Notes under the pieces: model-generated | The model's database searches: none | What the model saw: the letters and a program-made list of their open reading frames with translations, nothing else | What the model was told of the DNA's origin: nothing | NCBI GenBank assembly: GCA_032718475.1 | Contig: JAUCBJ010006694.1 | Location: 1-64,000 of the forward strand | Length of the DNA stretch: 64,000 nucleotides | DNA from: Nemertoderma westbladi | Taxonomy: Eukaryota > Animalia > Xenacoelomorpha | Direction of reading: 5' to 3' | Translations under genes and position numbers: made by a program | Shown here: piece after piece, positions 1 to 64,000 of the stretch | Layout of the letters: every line of letters begins with the position of its first letter | Position numbering within the stretch: position 1 is the first letter of the stretch

Positions 1-11
1 ATAACAGATAT
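1..11 (+). other. Atypical primer-binding site ATAACAGATAT, complementary to LTR 17232-17242
   Basis: Homologous to the position right after the 5' LTR in B1. No TGG. Exact reverse complement of ATATCTGTTAT in the copy A LTR. Confidence 0.75.
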
Positions 12-371
12 TGCTTCTGGATTGCGGTGTAAGCAATCCAGTCTAAAGTACCGGTACCGGTTGAACGGTAACCTGTACTACTGTAGGCCTGTAGGCCCAA
101 CTGCCCGAACCGGTACTTACGGTACAGGTACAGCAGTATTATTCGATTGTGGTATTGTATACCGGTGGGCTGTTTAAGAGAATAGGGATTGATCACCCCT
201 CATTCTTTTGTATAGTTTACTTATTTCTGCCAGTTTTATTTATTTGTAGGCCAGTATTGAGCAGAAGGCGTGTAAGCGTGCTCAGATTGTACAGATAACT
301 TGTAGGCTTGACTGTTGGCTGACTGTTGATTAGGTCTGAACGGATTGCAGTGCATGTAGAGTGTATGTCCA

Positions 372-772
372 ATAAAGAACGGTTAGGAAGTAGGGGCAGC
401 CATAGCTGTAAGGTAAACCCCCATCTAAAGAATAAGTCGTACTACTGGGTTAGAACGCATACTACTTAACCATTTCGGAGTCTGCATGTCCTGTGGTTTA
501 TTTAGGCTTGATAGTAGTTTGCCAGCGTTTGGTCTGTACTTTGTTTGTGTAGCCTGTACGGGTAGCGTATAATTTATTTAGATAATTTGTAGGCTGGATA
601 GTTGTCTGGCTGTTGTTGGGTTTGAGGAAATTTCGGTGTGTGTGAAGCATCTGTCCGATAAAGAACGGTTAAGAAGTAGGGGCAGCCATAGCTGTAAGGT
701 AAACCCCCATCTAAAGAATAAGTCGTACTACTGGGTTAGAACGCATACTACTTAATCATTTCGGAGTCTGCA
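372..772 (+). repeat. Tandemly duplicated 5' UTR module (period about 286 bp; near-identical cores 372-486 and 658-772)
   Basis: ATAAAGAACGGTTA...GGAGTCTGCA occurs twice. An equivalent duplication is in B1 at about 29600-30006. Confidence 0.85.
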
Positions 773-1743
773 CATACCGTAGTTTGTTTAGGCTTGATAG
801 TAGTCTGTCAGTATTTGGTCTGCATTTTGTTTGAATGGTTTGTACGCATAGCGTAATATTTATTATTCAGAGTTTATGCGATTATTCACAACATTCATAT
901 CCCCAAGTTTATTCCTACAGTAATTGTGTTTGTTATACATACCGTTATAGTTAAACTAACCCCGGTACTACATCAGGGCTGCTCGGCGTAGGTAAAGACT
1001 GGTGATTTTGTGCACCGGTCACTCCAGCAGATGCCGTGGTTCTTTTAGCTGTTCAAGTATTTTAACTACTGATTATTTGTTATACAAGTACTTGTACCTA
1101 ATTTAGGGTTTAGTGTACAGTGCTTTCCGAAAGCAATTAGTGTGTAGGCAGTGTATTTGTGTTGTAAAGTGGTTAATAGGCACGTTGGTTCTGGTAGACC
1201 TCGGTAATTAACTTCTAGGTAGGGACACTCCGTGATACATAACGTAGTACCTATAGCGATACGGTTATAGGTCGTCAGGCGGTGGTATTTTCCTATCTGG
1301 ACAACACAGTATATTTACTACTACTTATTATTTTCAAATACCGTAGTAACCTGTCCGTTGTAATAACCAGATATTCTAACCCTTTGTTAGGCTGGTTAGT
1401 AGACTTCTTGTAAAATTACCCTAAAAATTTGTATTTGTGTATTTGTAATTAAATTTTTGTGTTTATTTAGAGATTGTAATCTCAACCCGAATTGTACGTA
1501 ATTTGTAGTATTAAGTAACTTAGGTAAATTAGAATTATTTGTTTTAGTATCTAACAAGTAGCACTCCACTGAGAGCGCACAGCTTATGTGTAGTGACTCC
1601 CCCAGAAATAATAACATTTATTTCAAACATTGACAAACCCATTAAACGGGTATATATATATTATAAATCAACTCAAACGATTTATAAATAGTAGGCCTGC
1701 CATACAACAATTAGGTCTCAATATCAGTTGGACTACTGCTTAA

Positions 1744-3127
1744 CCCTATTACCACTGGGGTGTTTTGACCATTAGCACCACTGGGGGGGGGGCCGATTCG
1801 GCCCACCCACTATATTTTTGTAGTCGTCCAATGAAATCCTACAAAATTTGGGCTGTTGGTGAAACAACTATAGATGAACACTACCAAACCTTAAAAAATT
1901 AAAATTTCATAAGCAGGGTCTCATAATTTTGATGAAAAATAAAAGTAGTCCCAGGACAAAATTACAAAATTTTTCGTTTTCTAAAAACTAATAGTGTGGC
2001 AGTGTTGGATAGATTTAGTAGGTTTTTCAAGACGCTGAATCGAATGTGATTATATTCCACTTCCAAAAATTGAAGTGGATGCTATTTTTCGTGCACCTAA
2101 GAAGTGGGCGTGGCACTTCAAATTTTGAAAAATTAGATATTCAGAAAATGCCCCTAATTTTTTTATTTCAACGCATCTTTATGGGTTTTCTGGGCCGCTG
2201 AATCGATTGAAAGTAATATAGAAGCCTGAAGACTGAGTGGTTCGCCATTTTTGGTGCACCAAAATTAGGGCGTGGCACTTCAAATTTTGAAAAATACGAG
2301 ATTCGGAAAATAAACCAAAATTGAAATTTTAACGAATTTATATAGGTTTTCGAGACCGCTGAATCGATTGAAAGTAATATAGATGCCTGAAGACTTAGAA
2401 GTTAGCCATTTTTTGAAATCAAAACTTTAGTGTTTTTTCCGAATAAAGTAATTTTAAAATTTTGAAGTGCCACGCCCTAATTTTGGTGCACCGAAAATTA
2501 CGTACACAAAGGAATGGAGGCTTCTATATTACTTTCAATCGATTCAGCGCTCCAGAAAACCTATAAAATTAATTTGAAATCAAAACTTTAGTGAATTTTC
2601 CGAATCTCGTATTTTTCAAAATTTGAAGTGCCACGCCCTAATTTTGGTGCACCAAAAATGGCGAACCACTAAGTCTTCAGGCTTCTATATTACTTTCAAT
2701 CGATTCAGCGCTCCAGAAAACCTATAAAAATGCTTTGCAAATCAAAACTTTAGTGTATTTTCCGAATCTCGTATTTTTCAAAATTTGAAGTGCCACGCCC
2801 TAATTTTGGTGCACCAAAAATGGCGAACCACTACACTTACATACTTGTATAGAACATTAGAGTGATCCAAACCAATAAAAATAAATAAAAATAGCCCAAA
2901 CATAAAAAATTACTAAATCACGAATGACTTTGTAAAATTCGAAAATTTCAAAAAATTTGGTGCTGGAGACCAAATTTTGAGGTGGCACCCACATCGAAAA
3001 GTAGAAATCCAATTGCAACGGCGTTTTTTGCAAAAGATGCGGCATTAAATTTGGCTAATTCTCACAAAAAATTGGGCCGGTACGTAATGTGGTTGCATAG
3101 TTACAGCAACTAATACAGCTAATAGGG
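1744..3127. mobile_element. Non-autonomous piggyBac-like element (TTAA target) inserted in the copy A 5' UTR
   Basis: TTAA|CCCTATTA...TAATAGGG|TTAA. B1 has the empty site (GCTGCTTAAATAACGG, about 30945-30960). Internal repeats of about 160-180 bp occur in direct then inverted orientation. No ORF. Confidence 0.85.
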
Positions 3128-3592
3128 TTAAATAACGGTAATAAAGTAAGTTAAAGTAACCAAGTAACCCTTAAAATTCAGAAATTCAATTATTCTAAAA
3201 TAATTGATATACCGGTATTTACAATAGGCTTATTATCTTTATTTTCATAAACTTAAGCTAAAATTACCTACCAGTATTCTGTAATTAATTCTAGTCTGTA
3301 ATTATACTTATATATATACATTATAAGCGTAAACTGCATACCGGTATTCACGATAGGCCTATTATATATTTATATATATTTGTGCTAAAATTACCTACCG
3401 GTATTCTGTGATAAACTAGTCTGTAATAATACTTATATATACTATAAGCATACCGGTATTCTAATATTATATATATCACGCTACACTGAGTAGCAGTATC
3501 GGTAATTAATTACTAGGCTAGCAGTTAACACTGAATTACTAGACTTGCTTAGACTGTAATATAGCAGTAGGCATTCAACTGTGTAAACAAAC

Positions 3593-6500
3593 ATGTCCGA
3601 TACTAAGCAGAACCTGTCAGACAGTTTATTAGATGTAACTATCTGCGACTCAGATAGAGGTGTAGAACCGTCTAGTCCTAAGTTCAGTTCACCTCCCACT
3701 GTGAGGAAGGTCATCCCTCCAGTAGTAATAACAGAACCTAGGCTAGTCCAACATCGTAGGTCTATCATAGGCACTCGAGCTCAGGTCAAGCGGGACCAAG
3801 AAGCAGCGGAACAGCAACAACCTGCGAACCAAGAACTTATTTCTCAGCGGCCCGACAGCTCCAGTAGTGAAGATACTGTAGAGCTGACACCCGAGCGCGG
3901 AGCAAGGATGACGGATGCGGTTTATTTGGATCCCCTTCTCATCCTTCCTGCAGCCGTACTCACTAGGTTATTGATCGCTGTGGAAGAACACCAGATCGAT
4001 TGGGCGAGAAATAAGCGAGCAACTAAAGATAGTTATGAGGGATACACAAGGGAAGAGCTGAAGTCTATGGTCGAGTCGCAATGGAACTTCCCCGGACCCG
4101 GACTCCCATTTGATTTATCAGAAGCTGCCTGGGAAGACATACACCGAATGGGAGTAGCCAAGGAAACCATCGATCCAGCTGTGTGGAAGAGGTCCGCAGC
4201 CGGATACGCACAGGGATTCTTCAGCTCTATGGAGCGAGTAAAAGAACAACTGTTTCAACAACCTCAAGGACCTCAAGAGCAGGGACAACTGCTTTATCAA
4301 GTTAGAGAAAGAATTCTGCGAATCAGGCTAATATTATCAGCCTTTGAAGAGGCTTCTAAAAGAAGACAAGACACGTCGTTGCAAGTTGCCGTAAAGACTT
4401 GGTTTCAACGGGTGAGTCGCCAGGTTCAAGGAACAGCTCAGTGGAAAGCTCAGCTGGAGGAGCGCTCAACTCATGGAGAATCAACAGACGCTACTTTTTC
4501 CCAAGTGGAAAGTGAAGCGACGGCAGAGAAACCACATAAGAGGGATGCCATTGACATCTATCTGTCAGACTATCAACGTTTTTTGGGAGACGAAGAGTTG
4601 AGGAGAAGGCTAGAGGGACTTAGCCCTAATAGTGAAGGAGCACAGCGTGTGCTTGACGCCATTGACGTGGATAGGTTAGCGGCGAACCAAGCTAAATGCG
4701 ATGAACAACTCCGCATCGCTAAGGTTCAAGAAGAACAAATAAAGAAAAAACGTATAGAAGACAGAAAGATAGCAGCAGTAGCAGAGGCAGAGGCAAAAGC
4801 GGCAGCGGCAGAAGCAAAAGCGGCAGCGGCAGAGGCAAAAGCGGCAGCGGTGGCGGAAGCAGAACGGAGAGCGGCTGAAGAGATCGCCCAACTAGAGTTG
4901 GAAAATCTTCAAGAGAAGTAAGACGACTTCAGTAAACAGTTAACAGCTAGTAATATGCAGATGATGAATCGATCTACTCCCAAAAGACAGGGTTATACAT
5001 CATCTGAGGAAGGCGATACCACTGATCCTGAAGGAGGAGGAAATCGATCTCGCCTAAGCAGACGTAAAAGAACATCCCACCGTCAGAAATTGCCTGATTT
5101 GCCTCCAGCTGTTAGAAGGCAACTAAATAACACCAACTTAGGTAGTACAGAACCCACAGACCATATAATTACAATAGAGAGACTCCCTACTATAGCAGAT
5201 GAGCCTGAAATAATTAGGCCTGTTCCCGAAGCCACCCTTTCGGTGGTAGAGACACCTGTACTCCATGAACCTACCTCTAAATTCCCTTTGCACAGTACCA
5301 AGTTACCTGTGCCCAGAGGAACAGCCCTTGAAACCGTGTCGGTCCTGGACTCCGAGCGAAACATAAAGGATATATCGCCCGTAGTCCCTCGTCTGCCCGC
5401 TACTACGTTGGCGGATCCCGCTTCGGCGGTTGATTGGGTGGACGAGAGACGGCGGGGGATGGACATTCTCCTCGGAAAGATGGAGGAGAATCAGGTACGC
5501 TCCTCCCAACAGGTCCGAGAGTTAGAAGGGACTGTTCAACAGTTAAAGGGAACCGTAAAGGAAAGTAGGTTAGAGTTGCAGGAAGTGCAGCAAAATATCG
5601 CGCTAGAACGTGATAAATTAGTAAATTTACAAAAGGGTATACCACCACCTCTTGTAACAATGTGTCAACCTGTTAGGTCTGAAGTATCTCATGCGCAAGG
5701 TGTGGAGCCTACACGCATCTATACTGCTAGCGAAGTAGAAACTCCTATAGTGAACCCTATTAAGGGTAATTATAGACCTGTTGATAATGATATTCCCTAT
5801 AGACCGGATCATAATCCGAGAAATTTATATACCGATAACTCGATATTAAATAACACGATGGCCCAAGAAAGTTTTACGCGTCAAATGGCTAGAACCGAAG
5901 CCCGGCAAGCGGTAAAGGTGGGAGAGATCGTCAAGTTCAATGGAGATGAGATGAAATGGTTACCTTTTAATGAATATTACAAAGATAACATACAGAACTC
6001 TGTGCTATCTAATGGAGAGAAACTTAGATTCCTCATCGAGTGCTTGGAAGGATCTCCCAAGTTAATGGCGTTAAAGTTTATTGGACATCCTGACGGATTA
6101 AGACAAGTTTGGGATACACTAAACATCAGGTATGGTAATGGGAATAACATAGCTGGTTATTTATATGCAAAGTTGGTAGCGCCCCGAAAGTTTATTAGCA
6201 GCGGAATTATAGAGTTTTCCGATGAAATTCAGGAGATCTGCAGACAATTAGATTGGCTAGGTAAGTCTCATGAGTATCAGAATGCTATGGTTATTAGAGC
6301 AGTGGCTTCTACTTTACCGAAGGGTGGAGTAGGTACACGCTGGGATAAGAAAGTGTTATATATGATGGAACAACAACGACGAGACCCTACCATGGCTGAT
6401 CTCATGTCATTCCTAGATGGAGAAGTGAAATTACAGCTCCTGAAACTGTCCAGAGAGAAGACACCGGAAAACAAGGTAAGTGAAAAACCCGTCTCTAGGA

Positions 6501-9500
6501 GAAAGGTAACACCAGTGTGTTATACAGATGATGGCGAAAGCCAGACTTCTCAAGGAGAAGATAGCGGGAAAGACACTGATAGATCTTATTACGTAAATAA
6601 AATGCCTAAAGATCAGGTAAGTAAATTCAAGTCTCGAACCCATGACAGGAGAGAACAGGTAAGAAAAACTCCTCCTATGTCTCCCAAGAGAATTCAGGTG
6701 AGAAAGCCCGAAGAAAAAACAAGTGTACACAATGTTACTCAGAGTAAGGTGAGTAACATCAAACCGAAATGTGCGCTATGTGATGGGACCCATCGCTTAA
6801 ATATGTGTGATGAATTTCTAAAGAAATCATTAACTGAGAGACGTGAAGTCATGTGGGAGAAGCGGTTGTGCTATAATTGCCTCAGACAAGGACACCAACG
6901 GCGAACCTGTTACTCTGACACAAGATGTGCCAAGTGCGGTGCGAAACATCATATCTTGTTGGACACTGAATTCGAGCGAAATAGTCCGAGTCAGGTAAGT
7001 GATTCCGAACTACATGTCCAATTCAGTGATGTGAACGACACTGATCAATCTGAGATGGAAGGATTCTATATGGACGAGTTCTCCGACGAAAACGAATCCT
7101 GTTACATGATAAATACCACAGTGTATCGAGCACTCATCTATGAAAAAGATACAGACATTGACCTCGCTCTAACCACTTCTGATCGACAACCATTTTGGAA
7201 AGCGCCAACTTCCAATGTAGGGATTAGAGAATTTCCTGTGGTACAGGTAAGGGTCCACGGACCGAAAAGGAGTTATGTAGTGAACGCCCTCCTTGACTCC
7301 GGTAGTACAGGAACATTCATCGACAAAGAGCTAGCCGAAGACATATTCGATGGACAACCCAAGTTCCGAACTAAGCTAAACATGTCAGGAATTATGCAAG
7401 TTTGGAAATCCACAGTAACAGCGGATTATTATGTAGGTGCGTTGTCCACCCCCCAGGACGAACTAGGAGAACATAGCATAAGGTCAGTGAAAATGGTGGC
7501 TATAAAGAACTTCGCTACTACTCAAGCAGACCTTTATAATTGGGACGAGGATGAGAGCATCCAACATCTTAAGATACCTCGATTCCAGACAGATTATCCT
7601 GGAGTGCAAATACTCATCGGCCAAAACGCGCATGAGGCGCTTGAGACATTAGAGAAACGGCCTGCTCAACCGCAGCCACTACAGACTTATGCGGTAAGAA
7701 CTAGAGTAGGTTGGTACTTTACTGGCCCTTCCCGTAGAACTCTCATAGAAAGATTACCGAAAGATCAAGTATATCAAGCGCGAGAATGGGAAGTTGAGAA
7801 CAGTGAGTTCGACGATCCAACTGAGGGAACTCCATACTCCTCAGACAACGACGATATACATCAACTCTTCGATGAGGAGAATGCCATCGATCTCCTTAAG
7901 GAAAGCGAGACTTGGCAAAATCAAGTGAACTTATGTCAACTCCTTCTCCCATCCGAGCGAGACGACTATAACGATGAGCTTAATGACGTCATTGAACGTT
8001 ATAATGCCAAGACTCGGGATGAACACGCCGTGAGATTCTTTACTCAAGAGGTCGTAGAGCCCAACTCCTACGATAAGGCCCTATCGGTGGAGGAAGAAAG
8101 AGCCAAGCAGATCCAAGCGACAACTACTCGTTTTCTTAAAGATCAAGGTAGGTATGAGATCGGACTTCCTTTCCGAAAGCGAGAACCAAAGTTCATTAAC
8201 AACAGACCTTTGGCAGAGAAAAGAATTGCTCAATTACATCGACGCCTTACGGCAAATTCTTCAGCTAAAGAAATGTATAAAACACAGTTGAAGAAGTTTA
8301 TTAGCAAGGGATATGCGGAGCTAGTACCGGAAGAAACCCCTATAACTGAGAGAACGTATTACTTAACTCACCATTACATTCCCAAACCCGGTAAACCCCA
8401 TGAAGTACGAGTGGTGTTTGACGGTTCCGCCCTTTATATGGGCCAATCTCTTAATTCTGAATTGTTACCCGGACCCAACTTACTCCAATCCTTGTTGGGA
8501 ATACTACTAAGGTTAAGACAATACTCCATTGCTTTCGCCTCAGATATAGAAGGCATGTTCTTACAAGTCAAAGCGCTGGATAGGGATCGAGATAGCCTAC
8601 GATTTTTGTGGTGGCCTGAAGGAGACCTCAATAAGAAACCGGTGGAGTACTGGATGACCATCCAAGCTTTTGGGATAATCTCGAGCCCTTCAAACGCCTG
8701 TTCCGTGGTGCGCACCACTGCGGATGACAACCGAGACGCCTTCTCAAAAGAAGTGATCGACAATATCAAACGAGACATCTACATGGACGATAATCTGAAG
8801 TCCCTTCCATCAGTCGAAGAAGCCATTGAGGTCGCTAAAGGAACGGTAGAATGCTTAAAAAGAGGTGGATTTCGATTAACTAAATTCACCAGCAACTCCC
8901 GTGAGTTTCTGGAGTCGATCCCGGTAGAAGATCGAGGAGCAAAAGACCTAGATCTAATAAAGGATGATCTCCCAGAAACTAAGACCCTTGGTTTGAAATG
9001 TTGCGAGTAAATCGAAATTATTCAAACCCACAGTAGATCTGTCTGTACTACATACTTCCGGAGACGAAGCTTTGGATCAGAAACCCACAGCCACAAATAA
9101 ACTCGTTGTGGAAATCCGTGATAAGGATTGGAAATCTGGTATACCTGACATCTCGCAAGGACTCTCACCTCTTCTGCAGAGAGCGATACATCACTACAGT
9201 TCTTGGAATCGGCTTTGTAAGGCCGTTACATATTTAAAGAGATGTTTTCACCATCACTACTCTGGGATGAAAACAAAGGGTGATACCGCTCCAATTACAT
9301 CAGTGCAGGTCCATGTTATTAAAGACCTCCCTAAATATAAGGTACCAGACAAGTTTCTGAAGGAGAAGATCAGTTATCAGGAGCATGAAGAAACCAACAA
9401 ACAGATGCTGAGACTCTTACAATGCTATGAAGATTCCGATAAGTATTTCCTGTTGTTGAGAAATCCACAGATGCGCTTAAGGGATCGTTTCTCTAGCACA

Positions 9501-10832
9501 ATGATAGATGGGTTGATACGTGTTGGAGGAAGGTTAACGAATGCCCCATTATCCTTTGATACTAAGTTCCCCATACTCATTAGAAATCTTGAAATACAAG
9601 TCAAGATGATTGTAGATGTTCACAGCAAACTTTATCATGCTGGTAGAGAACGAGTTCTTAGCGAAATTCGAACTCGCTATTATTTTTATAAACCCCGTAG
9701 AGCTCTGAACCAAGTTCTTAGGAACTGTATACCCTGTAGGAAAGCATTCAGTAGGCCTTTAACACAGAGAGAGGCAGAATTACCTAGGGAACGAGTAAGC
9801 TTTTATGAACCACCCTTTACTAATACCGGTGTGGATTTATTTGGCCCTATTGAAGTATATCGTGCTAGGACTATAGTCAAGAGATGGTGTGTAATCTTTG
9901 TTTGTATGACTTGTAGAGCCATCCATCTCGATATGGTGAACGATTTATCTACCAACAGCTTTCTATTAAGCTTACGACGACAGATCGCTCGCTTTGGCAC
10001 TAGTAACACGACGAGATCTGATAAGGGAACAAACTTCATTGGTGCCAACAATGAAATCAAAGCTTACGTCAAAGATTGGAACCAAAGACAGGTGGACGAC
10101 CAACTACGAGTAACAGCGTCTAGTTGGACCTTCAACGCCGCCGACGCCCCTTGGTGGGGAGGAAGTTGGGAGAGATTAATAAGAAGTGTGAAGACGGCAT
10201 TTCATTTTATAGTGCCTTGTCGCGCTTATCTCACCGACGAACTTTTGCGGACGTTAATGGAAGAAATCGCCGCCTATCTCAACGAGAGACCGCTTATGCC
10301 AGTCTCATCGAGTCCCGATTCCCTTGAAGCGCTAACACCCGCGCACTTCCTACTGAAGAAACCTGTAGCCATGCTCCCACAATCGGAAATCACAGACGGA
10401 GACGAATACTGCCGACAAACTTGGCAACTCATGCAGTTGTTATCCCGTCGTTTCGCTGACCATTTCGAAAAACATTATCTGCCCACGCTACAACTTCGAA
10501 CTAAGTGGTTTGCGCAGCAAGAAAACGTCAGCGCTGGAGACATGGTGCTTATTGTGGATGTAGATCTTCCACGTAAGCGGTGGCAGACAGGTCGTATCAT
10601 CGAGACACACATCTCGGATGACGGTTTGGTGCGATCGGTAGAACTCGTCGTCATGCAACGTAACTTCAAGAAACCGGGAATTGTCTTCGAGACGCAGCAG
10701 CTCAATCGCCCGGTGGGTCGTTTATGTTTACTGGAAAGAGACAGAGAACTCTCCGGAAACTATGGGAGACAAGATACTCTTCCCACGACCACCTCCCTAA
10801 TCCAACAAACATCTAGGGACTCCCCAACTTAA
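3593..10832 (+). pseudogene. BEL/Pao gag-pol polyprotein of copy A, disrupted
   Basis: ORFs 3593-4921 and 4955-9010 are in the same frame, split by TAA where other copies have CAA. Knuckles CALCDGTH/CYNCLRQGH/CAKCGAKHH, protease LLDSGS, RT YMDD. A deletion of about 0.84 kb at ~9000 (vs copy B2) removes RNase H and shifts frame. Integrase in 9072-10832 (HHCC, GVDLFGP, SDKGTNF, WWGGSWER). Confidence 0.92.
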
Positions 10833-12463
10833 CAACGGCTGGAGTGGGTGTGTGACCATATTACTTTATATTTGTATTAGTTTTATTTTTATATTTATGT
10901 ATGTATTATTATGTAATTTTATTTTAATCGTTTTATTTAATTTTATTTAGTAGTATGGTATTTTAGAGATTATTTAGTAGATTAGTGCAATATATATGCG
11001 CGTTTATTATTTAATTACGTATATTATATATTTAGTGCGACGGCGAGAAATATTTCTTTTTCTCTTTCCTTACTGTCTGTATTACATTATAAATACGTGA
11101 CTACAGTAAGATGAAATGTCCGTACTTATTAAAGTACAATAAAGCCACTACTATATTTAAGTATTATTGGTAGGCAGAGTATTAGGAATGCAAAGTTCAG
11201 ATCCTCGTGTCTCGGCTAAACCAAGCTCTGGGTAGACCTTGGAAACGACTTGCCTCTTCACACTGACATTGCTTCGTGCGATATTGCTCTCATACCGTAT
11301 ATTAAATAATACATATAGTAGCGTGATGTCCCTTTAACAGTAGCGTATAACGCAAAATAAATCTGTTAAACCCTTTGACCATCTGTAATTCTAGTCGATT
11401 AAGATATCGCGGCACCCACCGATATACTTGAAAGACAAATTTCTAGAATCAATGGTTAACGTCCCCAGACAAGTTCTGGAATAAACTGGTGCCCATCATA
11501 AATATTAATTATTAATATTTACAAAAATCTGTCAAATATCAGATCCTTTAACAATTCTAGTCGATTAAGATATCGTAGCACTTACCGATATTCTTAAAGG
11601 GACAAAATTCCTAGAATCAAGGATCCCAGTCCCCAGACACGTTCTGGAATAAAATTGTGTCTATTTAACATTAAATAATAAAATTTACGGGAATAAATTT
11701 AAATTCAGATATTTCAATGAATTTAATAAATTGTCATTTTATACAATTTATAACATTCCCAAAATTCCATTAATTAATAGATCATGGGAGCGGAGATTCA
11801 CTCTATTAAATGTATTTGTGTGCGAGATAGTCAATAGCCGATAAAATTCATAGAATCATGTATAAAGGGGATATTGACCATTAAAGAATTACTATTAAAT
11901 AGCATCCCAGATCTGTATGCATGAGAATTACCCTAATTCTACCGCTAGCTTTCCATAATGTCACCATGGCAACAACCACGCTAGAATTAGAAGTGAGTTA
12001 AAAGAACAATAGAAAGCATGCCCCATTGAATAGCATAGGGAATAAATAGCGCACTGCTAGTATCCAAGGATACATAATAAATACAGTGACATTCTGGAAG
12101 GTACTGACTAACGGACAAATGGCCCGAATGTGTGCAGTTTGTTGCAGTTGTGTTGAATTTGTGCGTTTGTAGGTGAATGTTACTACTAAGGTGTGTTTAC
12201 AGTAGCGAGTCGCAATTGTGAAAGTAACCCTAACTCTCCAAGAAGAACCTGCAGTACATCTAAGCCTTTGGGACGGACAGTTAAGTGACTTGTGCCGGTT
12301 ATCGTTGTCGTTGTGTAGCTACATCGTTGGCGAAAGCACAGCGACGACGGTACATCGGCGCTGAGGATCTTACACTGTCCGGGGGCAAAAGAGGGGTAGG
12401 CAGCGACGCCCGCTAGCCTAATATATATAGACTCATTATAATATTGATAAACTCATAGCAGAT

Positions 12464-15400
12464 ATGACTGAGTTGATAGAAGATGATCTTGGCATCAGGG
12501 AGCGATATACTCTACCTTTACAAGCGTTTGTCGATAGCTTGATACGCGGCGACGCTGGTCCAACTACTACGGAGGATGATGGTCGTTATATCGAACCGTC
12601 GATGTCCCCGGAGCAACTTACGCGTGAATTGGACTATAGAAAGTTCACCGCTCGCTATACGCATCGTAATGGTACGTATATGGACTTCTTAACTACCGGC
12701 CACCCTATCGATTTACACGATACGGACGATGTGGATACCGAAAGGGAAATGGTTTTATTTAAATATCATACCCAACGGAATCGGAACGATAAGCCAAGAA
12801 TAGAACACGAGAACTCTATTCGAAACCGACTCGAAAGAGAAGACGTTGAAGAACCGGATAAACGCAACGACTTCAACGATTATCTGGAATTCTTGAGAGA
12901 AACATACCTCAATATTGCCAGTCAACAAAATCTCGAAACTCGATATCCTCAAGGTATACATCATGATCCTATGATAGAACTCAAACGACTCTATTTCACT
13001 ATGATGTATCTTACCGCCGATCGACCGCTACCTGTTGTCCCAGATAGCTTCGAACAGATGGAGGAATATTGTAAAACTGGAGAACGATCACCCGCGTTTC
13101 CTCTGCAGGACATGCGTCTTTGGTATTACTGTGACGAATGCCCTAGACCCAATCAGCAAACGGAAAGACATAAACATCCGCGGAGACGTTGCGCTAAACA
13201 CAGTTTTACACGATATACTTACGGGAGTTTCGAGCGAAACCTGTTCGACGTGTCCCCTGCGGTCGCTCGACTCAAGCGATCCTTGAACGAACCGATGATC
13301 AGAGTTCCGGAATACTCGGTCAGACCTCCGCATTCCTCGGTTAGACCTCAAACTCTTGACCCTAATAGTATCACGGATCCTCCCGAACTGTACTCACTGT
13401 TCAAAGATCTAGTGTTACCCGAACAGTTGATCGGTGGCACTCCGGTAGTAGTCTCACGAGACATTCGCCAACCCTACCTAGCTGGACTGGGACGTGGTCA
13501 TCTAATATCGCCGTTTAACCCATACAACCGTCCCGGCTTCACCTCTATCCAACCCGTTACGGAAGTCGAAGAGAGCGTTGTACGAAACGCATTAGACGCT
13601 ATTCGGCAGAAAATCGGAAAGGGAACGTACGATTGTTTGGAGAAGCGTAAATTGCAGCAACAAGTCCAAGCGGTGAAGGAATTAGCTTTACCCCAGTTCG
13701 ATAGAGAAATACAAAATCTCGAGGAGGACATCGAACGTGGACGAACCTACTCTTTACAAGAGTTTCTAGATGAGCGTCTACAACAACAAGCAGAGGAGAA
13801 TCAGCTCGAGGAGAGACATATAGAACTGGATGAGAGAGAAGAAGCGGCTTTAGCTCAACCCGAAGCGCAAATCCTTATGACGGATCTCTACTCTAAAACC
13901 ATTCTTCATCCCTCGATGGTTCCCCATTTCGGAGACAAACTTTTTGCGACGGCACAACCCCAACCGGTTGATATCAACCTAAGATCTCGCGATCTTATCG
14001 CCGACGCTCCTCTGTTGCAGCGTCCGCCCATCGAACCCGCCCGTGTCGATGGTATACTCGTTGAACCTCCGGACAATAGAGCAGATCTTGTCCGTCGCAT
14101 GGTACACGATGTAAACATACGCGCTAGACCTTTACCGGACTCGTTTTATGGGATCAAAGATCACCCTTATTACGTCAATCTAAAACAATATTACATGGTA
14201 AAACCGGAAGATCCTACACATAGTCTGAAGTTTCTACCGTTAATAAATCCTCTCGATCTTGTCGAACTCGAACAACTGCAGAAACATCTGGATCAGTTAG
14301 TTAAAGTAAACTCGTTTCGAAAACCATATAATGTTTCCAGAATAGAGAAAGAAACAATACCTCCGTATAATCTTGATGGATTCATCAAAACTCGTTTAGT
14401 GCACTGGAATCTTGATGTGTTATTCGAGGAGGAAAGAATACAACGATATGGAGATGTGGAAACATATACCACACAATGTTTAAAGTATAAAGACCTGCCT
14501 AATGCTAGCGAATGTGCTACCTTGTGGCATCCTGTGGGAATGACACTCGAAAACGCCACTAAAGAGTGGAACGAAACTCTTAACGTTATCGAGATGTATG
14601 GAGTTGTCACTTACGATAACGAAGGTAGCGTTCCGGTTGGAGAACTTGGAACTACGCGGATGATACACATACGAGGACTCGCTGGTTCTACCCACGTATT
14701 TACTCGAGCGTGTTCCGACGTTATTGATTATTCTTTTGAAACTCTTACTGAGATACAAAAGAAACTCCGACATGGACAATTTGAACTCGCGCAGCTTTAC
14801 GTCACCGACACCGAGCGCAAGCCGGCCATGGGTATCGATGGATCGATGTTACCCCAACCCGTGCTCGAGATGCTGTTTAATGAAGGAATCCTTAAAATCG
14901 GCTCAGCTGTTTATGGAGACCTACAGAACGACTTTCGGAATATGGAGAACATTCCATACCCCTTCGTTGATACTCAGCTGATTGCTCCTTGGGCAGAAGG
15001 CCGAGGTTTCTTCCGCACTACGTATGCCAATACACCCAGCGGAATTACCAAAGTACAACGAACCTCCATCGGACATCTTGCCTTTCAAGAATACGGATGG
15101 AATTTCAAGGTTGGAAATCCTATAAATTACCAACAAGTATACGGAGATCATTATTCTCGTTTATACTTTGATGGACCATTGACCGCAACTGGCGCCGTGT
15201 ATAGCTTTATGAGTGTTCCACTTCGTCCCTCCTTAGCTATATACACGATCTTTGAAAACGCAGCACTTGCCGGTTGGCTAGCCGATGTGTGCAGCCGTAC
15301 CATACGCGCCCATCCCTTAATACTTGGAACCAAACTCGCCAAGTTAGATGAACACAATAAATTCATCCGCTTTGAATGTTTCAGGCGCTTTCTGACTCCG

Positions 15401-16717
15401 TTCCGTAACGTTGATAGTCAGTTCAAGGACCGCGCTCTGACCAAACTCAGCCTGAGAGACTCAGCGGCGGAGAAGCTAAATAGCGCGGGATTTGCCCTTT
15501 TTCAGGACGTTTGTATACAGAACTTGCACTCATCTGTTATACAAAGACCCCGAATACCCACGGGTTATTCTGTCGTCGAAGTTCAGACAGTGGGTCCGCT
15601 TGCGGAGACAGCCGCACCTACCTCAGCTATGCAATTGGAAGACGAACCAATATGCTTAGAAGCTGAAGCGATTCAGCCTACAGCGCCCCGGAGCAGCGAT
15701 AACGACTACGTCTTAGAGTGGTATCAAGGTCCACAATGTCTCACCGCATACGATTATCGACACGCTAACTATGTTTCTCGAAAACGTTGTCGATTATGCG
15801 CATCGAGAGACCATTTCACCCCTATGGACTCAGACGTACCCTGTTCCTATTTCCACGAACAACCAATGATGGAGATATATTGTGCGTATTGCAGACTTAA
15901 TAACTCTCATATTTTTGCAGTCTGCCCCCAATTTATGACTCAATGCCACCACTGTCAATTTAAAGGACATGCGAGTTATAATTGCCCCTTTAATCACGAT
16001 TTAGAGAGTGTAGATGAAATGATTACCCTGCGCTACATCCGAGCTTGGGAAGCTAACGCGGATTTACACTGTGAGTCCCGCCATCGATACTACCCTGGAC
16101 GCTCTTACGAGGGAGTTTACGCGTTCCATCCTTATTTATTAGCGTCTGTGGAACAAAAAACACGCATACCGAGTTACGAGCTAATGAAGCGTGTTGGTGA
16201 GTGTATTTCCACTAAATTTGTTAGAAGATACCTTAGGAACGTCAATCCTAACGATATTACTTCATACCATTTGATCAATTATATCCGTCAAGACCCTGAG
16301 TATGGCGATTTATTTATCAACTCGCACCCTGAGTTACAGGAAGTATCTCGACGGCCCTACGAATATCGAGCCCGAGAACGCGAGCTGGAAAGAACTATTA
16401 AACCAAGGAAGTTTCTCACCACTCACGGTCCGCCTACCGCCATTGCCCAGACAACCCGTCAAGGACCCGTAGGAGCTGCTGTCCTGAGGCGCGCCCTAAA
16501 GGCTGTTAGACCTCGCTCCACGGAAGTTGATATCGATCAACCAGGTATCTCGACCGGCGGATACACCGATCGCAATCCGAAACCTTCTGATGCAATTGTA
16601 TTGCACCCTTCACCCAGGAGTTACAGCCCTCCTAGTAAAGTGGCTCGCCCCAAAGAGAAAAGGACTCTTGCTAGCCTCAAAAAACTGCGTAAACGCCGTC
16701 CGCGTAAGAAAGACTAA
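12464..16717 (+). CDS. Extra ORF2 of the BEL/Pao element (1417 aa): putative DEDDy (WRN/EXD/RNase D-like) 3'-5' exonuclease, CCHC zinc knuckles, basic C-terminus; not env-like
   Basis: Uninterrupted 4.25-kb ORF between pol and PPT. ExoI-like VVTYDNE (D718/E720), ExoII-like LPQPVLEMLFNEGILKIGSAVYGD (D819), FVDTQ, ExoIII-like YTIFE (Y927/E931). Knuckles at C1109-C1174. KKLRKRRPRKKD terminus. No obvious signal peptide or TM segment. Confidence 0.75.
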   Translation: MTELIEDDLGIRERYTLPLQAFVDSLIRGDAGPTTTEDDGRYIEPSMSPEQLTRELDYRKFTARYTHRNGTYMDFLTTGHPIDLHDTDDVDTEREMVLFKYHTQRNRNDKPRIEHENSIRNRLEREDVEEPDKRNDFNDYLEFLRETYLNIASQQNLETRYPQGIHHDPMIELKRLYFTMMYLTADRPLPVVPDSFEQMEEYCKTGERSPAFPLQDMRLWYYCDECPRPNQQTERHKHPRRRCAKHSFTRYTYGSFERNLFDVSPAVARLKRSLNEPMIRVPEYSVRPPHSSVRPQTLDPNSITDPPELYSLFKDLVLPEQLIGGTPVVVSRDIRQPYLAGLGRGHLISPFNPYNRPGFTSIQPVTEVEESVVRNALDAIRQKIGKGTYDCLEKRKLQQQVQAVKELALPQFDREIQNLEEDIERGRTYSLQEFLDERLQQQAEENQLEERHIELDEREEAALAQPEAQILMTDLYSKTILHPSMVPHFGDKLFATAQPQPVDINLRSRDLIADAPLLQRPPIEPARVDGILVEPPDNRADLVRRMVHDVNIRARPLPDSFYGIKDHPYYVNLKQYYMVKPEDPTHSLKFLPLINPLDLVELEQLQKHLDQLVKVNSFRKPYNVSRIEKETIPPYNLDGFIKTRLVHWNLDVLFEEERIQRYGDVETYTTQCLKYKDLPNASECATLWHPVGMTLENATKEWNETLNVIEMYGVVTYDNEGSVPVGELGTTRMIHIRGLAGSTHVFTRACSDVIDYSFETLTEIQKKLRHGQFELAQLYVTDTERKPAMGIDGSMLPQPVLEMLFNEGILKIGSAVYGDLQNDFRNMENIPYPFVDTQLIAPWAEGRGFFRTTYANTPSGITKVQRTSIGHLAFQEYGWNFKVGNPINYQQVYGDHYSRLYFDGPLTATGAVYSFMSVPLRPSLAIYTIFENAALAGWLADVCSRTIRAHPLILGTKLAKLDEHNKFIRFECFRRFLTPFRNVDSQFKDRALTKLSLRDSAAEKLNSAGFALFQDVCIQNLHSSVIQRPRIPTGYSVVEVQTVGPLAETAAPTSAMQLEDEPICLEAEAIQPTAPRSSDNDYVLEWYQGPQCLTAYDYRHANYVSRKRCRLCASRDHFTPMDSDVPCSYFHEQPMMEIYCAYCRLNNSHIFAVCPQFMTQCHHCQFKGHASYNCPFNHDLESVDEMITLRYIRAWEANADLHCESRHRYYPGRSYEGVYAFHPYLLASVEQKTRIPSYELMKRVGECISTKFVRRYLRNVNPNDITSYHLINYIRQDPEYGDLFINSHPELQEVSRRPYEYRARERELERTIKPRKFLTTHGPPTAIAQTTRQGPVGAAVLRRALKAVRPRSTEVDIDQPGISTGGYTDRNPKPSDAIVLHPSPRSYSPPSKVARPKEKRTLASLKKLRKRRPRKKD

Positions 16718-16787
16718 CTGTTTAGAGTATTTTTATATTTTAGAAACTGAGATTTGTTATATTTTGTAGACTTAAATCCCATTTTCT

Positions 16788-16795
16788 GGGAGCGG
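16788..16795 (+). other. Short polypurine tract GGGAGCGG before the 3' LTR
   Basis: Directly abuts TGTAAAAG; the same motif abuts the 3' LTRs of B1 (38605-38612) and B2. Confidence 0.75.
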
Positions 16796-17962
16796 TGTAA
16801 AAGCTTTTGCGTCATTAACCGGTTATTTTCCCTTAAAGTACTCTGTAGTTGGTTTACCAGGCATAAAAAGGCCGTGTCCTTGCTGTACTGGTGTTTTAGA
16901 GGACATAAAAGTCATTTCCTCTGTATTTGTACTTTAGAGGACATAATCCGCAATCTCGTGACGCGATAAGCTGGATACTCTTGAAAACAGTGTCGCTACC
17001 ATGACGACGGCTAACAGCTGATATTGCCACGTCGACGTTTCTTCGTTTCTTTGTTCTCTCGTTGTTCGGTTGACCAATCAGAGCGTTTTTTGTCTCTGTG
17101 TTGGAGGTGTGTACAGAACTCAGTAGTTCAGTGTGTTATGTTTTTGCCCAGAGCCTAAGAACATCGGCTTTTGGCACCTCCGTATATCAGCATTCTTTAG
17201 CTTTACATTAGTAGGCTTAATTATAGAGCGTATATCTGTTATCAAACCAAATCATACCAAAACTCAGTTAACTCACTTAATAATCATTCATACCTTAACT
17301 TTGCTGCTTTTACTGTCGGTTATTCATTATATTGGTTGATGAAATATTATATCGGAATACTGATCAATAGTCAGACACCCCACCTTCTTGATATACTAAA
17401 GGTTAGAGAGACCGGTTACAGATAAACGATTGCGACCTATGTTAAGTGGTTTGCAGTGAATCTAATGCTATTTCATATGCCCAACATAAATTGTCTGTTG
17501 CTCTCTTTATACGTGACTAAATTTAGTGAAGGTCGGCAGATTAGTGTGCAGTATTGTGCAGCATTGTGTATGCGTGTAACTGATAACAAAGCATCTCCTA
17601 AAGAATGCGCCATATACGTGAATCTATAGCCTTTTCGTTGTGTCCAGTTTAAGTCATAACTCTGTTTACATATTTAGAGCGCCACGTCCTAAAGGAACTG
17701 TTAATATTTCCCGAAAGTGAATAATATTTGTCAGAGATTATATATTACGATCAGTCGAATAATACGGTAGGCTTACACCATCAATCATTAAGCTCCGAAC
17801 TCAGTCTCCCGGGTATATCCAACGGGTGAATGATTGCGCATAGACTGGCTTCGGCTAATGTAGTGTATCAAATACTCGTCATAGGCTAAAGACTATCTAT
17901 CATCCAAAAGACATTCTAATTTTGGCAGGTTAAACTGTCAAAGGTCTTCAAAAGCGCAAACA
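16796..17962 (+). repeat. 3' LTR of copy A (1167 bp)
   Basis: TG...CA termini. Homologous to B LTRs (CCAATCAGAGCG box, GGTCTTCAAAAGCGC end). Similarity stops at CA. Confidence 0.9.
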
Positions 17963-18284
17963 CTATATTTCGTATGCCTTCACTCTTGTATGTGGTAAGC
18001 TCAGTAGCTCTTGCTGGAGGTAGAGTTGTCATATACAGTATATGGGTAGTAACCAAGCATCTTGATTACACAACTTCAGTGCTTTTACAGTAAATTGCGT
18101 ATCCCATTACACGAGTCTTTATTACATTGATAACGTGAACTCCCAGTTTTTATCTTTCGTGGTTTTGTATTAGTTCTGTAACCACAGATCTTCTGTTTCA
18201 GTAATTTTTGGAAAATATATGGGTTCCATATATATATATATGATTATCCACGCATTTGGAAGGGCAGTTTGTATTGCTGGCGTA

Positions 18285-18809
18285 AGGCGTAAGGGAAAGG
18301 CATGGGCAGCCTTGAATAGGCTTTCCACGATTTGGAAGTCACCGAGAATTAATCGGAAACTTAAGGTCCGATTATTTAGAGCAGCAGTAGTTCCAGTACT
18401 CCTCTATGGGAGTCCATGCTGGGCTCTAACTGCTGAGGACACCAAATCTCTGGATGGCACACTCACAAGAATGCTACGCCGGGTTCATTGTGTCAAGTAC
18501 AATGCACACATCTCCAACCAGACACTATATAACATTGGAGGTGTCTCATTGGTACCTCCAAGCTTGACACTAGAACAAAATCGCCTCCGCTTTGCAGGAC
18601 ATTGCTTTCGCCGTGAGGACCAGCCAGTGCATAATCTTGTACTTTGGCAGCCTCAAGGAGTGAATAAGTATGGTGGACAGCCAATGACTTTCTTGAGACG
18701 CATCTTAAAGGACACTGGCCTTGAAGATGCGGATGATCTAGCAAATGTCATGGGAGATAGGGAGTTGTGGCGGCGCAATTTTGTCGACAAGCCGGCACAG
18801 CATTCTTAA
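18285..18809 (+). mobile_element. 3' fragment of an RTE-clade LINE (post-RT region)
   Basis: KAWAALNRLSTIWKS...KVRLFRAAVVPVLLYGSPCW...RLRFAGHCFR is typical of the RTE C-terminal region. Confidence 0.75.
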
Positions 18810-19368
18810 AAATGCAGCTTCAATGCAGCATGCCGATACTAGTTAGTTAGTTGTATTGCTGCATATACTAGTTCTAATAGTTGAAAATAGGTCAGCAAAC
18901 GGTTGAATGGTGAACGCGAATTCAGTTCCGTAAAGGTTCCAAGAACCATCTAGAATACGTGGTATATTTCCTTTATATTCTGTGGCATTAAGGAAACTGC
19001 TAATGAAAGTACACATAAGTGTTCCCTTTGCGGGAACAGTATCAATGCTAAAGCTGTGTATCACAGATTTAACATAGTTTAGACATACTGTAACACACTT
19101 TGTTGTACTGTTTGTATATACACCATACAGAAATAGCCAAATACCCCTATCTAAACCAATAGAAATGAGAAGTTACATTCTCACCTCTTAGTAATATATG
19201 CATATTATACATAACATATTTATTTTAGTTAAATTAACCATCTGAATGAAAACTTCAAATACTGCGTACGGCAGGTCTACTGTATGTTTTGAATGACTAC
19301 AATTAGAGCTAAACACCTTAAAAGGCTTTACATAAAATATCATGAATATACTGTATAAGAAAAGAATT

Positions 19369-19584
19369 GGACCGTGGTTTTAGGACCGGGTTTTAGACAT
19401 TTTCACTTTAAGACCGAGACCGGGTTTTAGTCATTTCATTTTTGGGACCGCAAGTTAATGGACCGGGTTTTAGGAATTATTGGGACCGGGTTTTAGTAAT
19501 TTTCATGTGGACAGGGCAAAAATTGGACCGACCGGGTTTTAGGTTCAGTGGACCGGGACCGGCCCGGGTTTTAGATAGTCCCCC
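19369..19584. repeat. Cluster of (G)GACCGGGTTTTAG repeats, probably the subterminal end of a DNA transposon upstream of ADAR
   Basis: About 7 copies of the motif ending in TAGATAGTCCCC. No partner end found. Confidence 0.5.
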
Positions 19585-19903
19585 AGTCCAGTAGTCTGGT
19601 AGTGTAGCGTGTAGCGGTGTAGCTCTTTCTGTCTTTAGAAGTTTGCAGAGTGCAGCAGGCAGCAAGGCAGGTCTGCAGCCTGCAGGTAGTCTGTAGTCTG
19701 GCATCTGACAGTCTGGGTACCCAATAGGCTGATAGCCATAACCATATGCCATAGCCATACACATACACCCATAGGTCTAACATCACCTTACTGTCCTGTT
19801 GCTGTATTGAGCAGTTGAGGGATCAGGACTGTAGGACATTGCTTAGCTGCCTAGGCCTATTTCAGTATTTACAGACTGACAGACTTAAGTTTGAAATTGA
19901 AAG

Positions 19904-21016
19904 ATGGACTTTAAGTTTATGACATACAATTATAGCGTAGAAGGCGGCAGTGGTGACCGAGTAGGCCTAGCTAGCACTACTAATACGTTTGAGCAAGCAA
20001 GTATATCTGTTGACCCAAATATAGACGTAGCCATCGCAGCAGAGATGGCGAAGCAGCAAGCGGAAGCGTTGCAGGCCAACCGGGACTTCGCGTCTGACTC
20101 GTGCGTGGGTCCGCCCGAGGGATGGATAGTGAATGTGCGGTCCCATGCGGGGGAGAACGGGGCTCAACCCGAAGTAGCGCTGCAGTCCCACACGGAGGGG
20201 AACGTGGACCACCCAATTGGGGAAGTACCGAACCCACTGGAATGCGGCGAGGGAAAAAATATGTTGATGATTCTGAATGAGCGTTTCGGGCCGGTTAGCT
20301 GGACTGAAGTCATGTGCGACGGACCGGCGCACAAACGCAGATTCGTAATGTCAGGGGAAGTCAAAGGTCAAACATTCCGCGGCGAAGGGAAGAATAAGAA
20401 GCAAGCGAAAGCGGACGCCGCTGCTAAAGCGTTGAGCGCTCTAGGCGTGGGTAAAGACGCATCGATGCAGGAAGGTTGGGGTGGGGCGGTTGATGGTAAA
20501 GATAGGAAACTAGCGAAGCGAAAGGGAGGTTCCTCAAGCGAGTTTCCCCCAGCGAAACTCTCGAAGTTATCCGAATCTGGGAGCGCCAATAAGTCTGCGT
20601 GCATGTTGCTAAACGAACTGTGTCCGGGACTGGAATACAAACTGGTCTACGAGTCGGGGATAGCCTCCGATAAGAAGTTCACCATGTCCGTGAAGATCGC
20701 GGATGACAGCTACACTGGTACGGGTTCCTCAAAGAAAGCGGCACGGCAATTCGCAGCAAAGGACGCATTGCTGCATCGGTTTAATGTGGCTTACGACACA
20801 GAGGGTGGAGATGCGTCCACCCCGGTGCTAGGCAACCCTGAGTGCGCCAGTAAGGCGAAGGAAGGGAACTCGTTGGCCAATAAGGTGGAGAACTTAATTC
20901 GACAATGTTACGAAACCGAAGTTGAGTCGAAGGTTGATGAGATCTATAAGAGGTGGAAGGTTCTATCCGGAATCGTTATGGAGACAGAGAACGGAGTTAC
21001 TGATAACGATTTTGAG
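19904..21016 (+). CDS. ADAR: ADAR2-type dsRNA adenosine deaminase, coding exon 1 (two dsRBDs and start of deaminase domain)
   Basis: dsRBD motifs KNMLMILNE...GPAHKRRF...GKNKKQAKADAA and KSACMLLNE...GSSKKAARQFAA. RWKVLSGIVM. Donor GAG|GTAATT at 21016/21017, phase 0 (371 codons). Confidence 0.92.
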
Positions 21017-21224
21017 GTAATTATCATGGTTTGGTATTTCTGCATTTATATTATGATCTATATGATCTCTCTTGGTTATTATATCATGTGTGAGCATGGC
21101 TTCTGGCACTCTTTTCCTGGCTGCTTTCCCTGAACTGACATTACTGCAGATTGCCTGGTTTCTGATGTAGGGTGGATGGATATATTTTGTTAATTATTTT
21201 GGTTATCGCAGGGTTAGTAGACAG

Positions 21225-22775
21225 TAGGATGGCTAAAACGTCTGTCCTTATCTGATCTGATCTGACGGTATCTGACACTTGTTCCACCTTGGTTCAGAGC
21301 CCACCTTGGTGTAGTGGTTTTATTGAATTCACATCTCACGGAGGTTGTGGGTTCAACCCCGGCATGGGGGCCAAGGTAGTTTTCGTTTCGTCACGAATGC
21401 TTTGAAGGGTTTAGCGAGGCATCTCTGCCTTGCATCCTTAAATGGTAGCTAAATGAGTACTGGAGTTTCTGCCCATGTCAGTCAATATAACACCCCCCCC
21501 CCCCCCCTCTCTGAAAGTAACGCTACTAACTAAAAGACTAACTGAAAATAACTAAAAGGAATTCATATAAAATAAGCTAGAAATTTTAATCTTGTTTTTT
21601 GCGGCGGGTGCCAAATTTTGGTGCCAGTCCCAAATTTTGATATATTTCAATTTTGTAAATTGATTATTTGAAGCTGTTTTTTCCGCAATAGGGGTTTTAG
21701 GCGTTCTAGTCTCGTTGGAATATATATGAATTGCACCAGGCCTATCATCAACGTTGTATTTTTCGGTGCCGTGTGCAAAATTTGGTGCCAGCAAGAAATT
21801 TTGAAAATTCATTCAATAGTTCAATTGATTGTGACAACTCATAGTCCTATCTATTGTTTTATTGTTATTGTCCTAACAACTATACATCTCAAACTTGTAT
21901 TTTTCGGAAGTATATGGGGTTTCTTGCGTTATACGGATTTGTGAGGGTTCTGAATTCAATGGAATGTGTAAAAATTGCATAAGAATTCTGAAACTTGTAT
22001 TTTTCGGCGGTGGGTGAAAATTTTCAACAACATCGTTTATTGTTTTGGTTAGAAATTGCCACCGCTGTAACCTGCTCTTTTCCTTCAATTGGAAGGTAAA
22101 AACATCGTTTGATTTCCACCTTCCCACCCACCTTACCATCTTCCTTCATCGTTTGGGTATAACAAACTCCACTGTATCAGCTGGCAATCTGGGCAATATG
22201 GGGAATGTTAAAGTGTTTCGCCATATTCGGCAGTAACAGTACTGTACAGAGGTACTGTACCTCTTCCTGCCTTCCCTTTAGCGTAACAAACAAACAATAA
22301 ATATTTTAAATGTAATATACTTATAAGTACAGTATCACTATTTAATAATATTAATTATAATTAATATAAACTTTTACTGTTAATAAACTATTAACAAGAA
22401 AGATTACTAAAATATTGCAGCAAAGGCAGAAAGGCTGTATTGTTTTTAATAAATGATTAATGTTTCAACACCAACTAAATATGCGAAAGTTGTTTACATC
22501 TGAAACTATCCATCTTTGCTGGGACAATCACACAACTTTCATACCCGCCATCCTTCATCCTACTGTATATCGTATTTTTAACATGCCTTTGCTGCATTGG
22601 CTGCATACCGGTATGCCTGAAGGCCTACTGCTCTGTCATATGATGATACTGATACGTAACATGGCAACCTGATCAGCCCTATTGGCTATTTACCTATATC
22701 TCTTTCTCCTGATTGGTTATAGGATCAGATGCCGTCAGATCAGATCAGATAAGGACAGACGTTTTATTCTACCTC
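21225..22775. mobile_element. Non-autonomous Mutator-like element in the ADAR intron
   Basis: 9-bp direct repeat AGTAGACAG at 21216-21224 and 22776-22784. About 41-bp near-perfect inverted repeats at 21235-21275 and 22725-22765. Confidence 0.8.
21299..21370 (+). mobile_element. tRNA-derived SINE head or tRNA-like remnant
   Basis: A-box-like TGGTGTAGTGG and B-box-like GGTTCAACCCC at tRNA spacing; no convincing cloverleaf. Confidence 0.5.
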
Positions 22776-22821
22776 AGTAGACAGTCACTTCCTCTGTAAT
22801 CTCTTTGTTTTTCCTTCATAG

Positions 22822-23811
22822 GTCATAGTAGTTACCACGGGAACTAAAGGAATCAACGGTGAATATCTCTCGGCCGCCGGACTGGCGGTGCACGACTGCC
22901 ACGCCGAGGTCCTCGCCCGTCGCTGTTTCCAACGGTTCCTCTACACCGAGCTCCATAAAGGCGTCGCCTCCACTGTCCTCGAACCCACCCCGGTGGGCTT
23001 CCATCTCCGCCGAGGTATCCGTTTCCATCTCTATATATCGTCTGCGCCGTGCGGCGACTCCCGGATATTCTCCCCCCACGAGACCGAGAGCCCTGTCGAC
23101 GGCCACAAACACCGTAGCAACCGGGGCCTACTGCGCAGCAAAATAGAGGCGGGGGAGGGAACGATACCTTGCCAGACGAGAGTTACACAGACATTCGATG
23201 GGGTCATGTCTGGAGAGCGACTACTCACTATGAGTTGCTCCGATAAAGTCGCTCGTTGGAATGTCCTAGGCGTCCAGGGCTCCTTACTATCAGTCTACCT
23301 ACCGCCTGTCTACTACTCAACTATAATCGTCGGGAGTTTGTACAACTTCGATCATTTCTCTCGCGCCTCTTTCGGTCGTATTTCCGAGTTATCCTCTCGC
23401 CTACAATCGCCTTACCGAGTCGCTAATCCAGACCTCATCAAGGTGACCTCGACGTCCAGACGTCTCGCCTCTAAGTCGCCGGGACACGCGGTATTCTGGT
23501 CGTTGGACTTCCCCCTACCGGAAGTGGTTATGTGTAACACGGGGTTGGGGATTCCAACTTCCGCCGGGAAGACGGTTTCATCGCTCAGTAAGAGTTGCGC
23601 TCTCCAACGGTTCCTGGATCTGTACGCAACGCCGGCTGTTCCCCGTGTCCCGTTGCCGCAGTTCATCCCGCAGACCTACGGCGCAATGAAACTCATTTGT
23701 TCCGACTATCAGGATGCCAAGAAGACCTTCCGTGATGAGTTTGCGTCAGCGGGGTTGGGCTACTGGGTTAGTAAACCCTCAGAAGTCGATGAGTTTGGTA
23801 TCCAGGAATAA
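22822..23811 (+). CDS. ADAR: ADAR2-type deaminase, coding exon 2 (catalytic domain); spliced protein about 700 aa
   Basis: Acceptor TTTTTCCTTCATAG|GTC, in frame. [58 protein letters not shown] at 23859. Confidence 0.93.
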
Positions 23812-24508
23812 AAACACTCCCACATTTAGTTACTGCTCTAATACTGATCGCTAATACTAATAAACTTTACTTTATTTTTTATTTCAAACTAATTATTATT
23901 AAACTGTTCTCTTTTATTTCCATGTATCCTGCATACAATAATACAGTTAGCAGTTGATGCAACTGGCCCATTGCAACGTATTGATGTTATTTTAGCACTT
24001 TTTTTGTAAATTAAATATATGTTCATTGTGCAGTGTATCAGTTACCTAACCTTTTAGTACAACTCTTGGTTGACAACATCCGAAATCATTCCATGGTAAG
24101 GACCTGTACATACGTACCAAGTTTGGTTTAATTTCATCAAGAATGACCGAGTTATTACATATCACATTACATATCACATATTTACGACGGCGACAGACAA
24201 CTCGTTAATGGTACCCCTATGCTAAGGCTTCGCTCACTTCGTGGCTCGCCTCACAAATTGTATTAACTCTGACACTTTATTATCTTATATGAGTATAAAC
24301 AATTATTTATTGAACAACTGTCTCATAGTTCGAGTATGAACAGAACATCAATCTCTCATTGTTCCAATACGAACATCAATCTCATTGTTCATGGTTTCTT
24401 TAGAACAGATAAAATGTCGCTATAGTTAATTTCTACAGGTTGAACATAAAACCAATTCCCAAAATGCCAATGTGAAATACGCTGTCATTGAATGGGAGCA
24501 AGGATGTT

Positions 24509-24662
24509 TTACGTTACGTTACGGTATTACGTTACGTTACGGTTGAAAAACTGAACTTTTTACGTTACGATATTACATTACGGAATAATTTCCAAATTAC
24601 GTTACGTTACTGAATTCCGAAAAAAATAATTGCGTATTAATCTCGTAAGTTACTCGTAAGTA
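24509..24662. repeat. Degenerate (TTACG)n repeats
   Basis: Repeated TTACGTTACG units. Confidence 0.7.
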
Positions 24663-24947
24663 ATATTTTTCGTGTGAAAAAATGTCATTCAGAGATAATT
24701 ACCTTCAAAGTTCAAACCTTGTCGCCCAAAATTGCCTTTATGAGGTCTGGTTGGTTAATAGTGTCTGACATGAAAGAAGCACACCACCGAACTAAAATTA
24801 TATTTATAGGGGTTTTCGGAGTCGCTGATTTAATTTCCGATGTCAGTTTTAATACTTGGTGGAATCTAGTCTGTCTGTCAGTATAATATTTATTTTTCTG
24901 TTTGTGGGTGTCACATTCGTCCGTTTTACTGTGTTGTATTATTTGTA

Positions 24948-27260
24948 ATATTATTTCTCAATCTGGGGTTTTACCTATAGGTCTAAGCGATCATTTTATA
25001 GTTTTTTGCACAAGAAAGACACAAAAATCTTTTTTCGGGGATCATAAAACAGTAACAGTTAGGTCTATGAAAAATTACAGCAAGGAACGCTTTTTAAGTT
25101 TGTTAGTTAATTCTGACTGGGAACCCTGTTTTAAGGCCGCTGACATTAACCTTGCGTACACTGTTTTTAAAGATATATTTCTAAAGGCACTTAATACTAT
25201 AGCACCAATTAAATAAATTAGTCTTAAACAACGCACTGAGCCCTGGATGACCTCGGGTATTCTTAGTAATATCAGAGAAAGAGATAACTATTTGTATAAA
25301 TTTAGGAAATACCTTGTTTTAGCTGATTATAATAATTACTGCAAATATAGAAACCTTGTCCAACGGGAAATAAAAAAATCTAAATCTGAATATTTGTACA
25401 ACAAAATAAGTGAGAATAAAGATAATCCAAAAAGTCTATGGTCTACCCTAAAATCTTTAGGTTATAAAAACCTTAAATCTAAATCGAATATTGTTCTGCA
25501 AGATAACGGTGAGCTGATTCATGATCATACTCTAGTTAGTAATTTATTTAATAATTATTTTACTAATGTTGCCTCTAATTTAGTTAAGAAGTTACCGTTA
25601 TCATGTAATAAATATAGTATAGGGTCCGAAACTCTAAATAATTTTTATTTAGAAAAGTTACAAAATTTAGAAAAGTTATTTTTAAAACCCGTTTCTGAGG
25701 ATTTCGTTTTTCAAAATCTACTTAGCCTATCAGCCTCAAAAAGTACCGGTCTAGACCTTACCTGCCCGTTTTCTTAAGGATGGTGCTGAAGTACTTAAAG
25801 TGCCTATTACTTTTATTATTAATTACTCTATCGTAGATAATGTAGTACCAGACAAACTGAAATTAGCTAAGGTTGTTCCTCTGTATAAAAAGAATAGTAA
25901 AGTAGAACCCTGTAATTACAGACCTGTTAGTATCTTAAGTATTGTATCTAAAATTCTAGAACGTTCTGTTTTTTCTACAGCTGGAAGCACATCTCTAATA
26001 GGCTAAATCTGATCTATGAACTTCAGTCCGGTTTTCGTAAATCATATTCTACAGACACCTGCCTTATTAACTTAACTGATACAATTAGATGTAATAACGC
26101 AAAGGGCTTATATACTGGTATGGTAATGTTGGACCTACAAAAGGCTTTCGATACTGTAGATCACGAAATTCTGCTTGGTAAGTTAGGCCTGATGGGTGTA
26201 GGTTCTATAGACTGGTTCAAGTCCTACCTGTCAGACAGAGGTCAAACTGTAGTCATTAGCAAATCACAGTCTACTGTACAAGAGATTACCTGTGGTGTAC
26301 CGCAAGGTAGTATATTAGGTCCTCTGCTTTTTGTATTCTATGTAAATGATATGATAAGTAGTATAGATCCCGATTTTAAACTCATTTTATATGCCGACGA
26401 CAGTGCTCTTATTTTCTCTCATAAAAATCCTATCCATATTTCCCAAAAGTTAAGTGCAGTTCTAGAATCCTGTAATGAGTGGTTGGTTGATAATAAGCTA
26501 TACATTCACTACGGTAAGACTGAAAGTATTTTGTTTGGTTCCAAAAGAAAGTTAAAGAAGGTAACTAAGTTTGAAGTCACTAGTAATGGACATAAGATTG
26601 AAAATAAAAAGGAAGTTAAATATTTAGGCGCCACATTGGATAACTGCTTATCAGGAGAAAGTACAGTGAAAAATATTTTCTCGAAAAACATTAGGCTTAG
26701 GTTTCTATACAGAAATAAAAATAGTTTAAACACCGACTCCCGCAAGTTACTTTGCCCTTCTTTAATACAGTGTCACATGGACTATGCATGCTCTTCTTGG
26801 TATGAAGGCTTAACCAAACAGCTTAAATTAAAATTACAAGTAGCTCAGAATAAAGTAGTACGATTTATTAAAGACTACAAACCTAGACACCACCTAAGTC
26901 CAGATGACTTTTCTGAATCTGGACTACTTAACTTAGATAGTAGAGTTAAGCAGCTATACCTTAACCATGTGCATAAAGTGTATAATGGTAAATGTCCCAA
27001 TTACCTAAAATAAAAATTCAACAGAGTACGTGATACACACTCTTACAGTACCAGAGCTAGTGCTTCAAACTTCTACCTCCCGAATTGTAAATCCTTTGAA
27101 TCTCATACTTTCTTTTTTAACGGTATTAAAAATTGGAACGCTCTGCCTAATGAAATTAAAAACCGAAATAATCAACAAATTAAATCTGCAGTTAAATCTC
27201 ACCTCCGTGTGCAATGTAAAAATAGGTACAATAGTCCTACAGTAAGTTATTAGTTTATTA
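24948..27260 (+). mobile_element. 5'-truncated, disrupted CR1/L2-group LINE (end of APE endonuclease plus RT)
   Basis: [43 protein letters not shown], with stops and frameshifts. Near-identical to 62830-64000. Confidence 0.9.
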
Positions 27261-27984
27261 ACTAGAGAGCCAGCAAGCTGGCTGGAAGGAGCCCGGGGGG
27301 AAGAATCCTAGCCAATACTAAACTAAACAATTGTCTAAATGGTGTGATGATACATAGCTGACTTTGTGGCTTGCCCCACATAATAAAAAATGACTGCAAC
27401 TTGAACTGAATTGAACTGAACTTTGCTGCCACTAACAACCGAATATTTATAAGAAAATGCCCATGATTCACAACCAGATAAATAACAAGTTAGATTTACC
27501 AGTACAGGTACGGTTACCTTTCTTTTTGAAAACCATTAGATTTAACAATTAATAGAAGTCTAGGTCGCGGCGAAAAATAATAACGCAAATTAAACAACCA
27601 TACAATCGGCCTACACACTTTTTTATTATTCGAAATAAATTCGCTAACAGAAAATATCTAAACTAATTTATTTATTTACTAATTAATCTAAACGAGAAGG
27701 TGAACAATTGTTTCTACACAATTAATTATGACGACTTTTATGGGATATGTAATATTTACTGTTCAATAATAATTTACAATCTCCCATTCCAACACATTCC
27801 CAGAGAGTAATAATATCATCAATATAACAAACTAAGTGGATTATAATTCGATTTCTTCAGCCAAGTCCGATAGCTATTTTTCTGAAATTTATATTGCTAA
27901 TTTAATTATTTGGCATATTCTGTTTGTGGCGCAGACTATAATAATAATAACATTGTTGACATACAGTCTTTGAACCTTTCAGTC

Positions 27985-29242
27985 TGTAAAAGCTTCTGTG
28001 GGATATAACTGGCCCCTTTGCTTCGCAATCCAGTTTCCCCCCAGGCGCTGGAATACTCTAAAAGGGTTCTCTAACTGTATATATATTCCCCTCGCCCGCA
28101 AGGTACCGTTACAGGTGTTTTAACGGACATAAAAGTCATTCTGTTATATACGTGTTTTAGCGGACATGGTAAGGCAAAAAACCTGCAATGCACCAAATAC
28201 CTTTCACAGCTTAGCCGTGATGATTCACATTACGACATCTAACAGCTGGTTGCTGACATGGAAACAGCCATTGGACGCATGGTTCTTTGTTTGGCTTGAG
28301 CCAATCAGAGCGTTTTTTCCTGTCGACGTGTAGCTTTTCGGCCGATCATAAGGAGAGTGTTCAGTCTTACTGTTTTTTACTTGATACTTTGTTGTTATTG
28401 CTGTCTAAGCCAGAAACACCGGCTCTAGAGTTAATTCTTTTCATACTTTAAGAAGAAACATTAGTAGGCTTAAATTATAGAGCGTATGACTGTTATCAGT
28501 CAAATCCATTCACAATTCAATACTTTGTTGTTATTACTGTTCAACATACATTATTATACTGCTATTTACTGTTGTGTTTGGTTGAATATTATTTGGAGAA
28601 CATATATAAAGAACCCAAATTTCCCAATTTTCTTGATACACTACAGGTTAGAGAGACGGGTTATATATATAGCGATTGCGACTTATATTGTTGTGGTTTG
28701 TAGTGAATTTAATGCTATTTGATAAGCACTACATTGGTCCGTTGCTATTCCCTTTATATATGATAAAATACATTGACGGGCGGCAAATTAATGAGCAGTA
28801 TTGTGTGTTACCGGTAGTGTGCATGATTGTGACCGATAACTAAGCATTTCCTAAAGAATGCGCCTCATACGTGAATCTTAAGCCTTACCGACTTGCCGTT
28901 GTGATTAGTATAAGTCATATCTCTGTTTACTTAGATAGAGCGCCACGTCCTAAAGGAACTGTTAATATTTCCCGAAAGTAAATAATATTAGTCAGAAATT
29001 AATTATTAACGATCAATCGAATAATACAATACCGTAAGCTTCACTGCAATAATAATCTAAGCCGACAGAATCCAGCCTCCCGGGATTATCCAGCGGGTGA
29101 ATGGACGCGCACTAGGCTGGCTTCTGCTAATGTTGTGTTTATTGGTATTAAATATTTGTCATCTTCTAAAGTATATTTATAAATCAAAAGACATATAAAT
29201 TTTGGCAGGTTAAACTGCTAAAGGTCTTCAAAAGCGCGTACA
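27985..29242 (+). repeat. 5' LTR of B1
   Basis: TGTAAAAGC...GCGTACA; direct repeat of 38613-39870. Confidence 0.95.
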
Positions 29243-29253
29243 ATAACAGTCAT
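29243..29253 (+). other. Atypical primer-binding site ATAACAGTCAT, complementary to LTR 28486-28496
   Basis: Immediately follows the LTR-terminal CA. Exact reverse complement of ATGACTGTTAT. No TGG. Confidence 0.8.
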
Positions 29254-31413
29254 TGACTTTATTGCAGTAAGCAATAAAGTTGAAAGTACCGGTCAAAACC
29301 GGTACTTCTGTAGGTCTGTAGGCAGGTAGGCCCAACTGTCCTAACCGGTACTTCCAGTATAAGTACATTAGTATTATTTCGATTGTGATCTATAGTATAT
29401 TGTAGGCTACCAGAGGAATAGGGATTGATCACCCCTCATTCTTTTGTATAGTTTACTTATTTCTGTCAGTTTTATTTCCTAGTAAGTTAATATTGAGCTG
29501 AAGACGTGTAAGTCTGCTCAGATTGTTCAGATAATTGTAGGCCAGACTGTTGTCGGATTGTTGTTGAGTTTGGAGAGATTACGGCGTGTGTAGAGTTTGT
29601 CTGATAGAGTGCCGTTAGTAAGTTGGGGCAGCCATATGCTGCAAGGTCAATCCCCTCTTAAAGAATAAGTCGTACTACCGTGTTAGAACGCATACTAACT
29701 AACTATTTCAGAATCTGCATATACTGTAGTTTATTTAGGCTTGATCGTAGTCTGCCAACGTTTTGGCCTGTGTTTGTTTGTGTGGTCTGTTCAGGTACCG
29801 TAATAGTTATTGCTCAGATATTTTGTAGGCTGGATTGTTGTCTAGCTATTATTAGGTCTGAAGAGATTGCTGCTTGTGTAGAGTTGTCTGATAAAGTGCC
29901 AGTTAGTAAGTTGGGGTAGTCATAACTGTAAGGTCAATCCCCTCTTAAAGAATAAGTCGTACTACCGTGTTAGAACGCATACTAACTAACCGTTTTGGAA
30001 TCTGCACATACAGTAGTTTATTTAGGCTTGGTGGTAGTCTGCCAGCGTTTTGGTTTGTATTTGTTTGAGTATTCTGTACGGGTAGCGTAATATTTATTAT
30101 TCAGAGTTTATGCGATTATTCGCAACATTCATGTCCCCAAGTTTATTCCTACAGTAATTGTGCTTGTTATACATACCGTTATAGTTAAACTAACCCCGGT
30201 ACTACATCAGGGCTGCTCGGCGTAGGTAAAGACTGGAGATTTTGTGCTTCGGTCACTCCAGCAGATGCCGTGGTTCTTTTAACCATAGTATATTTAACTA
30301 CTGATTATTTGTTATACCGGTACTTGTACCTAATTTAGGGTTTAGTGTACAGTGCTTTCCGAAGTAATTAGTGTAGGCAGTATATTTGTGTTGTAAAGTG
30401 GTTGATAGGCACATTCGTTAGCTCTATTAGCTTCTGGGTAGGAACAATCCGTGATACATAACGTAGTACCTATAGCGATACGGTTATAGGTCGTCAGGCG
30501 GTGGTATTTTCCTATCTGGACAGTACAATATATTTACTACTACTTATTATTTCAAATACCGTAGTACCCTGTCCGTTGTAATAACCAGAATTCTAACCCT
30601 TTGTTAGGCTGGTTTGTAGACTTCCTGTAAAATTACCCTAAAAATTTCGTACGTAATATTTTGTTGTGTTTAATTAGAGAATTAATCTCACCCGTATCGT
30701 AAGTAATTTGTAGTATTAAGTAACTTAGGTAAATTAGAATTATCAGTTTTAGTGTCAAATAAATAGCACTTCACTGAGAGGCGTTCAGCTTCTGTGTAGT
30801 GACTCCCCCAGAAATAATAACATTTATTTCAAATATTGACAAAAAACCCATTTAAACGGGTATATATCTATTATAAATCAACTCAAACGATTTATAAATA
30901 GTAGGCCTGCCAGACAACAACTAGGTCTCAATATCAGTTGGACTGCTGCTTAAATAACGGTAATAAAGTAAGTTAAAGTAACCAAGTAACCCTAAAAATA
31001 TTCAGAAATTCAATTATTCTAAAATAATTGACATACCGGTATTTACCATAGGCTTATTATATTTATTTCTATAAATTTGAGCTGAAATCATACCGGTATT
31101 CTGTAATTAATTCTAGTAATAATTATACTTATATATACTATAAGTGTCAGCTGTATACCGGTATTCACGATAGGCCTATTATATATTTATATATTTGTGC
31201 TAAAATTATATACCGGTACTCTGTGACAAATCTAGTCTGTAATAGTACTTATATATATATTATAAGCATACCGGTATTTTAATATATTATATATATATCA
31301 CGCTACACTGAGTAGCAGTATCGGTAATTAATTATTAGGCTAACAGTGATACTGAATTACTAGACTTGCTTTAACTGTAATATAGCAGTGGGCATTCGAC
31401 TGTACAATCAAAC

Positions 31414-34400
31414 ATGGCTGACACAAGGCAAACTCTGTCAGATAGTCTTTTAGAAACAACAGCCTGTTTCTCAGATCAAAGTGTAGAGAATCCCAGACCG
31501 AGGTCTGAGACCCCTCCTACTGTAAGAAGGGCAACCCCTGCAGTAGTTGTGTCAGAACCTAGGTTGGTAGAAGCGATTTCGCAATTTGCGAAGTTAGTGA
31601 AGCGCCGTAGGTCTGCCATAGGCACTCGGGCCCAAGTTAAGCGGGATCAGGAAGCAGCTGTCAAACAGCAGCGACATCCTAGCCAAGAACCTAGTTCCCA
31701 GCAGCCCGATAGCTCCAGTAGTTCGGAGACTGTTGAGCGGACGCCCGAACGCGGAGCGAAGATGGCGGATACGGTTTATGATGAGCGGCCAACCTTTGAA
31801 GAATCAACCGACGCCACTTCTTCTCAAGTGGAAAGCGAAGTGGAAAGCGAAGTGGAAAGCCAAGTGGAAAGCGAAGTGGAAAGTGAAGTGGAAAGCGAAT
31901 TAACAGCAGCAGAGAAGCCACGAACTAGAGATGCCATTGACATCTATCTGTCAGACTATCAGCGATTCGTAGGAGACGAAGAGTTGAGGAGACGACTGTC
32001 TGGACTTCGCCCTAATAGTGAAGGAACCAAGCTTGTGTTAGACGCAATCGATGCGGAAATGTTAGCTGCAAACAAAGCTAAATTTGATGAACAACTCCGC
32101 ATCACTAGAGTCCAAGAAGAACAAGTAAGGGGAAAACTAATCGAAAGCAGAAAGACAGCAGCAGCGGCAGTGGCAGAAGCAGACAGAAAGGCGGCAGAAG
32201 CAATGGCAGAAGCAGACAGAAAGGCGGCAGAAGCAATAGCAGAAGCAGACAGAAAAGCGGCAGCGGCAGTGGAAGCAGCAAAAGCAGCAGCAGCAATGGC
32301 ATTGGCAGAAGCAGAACAGAGAGCGTCTGAAGAGACCACCCAAATGGAGTTGGAAAATCTTCAAGAGACGCAAGACAGCATAAATAAACAGTTAACTGCT
32401 AGTCAAATGCAGATGATGAGTCGATCTACTCCCAAACGCCAAGGATACACATCATCGGAGGAAGGCGAGACCACCGATCCTGAAGGCAGAGGAAATAGAT
32501 CTCGTCTCAGTAGGCGTAGAAAGACATCTCACCGTCATAAATTGCCCGATTTGCCCCCCGCTGTTAGAAGACAAATAGCTAGCACAGACTTAAGTAGTAC
32601 AGAACCCACAGACCAAATTATTACCGTAAATAGACTCCCTACTATAGTAGATGAGCCTGAAATAATTAGGCCTGTCGTTCCCAAAGTCACTTCTGTGTTA
32701 GAGACCCCTGTACTTCCAGAGCTTAACTCTAAATTCCCTTTACATAGTACTACACTGCCTGTACCCGGTGGAACAGTCCAAGAGAATATCCCTGTCCAGA
32801 TAGCAGAGAGAGAAATCAATAATTTGTCTCCCGTCGTCCCGCGTCAGCCCGCTACTATGTTGGCGACTCCCGCTTCGGCGGTTGAGTGGGTGGAAGAGGG
32901 ACGGCGGGGGATGAATCTCCTGCTAGGACAGATGCAGGAGACTGTCCACCAACTTAAGGGAACAGTGAGGGAAGGTAGAGCAGAGTTGCAAGAAGTGCAG
33001 CAAAGTATCGCGCTAGAACGCGATAAATTAGTCAATATCCAAAAGGGCATACCAATACCCCCTGTAACACCTGTAACCCTGTAACCCCCCTGTAACCCCC
33101 TGTTAGGTCTGAAGTATTACATGCGCAAGGTGTGGAGCCTACACGCATCTATACTGCTAGTGAAGTTGAAACTCCTATAGCAAACTCTATTAAGGGTGAT
33201 TATAGACCTGTTATTAATGATATTCCCTATAGACCTGATAATGATCCGAGAAATTTATATACCGATAATTCGATATTAAATAACACGATGGCCCAAGAAA
33301 GCTTTACGCGTCAGATGGCTAGAACAGAAGCCCGCCAAGCGGTCAAAGTGGGAGAGATCGTCAAATTCAATGGAGATGAGATGAAATGGTTACCTTTCAA
33401 CGAATATTACAAAGATAGCATACAGAACTCTGTACTATCTAACGGAGAGAAACTTAGATTCCTCATCAAGTGCTTGGAAGGACCTCCCAAGTTAATGGCG
33501 TTAAAGTTTATTGGACATCCAGATGGATTAAGACAAGTTTGGGATACATTAAACATCAGGTATGGTAACAAGGATAACATAGCTAAGTATTTGTATGCAA
33601 AATTAGTAGCCCCCCGACACTTCCTTAGTAGCGGGATTATAGAGTTTTCCGATGAGATTCAGGAAATCTGTAGACAATTGGACTGGTTAGGTAAGTCTCA
33701 TGAATATCAGAGTTCCATGGTTATTGGAGCCGTAGTCTCTACTTTACCAAAGGGTGGAGTATGTACGCGCTGGGACAAGAAAGTGTTGTACATGAATGAA
33801 CAACAACAACGAAGTCCTACCATGGCTGATCTCATGTCTTTCTTAGATAGTGAAGTAAAATTACAACTCATAAGGCAGTCCAGAGAGAAAACATCGGAAA
33901 ATAAGGTAAGTGAGAAACCCGTTTCTAGGAGAAGGATAATACCAGTGTGTTATACTGACGACGGCGAAAGCCAAGCTTCTCAAGAAGAGGACAGCGGGAA
34001 AGACACAGCAAATTCTTACTATGACAACAAGAACTATAAAGACGTAAGTAAACACAAGTCTCGAACCAGTGACAGGAGAGAACAGGTAACAACAACTCCT
34101 CCTACGTCTCCTAAGAGAATTCACGGAAGAAAGCCCGAAGAAAGAACGAGAGTGCAGAACGTTAACCAAGTTAAGGTGAGTAACATCAAACCAAAATGTG
34201 CGCTGTGCGACGGGCCCCACCGTTTGAGTGCGTGTGCAGAATTCCTAAAGAAATCCATGGCAGATAGACGTGGAGTCCTGTGGGATAAGCGGTTATGTTA
34301 TAACTGTCTCAGACGCGGACACCAGCGGCGAACCTGTTACTCTGACGCAAGGTGTGCTAAGTGCGGCGCGAAACATCATAGCTTGTTGCACACGGAATTC

Positions 34401-35627
34401 GAACGAAACAGCCCGAGTCAGGTAAGTGAGCCCAAATCACATGTCCAATTCAGTGATGTGAACGACACTGACCAAAGTTCTGAGTGGGAAGGATTCTATA
34501 CGGACGAATTCTCCGATGCCAACGAATCCTGTTATCTAATAAATACCGCAGTGTATCGAGCACTTACTTACGAAAAGGACATCAACGATGAGTTTCCCCC
34601 AACTACTTTCGCCAAACAACCATCTTGGAAAGCTCCAGCTTCCAACGTAGGAATCAGAGAATTTCCTGTAGTTCAAGTAAGAGTTCACGGTCTTAACAAA
34701 AGCTACATAGTGAACGCCCTCCTTGACTCCGGCAGCACAGGAACATTCATCGATCAAGAACTAGCCGAAGATATCTTTGCTGGACAACCCAAGTTCCGGA
34801 CTAAATTGAATATGTCAGGAATTATGCAGGTTTGGAAATCTACCCTAACGGTAGATTACTATGTAGGTGTGTTGTCCACCCCCCAGGATAAGTTAGGAAC
34901 ACAAGGTATAAGGTCAGTAAAAATGGTGGCCATAAAGAACTTTGCTACTACTCAAGCAGAACCTTATAACTGGGACGAGGACGAGTGCATCCAACATCTT
35001 GAGATACCTCGATTCCAAACCGATTATCCTGGAGTGCAAATCCTCATCGGCCAAAACGCGCATGAGGCGCTCGAGACATTGGAGAAACGGCCTGCTCAAC
35101 CGCAGCCATTACAAACTTATGCGGTAAGAACTAGAGTAGGTTGGTACTTCACTGGCCCTTCCCGTAGAACTCTCAAAGAGAGATTACCTCAACAACAGGT
35201 ATACCAAGTAAAGGGGGAAGTGGAGAGCAGTGATGTGGACGATCCAACTGAGGGAACACCATACTCCTCAGATAATGACGATATTAACTCCAATGTAGAT
35301 CAATGGAGACATTGCCTTGGGACGATTAATCCAGCCGACATCGATTCCAGAGGAGCAACTCCTCAAGAACTGATAGATACTCCAGGCTGGTTAGGTGGAT
35401 CCGACTCCTTAAGTAAGGAAGAAGAAGAATGGCCTCCTCATCTTACCACGGCAGAAATTAGACAGGCCAAGGGAGCGGAGAAAGTAACACAACAACTCAA
35501 TCGCCCAGCTAGTCGTTTATGTTTACTGGAAAGAGACCGAAAACTGTCCGGAAACTATGGAAGGCAAGATACTCTTCCTACGACTACTTCCCTAATCCGA
35601 CAAATATCTAGGGACTCCATAACGTGA
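31414..35627 (+). pseudogene. gag-protease remnant of B1
   Basis: Deletion in gag, (VESE)n expansion at about 31828-31898, frameshift in CCTGTAAC repeats at about 33060-33105, and two large pol deletions (about 35290 and 35485). Confidence 0.9.
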
Positions 35628-37255
35628 TAGCATGTGGAGTGGGCGTGTGACTATATCATTTTATATTTGTTTTTATTTTATATTTATGTATGTATTATTA
35701 TGTAATTTTATTATAATCGTTTTCTTTAATTTTATTTAGTAGAATGTTATTTTAGAGATTATTTAGTAGATTAGTGCAATATATTAGTGTTTATTACGTA
35801 TGTAATTACTTATAATATATATTTAGTGCGACGGCGAGAAATAATTATTTTTCTCTTTCCTTACTGTCCGTATCATATTATAAATACGTGACTACAGTAA
35901 GATGAAATGTCCGTACTTATTAAAGTACAATAAAGCCGCTACTATATTTAAGTATTATTGGTAGGCAGAGTATTAGGAATGCAAAGTTCAGATCCTCGTG
36001 TCTCGGCTAAACCAAGCTCTGTGTAGACCTTGGAAACGACTTGCCTCTTCACACTGACATTGCTTCGTGCGATATTGCTCTTCTACCTTATAACAAATAA
36101 TACATATAGTAGCGTGATGTCCCTCTAACAGTAGCGTAGATCGCAAATAAATCTGTTAAACCTTTTGACCATCTGTAATTCTAGTCGATTAAGATATCGC
36201 GGCACCCACCGATATACTTGAAAGACAAATTCTAGAATCAGTGGTTAACGTCCCCAGACAAGTTCTGGAATAAATCGGTGCCCATCTTAAATATTAATTT
36301 AATATTTATTAAAATCTGTAAAATTCAGATCCTTTAAAATTTCTAGTCAATTAAGATATCGCAGCACTTACCGATACTCTTAAAAGACAATTTTATAGAA
36401 TTAAGGATCCTAAGTCCCCAGACATGCTCTGGAATAAAAATTGTGTCAAATTTAACATCAAATAATAAAATTCACGGGAATAAATTTAAATTCATATTTT
36501 AAATTAATTTCATAAATTGTCATTTTGTGCAATTTATAACATTCTCAAAATTCCATTAATTAATAGATCATGGGAGCGGAGATTCATCCTATTGAGTGTA
36601 TTAGAGTGCGAGAATCTCCAACATATAGTCAATAGCCGATAAAATTAATAAAATCATGTATAAAGAGGATATTGACAATTAAAGAATTACTATTAAATAG
36701 CATTCCAGATCTGTATGCATGAGAATTACCCTAATTCTACCGCTAGCATTCCATAATGTCACCATAGCAACACCCACGCTAGAATTAGAAGCAAGTTAAG
36801 AAAACAATAGAAAGCTTGTCACATTGCATAGCATAGAGAATATAGCACACTGTTAGTATCCAAGGATACACAGTAATAACGTGACATTCTGGAAGGCACT
36901 GACTAACGGACAAATGGCCTGTATGTGTACAATTGGTGACAGTTGTGTGGAATTTGTGCGTTTATAGGTGAATGTTACTGCTAAGGTGTGTTTACAGTAG
37001 CTAGTCGCAATTGTGAAAGTAACCCAACTCTCCTATAGAAAGAACCTAAAGTGGATTCAAGCCTTTGGGACGGACAGTGGAGTGACTTGTGCCGGTTATC
37101 GTTGTCGTACTGTTGCTACATGTTGGCGTAAACACCGCGACAACGGTACATCGGCGCTGAGGATCCCACTGTCCGGGGGCAAAGAGAGGTAGGCAGCGAC
37201 GTCCGCTCGCCTAAACATAAACTCATTTCGATATTAACAAACTCAGATAGCAGAT

Positions 37256-38534
37256 ATGACGGAGTTGATAGAAGATGATCTTGGTATCAGGGAGCGATAT
37301 ACTCTACCTTTACAAGCATTTGTGGATAGCTTGATACGCGGTGAAACCGATCCAACCATTACGGAGGACGATGGTCGTTATATCGAACTGCCGACGTCCC
37401 AAGAGCAACTTATGCGTGAATTGGACTATCGAAAATTCACCGCTCGCTATACGCATCGTAATAATACGTATATGGACCTCCTAACTACCGGCCATCCTAT
37501 CGATTTACATGATACGGACGATGTAGACACCGAAAGGGAAATGGTTCTATTTAAATATCATACCCAGCGGCGTCGTAACGATAAATCGAGAATAGATCAC
37601 GAAAATTCTATTCGTAACAGACTGGGAAGACGAACCAATATGCCTAGAATCTGAGGAGATTCAGCCTATCGCGCTCGGAACAGCGACAACGATTACATCC
37701 TGGAATGGTATCAAGGTCCACTGCGTACGATTATCGCCATGACAACTGTGTTTCTCGGCAACGTTGTCGGTTATGCGCATCGAGAGACCATGTTACGCCC
37801 ATGGACACAGACGTCCGCTGTTCCTATTTCCACGAACAACCGGCGATGGAAATTTATTGCGCGTATTGCAGATTTAATGATTTGCACGTTTTTGCGGTTT
37901 GCCCTCAATTTGTGACTCAATGTCACCATTGTCAACTGGGGGGACACGCCAGTTTCGATTGCCCTTTTAATCGCAATTTGGAGGGCGTGGATGAAATGAT
38001 CACACTACGTTACATTAGAGCTTGGGAAGCGAAGGCTGATTTACATCGTGATTCGCGCCATCGCTATTATCCTGGACGCGCTTACGAAGGAATTTATGCG
38101 TTCCATTCTTATCTATTCGCTTCTGTCGAACAGAAATCACGCATATCGAGTTACAGGAAGTATATCGACGGCCTTACGAGTACAGAGCCCGCAAATGCGA
38201 GTTGGAAAGAACCATTAAACCAAGGAAGTTTCTAACTGCCTATGGTCCACCCACGGCCCTCGTTCAGACCACTCGTAAAGGACCCGTAAGAGCGGCTGTC
38301 TTGAAACGAGCTCTCAAAGCCGTTAGACCCCTCTCACCTGACGTTGATGTCAATCAACCCGGTACTTCGACTGGCGGATACACCGACCATAATCCTACAC
38401 CCTCTGATGCAATCATATTGCACCCTTCACCCAGGAGTTATAGCCCTCCTTGTAAAGTGGCTCGCCCCAAAGAGAAAGGGACTCTGGCTAGCTTTAAAAA
38501 ACTGCGTAAACGCCGTCCGCGCAAGAAAGACTAA
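37256..38534 (+). pseudogene. ORF2 remnant of B1 (exonuclease region deleted)
   Basis: N-terminal ~123 codons joined out of frame to the zinc-knuckle C-terminus, with further small deletions. Confidence 0.9.
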
Positions 38535-38612
38535 CTGTTTAGAGTATTTACGTATATTAGAAACTGTGATTTTGTATATTTCATAGACTCAAATCCCATT
38601 TTCTGGGAGCGG

Positions 38613-39870
38613 TGTAAAAGCTTCTGTGGGATATAACTGGCCCCTTTGCTTCGCAATCCAGTTTCCCCCCAGGCGCTGGAATACTCTAAAAGGGTTCTCT
38701 AACTGTATATATATTCCCCTCGCCCGCAAGGTACCGTTACAGGTGTTTTAACGGACATAAAAGTCATTCTGTTATATACGTGTTTTAGCGGACATGGTAA
38801 GGCAAAAAACCTGCAATGCACCAAATACCTTTCACAGCTTAGCCGTGATGATTCACATTACGACATCTAACAGCTGGTTGCTGACATGGAAACAGCCATT
38901 GGACGCATGGTTCTTTGTTTGGCTTGAGCCAATCAGAGCGTTTTTTCCTGTCGACGTGTAGCTTTTCGGCCGATCATAAGGAGAGTGTTCAGTCTTACTG
39001 TTTTTTACTTGATACTTTGTTGTTATTGCTGTCTAAGCCAGAAACACCGGCTCTAGAGTTAATTCTTTTCATACTTTAAGAAGAAACATTAGTAGGCTTA
39101 AATTATAGAGCGTATGACTGTTATCAGTCAAATCCATTCACAATTCAATACTTTGTTGTTATTACTGTTCAACATACATTATTATACTGCTATTTACTGT
39201 TGTGTTTGGTTGAATATTATTTGGAGAACATATATAAAGAACCCAAATTTCCCAATTTTCTTGATACACTACAGGTTAGAGAGACGGGTTATATATATAG
39301 CGATTGCGACTTATATTGTTGTGGTTTGTAGTGAATTTAATGCTATTTGATAAGCACTACATTGGTCCGTTGCTGTTCCCTTTATATATGATAAAATTCA
39401 TTGACGGTCGGCAAATTAGTGAGCAGTATTGTGTGTTACCGGTAGTGTGCATGATTGTGATTGATAACTAAGCATTTCCTAAAGAATGCGCCTCATACGT
39501 GAATCTTAAGCCTTACCGACTTACCGTTGTGATTAGTGTAAGTCATATCTCTGTTTACCTAGATAGAGCGCCACGTCCTAAAGGAACTGTTAATATTTCC
39601 CGAAAGTAAATAATATTAGTCAGAAATTAATTATTAACGATCAATCGAATAATACAATACCGTAAGCTTCACTGCAATAATAATTTAAGCCCTCAGAATC
39701 CAGTCTCCCGGGATTATCCAGCGGGTGAATGGACGCGCACTAGGCTGGCTTCTGCTAATGTTGTGTTTGTTGGTATTAAATATTTGTCATCTTCTAAAGT
39801 ATATTTATAAACCAAAAGACATATAAATTTTGGCAGGTTAAACTGCTAAAGGTCTTCAAAAGCACGTACA
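38613..39870 (+). repeat. 3' LTR of B1
   Basis: Follows the PPT; TG...CA; direct repeat of the 5' LTR. Confidence 0.95.
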
Positions 39871-40459
39871 ATAACAGTCATACGCTCTATAATTTAAGCC
39901 TACTAATGTTTCTTCTAAAAGTATGAAATGAATTGACTCTAGAGCCGTTGTTTCTGGCCTAGACAGCAATAACAACAAAGTATCAAGAAAAAACAGTAAG
40001 ACTGAACACTCTCCCTATGATCGACCGAAAAGCTACACGTCGACAGGAAAAATCGCTCTGATTGGTTCAAGCCAAACAAAGAACCATGCGTCCAATGGCT
40101 GTTTCCATGTCAGCAACCAGCTGTTAGATGTCGTAATATGAATCATCACGGCTAAGCTATGAAAGGTATTTGTCGCATTGCAGGTTTTTTGTCTTACCAT
40201 GTCCGCTAAAACACGTATATAGCAGAATGACTTTTATGTCCGTTAAAACACCTGTAACGGTACCTTGAGGGCGAGGGGAATATTTATACAGTTAGAGAAC
40301 CTTTTTAGAGTATTCCAGCGCCTGGGGGGAAACTGGATTGCGAAGCAAAGGGGCCAGTTATATCCCACAGAAGCTTTTACACCGCTCCCAGAAAATGGGA
40401 TTTGAGTCTATAAAATATACAAAATCACAGTTTCTAATATACGTAAATACTCTAAACAG

Positions 40460-41908
40460 TTAGTCTTTCTTGCGCGGACGGCGTTTACGCAGTTTTTTAA
40501 AGCTAGCAAGAGTCCTTTTCTCTTTGGAGCGAGCCACTTTACAAGGAGGGCTATAACTCCTGGGTGAAGGGTGCAATATGATTGCATCAGAGGGTGTAGG
40601 ATTATGGTCGGTGTATCCGCCAGTCGAAGTACCGGGTTGATTGACATCAACGTCAGGTGAGAGGGGTCTAACGGCTTTGAGAGCTCGTTTCAAGACAGCC
40701 GCTCTTACGGGTCCTTTACGAGTGGTCTGAACGAGGGCCGTGGGTGGACCATAGGCAGTTAGAAACTTCCGGGGTTTAATGGTCCTTTCCAACTCGCGTT
40801 CGCGGGCTCGGTATTCGTAAGGCCTTCGATGTACTTCCTGCAACTCGGGATGTGAGTTAACAAACAAGTCTCCATAGTCCGGATCCTGACGGATATAATT
40901 GATTAAGTTATAGGAATGAAGGTCGCTAGGATTAACACTCCTGAGAAATTTGCGTACGAATTTAGTTGAAATACATTCTCCGACGCGCTTCAGTAGCTCG
41001 TAACTCGATATGCGTGATTTCTGTTCAACAGAAGCGAATAGATAAGGATGGAACGCATAAACTCCTTCGTAAGCGCGTCCGGGATAATAGCGATGGCGCG
41101 AATCACAATGTAAATCAGCGTTCGCTTCCCAAGCTCTGATGTAACGTAGTGTGATCATTTCATCTACGCTTTCCAAATCGTGATTAAAAGGGCAATCGAA
41201 ACTGGCGTGTCCCTTTAGTTGACAATGGTGACATTGAGTCATAAATTGAGGGCAAACCGCAAAAACGTGCAAATTATTAAATCTGCAATACGCGCAATAA
41301 ATTTCCATCGCCGGTTGTTCGTGGAAATAGGAACAGCGGACGTTTGTGTCCATGGGCGTAACATGGTCTCTCGATGCGCATAACCGACAACGTTGCCGAG
41401 AAACATAGTTGGCATGGCGATAATTGTACGCAGTGAGACACTGTGGACCTTGATACCATTCTAGGATATAATCGTTGTCGCTGTTCCGGGCGCGATAGGC
41501 TGAATCTCCTCAGATTCTAGGCATATTGGTTCGTCTTCCCAGTCTGTTACGAATAGAATTTTCGTGATCTATTTTCGGTTTATCGTTACGACTCCGCTGG
41601 GTATGATATTTAAATAGAACCATTTCCCTTTCGGTGTCTACATCGTCCGTATCATGTAAATCGATAGGATGGCCGGTAGTTAGGAAGTCCATATACGTAC
41701 CATTACGATGCGTATAGCGAGCGGTGAATTTTCGATAGTCCAATTCACGCGCAAGTTGCTCTTGGGACATCGGCGGTTCGATATAACGACCATCGTCCTC
41801 CGTAATGGTTGGATCGGCTTCACCGCGTATTAAGCTATCCACAAATGCTTGTAAAGGTAGAGTATATCGCTCCCTAATACCAAGATCATCTTCTATTAAC
41901 TCCGTCAT
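40460..41908 (-). pseudogene. ORF2 remnant of B2 (same exonuclease deletion; zinc-knuckle C-terminal frame still open)
   Basis: ORFs 41510-41908 and 40460-41353 match the ORF2 N- and C-termini. Confidence 0.9.
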
Positions 41909-42369
41909 ATCTGCTATCTGAGTTTATTAATATCAAATAAGTTTGTATTTAGGCGAGCGGGCGTCGCTGCCTACTTTTCTTTGCCCCCGGACAGTGGGAT
42001 TCTCAGCGCCGATGTACCGTCGTCGCGGTGTTTACGCCAACATGTAGCAACAGCACGACAACGATAACCGGCACAAGTCACTCCACTGTCCGTCCCAAAG
42101 GCTTGGATCCACTTAGGTTCTTTCTATAGGAGAGTTGGGCTATTTTTACAATTGCGACTAGCTACTGTAAACATACTTTAGCAGTAACATTCACCTATAA
42201 ACGCACAAATTCCACACAACTGTCAACAACTGCACACACACAGGCCATTTGTCCGTTAGTCAGTGCCTTCCAGAATGTCACTTTATTACTGTGTATCCTT
42301 GGATACTAACAGTGTGCTATGTATTCTCTATGCTAGGCAATGGGACAAGCTTTCTATTGTTCTTTTAAC

Positions 42370-43905
42370 GTTCGCGCTATTCATTAATGATTTAGAGGCG
42401 GAACTACGGGATGGAGGAATTCAGGGCCTGGATGTAGGTGCGCTCAAACTTTTCCTGTTACTTTATGCTGATGATATCGTGTTGGTTAGTGAAAGTATTA
42501 GTGGACTACAGGGTGCACTCGATATCCTTGGTTGCTATGCCGACTATTGGGGTTTGCGGGTTAACATGGACAAGTCCAATATTATGATTTTTAAAAACGG
42601 TGGGAATCTTGCACAGCGTGAACGGTGGACTTTCCACAATCGTGAACTCAAAATTGTCTCTGACTATACTTACCTAGGAGTAATATTTTCTCCCTCTGGC
42701 GGATTCAGGAAAGCGGAGTGTTCTCTTGCAGAGAAGGCCTCTAAAGCATATTTTGTACTCTTAAAATATTTTTCGAAATTCCCAAACATTTCACTGAGCT
42801 TAAAAGTTCATATCTTCAATACACTTGTGAAACCGATCCTGGAATATGGAAGTGAAATCTGGGGTTTCCACAGCGCTCCAGAGTGCGAACGAGTTCAACT
42901 TAAATTTCTAAAACGGTTATTGGGGGTAAAGTCAGGAACACCTAACTTCATGAGTTATGGTGAAACTGGAGTATTCCCGCTAGCATTGTCTAGGGAAATT
43001 CGTATAGTAAAATATTGGATTAAAATTATTAATTTACCAGACTCGCGTTTAGTCAAGCAGGCGTATCTTATGCTACTTCAGGACTGTCTGACTTTCAATG
43101 ACAGTAACTGGGTTTCTGGTGTGCGCGATCTGCTTAATAAGTCTGGTAAAAGTTGGGCGTGGGTCAACCAGTCGGTCAGCTGTAATAAAATGTTTATTAA
43201 ATCTCTAGAACGTACATTACAGGATAACTTCATCCAGTCTTGGTGGAGTGCGATAGAAAATTCTCCCAAGGGAATTTGGTATTTCAAGAGGGTGTTTGGG
43301 GCAGAAAACTACTTAAACTCACTTAGTGGTTACCCTACACTGTGTAAGACTGTGAGCCGCCTAAGGTGTTCCTCACACGATCTACAATTTGAATACGGAC
43401 GTTGGCATAATGTACCGCGTAACGATAGATTATGCCAGCTCTGTAACCTCCAAGAAGTGGAGGATGAATACCACTTTGTACTTAAATGTCCGCTCTATCA
43501 TGATCTACGCATTAAATTTTTGGCAGTAAGATATCATAGAAATCCTTCATCGGTCAAATTTCTTGAACTCCTCAGTCTGACGTCGGATTCCAAAATTAAG
43601 CAGTTTGGTGTGTTTTTATATCACGCCTTTAAATTACGACTGGAGGCTAAAACCTAGTTAGTACGTATTACGTGTGTTGAATGTTTGTGGTGTGAGTATG
43701 TGTTGGTAGTTCTTCGGTTTAGGTTGTTATTATGTAGATATAATATATATTATGTTCCTACTTTACGCACTGGGTTCACCTATGTATTTCTTTTCTAAAT
43801 GTATTTGTACTCCGGTATTGTAGCGTGCAGTTGATACTACATACTTTGCTCTCAACAATAGCCTTAATTGGCTTGTTGTGATTAACAATAAACATTATAA
43901 CATTA
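42370..43905 (+). mobile_element. 5'-truncated RTEX-like LINE inserted in B2
   Basis: LLYADD, YTYLG, LEYGSEIWG, C-terminal RLRCSSH...CQLC...EDEYHFVLKCPLY; stop at 43657. AATAAA plus (AACATTAT)2 tail. TSD TTTAAC at 42364-42369 and 43906-43911; other copies show the empty site. Confidence 0.88.
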
Positions 43906-45073
43906 TTTAACTTGTTTCTAATTCTAGCGTGGGTGTTGCTATGGTGACATTATGGAATGCTAGCGGTAGAATTAGGGTAATTCTCATGCATACAGATCTG
44001 GGATGCTATTTAGTAATAATTCTTTAATTGTCAATATCCTCTTTATGCATGATTTTGTTAATTTTATCGGCTATTGACTATATGTTGGAGATTCTCGCAC
44101 TCTAATACACTCAATAGGATGAATCTCCGCTCCCATGATCTATTAATTAATAGAATTTTGGGAATGTTATAAATTGTACAAAATGACAATTTATGAAATT
44201 CATTTAAAATATGAATTTAAATTTATTCCCGTGAATTTTATTATTTGATGTTAAAATTGACACAATTTGATTCCAGAGCAGGTCTGGGGACATAGGATCC
44301 TTAATTCTATGAAATTTGTCTTTTAAGAGTATCGGGAAGTGCTACGATATCTTAATCGACTAGAATTGTTAACGGATCCGAATTTTACAGATTTTAATAA
44401 ATATTAAGTTAATATTTAAGATAGGCACCGATTTATTCCAGAACTTGTCTGGGGACGTTAACCACTGATTCTAGAATTTGTCTTTCAAGTATATCGGTGG
44501 GTGCCGCGATATCTTAATCGACTAGAATTACAGATGGTCAAAAAGTTTAACAGATTTATTTGCGTTTTACGCTACTGTTAGAGGGACATCACGCTACTAT
44601 ATGTATTATTTAATATAAGGTAGAAGAGCAATATCGCACGAAGCAATGTCAGTGTGAAGAGGCAAGTCGTTTCCAAGGTCTACCCAGAGCTTGGCTTAGC
44701 CGAGACACGAGGATCTGAACTTTGCATTCCTAATACTCTGCCTACCAATAATACTTGAATATAGTAGTGGCTTTATTGTACTTTAAGAAGTACGGACATT
44801 TCATCTTACTGTAGTCACGTATTTATAATATGATACTGACAGTAAGAAAAGAGAAAAAATTATTTCTCGCCGTCGCACTAAATATATATTATAAGTAATT
44901 ACGTACGTAATAAACACTAATATATTGCACTAATCTACTAAATAATACTAAAATAACATTCTACTAAATAAAATTGAATAAAAACGATTATAATAAAGTA
45001 CATAATAAAGTTCGCATGTAAAAATATAATAAAATAGATAAAACAATATAGTCATACACCCACTCCAGACGTA

Positions 45074-48000
45074 TCACGTTAGGGAGTCCCTAGATGTTTG
45101 AGGAATTAGGGAGGTGGTCGTGGGAAGAGTGTCTTGCCTTCCATAGTTTCCAGAGAGTTCCCTGTCTCTTTCCAGTAAACATAAACGACCAACTGGGCGA
45201 TTGAGTTGTTGCGTCTCAAAGATGATGCCTGGTTTCTTGAAGTTACGCCGCATGACGATGAGTTCTACTGAGCGTACTAAACCATCATCTGAAATGTGTG
45301 TCTCGATGATACGACCTGTCTGCCACCGTTTACGTGGGAGGTCTGGATCTACAATAAGCACCATATCTCCGGCGCTGACGTTTTCTTGCTGCGCAAACCA
45401 CTTAGTTCGAAGTTGTAGCGTGGGCAGATAATGTTTCTCGAAATGGTCAGCGAAACGACGGGATAGCAACTGCATAAGTTGCCAAGTTCGATGGCAGTAT
45501 TCGTCTCCGTCGGCAATCTCCGATCGTGGGAGCATGGCTACGGGTTTCTTCAGTAGGAAGTGCGCGGGTGTTAGCGCTTCCAGGGAATTGGGACTCGATG
45601 AGACTGGCATAAGCGGTCTCTCGTTGAGATAGGCAGCGATTTCCTCCATTAACGTCCGCAAAAGTTCGTCGGTGAGATACGCGCGGCATGGCACTATAAA
45701 GTGAAATGCGGTTTTGACACTTCGAATTAATCTCTCCCAACTTCCTCCCCACCAAGGGGCGTCGGCAGCGTTGAAGGTCCAGCTAGACGCTGTTATCCTT
45801 AGCTGGTCGTCCACCTGTGTTTGGTTCCAGTCCTTCACGTAAGCCTGTATCTCGTTGTTGGCACCTATGAAGTTCGTTCCTTTATCCGATCTCATGGTAT
45901 TACTTGTCCCGAAGCGAGCGATCTGTCGTCGTAAACTTAAGACGAAGCTGTTAGTAGATAGATCGTTCACCATATCGAGATGGATGGCTCTACAAGTCAT
46001 GCACACGAAAATGACACACCATCTCTTGACTATAGTCCTCGCACGATATACTTCAATAGGGCCAAATAAATCTACACCAGTATTAGTAAAAGGTGGTTCA
46101 TAGAAGCTTACTCGTTCCCTAGGTAATTCTGCCTCTCGCTGTGTTAAAGGCCTACTGAATGCTTTCCTACAGGGTATGCAGTTCCTAAGAACTTGGTTCA
46201 GAGCTCTACGGGGTTTATCAAAATAATAGCGAGTTCGAATTTCGCTAAGAATTCGTTCTCTACCAGCATGGTAAAGTTTACCGTGAACGTCTACAATCAT
46301 CTTGATTTGTACTTCAAGATTTCTAATAAGTATGGGGAATTTGGTGTCAAAGGATAAGGGCGCGTTGGTGAGTCTTCCTCCAACACGTATTAACCCATCT
46401 ATCATTGTGCTCGAGAATCGATCCCTTAAGCGCATCTGTGGATTTCTCAACAACAGGAAGTACTTTTCGGAATCCTCATAGCATTGCAGGAGTCTCAGTA
46501 TCTGTTTATTTGTTTCTTCATACTCCTGGTGACTAATTTTCTCTTTTAGAAAATGATCAGATATCTTATATTTGGGTAAATTCTTAATAACATGAACTTG
46601 TGCAGATGTCAATGGAGCGTGATCACTAATGGTCTTCGTCCTGGAGTAGTGATGATGAAAACATCGTCTTAAATATGTGACGGCTTTACAGAGCCGATTC
46701 CAGGAACTGTAATGATGCATTGCTCTCTGCAGCATGGGTGAGATTCCTTGCGAGACGTCTGGTATTCCAGATTTCCAATCTCTATCTCTAATTTCCACAA
46801 CAGACTTATTTGTGTTGAGGGATTGTGGATCCGAAACATCATTCCCGGAAGTGTGTAATACTGATAGATCGATAGTCGGTTTAAATAACTTCGATTTACT
46901 CGCCCGGGTTTTAGGTTTGACGGTCTCCGCTCCCTTGGCTTGTCTAATCTCTGCCGTAGTAAGGTGAGGAGGCCATTCATCCTCTTCCTTGCTCAGGAAG
47001 TCGGGTCCACCCAACCAATCTGGAGTATCTATCAGTTCCTGTGGAGTTGCTCCCCTGGAGGCGATATCGGCTGGATTAATCGTACCAGGGCAATGTCTCC
47101 ATTGATCTATCTTTGTGCGACTAAGAATAATAGCTACTCGGTTAGTAACAAAAACGCTAAACTGACAGACTTCATTGGTGAGATACTCCAACACGAGTAA
47201 AGCGTCGGTCCAATAAACCGTTTTCTCCAGTGGATAGTCGATTTGTTCCGTTACGTTCCGGCCGATGGCTGTAGCGTATAAAGCCGCCTTTAACTCCGCT
47301 CGAGGAACCTTTAACTTGTTGTTAATCAATGCCTTAGAGGTAACCAAGGCGACCTTGATTCCATCCGGAGTTTCGACTCGCAGATATGCTACTATACCTA
47401 TTCCCATATCGCTGGCGTCTCCAAACACATGGAGTTGATAAGAATACTTAGGAAGAACATGGCCAAAATATGCATGGGAAATTATAAAGTTCTCGATGGC
47501 AGGTAGAGAATCTTCCCATTTCATCCATTTCTTCAACAATTCTCCCTTAAGCGGATCGTCCCATGAGTGGTTTTCAAGCCACATCTGTTGTACTAAACTC
47601 CGAGCAATCAATATAACTGGGCTAATAAATCCCAATGGGTCGAAATAAGTGCTCAGGATACTTAAACAAATCCGTTTGGTCCGAACTGGATTATCTCGCT
47701 GTTTCAACTGAAAAAACAGGATGTCTCTTTCAGTGTCCCACTTCAAGCCTAGCGTCTTGGTTTCAGGAAGATCGTCCTTTATTAAGTCTAGATCTTTCGC
47801 TCCGCGGTCTTCTACCGGTATCGCTTCCAGAAACTCACGGGAGTTGCTAGTGAATTTCGTCAGTCGAAATCCACCTCTTTTCAAACACTCTACCGTTCCT
47901 TTCGCGACAGCTATGGCTTCTTCTACTGATGGAAGGGACCTTAAATTGTCGTCCATGTATATATTGCGTTTTATGTTGTCTATCACTTCTTTGGAGAAGG

Positions 48001-48335
48001 AGTCTCGGTTATCATTCGCAGTGGTTCGCACCACGGAGCAGGCGTTGGAAGGGCTTGATATGATCCCAAAAGCCTGGATGGTCATCCAGTACTCTACCGG
48101 TTTCTGGTTGAGGTCTCCTTCAGGCCACCACAGAAATCTCAGGCTATCTCTATCTCTATCCAGCGCCTTGACTTGTAAGAACATTCCTTCTATATCAGAG
48201 GCGAACGCGATGGAATATTGTCTTAATCTTAATAGTATTCCCAACAAAGATTGGAGTAAGTTGGGTCCTGGTAACAACTCGGAATTGAGGGATTGGCCCA
48301 TATATAGAGCAGAGCCATCAAATACGACTCGTACT
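45074..48335 (-). CDS. Open RT-RNase H-integrase portion of BEL/Pao pol (B2), 5'-truncated
   Basis: YMDD; Pao RNase H motifs VFGDAS, PRAEL, YWTD, NPADIASRG; full integrase. The only copy here with complete RNase H. Confidence 0.9.
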
Positions 48336-49519
48336 ATAGTGCAAGGGAGTCACTGAAGGCCCTCGTGTCTAGCGAACCATGAATCAACATGGTGCCGTGG
48401 TACCGTCTAGTTGGCCTGTTGCCGTACTGCCAGTCCTGTACACAGTAGGGGTGGTGGCATGGCGTGATTTGTGGTTTATGTGGTCTATGTGGTAGGTCTA
48501 TGTGTGGTATGTATGAGTTGACCAGACTCTTTACTGTCTCCAATCGGTTGCCAAAACGTGTCTTTTCCCAGGGTAGCACTATTGGAATGGAGGTGTTGCA
48601 TCGGAATGGACAGGTTCCTGATGATTCTGTTGGTACTACTATTGGAATGGAGGTGGCACCCGGAATATCGGCTGCAAGGAGGGGTTAGTGTTGTAGTGTG
48701 GTCCGAGTGAATGATACTCTGGAATCTGTGGTTTGTGTGTGTACGTGGTATACGTGAGTGTATGTATGGCCACTGCGAGTGGGTATGGGAACCCTTACCG
48801 GTTGGTTCAGTCGCCGCTGGTTATTAGTAGGACCATATTTTACTGCGCCTCAGCATACTTTGTGCACACAAAGTTATTTTACCCTGTCGGTAAAATAAAG
48901 TACTCTCGACTTTTTATTAGTCGATACAATTTTGACCCCTCTTATTTTGTCACCGATTTTGTCTTCCCCGATTATGTCCTCTGTGTGTGCGTGGTATGCG
49001 TCAGATTTTGTGTTTACCGTAGTGTACTTAATATTGTGAACATCTATTGAGTACACGTGTACAGTGACTGGTAAGTGGTTACTTGTTCCTAGCTTTCGAG
49101 CTAGTCAGTATTGTTTGCGGAACCGACTTCCCCTCAATACTGCCGGCGAGGCGGGTGAAAACGGTCAATATTCCATGTGGGTAGCGCAAGCCCGCTTGGG
49201 ACAAGACCGTCGGTTTGGCTCAAGGGCGACCTTGATGCTCGATCGCTATCGACTGGTCCACCCGCCGGTTGACTCTCTGAGTTGGCTCAATGTACAGTCA
49301 GGCCACAGTAAGTTGACAGTAGCCGACCATCTGGCTACACCGACGAGCTGTGCCGGTGTGATCGGGGGATTGAAAAGTGAACCCGGGAAGCATCGGGCTA
49401 CCCTCCGGCCCAGTCTGATCGGAGTCGGACTGGCCCCAAGGGTGGTGGGACAGCGTCCGCCTCATGGGTGCGCCTCGGAGTCATCAGAGAGGAGCCCAGA
49501 AGGACGCAAGCGAGGTCTC

Positions 49520-52500
49520 CAAGTACAAGAAACAGACCAGTGGAAATCCCAGCTGTCTGAGAGACTAACTTATGAAGAACCAACCGATGCCACTCTTTCT
49601 CAAGTGGAAGGCGAAGAGACCTCAGAGAAACCACGAACGAGAGACGCCATAGACATTTATCTGTCCGACTATCAGCGATTCCTAGGAGACGAAGAATTGA
49701 GGAGACGGCTGTCTGGACTTTCCCCCAATAGTGAAGGAACCCAGCGTGTGTTAGATTCAATCGATGCTGAAATGTTAGCTGCTAACCAAGCAGAATTTGA
49801 TGAAAAACTCCGCCTCGCTAGAGTCCAAGAAGAAAGGGTAAAGAAAAGATGGATAGAGGAACAAAAGGCGGCGGCCACGGCAGAAGCAGAAGCAGAAAGA
49901 AAAGCAGCGGCGGTAGAAGTAGAAGCAGAAAGAATAGCAGCAAAGGCAGCAGCGGCAGAAGCAGAAGCAAAAAGAAAGGCAGCGGCGGCAGAAGTAAAGG
50001 CGGAAAGGGGAGTGGCAGAAGCAGAACGGAGAGCGTCTGAGCAGACTACCCAACTGGAGTTGGAAAATCTGCAAGAGACGCAAGACAACATAAATAAACA
50101 GTTAACTGCTAGTCACATGCAGATGATGAGAAAATCTACTCCTAAACGCCAGGGATATACGTCATCGGAGGAAAGCGAAACCACCGATCCTGAAGGCGGA
50201 GGAAATAGATCTCGTCTAAGCAGGCGTAGAAAAACATCTTACCGTCACAAATTGCCTGATTTGCCCCCAGCTGTTAAAAGACAGCTAGCTAGCACAGACT
50301 TAGGTAGTACGGAACCCATAGACCAAACTGTTCAGGTCAAAAGACTCCCTACAATAGTTGATGAGCCTGAAATAATTAGGCCTGTCGTTCCCAAAGTCAT
50401 TTCTGTGTTAGAGACCCCTGTACTTCCAGAGCTTCACTCTAAATTCCCTTTACACAGTACTACACTGCCTGTACCCGGTAGAACAGTCCATGAGAATATC
50501 CCTGTCCTGGAAGCTGAGAGAGAAATCAAAGATTTGTCTCCCGTCGTCCCGCGTCAGCCCGCTACTATGTTGGCGACTCCCGCTTCGGCGGTCGAGTGGG
50601 TAGAGGAGGGACGGCGGGGGATGAATCTCCTGCTCGGACAGATGCAGGAGACTGTCCACCAGCTTAAGGGAACAGTAAGGGAAAGTAGGGCCGAATTGCA
50701 AGAAGTGCAGCAAAGTATCGCGCTAGAACGCGACAAATTAGTCAATATACAAAAGGGAATACCAATACCCCCTGTAACATTGTGTCAACCTGTTAGGTCT
50801 GAAGTATTACATGCGCAAGGTGTGGAGCCTACACGCATCTATACTGCTAGTGAAGTTGAAACTCCTATAGCAAACCCTATTAAGGGTGATTATAGACCTG
50901 TTATTAATGATATTCCCTATAGACCTGATAATGATCCGAGAAATTTATATACCGATAATTCGATATTAAATAACACGATGGCCCAAGAAAGCTTTACGCG
51001 TCAGATGGCTAGAACAGAAGCCCGCCAAGCGGTCAAAGTGGGAGAGATCGTCAAATTCAATGGAGATGAGATGAAATGGTTACCTTTCAACGAATATTAC
51101 AAAGACAGCATACAGAATTCTGTACTATCTAACGGAGAGAAACTTAGGTTCCTCATCAAGTGCTTGGAAGGACCTCCCAAGTTAATGGCGTTAAAGTTTA
51201 TTGGACATCCAGAAGGATTAAGACAAGTATGGGATACATTAAACATCAGGTATGGTAACAAGGATAACATAGCTAAGTATTTGTATGCAAAATTAGTAGC
51301 CCCCCGACACTTCCTTAGTAGCGGGATTATAGAGTTTTCCGATGAAATTCAGGAAATCTGTAGACAATTGGACTGGTTAGGTAAGTCTCATGAATATCAG
51401 AGTTCAATGGTTATTGGAGCCGTAGTCTCTACTTTACCAAAGGGTGGAGTATGTACACGCTGGGACAAGAAAGTGTTGTACATGAATGAACAACAACAAC
51501 GAAGTCCTACCATGGCTGATCTCATGTCCTTCTTAGATGGTGAGGTAAAACTACAACTCATCAAGCAGTCCAGAGAGAAAACATCGGAAAATAAGGTAAG
51601 TGAGAAACCCGCTTCTAGGAGAAGAATAACACCGGTGTGTTACACTGACGACGGCGAAAGCCAAGTTTCTCAAGAAGAGGACAGCGGGAAAGATACTGAG
51701 CGATCTTACTACGTCGACAAAACCTCAAAAGATGTAAGTAAATACAAGGCTCGAAACAACGATAGGAGAGAACAGGTTGCCAAGACCCCTCCTCAGTCTC
51801 CTAACAGAATGCACCGAAGAAAACCCGAAGAAAAAACGAGAGTGCATCAAGTTACCCAAGGTAAAGTGAGTAACATAAAACCTAACTGTGCGCTGTGCGA
51901 CGGGACCCACCGTTTGAGTGCGTGTGCTGAATTTCTAAAGAAATCCCTTGTAGACAGACGTGCAGTTGTGTGAGACAAGCGGTTATGCTATAATTGCCTC
52001 AGACCAGGACACCAACGGCGAACCTGTTACTCCGACATAAAGTGTGCAAAGTGTGGCGCGAAACATCACATCTTGTTACACAGTGAGTTCGAACGAGACA
52101 AACAGAGTCAGGTAAGTGAGCCCGAACTACATGTCCAATTCAGTGATGTAAACGACACTGATCAGGAGTCTGAGATGGAAGGATTCTATACTGACGAATT
52201 CTCCGACGCCAACGAATCCTGTTATCTAATCAATACCGCAGTGTATCGAGCACTTACTTATGAAAAGGACACCAACAATGAGTTTCCCCCAACTACTTTT
52301 GCCAAACAACCATCTTGGAAAGCTCCAACTTCCAACGTAGGAATCAGAGAATTTCCTGTGGTGCAGGTAAGAGTTCACGGTCTTAACAAAAGTTACATAG
52401 TGAACGCCCTCCTTGACTCCGGCAGCACAGGAACATTCATCGATCAAGAACTAGCCGAGGATATCTTTGCTGGACAACCCAAGTTCCGGACTAAATTGAA

Positions 52501-55500
52501 TATGTCAGGAATTATGCAGGTTTGGAAATCTACCTTAACGGCAGATTACTATGTAGGTGTGTTGTCCACCCCCCAGGATAAGTTAGGAACACAAGGTATA
52601 AGGTCGGTAAAAATGGTGGCTATAAAGAACTTCGCTACTACTCAAGCAGACCTTTATAATTGGGACGAGGATGAGAGCATCCAACATCTTGAGATACCTC
52701 GATTCCAGACAGATTATCCTGGAGTGCAAATCCTCATCGGCCAAAACGCGCATGAGGCGCTCGAAACATTGGAGAAACGGCCTGCTCAACCACAGCCACT
52801 GCAAACCTATGCAGTAAGAACTAGAGTAGGTTGGTACTTTACTGGCCCTTCCCGCAGGACTCTCGAAGAGAGAATGCCACAAGAACACACATACCAAGTA
52901 CACGATTGGGAAGTGGAGAGCAGTGAGGTGGACGAACTAACTGAGGGAACACCATACTCCTCAGATAATGACGACATCTACCAACTCTTCGATGAAGAGA
53001 ACACAATCGACCTACTTACAGAAAACCAAACTTGGAAAAGTCAAGTGAACCTATGTCAACTGATTCACCCATCGGAACCCATCGCTTACAATGACGAACT
53101 AAACGATGAGATAGAGCGCTGCAACGCTAGAACTCGGGACGAACTAGCCGTACGATTCTTTACTCAGGAACTGGTAGAGCCCAATTCATATGATAAGGCT
53201 CTATCGATAGAAGAAGAAAGAGCCAAGCAAATCCAGGAAACAACCACACGTTTTTTAAAGGACCAAGGTAGGTATGAAATCGGCCTACCATTTCGAAAAC
53301 GAGAACCTAGATTTATAAATAACAGACCCTTGGCGGAGAAAAGAATCGCTCAATTACATCGACGACTTACAGCTAATGCTTCAGCGAAAGAAATGTACCA
53401 AACTCAGCTGAAGAAATTTATAACAAAGGGATACGCGGAGCGAGTACCGGAAGGAACACCAGTGACTGAGAGAACGTATTATTTAACACATCATTACGTT
53501 CCCAAACCCGGTAAACCCCATGAAGTACGAGTCGTATTTGATGGCTCTGCTCTATATATGGGCCAATCCCTCAATTCCGAGTTGTTACCAGGACCCAACT
53601 TACTCCAATCTTTGTTGGGAATACTATTAAGATTAAGACAATATTCCATCGCGTTCGCCTCTGATATAGAAGGAATGTTCTTACAAGTCAAGGCGCTGGA
53701 TAGAGATAGAGATAGCCTGAGATTTCTGTGGTGGCCTGAAGGAGACCTCAACCAGAAACCGGTAGAGTACTGGATGACCATCCAGGCTTTTGGGATCATA
53801 TCAAGCCCTTCCAACGCCTGCTCCGTGGTGCGAACCACTACGAATGATAACCGAGACTCCTTCTCCAAAGAAGTGATAGACAACATAAAACGCAATATAT
53901 ACATGGACGACAATTTAAGGTCCCTTCCATCAGTAGAAGAAGCCATAGCTGTCGCGAAAGGAACGGTAGAGTGTTTGAAAAGAGGTGGATTTCGACTGAC
54001 GAAATTCACTAGCAACTCCCGTGAGTTTCTGGAAGCCATACCGGTAGAAGACCGCGGAGCGAAAGACTTAGATTTAATAAAGGACGATCTTCCTGAAACC
54101 AAGACGCTAGGCTTGAAGTGGGACACTGAAAGAGACATCCTGTTTTTTCAGTTAAAACAGCGAGATAATCCAGTTCGGACCAAACAGATTTGTTTAAGTA
54201 TCCTGAGCACTTATTTCGACCCATTGGGATTTATTAGCCCAGTTATATTGATTGCTCGGAGTTTAGTACAACAGATGTGGCTTGAAAACCACTCATGGGA
54301 CGATCCGCTTAAGGGAGAATTGTTGAAGAAATGGATGAAATGGGAAGATTCTCTACCTGCCATTGAGAACTTTATAATTTCCCGTGCATATTTTGGCCAT
54401 GTTCTTCCTACGTATTCCTATCAACTCCATGTGTTTGGAGACGCCAGCGACATGGGAATAGGTATAGTAGCATATCTGCGAGTCGAAACTCCGGATGGAA
54501 TCAAGGTCGCCTTGGTTACCTCTAAGGCATTGATTAACAACAAGTTAAAGGTTCCTCGAGCGGAGTTAAAGGCGGCTTTATACGCTACAGCCATCGGCCG
54601 GAACGTAACGGAACAAATCGACTATCCACTGGAGAAAACGGTTTATTGGACCGACGCTTTACTCGCTTTACAGGAACTGATAGATACTCCAGATTGGTTG
54701 GGTGGACCCGACTTCCTGAGCAAGGAAGAGGATGAATGGCCTCCTCACCTTACTACGGCAGAGATTAGACAAGCCAAGGGAGCGGAGACAGTCAAACCTA
54801 AAACCCGGGCGAGTAAATCGAAGTTATTTAAACCGACTATCGATCTATCTGTATTACATACTTCCGGGAATGATGTTTCGGATCTACAATCCCTCAACAC
54901 AAATAAGTCTGTTGTGGAAATTAGAGATAGAGATTGGAAATCTGGAATACCAGACGTCTCGCAAAGAATCTCACCCATGCTGCAGAGAGCAATGCATCAT
55001 TACAGTTCCTGGAATCGGCTCTGTAAAGCCGTCACATATTTAAGACGATGTTTTCATCATCACTACTCCAGGACGAAGACCACTAGTGATCACGCTCCAT
55101 TGACATCTGCACAAGTTCATGTTATTAAGAATTTACCCAAATATAAGATATCTGATCGTTTTCTAAAAGTGAAAATTAGTCACCAGGAGTATGAAGAAAC
55201 AAATAAACAGATACTGAGACTCCTGCAATGCTATGAGGATTCCGAAAAGTACTTCCTGTTGTTGAGAAATCCACAGATGCGCTTAAGGGATCGATTCTCG
55301 AGCACAATGATAGATGGGTTAATACGTGTTGGAGGAAGACTCACCAACGCGCCCTTATCCTTTGACACCAAATTCCCCATACTTATTAGAAATCTTGAAG
55401 TACAAATCAAGATGATTGTAGACGTTCACGGTAAACTTTACCATGCTGGTAGAGAACGAATTCTTAGCGAAATTCGAACTCGCTATTATTTTGATAAACC

Positions 55501-56637
55501 CCGTAGAGCTCTGAACCAAGTTCTTAGGAACTGCATACCCTGTATGAAAGCATTCAGTAGGCCTTTAACACAGCGAGAGGCAGTATTACCTAGGGAACGA
55601 GTAAGCTTCTATGAACCACCTTTTACTAATACTGGTGTAGATTTATTTGGCCCTATTGAAGTATATCGTGCGAGGACTATAGTCAAGAGATGGTGTGTCA
55701 TCTTCGTGTGCATGACTTGTAGAGCCATCCATCTCGATATGGTGAACGATCTATCTACCAACAGCTTCGTCTTAAGTTTACGACGACAGATCGCTCGCTT
55801 CGGGACGAGTAATACCATGAGATCGGATAAAGGAACGAACTTCATAGGTGCCAACAACGAGATACAGGCTTACGTGAAGGACTGGAACCAAAGACAGGTG
55901 GACGACCAGCTAAGGATAACAGCGTCTAGCTGGACCTTCAACGCTGCCGACGCCCTTGGTGGGGAGGAAGTTGGGAGAGATTAATTCGAAGTGTCAAAAC
56001 CGCATTTCACTTTATAGTGCCATGCCGCGCGTATCTCACCGACGAACTTTTGCGGACGTTAATGGAGGAAATCGCTGCCTATCTCAATGAGAGACCGCTT
56101 ATGCCAGTCTCGTCGAGTCCCGATTCCCTGGAAGCGCTAACACCCGCGCACTTCCTACTGAAGAAACCTGTAGCCATGCTCCCACGATCGGAGATTGCCG
56201 ACGGAGATGAATACTGCCGTCGAACTTGGCAACTTATGCAGTTGCTATCCCGTCGTTTCGCTGACCATTTCGAGAAACATTATCTGCCCACGCTACAACT
56301 TCGAACTAAGTGGTTTGCGCAGCAAGAAAACGTCAGCGCTGGAGATATGGTGCTTATTGTAGATCCAGACCTCCCACGTAAACGGTGGCAGACAGGTCGT
56401 ATCATCGAGACACACATCTCAGATGATGGTTTAGTACGCTCGGTAGAACTCATCGTCATGCGGCGTAACTTCAAGAAGCCAGGCATCATCTTTGAGACGC
56501 AACAACTCAATCGCCCAGTTGGTCGTTTATGTTTACTGGAAAGAGACAGAGAACTCTCCGGGAACTATGGAAGGCAAGACACTCTTCCCACGACCACCTA
56601 CCTAATTCCTCAAACATCTAGGGAGTCCCCAATGTGA
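49520..56637 (+). pseudogene. gag-pol of B3, disrupted
   Basis: TGG>TGA stop at 51971-51973, in-frame deletion of the RNase H C-terminal part at about 54668, and a 1-nt frameshift at about 55953 in integrase. Confidence 0.9.
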
Positions 56638-58263
56638 TACGTTTGGAGTGGGTGTATGACTATATTGTTTTATCTATTTTATTATATTTTTATATGCGAA
56701 CTTTATTATGTACTTTATTATAATCGTTTTTATTCAATTTTATTTAGTAGAATGTTATTTTAGTGATTATTTAGTAGATTAGTGCAATATATTAGTGTTT
56801 ATTACGTACGTAATTACTTATAATATATATTTAGTGCGACGGCGAGAAAATAATTATTTTTCTCTTTCCTTACTGTCCGTATCATATTATAAATACGTGA
56901 CTACAGTAAGATGAAATGTCCGTACTTATTAAAGTACAATAAAGCCACTACTATATTCAAGTATTATTGGTAGGCAGAGTATTAGGAATGCAAAGTTCAG
57001 ATCCTCGTGTCTCGGCTAAACCAAGCTCTGGGTAGACCTTGGAAACGACTTGCCTCTTCACACTGACATTGCTTCGTGCGATATTGCTCTTCTATCTTAT
57101 ATTAAATAATACATATAGTAGCGTGATGTCCCTCTAACAGTAGCGTAAAACGCAAATTAATCTGTTAAACCTTTTGACCATCTGTAATTCTAGTCGATTA
57201 AGATATCGTGGCACCCACCGATATACTTGAAAGACAAATTCTAGAATCAGTGGTTAACGTCCCCAGACAAGTTCTGGAATAAATCGGTGCCCATCTTAAA
57301 TATTAATGTAATATTTATTAAAATCTGTAAAATTCAGATCCGTTAACAATTCTAGTCGATTAAGATATCGTAGCACTTCCCGATACTCTTAAAAGACAAA
57401 TTTCATAGAATTAAGGATCCTATGTCCCCAGACCTGCTCTGGAATCAAATTGTGTCAATTTTAACATCAAATAATAAAATTCACGGGAAAAAATTTAAAT
57501 TCATATTTTTAAATGAATTTCATAAATTGTCATTTTGTACAATTTATAACATTCCCAAAATTCCATTAATTACTAGATCATGGGAGCGGAGATTCATCCT
57601 GTTGAGTGTATTAGAGTGCGAGAATCTCCAACATATAGTCAATAGCCGATAAAATTAACAAAATCATGCATAAAGAGGATATTGACAATTAAAGAATTAT
57701 TATTAAATAGCATCCCAGATCTGTATGCATGAGAATTACCCTAATTCTACCGCTAGCATTCCATAATGTCACCATAGCAACACCCACGCTAGAATTAGAA
57801 GCAAGTTAAAAGAACAATAGAAAGCTTGTCCCATTGCATAGCATAGAGAACATACCACACTGTTAGTATCCAAGGATACACAGTAATAACGTGACATTCT
57901 GGAAGGCACTGACTAACGGACAAATGGCCTGTGTGTGTGCAGTTGTTGACAGTTGTGTGGAATTTGTGCGTTTATAGGTGAATGTTACTGCTAAAGTATG
58001 TTTACAGTAGCTAGTCACAATTGTAAAAATAGCCCAACTCTCCTATAGAAAGAACCTAAGTGGATCCAAGCCTTTGGGACGGACAGTGGAGTGACTTGTG
58101 CCGGTTATCGTTGTCGTGCTGTTGCTACATGTTGGCGTAAACACCGCAACGACGGTACATCGGCGCTGAGAATCCCACTGTCCGGGGGCAAAGAAAAGTA
58201 GGCAGCGACGCCCGCTTGCCTAAATACAAACTTATTTGATATTAATAAACTCAGAAAGCAGAT

Positions 58264-59697
58264 ATGACGGAGTTAATAGAAGATGATCTCGGTATTAGGG
58301 AGCGATATACTCTACCTTTACAAGCATTTGTGGATAGCTTAATACGCGGTGAAGCCGATCCAACCATTACGGAGGACGATGGTCGTTATATCGAACCGCC
58401 GATGTCCCAAGAGCAACTTGCGCGTGAATTGGACTATCGAAAATTCACCACTCGCTATACGAATCGTAATGGTACGTATATGGACTTCCTAACGACCGGC
58501 CATCCTATCGATTTACATGATACGGACGATGTAGACACCGAAAGGGAAATGGTTCTATTTAAATATCATACCCAGCGGAGTCGGAACGATAAACCGAGAA
58601 TAGATCACGAAAATTATATTCGTAACAGACTGGGAAGACGAACCAATATGCCTAGAATCTGAGGAGATTCAGCCTATCGCGCCCGGAACAGCGACAACGA
58701 TTACATCCTAGAATGGTATCAAGGTCCACAGTGTCTCACTGCGTACAATTATCGCCATGCCAACTATGTTTCTCGGCAACGTTGTCGGTTATGCGCATCG
58801 AGAGACCATGTTACGCCCATGGACACAAACGTCCGCTGTTCCTATTTCCACGAACAACCGGTGATGGAAATTTATTGTGCGTATTGCAGACTCAATAACT
58901 TGCACATTTTTGCGGTTTGCCCTCAATTTATGACTCAATGTCACCATTGTCAACTAAAGGGACACGCCAGTTTCGATTGCCCTTTTAATCACGATTTGGA
59001 AAGCGTAGATGAAATGATCACACTACGTTACATCAGAGCTTGGGAAGCGAACGCTGATTTACATTGTGATTCGCGCCATCGTTATTATCCTGGACGCGCT
59101 TACGAAGGAATTTATGCGTTCCATCCTTATCTATTCGCTTCTGTCGAACAGAAATCACGCATATCGAGTTACGAACTACTGAAGCGCGTCGGAGAATGTA
59201 TTTCAACTAAATTCGTACTCAAATTTCTCAGGAGTGTTAATCCTAGCGACCTTCATTCCTATAACTTAATCAATTATATCCGTCAGGATCCGGACTATGG
59301 AGACTTGTTTGTTAACTCACACCCCGAGTTACAGGAAGTACATCGACGGCCTTACGAATACCGAGCCCGCGAACGCGAGTTGGAAAGGACCATTAAACCA
59401 CGGAGGTTTCTAACTGCCTATGGTCCACCCACGGCCCTCGTTCAGACCACTTGTAAAGGACCCGTAAGAGCGGCTGTCTTGAAACGAGCTCTCAAAGCCG
59501 TTAGACCCCTCTCCCCGGACGTTGATGTCAATCAACCCGGTACTTCGACTGGCGGATACACCGACCATAATCCTACACCCTCTGATGCAATCATATTGCA
59601 CCCTTCACCCAGGAGTTATAGCCCTCCTTGTAAAGTGGCTCGCCCCAAAGAGAAAAGGACTCTGGCTAGCTTTAAAAAACTGCGTAAACGCCATCCT
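58264..59697 (+). pseudogene. ORF2 remnant of B3 (same exonuclease deletion)
   Basis: ORFs 58264-58662 and 58819 onward match the ORF2 ends; same junction AGACTGGGAAGACG. Confidence 0.9.
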
Positions 59698-59707
59698 AGG
59701 CCATCCA

Positions 59708-60505
59708 TAGGCTTAAATTATAGAGCGTATGACTGTTATCAGTCCAATTCATAACACATCATATATCAAGTTATATCAACTTGTTTCTATTCTTGTATTA
59801 TCGGTTCAATATACATTATTATACTGCTGTTTACTATTGTGTTTGGTTGAATATCATTTGGAGAACATATATAAAGAACCCAAATTTCCCAATTTTCTTG
59901 ATACACTACAGGTTAGAGAGACGGGTTATATATAGCGATTGCGACTTATATTGTTGTGGTTTGTAGTGAATTTAATGCTATTTGATAAGCACTACATTGG
60001 TCCGTTGCTATTCCCTTTATATATGATAAAATTCATTGACGGTCGGCAAATTAGTGAGCAGTATTGTGTGTTACCGGTAGTGTGCATGATTGTGACTGAT
60101 AACTAAGCATTTCCTAAAGAATGCGCCTCATACGTGAATCTTAAGCCTTACCGACTTACCATTGTGATTAGTATAAGTCATATCTCTGTTTACTTAGATA
60201 GAGCGCCACGTCCTAAAGGAACTGTTAATATTTCCCGAAAGTAAATAATATTAGTCTGAAATTAATTATTAACGATCAATCGAATAATACAATACCGTAA
60301 GCTTCACTGCAATAATAATTTAAGCCCTCAGAATCCAGTCTCCCGGGATTATCCAGCGGGTGAATGGACGCGCACTAGGCTGGCTTCTGCTAATGTTGTG
60401 TTTATTGGTATTAAATATTTGTCATCTTCTAAAGTATATTTATAAACCAAAAGACATATAAATTTTGGCAGGTTAAACTGCTAAAGGTCTTCAAAAGCGC
60501 GTACA
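59708..60505 (+). repeat. Partial 3' LTR of B3
   Basis: Matches the B1 LTR from TAGGCTTAAATT to the terminal CA. Confidence 0.9.
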
Positions 60506-61636
60506 CTCTGGTTCACCAACTCCCTCTCTTTCTCAATCCTCTCTGCTTCCCTCGCAGCCCTCTCTATATACTCTCTTACCACCCTCTCTTTATACTCTCT
60601 CGCTAATTCCCTTTCCATCTCTAACAATGCAGTCCCATCATCCAGCTGTCTCTCTAATTCCTTTTGATCTAACGCGGCTATGTCTAGCTGACACACCAGA
60701 TCTATCTCTAACACCCTTCTTGCTTTCGCGGAGGGTGTAGAGGACATTTCGGTTGCGACTCCCGTCGCCACCCGGTTTTACTGATTTTATCGTGCCTGCT
60801 AGCAGTTTCACTTATCAGTTTCAGTTATCTTCCGGGATAACCTCGAGTTCGGCGTCGTTCGAACCCGCCCATCCCACTAACCCCCTGCGCATCCACCAGA
60901 TAAGGCCCTACGTACACTACACCATACCGTATAATCTCAGATCGCCACAATTCAAACAGTTCCGTAGCGACCCCCCTCGCCCTTTCACTTGCCATTTCCC
61001 CCTGCCCAAATCGGACTAGGTAGTGAAAATGTTTATTACACTCACTGAGTCTCCGAGTTAGTTTGGGTTCGTCTACCTTTCCTCCTGTCTTGGCATCCTT
61101 TAGCATCTCCCTCGTGGCGTTGTACGTGCGTCGTAGTCAATCGCTCGTCCCGACGTCCTCCTCCTCGACTTCTTGGCCTCCTCTCCTCGTCCGGCGTGGT
61201 ACCGTCGGCCCCACCGTTACCATTCCAGTGGGCTGCTCGCCGCCTGTAGCCACTGGTTGGCTGGCGACTCCGGTATTCCTCCCGCCATTCCCGTCCCGTG
61301 TCAACTCCCGCTTCTCGTCTCCTCGTACCCGTCCGCCTTCCTCCTCTACCACCGGGCCGTTGTCTCTCGGCGAATCCAGTGTGGCGGGCCGGTACCGCCT
61401 CGTCTCCGCTTCCCGAATCGTTTGGTCTCTGTCGCTCGGGGTTCGCAGCAGACTTCCACCCCTCTCTGAACCCTGGGGCATTCGTTCGCTCATTGTTGGC
61501 GTGTCACAGTTCACTCGTAGTCTGATTTTTAACTCAAAGATAGCTGTAGGCCTGCCGACAATAAGACCAAGAAAGATACCAGTACTAGGCCTATCCAGAT
61601 TTTATATTTTGAGTCAGACTACAGCCAGACAGCACA

Positions 61637-64000
61637 ATGTCACCGCTCTTAATCTCCACAGTTGCCATCGTTCTGGGCCGTTTCGTTGTGGCAGAACCAT
61701 CCGATCCATGGGGTAACCCTGCAACCCACCCAATACCGGTATTGGACTGGTTTGCCGAACACCCTGTCGATACCGTTTCGAACTGCCGCGCCGAATCGAC
61801 GGAGATGTGGTCGACGAGTGGATTTAGCCTCTACTGCTCTCATCGGGGAAGAAGATCTTGGGTCTCCTCTCCACGAACTAGAGGCCTAATCGCCAAACTC
61901 TGTCTTCTGTCTCTGGTTGGGGATATTGAAACCAACCCAGGACCCAGCAGGACGCGGGCCCCGAAGATCAACTGTCCCGTCTGTCAACGAGGAACAAACT
62001 CTCGGAGTAAGATCATCCAATGCGAGAGTTGTGACACATTTGTACATTTAAAATGTTACCGTAGGAAAAGCAGTAATTTATTCTCCACCAGAAACAATCT
62101 TGAGCCAAGTTTTCTCTGCAATAGCTGTATTTTTACCGAACTTCCCTTTCATGATACTATTTTAGAATCAGAAACCGACGATTCATTCCTCACATCGCCT
62201 CTGCAAACTCCAAGTGATGCTGAGAGTGAAACTTTTACATTTTTTAAGAAAAAAGGTCTGCATTTTTTGCATTTAAATGCACGATATCTTCTTCCCAAAT
62301 TTTCCGAAATTCGTATTTTAATCAATAAATCCAATCCAGCAGTTTTAACAATCTCTGAAACTTGGCTCGATGATAGCGTTTCTTTATATATGTATATTTA
62401 TATTGATAATTACGTAGTTTTACGTAAGGATAGGGACAGACAAGGTGGTGGTGTCCGTACTTACATTCGATGTGATTTAGCTTTTAATCGTAGGGAAGAT
62501 TTAGAGACTTGTGACGAAGTTTTACTGATGGAACTTTTACTTCCTAAAACTAAACATATTTTAATTGGTACTTTATATCGGCCCCCTAAACAATCAGATT
62601 TTTTGCAAAGTTTTGAAAGTACAATTTTATGTAATCTTAGTTCAGACTGTGAAATATATTTCTATTATATAGTGATTTTAATATCTGTTACCATCACAAA
62701 GCATCCCCCATCCGTAAACAGTAACAAAGTATTTTAAATTTGTTTGGTTTAAAACAAATTATTCGAGATTCTACCAGAATTACCAGTAAAACTTCTACTT
62801 TACTAGATCACATCCTTTGTAATAATACCGATATTATTTCTCAATCTGGGGTTTTACCTTTAGGTCTAAGCGATCATTTTATAGTTTTTTGCACAAGAAA
62901 GACACAACAATCTTTTTTCGGGGATCAAAAAACAGTAACTGTTAGGTCTATGAAAAATTACAGCAAGGAACGCTTTTTAAGTTTGTTAGTAAATTCTGAC
63001 TGGGAACCCTGTTTTAAGGCCGCTGACATTAACCTTGCCTACACTGTTTTTCAAGATATATTTCTAAAGGCACTTAATACTGTAGCACCAATTAAAGAAA
63101 TTAGTCTTAAACAACGCACTGAGCCCTGGATGACCTCGGGTATTCTTAGTAATATCAGAGAAAGAGATAACTTTTTGTATAAATTTAGGAAATACCGTAT
63201 TTTAGCTGATTATAATAAATACTGCAAATATAGAAACCTTGTCCAACGGGAAATAAAAAAAGCGAAATCTGAATATTTGTACAACAAAATAAGTGAGAAT
63301 AAAGATAATCCTAAAAGTCTATGGTCTACCCTAAAATCTTTAGGTTATAAAAACCTTAAATCTAAATCGAATATTGTTCTGCAAGATAACGGTGAGCTGA
63401 TTCATGATCATACTCTAGTTAGTAATTTATTTAATAATTATTTTACTAATGTTGCCTCTAATTTAGTTAAGAAGTTACCGTTATCAAGTAATTAATATAG
63501 TATAGGGTCCGAAACTCTAAATAATTTTTATTTAGAAAAGTTACAAAATTCAGAAAAGTTATTTTTAAAACCCGTTTCTGAGGATTTCGTTTTTCAAAAT
63601 CTACTTAGCCTATCAGCCTCAAAAAGTACCGGTCTAGACCTAATACCTGCCCGTTATCTTAAGGATGGTGCTGAAGTACTTAAAGTGCCTATTACTTTTA
63701 TTATTAATTACTCTATCGTAGATAATGTAGTACCAGACGAACTGAAATTAGCTAAGGTTGTTCCTCTGTATAAAAAGAATAGTAAAGTAGAACCCTGTAA
63801 TTACAGACCTGTTAGTATCTTAAGTATTGTATCTAAAATTCTAGAACGTTCTGTTTTTCTACAGCTGGAAGCACATCTGAGTAGGCTAAATTTGATCTAT
63901 GAACTTCAGTCCGGTTTTCGTAAATCATATTCTACAGACACCTGCTTTATTAACTTAACTGATACAATTAGATGTAATAACGCAAAGGGTTTATATACTG
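61637..64000 (+). mobile_element. CR1/L2-group LINE ORF with 2A-like motif, PHD finger, APE endonuclease and start of RT; disrupted, runs off the window
   Basis: GDIETNPGP; PHD-like CPVC...CESC...H..C...CNSC; APE motifs HLNAR, SETWL, GGGV, YRPP, LDH, SDH. Frameshift at about 62670 and stop at 63493. Same family as 24948-27260. Confidence 0.9.

Follow-up and report, generated by a model that had tools for sequence, protein, structure and literature searches.

LTR retrotransposons of the Belpaoviridae/Semotivirus profile measure 4–10 kb, carry an 18-nt primer site for tRNA-Arg or tRNA-Gly and have env as their only third gene, and the family is described as tRNA-primed (PMC8742986). Third ORFs of another kind, encoding DEDDy (RNase D-like) proteins, are reported in the accounts cited here from the bdelloid rotifer elements Juno1/2 and Vesta2/5, and are common to the Athena/Terminon retroelements (PMC5408684, PMC6431247). 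Priming by the element's own RNA is described, in the sections cited, for Tf1, Tf2 and Tj1, the Tf1/sushi group, and the plant Tcn1 and TAR lineages (PMC7175516, PMC4600332, PMC6317226); Tf1, in the account of PMC7175516, self-primes by RNase H alone, without an accessory nuclease. In our literature search, published LTR-element ORF3s of the nuclease kind were confined to gypsy-like elements of rotifers, where they lack a demonstrated function, and we found neither an exonuclease ORF3 nor self-priming for BEL/Pao.

Here we describe a BEL/Pao-type element that combines a candidate nuclease gene with a probable self-primer, in a stretch of 64,000 nucleotides of Nemertoderma westbladi DNA (the window). 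An earlier note on this DNA had named DEDDy-type extra ORFs of rotifer elements as a precedent, and PMC5408684 bears this out. Features lie on the forward strand unless indicated.

The host element and its third ORF

Pol supports assignment of the host element to the BEL/Pao-type LTR retrotransposons, as the earlier note had proposed. The assignment is based on the open RT–RNase H–integrase frame of copy C (45074–48349, reverse strand; 1,091 aa). Pfam matches comprise Peptidase_A17 (E = 9e-35), DUF5641 and Integrase_H2C2 in copy C, and DUF1759 and the protease in copies A, B and D; the order is PR-RT-RH-IN with Pao-type domains. The gag-pol of copy A (3593–10832) is broken by an in-frame stop at 4919–4921, by the absence near 9000 of about 0.84 kb with the Peptidase_A17/RNase H region, and by a frame change. 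The LTRs have TG...CA ends and the PPT adjoins U3: in copy A the PPT region (16780–16795, identical in A and B) abuts a 3′ LTR of 1,167 bp (16796–17962). The 5′ LTR of copy B (27985–29242) measures 1,258 bp and shares 1,242 of these with its partner, and the LTRs of the A and B lineages are 81% alike. A target-site duplication was sought for the element and none could be paired. The element, about 18 kb long and high-copy in its animal host, is a Pol-defined BEL/Pao variant and not a textbook semotivirus.

Separated from the integrase end (10832) by a non-coding spacer of 1.6 kb (10833–12463), ORF3 of copy A runs from ATG to stop over 12464–16717 (1,417 aa) and is followed by the PPT and 3′ LTR, which agrees with the long ORF noticed earlier between integrase and PPT. 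Immediately 5′ of its ATG is AGCAG/AT, conserved in 4/4 copies, which may serve as a splice acceptor. No membrane segment was found in ORF3 (best 19-residue Kyte–Doolittle mean 1.19), the signal peptide and C-terminal membrane anchor of envelope proteins are missing, and the C-terminus is basic. An envelope identity was thus rejected, and the earlier description of an extra ORF standing instead of env holds.

Three zinc knuckles (15788–15985, aa 1109–1174) take the forms CX2CX4HX9C (aa 1109–1127), CX2CX5HX4C (aa 1140–1154) and CX2CX4HX4C (aa 1161–1174). They confirm the three CCHC-type knuckles read earlier: all 12 ligands are retained in B, C and D, and Pfam zf-CCHC_3 matches at E = 2.5e-4, short of that model's cut-off. 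The N-terminal Cys/His cluster of the same reading is present in the sequence at aa 223–246 (13130–13201), as is the basic end that had been called NLS-like; the coiled coil (aa ~395–465) is by eye only. About 80% of the protein lies outside the nuclease-like domain described below.

ORF3 is whole in copy A only. The earlier claim of an ORF homologous in all four copies does not stand, since B, C and D align solely to aa 1–125 and ~1059–1414 and have lost the nuclease. Absent from all three, with an identical joint, is the stretch corresponding to 12833–15636 of copy A (aa ~124–1058), which takes out the Cys/His cluster, the coiled-coil-like stretch and the entire nuclease region. The remnants lie at 37256–38495 in copy B, which has further breaks, at 40499–41908 (reverse strand) in copy C and at 58264–59700 in copy D; in each of them codon 133 is a stop. 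Because B, C and D are 93–98% alike, they are not independent witnesses. The 2.8-kb gap was considered as an intron and rejected (ends GA..TT).

The two shared ends of ORF3 are under strong purifying selection. Compared between A and B, C and D, dN/dS is 0.06–0.14 for aa 1–123 and 0.07–0.09 for aa 1076–1414, the level of the integrase control (0.088), which argues against a neutral passenger, and that candidate was rejected. In the knuckle region dN/dS is 0.05 over 86 codons, so that the A-versus-B differences are indeed largely synonymous, as had been noticed. The earlier claim of purifying selection is thereby upheld for both ends, the nuclease region lying outside the comparison; in the deleted part (aa ~124–1058), three of the nine listed differences are synonymous and the majority look private to copy A.

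The nuclease-like region

Residues ~700–945 of ORF3 (14561–15298) are classed as RNase D/DEDDy-like, a classification supported by one distant homologue and by four sequence tests, each weak, that concur. The candidate residues D718, E720, D819, Y927 and E931 are found where the earlier note had placed them. In the Atlas search, PF01612 clusters rank second and third (score 0.92) and 25 of 30 matches fall in the PF01612 set, with feature counts of 152–160, lower than the tool's mark of 170. The RNase D model TIGR01388 matches aa ~798–843 at E = 0.015. With hhalign against 72 PF01612 domains, ORF3 scores 28 alone (shuffle maximum 18.7) and 42 together with the homologue (P = 7e-6; shuffle maximum 21.2; 60 shuffles each), and only 2 of 13 ORF3 windows, both holding aa 797–846, exceed 18. 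In these alignments D819 falls on the ExoII aspartate of RNase D and is followed by DTQ (P = 1e-3 alone, 7e-6 with the homologue), the ExoII aspartate and DT(Q) of PF01612 thus being present above all shuffles. The four methods converge on one stretch of 50 residues and on a single family. In a comparison with four bacterial subgroups, the highest score went to RNase D (pair 40.9).

The flanking motifs match by pattern. For ExoI D718/E720, 634 of 2,000 shuffles score equally well and an insertion of ~35 aa is required; the RNase D profile favours a rival register at aa ~743–795 that lacks the ExoI aspartate, and the MAFFT register shifted with the sequence ends supplied. ExoIII reads YxxxE in place of the canonical YxxxD in both ORF3 and the homologue (P about 0.04 against the homologue), and we therefore refer to ORF3 as 'DEDDy-like' and not as a canonical member. 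A low-confidence prediction of secondary structure ends a strand at D718, places a helix across Y927–E931 and makes the rival ExoI helical. AlphaFold2 models of the region reached pLDDT values of 33 and 28; fold searches with the former gave no match at E ≤ 0.001 (the highest Z, 6.1, fell to a helical bundle), the model confidence being too low for a verdict. Pfam found no domain in the region. PDB sequence searches with ORF3 gave nothing significant (RNase D in one of six rows, at E = 1.7 with a two-sequence profile), PHROGs gave weak matches only, phage searches E values of 5–8 only, and the plasmid search no match. A likeness of aa 931–1050 to HRDC, noticed by eye, found no support: compared with the HRDC regions of 26 RNase D sequences it scored 11, inside the shuffle range (maximum 18.7).

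The homologue, P0002, is a 648-aa protein from a 9.4-kb contig in ENA and the sole one found among 1.84 billion representatives (E = 1.2e-4). Word-based searches gave 0/3,186 and 0/1,142, and P0002 only among 7,989 candidates; locus searches in metagenome, viral and prokaryote contigs revealed no relative of the element. P0002 resembles ORF3 in having YxxxE, three knuckles and a nuclease region with 30% identity across 150 aa; it differs in being shorter, without the N-terminal 650 aa, and is known from the protein alone. It carries DxE, the ExoII D, DTQ and YxxxE, with acids at all four positions, shares the helix–strand–DxE and H-x3-L-x-G pattern with ORF3, and has its knuckles outside the searched region; these match retroviral nucleocapsids in a PDB sequence search. 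D718/E720 match D62/E64 of P0002, which are aligned with the family DTE, at a level that is not significant. Atlas assigned PF01612 and zf-CCHC to P0002 (0.86), match 2 being an EXD1-like cluster (0.77). Of the DEDDy-like 3′–5′ exonuclease claimed earlier, the ExoII–DTQ core and the layout of the homologue thus stand, and ExoI and ExoIII are placed by pattern and one homologue with scores that are not significant.

A primer site complementary to the LTR

The primer-binding position of copy A (1–11) is not of tRNA type: its 11 nt are the complement of 17232–17242 in the LTR of the same copy, the candidate self-primer. Position 1 is taken as LTR-adjacent because it aligns with the leader of copy B, the 5′ LTR of A being outside the window. 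In copy B the primer-binding position (29243–29253) likewise matches its own LTR site (28486–28496). Complementarity is 11/11 within A and 11/11 within B and falls to 7–8 in cross tests, two adjacent positions having changed at both sites between the lineages; the chance expectation of such a match is about 0.001 per copy. The 18-nt site for a tRNA 3′ end expected of Belpaoviridae is not present here. TGG is missing from the LTR edge, its first occurrence in A being at nt 18 and B having none within 30 nt, and no tRNA gene or Rfam match was found within the window or 1–40000.

Directly after the primer site of copy A, folding predicts a stable hairpin (12–50) that leaves the site unpaired (z −2.9 in A and −5.7 in B, with paired changes between them). 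The 11-bp duplex alone has −10.5/−12.4 kcal/mol; in the ViennaRNA equilibrium fold of 868 nt of copy B, the long-range pairing has probability 0 and the 11-mer lies in a local hairpin. Between copies B and C, the 3′ LTR of B is followed by the exact 11-nt primer-site sequence (39871–39881) and then by inverted copy C from its LTR 11-mer, so that the inversion joint falls exactly on the primer-site/LTR pair. Reverse transcription of the element is probably primed by the element's own RNA, a reading that draws on the 11-base self-complement, the in-step changes in two lineages and the position of this joint. Of the functions suggested earlier, primer or RNA-end processing gains independent support from the self-complementary, non-tRNA site; cDNA proofreading is without support.

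Possible roles and known elements

Tentatively, we regard ORF3 as a selected, non-envelope accessory gene whose product, a predicted zinc-knuckle-guided RNase D-like 3′–5′ exonuclease, may trim primer or cDNA 3′ ends in tRNA-free priming. The 11-mer in the element RNA would pair with the site after U5 and be extended by RT. If it forms the RNA 5′ end, as in Tf1, RNase H would cleave within the loop, leaving the exonuclease to digest the overhang as far as the duplex. The 11-mer is flanked by a TATA-like and an initiator-like motif, 720–750 nt ahead of the end of the LTR. Should transcription start just downstream of it, it would be present only near the RNA 3′ end and could be exposed only by 3′–5′ trimming. 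Either mode would call for trimming of plus-strand DNA that extends beyond the 11 nt. RNA binding would fall to the knuckles, and action of the protein in trans would allow the deleted B/C/D lineage to spread. A bolder version is quite improbable: that a BEL/Pao element dropped tRNA priming, that the knuckle-guided exonuclease chews poly(A) and R to expose an 11-nt U3 primer, and that the B/C joint is the fossil of an untrimmed intermediate. Nuclease and self-priming may also be unlinked, because Tf1 needs RNase H alone and the rotifer nuclease elements, in the accounts cited, come without a claim of self-priming. Against the trimming reading, the basic tail at the C-terminus points to import into the nucleus, while reverse transcription is usually cytoplasmic.

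Two other roles are close rivals of trimming. An active RNase D-like exonuclease might instead counter host silencing by trimming or destroying piRNAs, siRNAs or their precursors, or might remove surplus cDNA, with self-priming an unrelated lineage trait. This is somewhat unlikely; it draws on the same domain evidence (Atlas, TIGR01388, hhalign), on the small-RNA pathways in which the DEDDy relatives Mut-7 and EXD1 work (PMC5408684) and on the EXD1-like Atlas match of P0002. Action in trans agrees with the spread of deleted copies, and the coiled-coil-like stretch, basic tail and large regions without an assigned domain suit a regulatory protein, but the meeting of a nuclease and an unusual primer site in one element is left unexplained. 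Alternatively, the fold may be catalytically dead or weak and ORF3 an RNA-binding scaffold or transport adaptor for element RNA, in the manner of EXD1, Maelstrom or Egalitarian. The rival ExoI register without aspartate, the non-significant ExoI match, the E for D in ExoIII, the large part of the protein outside the domain and the strongly conserved knuckles would fit such a role; it is nevertheless unlikely, given the acids and shared patterns retained by P0002 and the predicted strand and helices at the motifs. That the likeness is a short motif or chance, and ORF3 another accessory protein such as an envelope substitute or captured host gene, is quite improbable: each single score is weak, Pfam and PDB sequences give no match and the models are poor, but four methods agree where shuffles fall short, no membrane segment is present and selection on the ends equals that on integrase.

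Rotifer ORF3s are likewise third ORFs in the env position, predicted as RNase D-like nucleases with an altered acidic motif and no TM segment. Their hosts are gypsy-like, whereas Pol places the present host element in BEL/Pao. ORF3 here has 1,417 aa, which include three knuckles as well as the Cys/His cluster and the coiled-coil-like stretch. On the published description, the altered acid is also a different one: the fourth here (YxxxE), the rotifer motif being given as DEED (PMC5408684). Tf1-type elements, as described in the sources cited, similarly lack a tRNA site, and the 11 nt that follow their LTR are the complement of a site within it, the feature found here at 11/11 in two lineages. 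They belong to Ty3/gypsy or Ty1/copia, and the BEL/Pao-type Pol differs from the Ty3/gypsy chromovirus Pol of the Tf1/sushi group; the Tf1 primer has been shown to be the first 11 nt of the RNA, whereas the 11-mer here is placed by sequence only. With Belpaoviridae the element shares LTRs, gag-PR-RT-RH-IN order, PPT and Pao-specific Pfam domains, as far as the cited descriptions extend (PMC8742986, PMC3118150), and departs from their profile in its length, the lack of a tRNA site and a non-env ORF3.

With both departures in one genome, the 11-bp primer duplex is a concrete candidate substrate for such a nuclease. If the link between nuclease and priming holds, it would be a new way to start reverse transcription; if it fails, nuclease capture and self-priming are still extended to a further LTR-element family. 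Both features are known apart, in the rotifer gypsy-like ORF3s and in Tf1, and their joint occurrence in a BEL/Pao element is new as far as our literature search extends.

BEL/Pao element copies and their surroundings

Four related stretches of the window, judged by their sequences, are of the BEL/Pao type: copy A (1–17962), copy B (27985–39870), the inverted copy C (39871–48335) and copy D (about 49500–60505), all delimited by comparison of the window with itself. Encoded in the copies are DUF1759, protease, Peptidase_A17 (E=9e-35), Integrase_H2C2 and DUF5641 domains. As B, C and D are mutually 93–98% alike and lie within one rearranged cluster, the four copies in the window are not independent and count as two lineages; A diverges from the other three by 12–17%. 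Copy A has its 3′ LTR at 16796–17962 and its 5′ LTR beyond the window edge, and is defective, with a gag stop at 4919–4921 and about 0.84 kb, including the RNase H region, missing near 9000.

The long leader exceeds 2 kb even when an insertion is discounted and has ACCGGT palindromes, conserved hairpins and tandem units of 287 bp and 130 bp, and the spacer between pol and ORF3 contains two ~165-bp units. These repeat and hairpin features (45–120, 293–864, 3200–3460 and 11387–11688), which had no match in an Rfam search, are candidate dimerisation, packaging or promoter signals. Inserted into the leader of A is a segment of about 1.39 kb (1740–3131) with TTAA at both ends and terminal and internal inverted repeats, presumably a piggyBac-like non-autonomous element. 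Between copies A and B is an ADAR2-like host gene (19901–23811) of few long exons with two dsrm domains and A_deamin (E=1e-86), and between C and D is another LTR element, whose tRNA-type primer site (48380–48405, CA followed by TGGTGCCGTG) we take to be of the tRNA-His type. Pieces of non-LTR elements lie at 42260–43905, 24948–27013, 61027–64000 and 18174–18809, with a non-LTR RT within the spacer of copy C and the RT at 25952 repeated at 62831–64000 (97%); among these pieces are a PHD-finger ORF at 61613 and a DUF6451-like ORF directly 3′ of the LTR of A.

Resemblances of the ORF3 protein

Between the integrase and the PPT of copy A is ORF3 (12464–16717), open over 1417 codons, as the earlier note had described. 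No membrane segment was found in its product, and an envelope identity is therefore rejected. A Pfam search with the whole protein gave no match; the knuckles alone matched zf-CCHC_3 (E=2.5e-4), in agreement with the three zinc knuckles read earlier. Three are also carried, beyond the queried region, by P0002, a distant homologue that was the single match to aa 600–1060 among 1.84 billion proteins (E=1.2e-4).

In Atlas, a protein-cluster resource, the top match of aa 670–1000 was an unnamed cluster, followed at 0.92 by clusters of PF01612, to which 25 of the 30 hits belonged, with feature counts below the tool's mark for close kin; NCBIfam gave RNase D (E=0.015, aa ~798–843). Against a profile of 72 PF01612 domains taken from bacterial genomes, aa 690–960 scored 28 (maximum of 60 shuffles, 18.7), P0002 alone scored 38, its DxE aligned on the DTE of the family, and the two together scored 42 (P=7e-6; shuffle maximum, 21.2). 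The significant part of this alignment is the ExoII–DTQ core. Of the DEDDy-like exonuclease region claimed earlier, this core stands. The candidate ExoI at D718/E720 agrees with P0002 in pattern, but its score is not significant (634 of 2,000 shuffles score as well), and the RNase D profile alone favours aa ~743–795, a register without the aspartate. In both proteins ExoIII reads YxxxE (72 of 2,000 shuffles score as well); P0002 also shows DxE, the ExoII D and DTQ. Two structure predictions gave no usable model for the candidate domain. ORF3 very probably holds a DEDDy-like domain, and our judgement leans towards predicting that it is active.

Deletion of and selection on ORF3

Copies B, C and D retain just aa 1–125 and ~1059–1414, with one common joint and a stop at codon 133; the homology proposed for all four copies holds for these two ends, the rest of ORF3 being gone in the three. 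Since the identical joint (12832 to 15637) was found in contigs of two of four public sequencing runs, X4 and X5, the deleted form is a subfamily. A second internal deletion of about 2.76 kb (window 13825–16583), seen in contigs of X1 and X2, shows that subfamilies with a deleted ORF3 have more than one origin. Contigs of all four runs cover 30 of 30 bins of 2800–18200. Within the deleted part, their pieces differ from copy A by about 17% and contain no gaps (142 differences and 0 gaps at 13291–14092; 96 and 0 at 14168–14728, spanning D718/E720), whereas a piece of the spacer shows 15 gaps over 220 nt, which suggests that other lineages keep the ORF3 frame.

For the two shared ends, the nuclease region having no second copy in the window, Nei–Gojobori dN/dS of A versus B, C and D was 0.136, 0.064 and 0.075 (aa 1–123) and 0.069–0.090 (C-terminal part; P<1e-8 for every comparison). 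The knuckles gave 0.049 (integrase control, 0.088; RT, 0.019), confirming the earlier impression of largely synonymous differences under purifying selection. Of the 40 differences listed, out of about 3,700 against the run contigs, ORF3 accounts for 15 (9 synonymous) and its deleted part for 9 (3 synonymous); most of the latter look private to A, nearly all contigs carrying them. The claim of purifying selection accordingly covers the two ends. ORF3 is real, non-envelope and, by dN/dS at its two ends, selected.

The C-terminal remnants of C (40499–41488, reverse strand) and D (58684–59673), both 3′ of the deletion, are open for about 350 codons, with synonymous differences still outnumbering the others, 15 versus 8 (dN/dS 0.15, P=9e-6); B versus D looks neutral (0.54–0.59). 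The C/D pattern may reflect recombination with intact lineages or use of a knuckle-only product.

Primer site, proposed role of ORF3 and known systems

Directly after the LTR, TGG is absent. In copy B, the first 11 nt past the LTR (29243–29253) are the reverse complement of 28486–28496 within that LTR; in copy A, nt 1–11, which would adjoin the 5′ LTR outside the window, are complementary to the aligned place, 17232–17242. Between the two lineages, two neighbouring positions of the 11 differ at both sites, and as a result the primer site of each matches its own LTR alone (11 matches versus 7–8 with the other; −10.5/−12.4 versus −6.2/−5.8 kcal/mol). By composition, such a complement has a chance of about 0.001 per copy; when other leader 11-mers were compared with their LTR, a complement was present for 1 of 1688 and 2 of 1696. 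Following the primer site, which stays unpaired, is a hairpin with paired changes. Counting against self-priming, an equilibrium fold of 868 nt of B did not form the long-range 11-mer pair. Taken from sequence, the element probably self-primes.

After the 3′ LTR of B come exactly the 11 nt of the primer site, and the inverted copy C adjoins them, reading backwards from its own 11-mer. We infer that extension, on the partner, of a 3′ end at the site would give such a product; the alternative is an ordinary DNA rearrangement at the 11-bp inverted match. The joint does not discriminate between the two priming modes.

In the LTR, a conserved TATAGAG precedes the 11-mer by 10 nt, and the initiator-like motif TCA(GTC) comes immediately after it; B and D match the consensus given in PMC3601003, and A matches TCA alone. 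These flanks hint that the 11-mer ends U3 and so occurs only near the 3′ end of the RNA, in which case a 3′–5′ exonuclease would have to generate the primer. The ORF3 product may trim the primer or overextended plus-strand ends, in either priming mode, a plausible job that we propose tentatively. Close behind rank an anti-silencing role, which is rather unlikely, and a binding-only role, slightly less likely again.

A nuclease ORF3 or self-priming in BEL/Pao was not found in the literature, covered mostly at title and abstract level; Repbase reports, subscription journals and supplements may hold cases. The third genes named for BEL/Pao in the available text of PMC8742986, PMC3118150 and PMC13524379 are envelopes, and 'exonuclease' and 'primer' have 0 occurrences in that of PMC3118150; ORF3, in contrast, is non-envelope with a likely RNase D-like domain. 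A full-length element would be about 18 kb, larger than the 4–10 kb of the ICTV profile (PMC8742986). Self-priming is shown or predicted, according to PMC6317226, for Tf1/sushi, Tcn1 and TAR. In Tf1, by PMC7175516 and PMC4600332, the transcript's initial 11 bases anneal to the primer site, and RNase H excises the primer; an 11-nt complement in the element's own sequence is common to Tf1 and the present element. RNase D-like ORF3s of predicted activity are described, in PMC5408684, PMC6431247 and PMC6338049, for the Juno and Vesta elements of rotifers and for Terminons, as the earlier note had stated for bdelloid LTR elements; the host element here is of the BEL/Pao type, and would unite a likely RNase D-like domain, three knuckles and probable self-priming.

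Follow-up and report, generated by a model that had tools for sequence, protein, structure and literature searches.

According to the ICTV profile, the Belpaoviridae (Semotivirus) carry an 18-nt primer-binding site (PBS) for tRNA-Arg or tRNA-Gly and are primed by a host tRNA, and their replication is called poorly understood (PMC8742986). Tf1 uses its own RNA as the primer, the 3' end of which is made by RNase H, according to the accessible part of PMC7175516, and it requires a three-duplex pretzel, according to that of a preprint (bioRxiv 10.1101/2022.12.06.519325). Self-priming has also been predicted for Tcn1 and for the copia TAR lineage (Houba, Osr-1). That prediction rests on a match of at least 10 nt between the post-LTR site and the LTR, which is the same kind of evidence as ours; TAR and Tcn1 are, however, plant copia and gypsy elements, and no spliced form or fold-back joint is described in the part of the paper accessible to us (PMC6317226). 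In the fungal GalEa copia elements, the tRNA PBS is likewise replaced and a hairpin adjoins the LTR end. In the accessible text its authors found no LTR complement to the hairpin site, whereas the elements described here have one (PMC5445492).

We found no report of self-priming in BEL/Pao in the open literature searched, which comprised main texts; subscription papers, Repbase Reports and GyDB were outside the search. The terms 'PBS' and 'tRNA' are absent from the main text of PMC554778, PMC3118150, PMC6238403 and PMC8556966, and 'PBS' and 'self-prim' are absent from PMC2774666 and PMC12440569. The accessible parts of PMC3601003, PMC5445492, PMC8220671 and PMC5443660 contain nothing on BEL priming.

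Elements in the window and their primer-binding sites

The window, which is the whole stretch of 64,000 nt of Nemertoderma westbladi DNA that was analysed, contains four pieces of one LTR family: copy A (1-17962), copy B1 (27985-39870), the inverted arm D (39871-48335) and copy C (49040-60505) (Table 1). Every copy is defective. RNase H is missing in A, both RT and RNase H are missing in B1, and C has neither its own 5' end nor most of U3. The 3' end of B1 continues into arm D. No target-site duplication was found in the window: the 5' flank of B1 and the 3' flank of C do not match, and the 5' flank of A lies outside.

Table 1. Positions of the features in the window.
Feature	Position	Strand	Basis or remark
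Copy A PBS	1..11	+	exact complement of 17232-17242
Copy A internal region, RNase H deleted	12..16795	+	
Copy A gag-pol, in pieces	3587-10832	+	
Copy A ORF3, 1,428 aa, after pol	12431-16717	+	
Copy A 3' LTR	16796..17962	+	
LTR 11-mer, A type, predicted self-primer	17232..17242	+	
B1 5' LTR, TG...CA, 1,258 nt	27985..29242	+	
A/B-conserved block directly 5' of LTR 11-mer, putative core promoter	28458..28485	+	
LTR 11-mer, B type, predicted self-primer	28486..28496	+	exact complement of B1 PBS
Hairpin near U5 end, retained in A, B1 and C	29200..29223	+	
B1 PBS, offset 0 from LTR end	29243..29253	+	pairs with 28486-28496
Hairpin directly 3' of B1 PBS	29255..29281	+	A: different-sequence hairpin at same place
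B1 internal region, without RT and RNase H	29254..38612	+	
B1 gag-like ORFs	31381-33084 and 33096-35627 (DUF1759)	+	
B1 polypurine tract	38603..38612	+	identical to A's
B1 3' LTR, hybrid	38613..39870	+	contains 11-mer at 39114-39124
PBS 11-mer 3' of B1 3' LTR, first 11 nt of arm D; fold-back joint	39871..39881	+	
Inverted arm D: U3, PPT, ORF3 end, integrase, RNase H, part of RT	39871..48335	-	
LINE-like RT fragment inserted in arm D	~42370-43905		
Copy C internal region	49040..59696	+	
Copy C pol: RT, RNase H (Peptidase_A17), integrase zinc finger	51974-55984	+	
Copy C 3' LTR, U3 mostly deleted	59708..60505	+	11-mer at 59729-59739

The elements contain the Pfam families DUF1759, Peptidase_A17, Integrase_H2C2 and DUF5641, and copy C has the RT-RH-IN motif order. 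PF05380 was present in 120 of 120 homologs among the matches listed, the best of which had about 41% identity. The TG...CA LTRs of about 1.2 kb, the polypurine tract (PPT), the order of gag and then PR-RT-RH-IN, and the position of an extra ORF are common with the Belpaoviridae, whereas the internal region of copy A exceeds the 4.2-10 kb range given for them (PMC8742986). By these sequence traits, the elements are BEL/Pao (Belpaoviridae). The initial annotation had assigned them to this superfamily and had stated that its members are generally described as tRNA-primed; the domains and homologs bear out the former and the ICTV profile the latter. The 18-nt tRNA-Arg/tRNA-Gly PBS is absent from the window's elements, which we read as a gap in the ICTV description and not as exclusion from the superfamily.

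In B1, ATAACAGTCAT (29243-29253) adjoins the terminal CA of the 5' LTR, and its reverse complement stands without mismatch at 28486-28496. Copy A has ATAACAGATAT at 1-11, whose reverse complement likewise stands without mismatch in the 3' LTR, at 17232-17242. Neither pairing can be extended on either side by even one base, and no TGG, i.e. no tRNA-type PBS, is found 3' of the LTR in the window's elements. Both differences between the PBSs of A and B1 are mirrored in their LTR partners. The exact 11-nt complement after the B1 LTR, the lack of a TGG-type PBS there and the compensatory changes in copy A, all of which the initial annotation had pointed out, were thus reproduced.

In dinucleotide-shuffled LTRs the 11-mer was present by chance in 9 of 20,000 cases for B1 and 30 of 20,000 for A, and only 2 of 2,117 and 1 of 3,565 other leader 11-mers had an LTR partner. 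Divergence between A and B is 17% (45/260) in the leader and 21% in R-U5. The chance of the PBS changing at just the two mirrored sites to complementary bases is about 6e-4 assuming independence, with the caveat that the sites are adjacent and possibly reflect a single event. Duplex energies are -12.4 and -10.5 kcal/mol for the matched partners versus -6.2 and -5.8 kcal/mol for the swapped ones. The self-complementarity between PBS and LTR is real and far beyond chance.

The 5' LTR of copy A lies outside the window, which begins at the first PBS base; A 1-40, however, aligns with B1 from 29243 onward. In two contigs of run X1, a third PBS variant directly adjoins an A-like LTR end; its first 7 nt are the same and its last 4 different. 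The contigs do not cover the LTR partner of this variant and are unable to show RNA starts. Because its last 4 nt are changed, this variant is not explained by a fixed tRNA. No tRNA was found in the window. For a splice-made primer, the window's own LTRs gave at most 3 nt with canonical sites. The pattern search of viral contigs yielded 29 pattern matches, none of which is a relative. A search for ribozymes and known RNA families in 27900-31400 gave only mir-1545 (E 0.81), which was rejected. About 42 bases inside R-U5 (28920-29000 and 17676-17730) are identical between A and B; this run, the best-covered part in run X1, had no Rfam match.

Putative priming sites in related elements

A metagenome scan gave 79 related loci, many of which share contig-name prefixes and may represent few hosts. 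Thirty-seven loci with a direct repeat were inspected, and 16 had a definable 5' LTR end. The 54 loci outside the test comprise 42 without a direct repeat (or with a tandem one, L037) and 12 without a usable LTR boundary. Among the 25 testable loci, 20 have a self-complementary PBS of 10-15 nt, contiguous in 5 and across a predicted LTR splice junction in 15, whereas 2 have a tRNA-type PBS and 3 neither.

When the LTR end was defined, a self-match of 10-15 nt started 0-4 nt after the LTR in 12 of 16 loci. It is contiguous in L045, L059, L064 and L067, and spans a predicted LTR intron, whose donor is GTAAGT-like and whose acceptor is pyrimidine-rich, in L004, L011, L012, L013, L022, L030, L040 and L057. 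L063 and L069, the positive controls, have a TGG tRNA-type PBS and no self-match; L023, the LTR end of which is uncertain, and L049 have neither type. As nulls, matches of at least 10 nt were found in 6 of 300 pairs formed across families, not counting three related pairs, and in 2 of 234 downstream windows. A blind scan of nine more loci, in which only the LTR start is known, placed the best match after CA in eight (seven spliced, one contiguous) and found none in L076; for these loci the match itself was used to place the LTR end, and the non-reversed control reached at least 10 nt in 4 of 15 loci. In validation, the blind scan placed the LTR end correctly in 4 of 6 loci, gave nothing for L063, as expected, and missed L004, whose start coordinate was guessed.

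With L007, L041 and copy A left out as near-identical, there are 19 families, in which the match length is 10-15 nt with a mode of 11 (9/19), as in Tf1. Each of the 18 related families pairs with its own LTR by a different sequence, and L059 and L067 differ from each other by a mirrored PBS/LTR change of their own. In the 8 spliced-type loci checked, only 6-9 nt of the match are contiguous in DNA; the pairing is therefore a property of the RNA, if the predicted introns are real. None of these 8 PBSs has a TGG within 5 nt. The insertions L030 and L045 are intact and flanked by 5-bp target duplications. L004, L012 and L026, which are related families, have a common predicted exon junction and PBS core, with introns of about 165, 140 and 365 nt.

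The RT-RH tree (FastTree, unrooted) has 81 rows. Loci of the spliced and of the contiguous type are scattered over it, a group with 99% support unites L063 and L069 with two untyped rows, and the window's lineage forms a long branch. Since it is unrooted, the tree gives no order of events. As judged from these sites, self-priming is spread across the sampled BEL/Pao tree and is not particular to the window's lineage. The initial annotation had proposed that self-priming evolved independently in one BEL/Pao lineage. Its first half gained from the 20 relatives and from the fold-back joint described below, but an invention in one lineage is at odds with self-complementary PBSs all over the tree, inside which the only two tRNA-type elements stand together. 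The match between post-LTR and LTR sequences that it had suggested looking for in relatives was present in most of the testable ones but not in the two tRNA-type loci and the three with neither type.

If self-priming is true, none of the three classical LTR superfamilies is without it, it accounts for many 'no PBS' elements of BEL/Pao, and PBS-based annotation needs a self-match test that allows for splicing. Since contiguous, spliced and tRNA types are mixed among the relatives, switches of priming mode are testable.

The fold-back joint at 39870/39871

The PBS 11-mer occurs again at a place that the initial annotation had not mentioned. Directly after the end of the B1 3' LTR, it runs unbroken into the reverse complement of the sequence 5' of the LTR 11-mer. 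Arm D then goes back through U3, PPT, ORF3, integrase and RNase H into RT, covering 8.4 kb of element. The joint, which is new here, is in exact register with the 11-nt pairing. With 18 differences from the adjoining U3 in 511 sites and an insertion of its own, arm D is not a read fold-back.

The two LTRs of B1 have no differences in the first 762 nt and 16 in the last 496 (p 3e-7). Arm D diverges by 3.5% from B1 and by 1.0-2.0% from copy C (101/6,170 sites), and the 3' part of the hybrid LTR differs from C at 8 of about 496 sites. Arm D and this part of the LTR are both about 1.6% from C, as expected if they were made at one time. We infer that a single aberrant element gave rise to the LTR end, D and C, and that B1 was joined to it later by LTR-LTR recombination.

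A plus strand ending after exactly 11 PBS bases would be a natural intermediate of an 11-nt self-primer. Arm D may be a mis-priming product, in which such a strand crossed to the 11-mer of a plus-sense template still carrying U3. A packaged RNA would have supplied this template with its 3' LTR copy, and synthesis would have run back through the element. Alternatively, the plus strand may have read into a primer that originated in the 3' copy of the LTR. An origin of arm D in reverse transcription is only somewhat favoured, because the joint can also come from repair at an 11-bp inverted repeat and the LTR deletion in copy C has a repair-type filler; for this joint alone, a DNA-level origin is a serious contender at a little below even chances. 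In the reverse-transcription reading, the joint would be a genomic trace of the pairing in use.

The U3 deletion of copy C (59696-59714) stops about 21 nt 5' of the 11-mer, and the short filler there repeats nearby bases, resembling templated end-joining. The stretch 48336-49500, between arm D and the gag of copy C, has no match to A or B1.

Proposed priming step and rival explanations

We propose, with a probability of roughly 0.8, that element-derived RNA primes minus-strand DNA in these BEL/Pao elements. The 11-nt PBS would replace the tRNA site, and the LTR 11-mer of the element's own RNA would anneal to it and prime the minus strand. A predicted RNase H cut at the 3' end of the 11-mer would free the primer, by analogy with Tf1, and in the geometry found here the primer 3' end falls at the LTR edge. 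RT and RNase H would be supplied in trans, since A and B1 have lost one or both of them. On the sequence, it is about as likely as not that the 5' end of the RNA is at the 11-mer or close to it. With such a start, plus-strand synthesis would copy the 11 nt and then stop. Because the plus strand would copy the primer, the PBS would be re-copied in each cycle and the A/B covariation would be automatic; a PBS that tracks changes of the LTR 11-mer would fit the covariation in every family.

There are weak hints of a defined start site at the 5' edge of the primer, namely the sharpness of the match length, a pyrimidine-purine step that falls on position 1 or 2 of the match in 14 of 19 families (background 0.45, p 0.012, post hoc), an A at -2 relative to the self-match in 16 of 19 (the window's B1 has G there) and, in L011, the TATA TATATAAG at -31. 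A TATA stands in the expected place in only 1 of 19 families, and B1 has none at -36 to -23.

The elements resemble Tf1/Tf2 of the Tf1/sushi group (Ty3/gypsy chromoviruses), as far as the accessible accounts describe these, in that they have no tRNA PBS and an 11-nt LTR segment is complementary to the site after the 5' LTR. Unlike that group, they have BEL/Pao domains, no detected pretzel and relatives with predicted splice junctions; their Pfam families are BEL/Pao-specific, and no chromodomain match was found. The flanking duplexes of the Tf1-type pretzel were not found in B1 or A, where 59, 18, 38 and 88 of 100 shuffles do as well. A and B alike have a hairpin at the end of U5 and another immediately 3' of the PBS. 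Folding of B1 28486-29340 predicts a local hairpin for the 11-mer, so that the primer:PBS helix is disfavoured, with a probability of about 0.002 and a cost of 5.6 kcal/mol. It is likely that these elements work like Tf1 self-priming but outside the Tf1/sushi group and without a detectable pretzel.

Self-priming may also use a primer that is internal or taken from the 3' copy, a variant contained in our main reading. The RNA would then start upstream of the 11-mer (e.g. near 28364 or 28160) or downstream, and the primer would be the 3' end of a longer fragment or be made by two cuts. This is possible but somewhat doubtful. It would spare the spliced relatives first exons of 4-9 nt, which they would need if the primer started the RNA, and it fits the TATA of L013 at -133 and two motifs conserved in B1/A, CCAAT (-185/-158) and CATAAAAG (-358/-328); moreover, arm D would be the expected outcome of read-through into a primer still joined to U3. 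However, the matches end sharply near 11 nt, which a capped 5' end explains simply, and a long primer would probably leave an unpaired 3' flap at the second strand transfer. A different reading is that the pairing forms a structural or regulatory helix for folding, dimerisation or packaging, while a host RNA primes elsewhere or a tRNA fragment does so. There are several conserved hairpins in U5 and the leader, and the invariant 7 nt of the PBS presumably resemble the tRNA-Asn anticodon loop, at 6 positions. We consider this unlikely, as the site is exactly where a primer must end, the related families match their own LTRs by sequences of their own, the spliced-type PBSs checked have no nearby TGG, and the tRNA-type L063 and L069 have no self-match.

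The complementarity may also be a by-product of DNA-level events such as fold-back, templated repair or LTR-leader conversion, with no role in priming. The locus is indeed heavily rearranged, with a hybrid LTR, a fold-back arm and deletions in every copy. Nevertheless, this is very improbable, since the match of 15 relatives exists only across the predicted exon junction, which DNA templating cannot produce, and L030 and L045 are intact. Least probable of all, and hardly to be expected, is a chance match or an assembly artefact. It would draw on the AT-rich 11-mer, the 1.2-kb LTR and the start of the window exactly at the PBS of A, but it is opposed by the shuffle and cross-family nulls and by the differences and the insertion that separate arm D from the adjoining U3.

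Tentatively, and at less than even odds, self-priming may be usual and possibly ancestral across much of BEL/Pao, with the primer mostly built by splicing of an LTR intron. With splicing, the inverted repeat formed by primer and PBS would be hidden in both the DNA and the unspliced 3' copy; intron-less families would pay in mis-priming, of which 39870/39871 would be a fossil, and tRNA priming would have been regained inside the group.

The extra ORF of copy A, ORF3, had as its top Atlas match a 3'-5' exonuclease and zinc knuckle cluster (score 0.86, low recognition). The zinc knuckle match has an E-value of 0.0012. One distant homolog (E 7e-5) was found, whose own exonuclease match is sub-threshold (E 0.2), and a PDB sequence search gave no match. 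The predicted folds are of low confidence (pLDDT 31 and 29), and the central 2.8 kb of ORF3 is missing from B1, C and D. The exonuclease/zinc knuckle identity is a lead only; such a product could trim a primer end. The leader of copy A also contains nested inverted repeats (2068-2838) that are absent from B1. Between copies A and B1 lies an ADAR-like host gene (19901-23811, + strand) with long exons, two dsRNA-binding motifs and an adenosine deaminase domain. LINE-like pieces at 24948-26117 and 62831-64000 are two copies with 97% identity.
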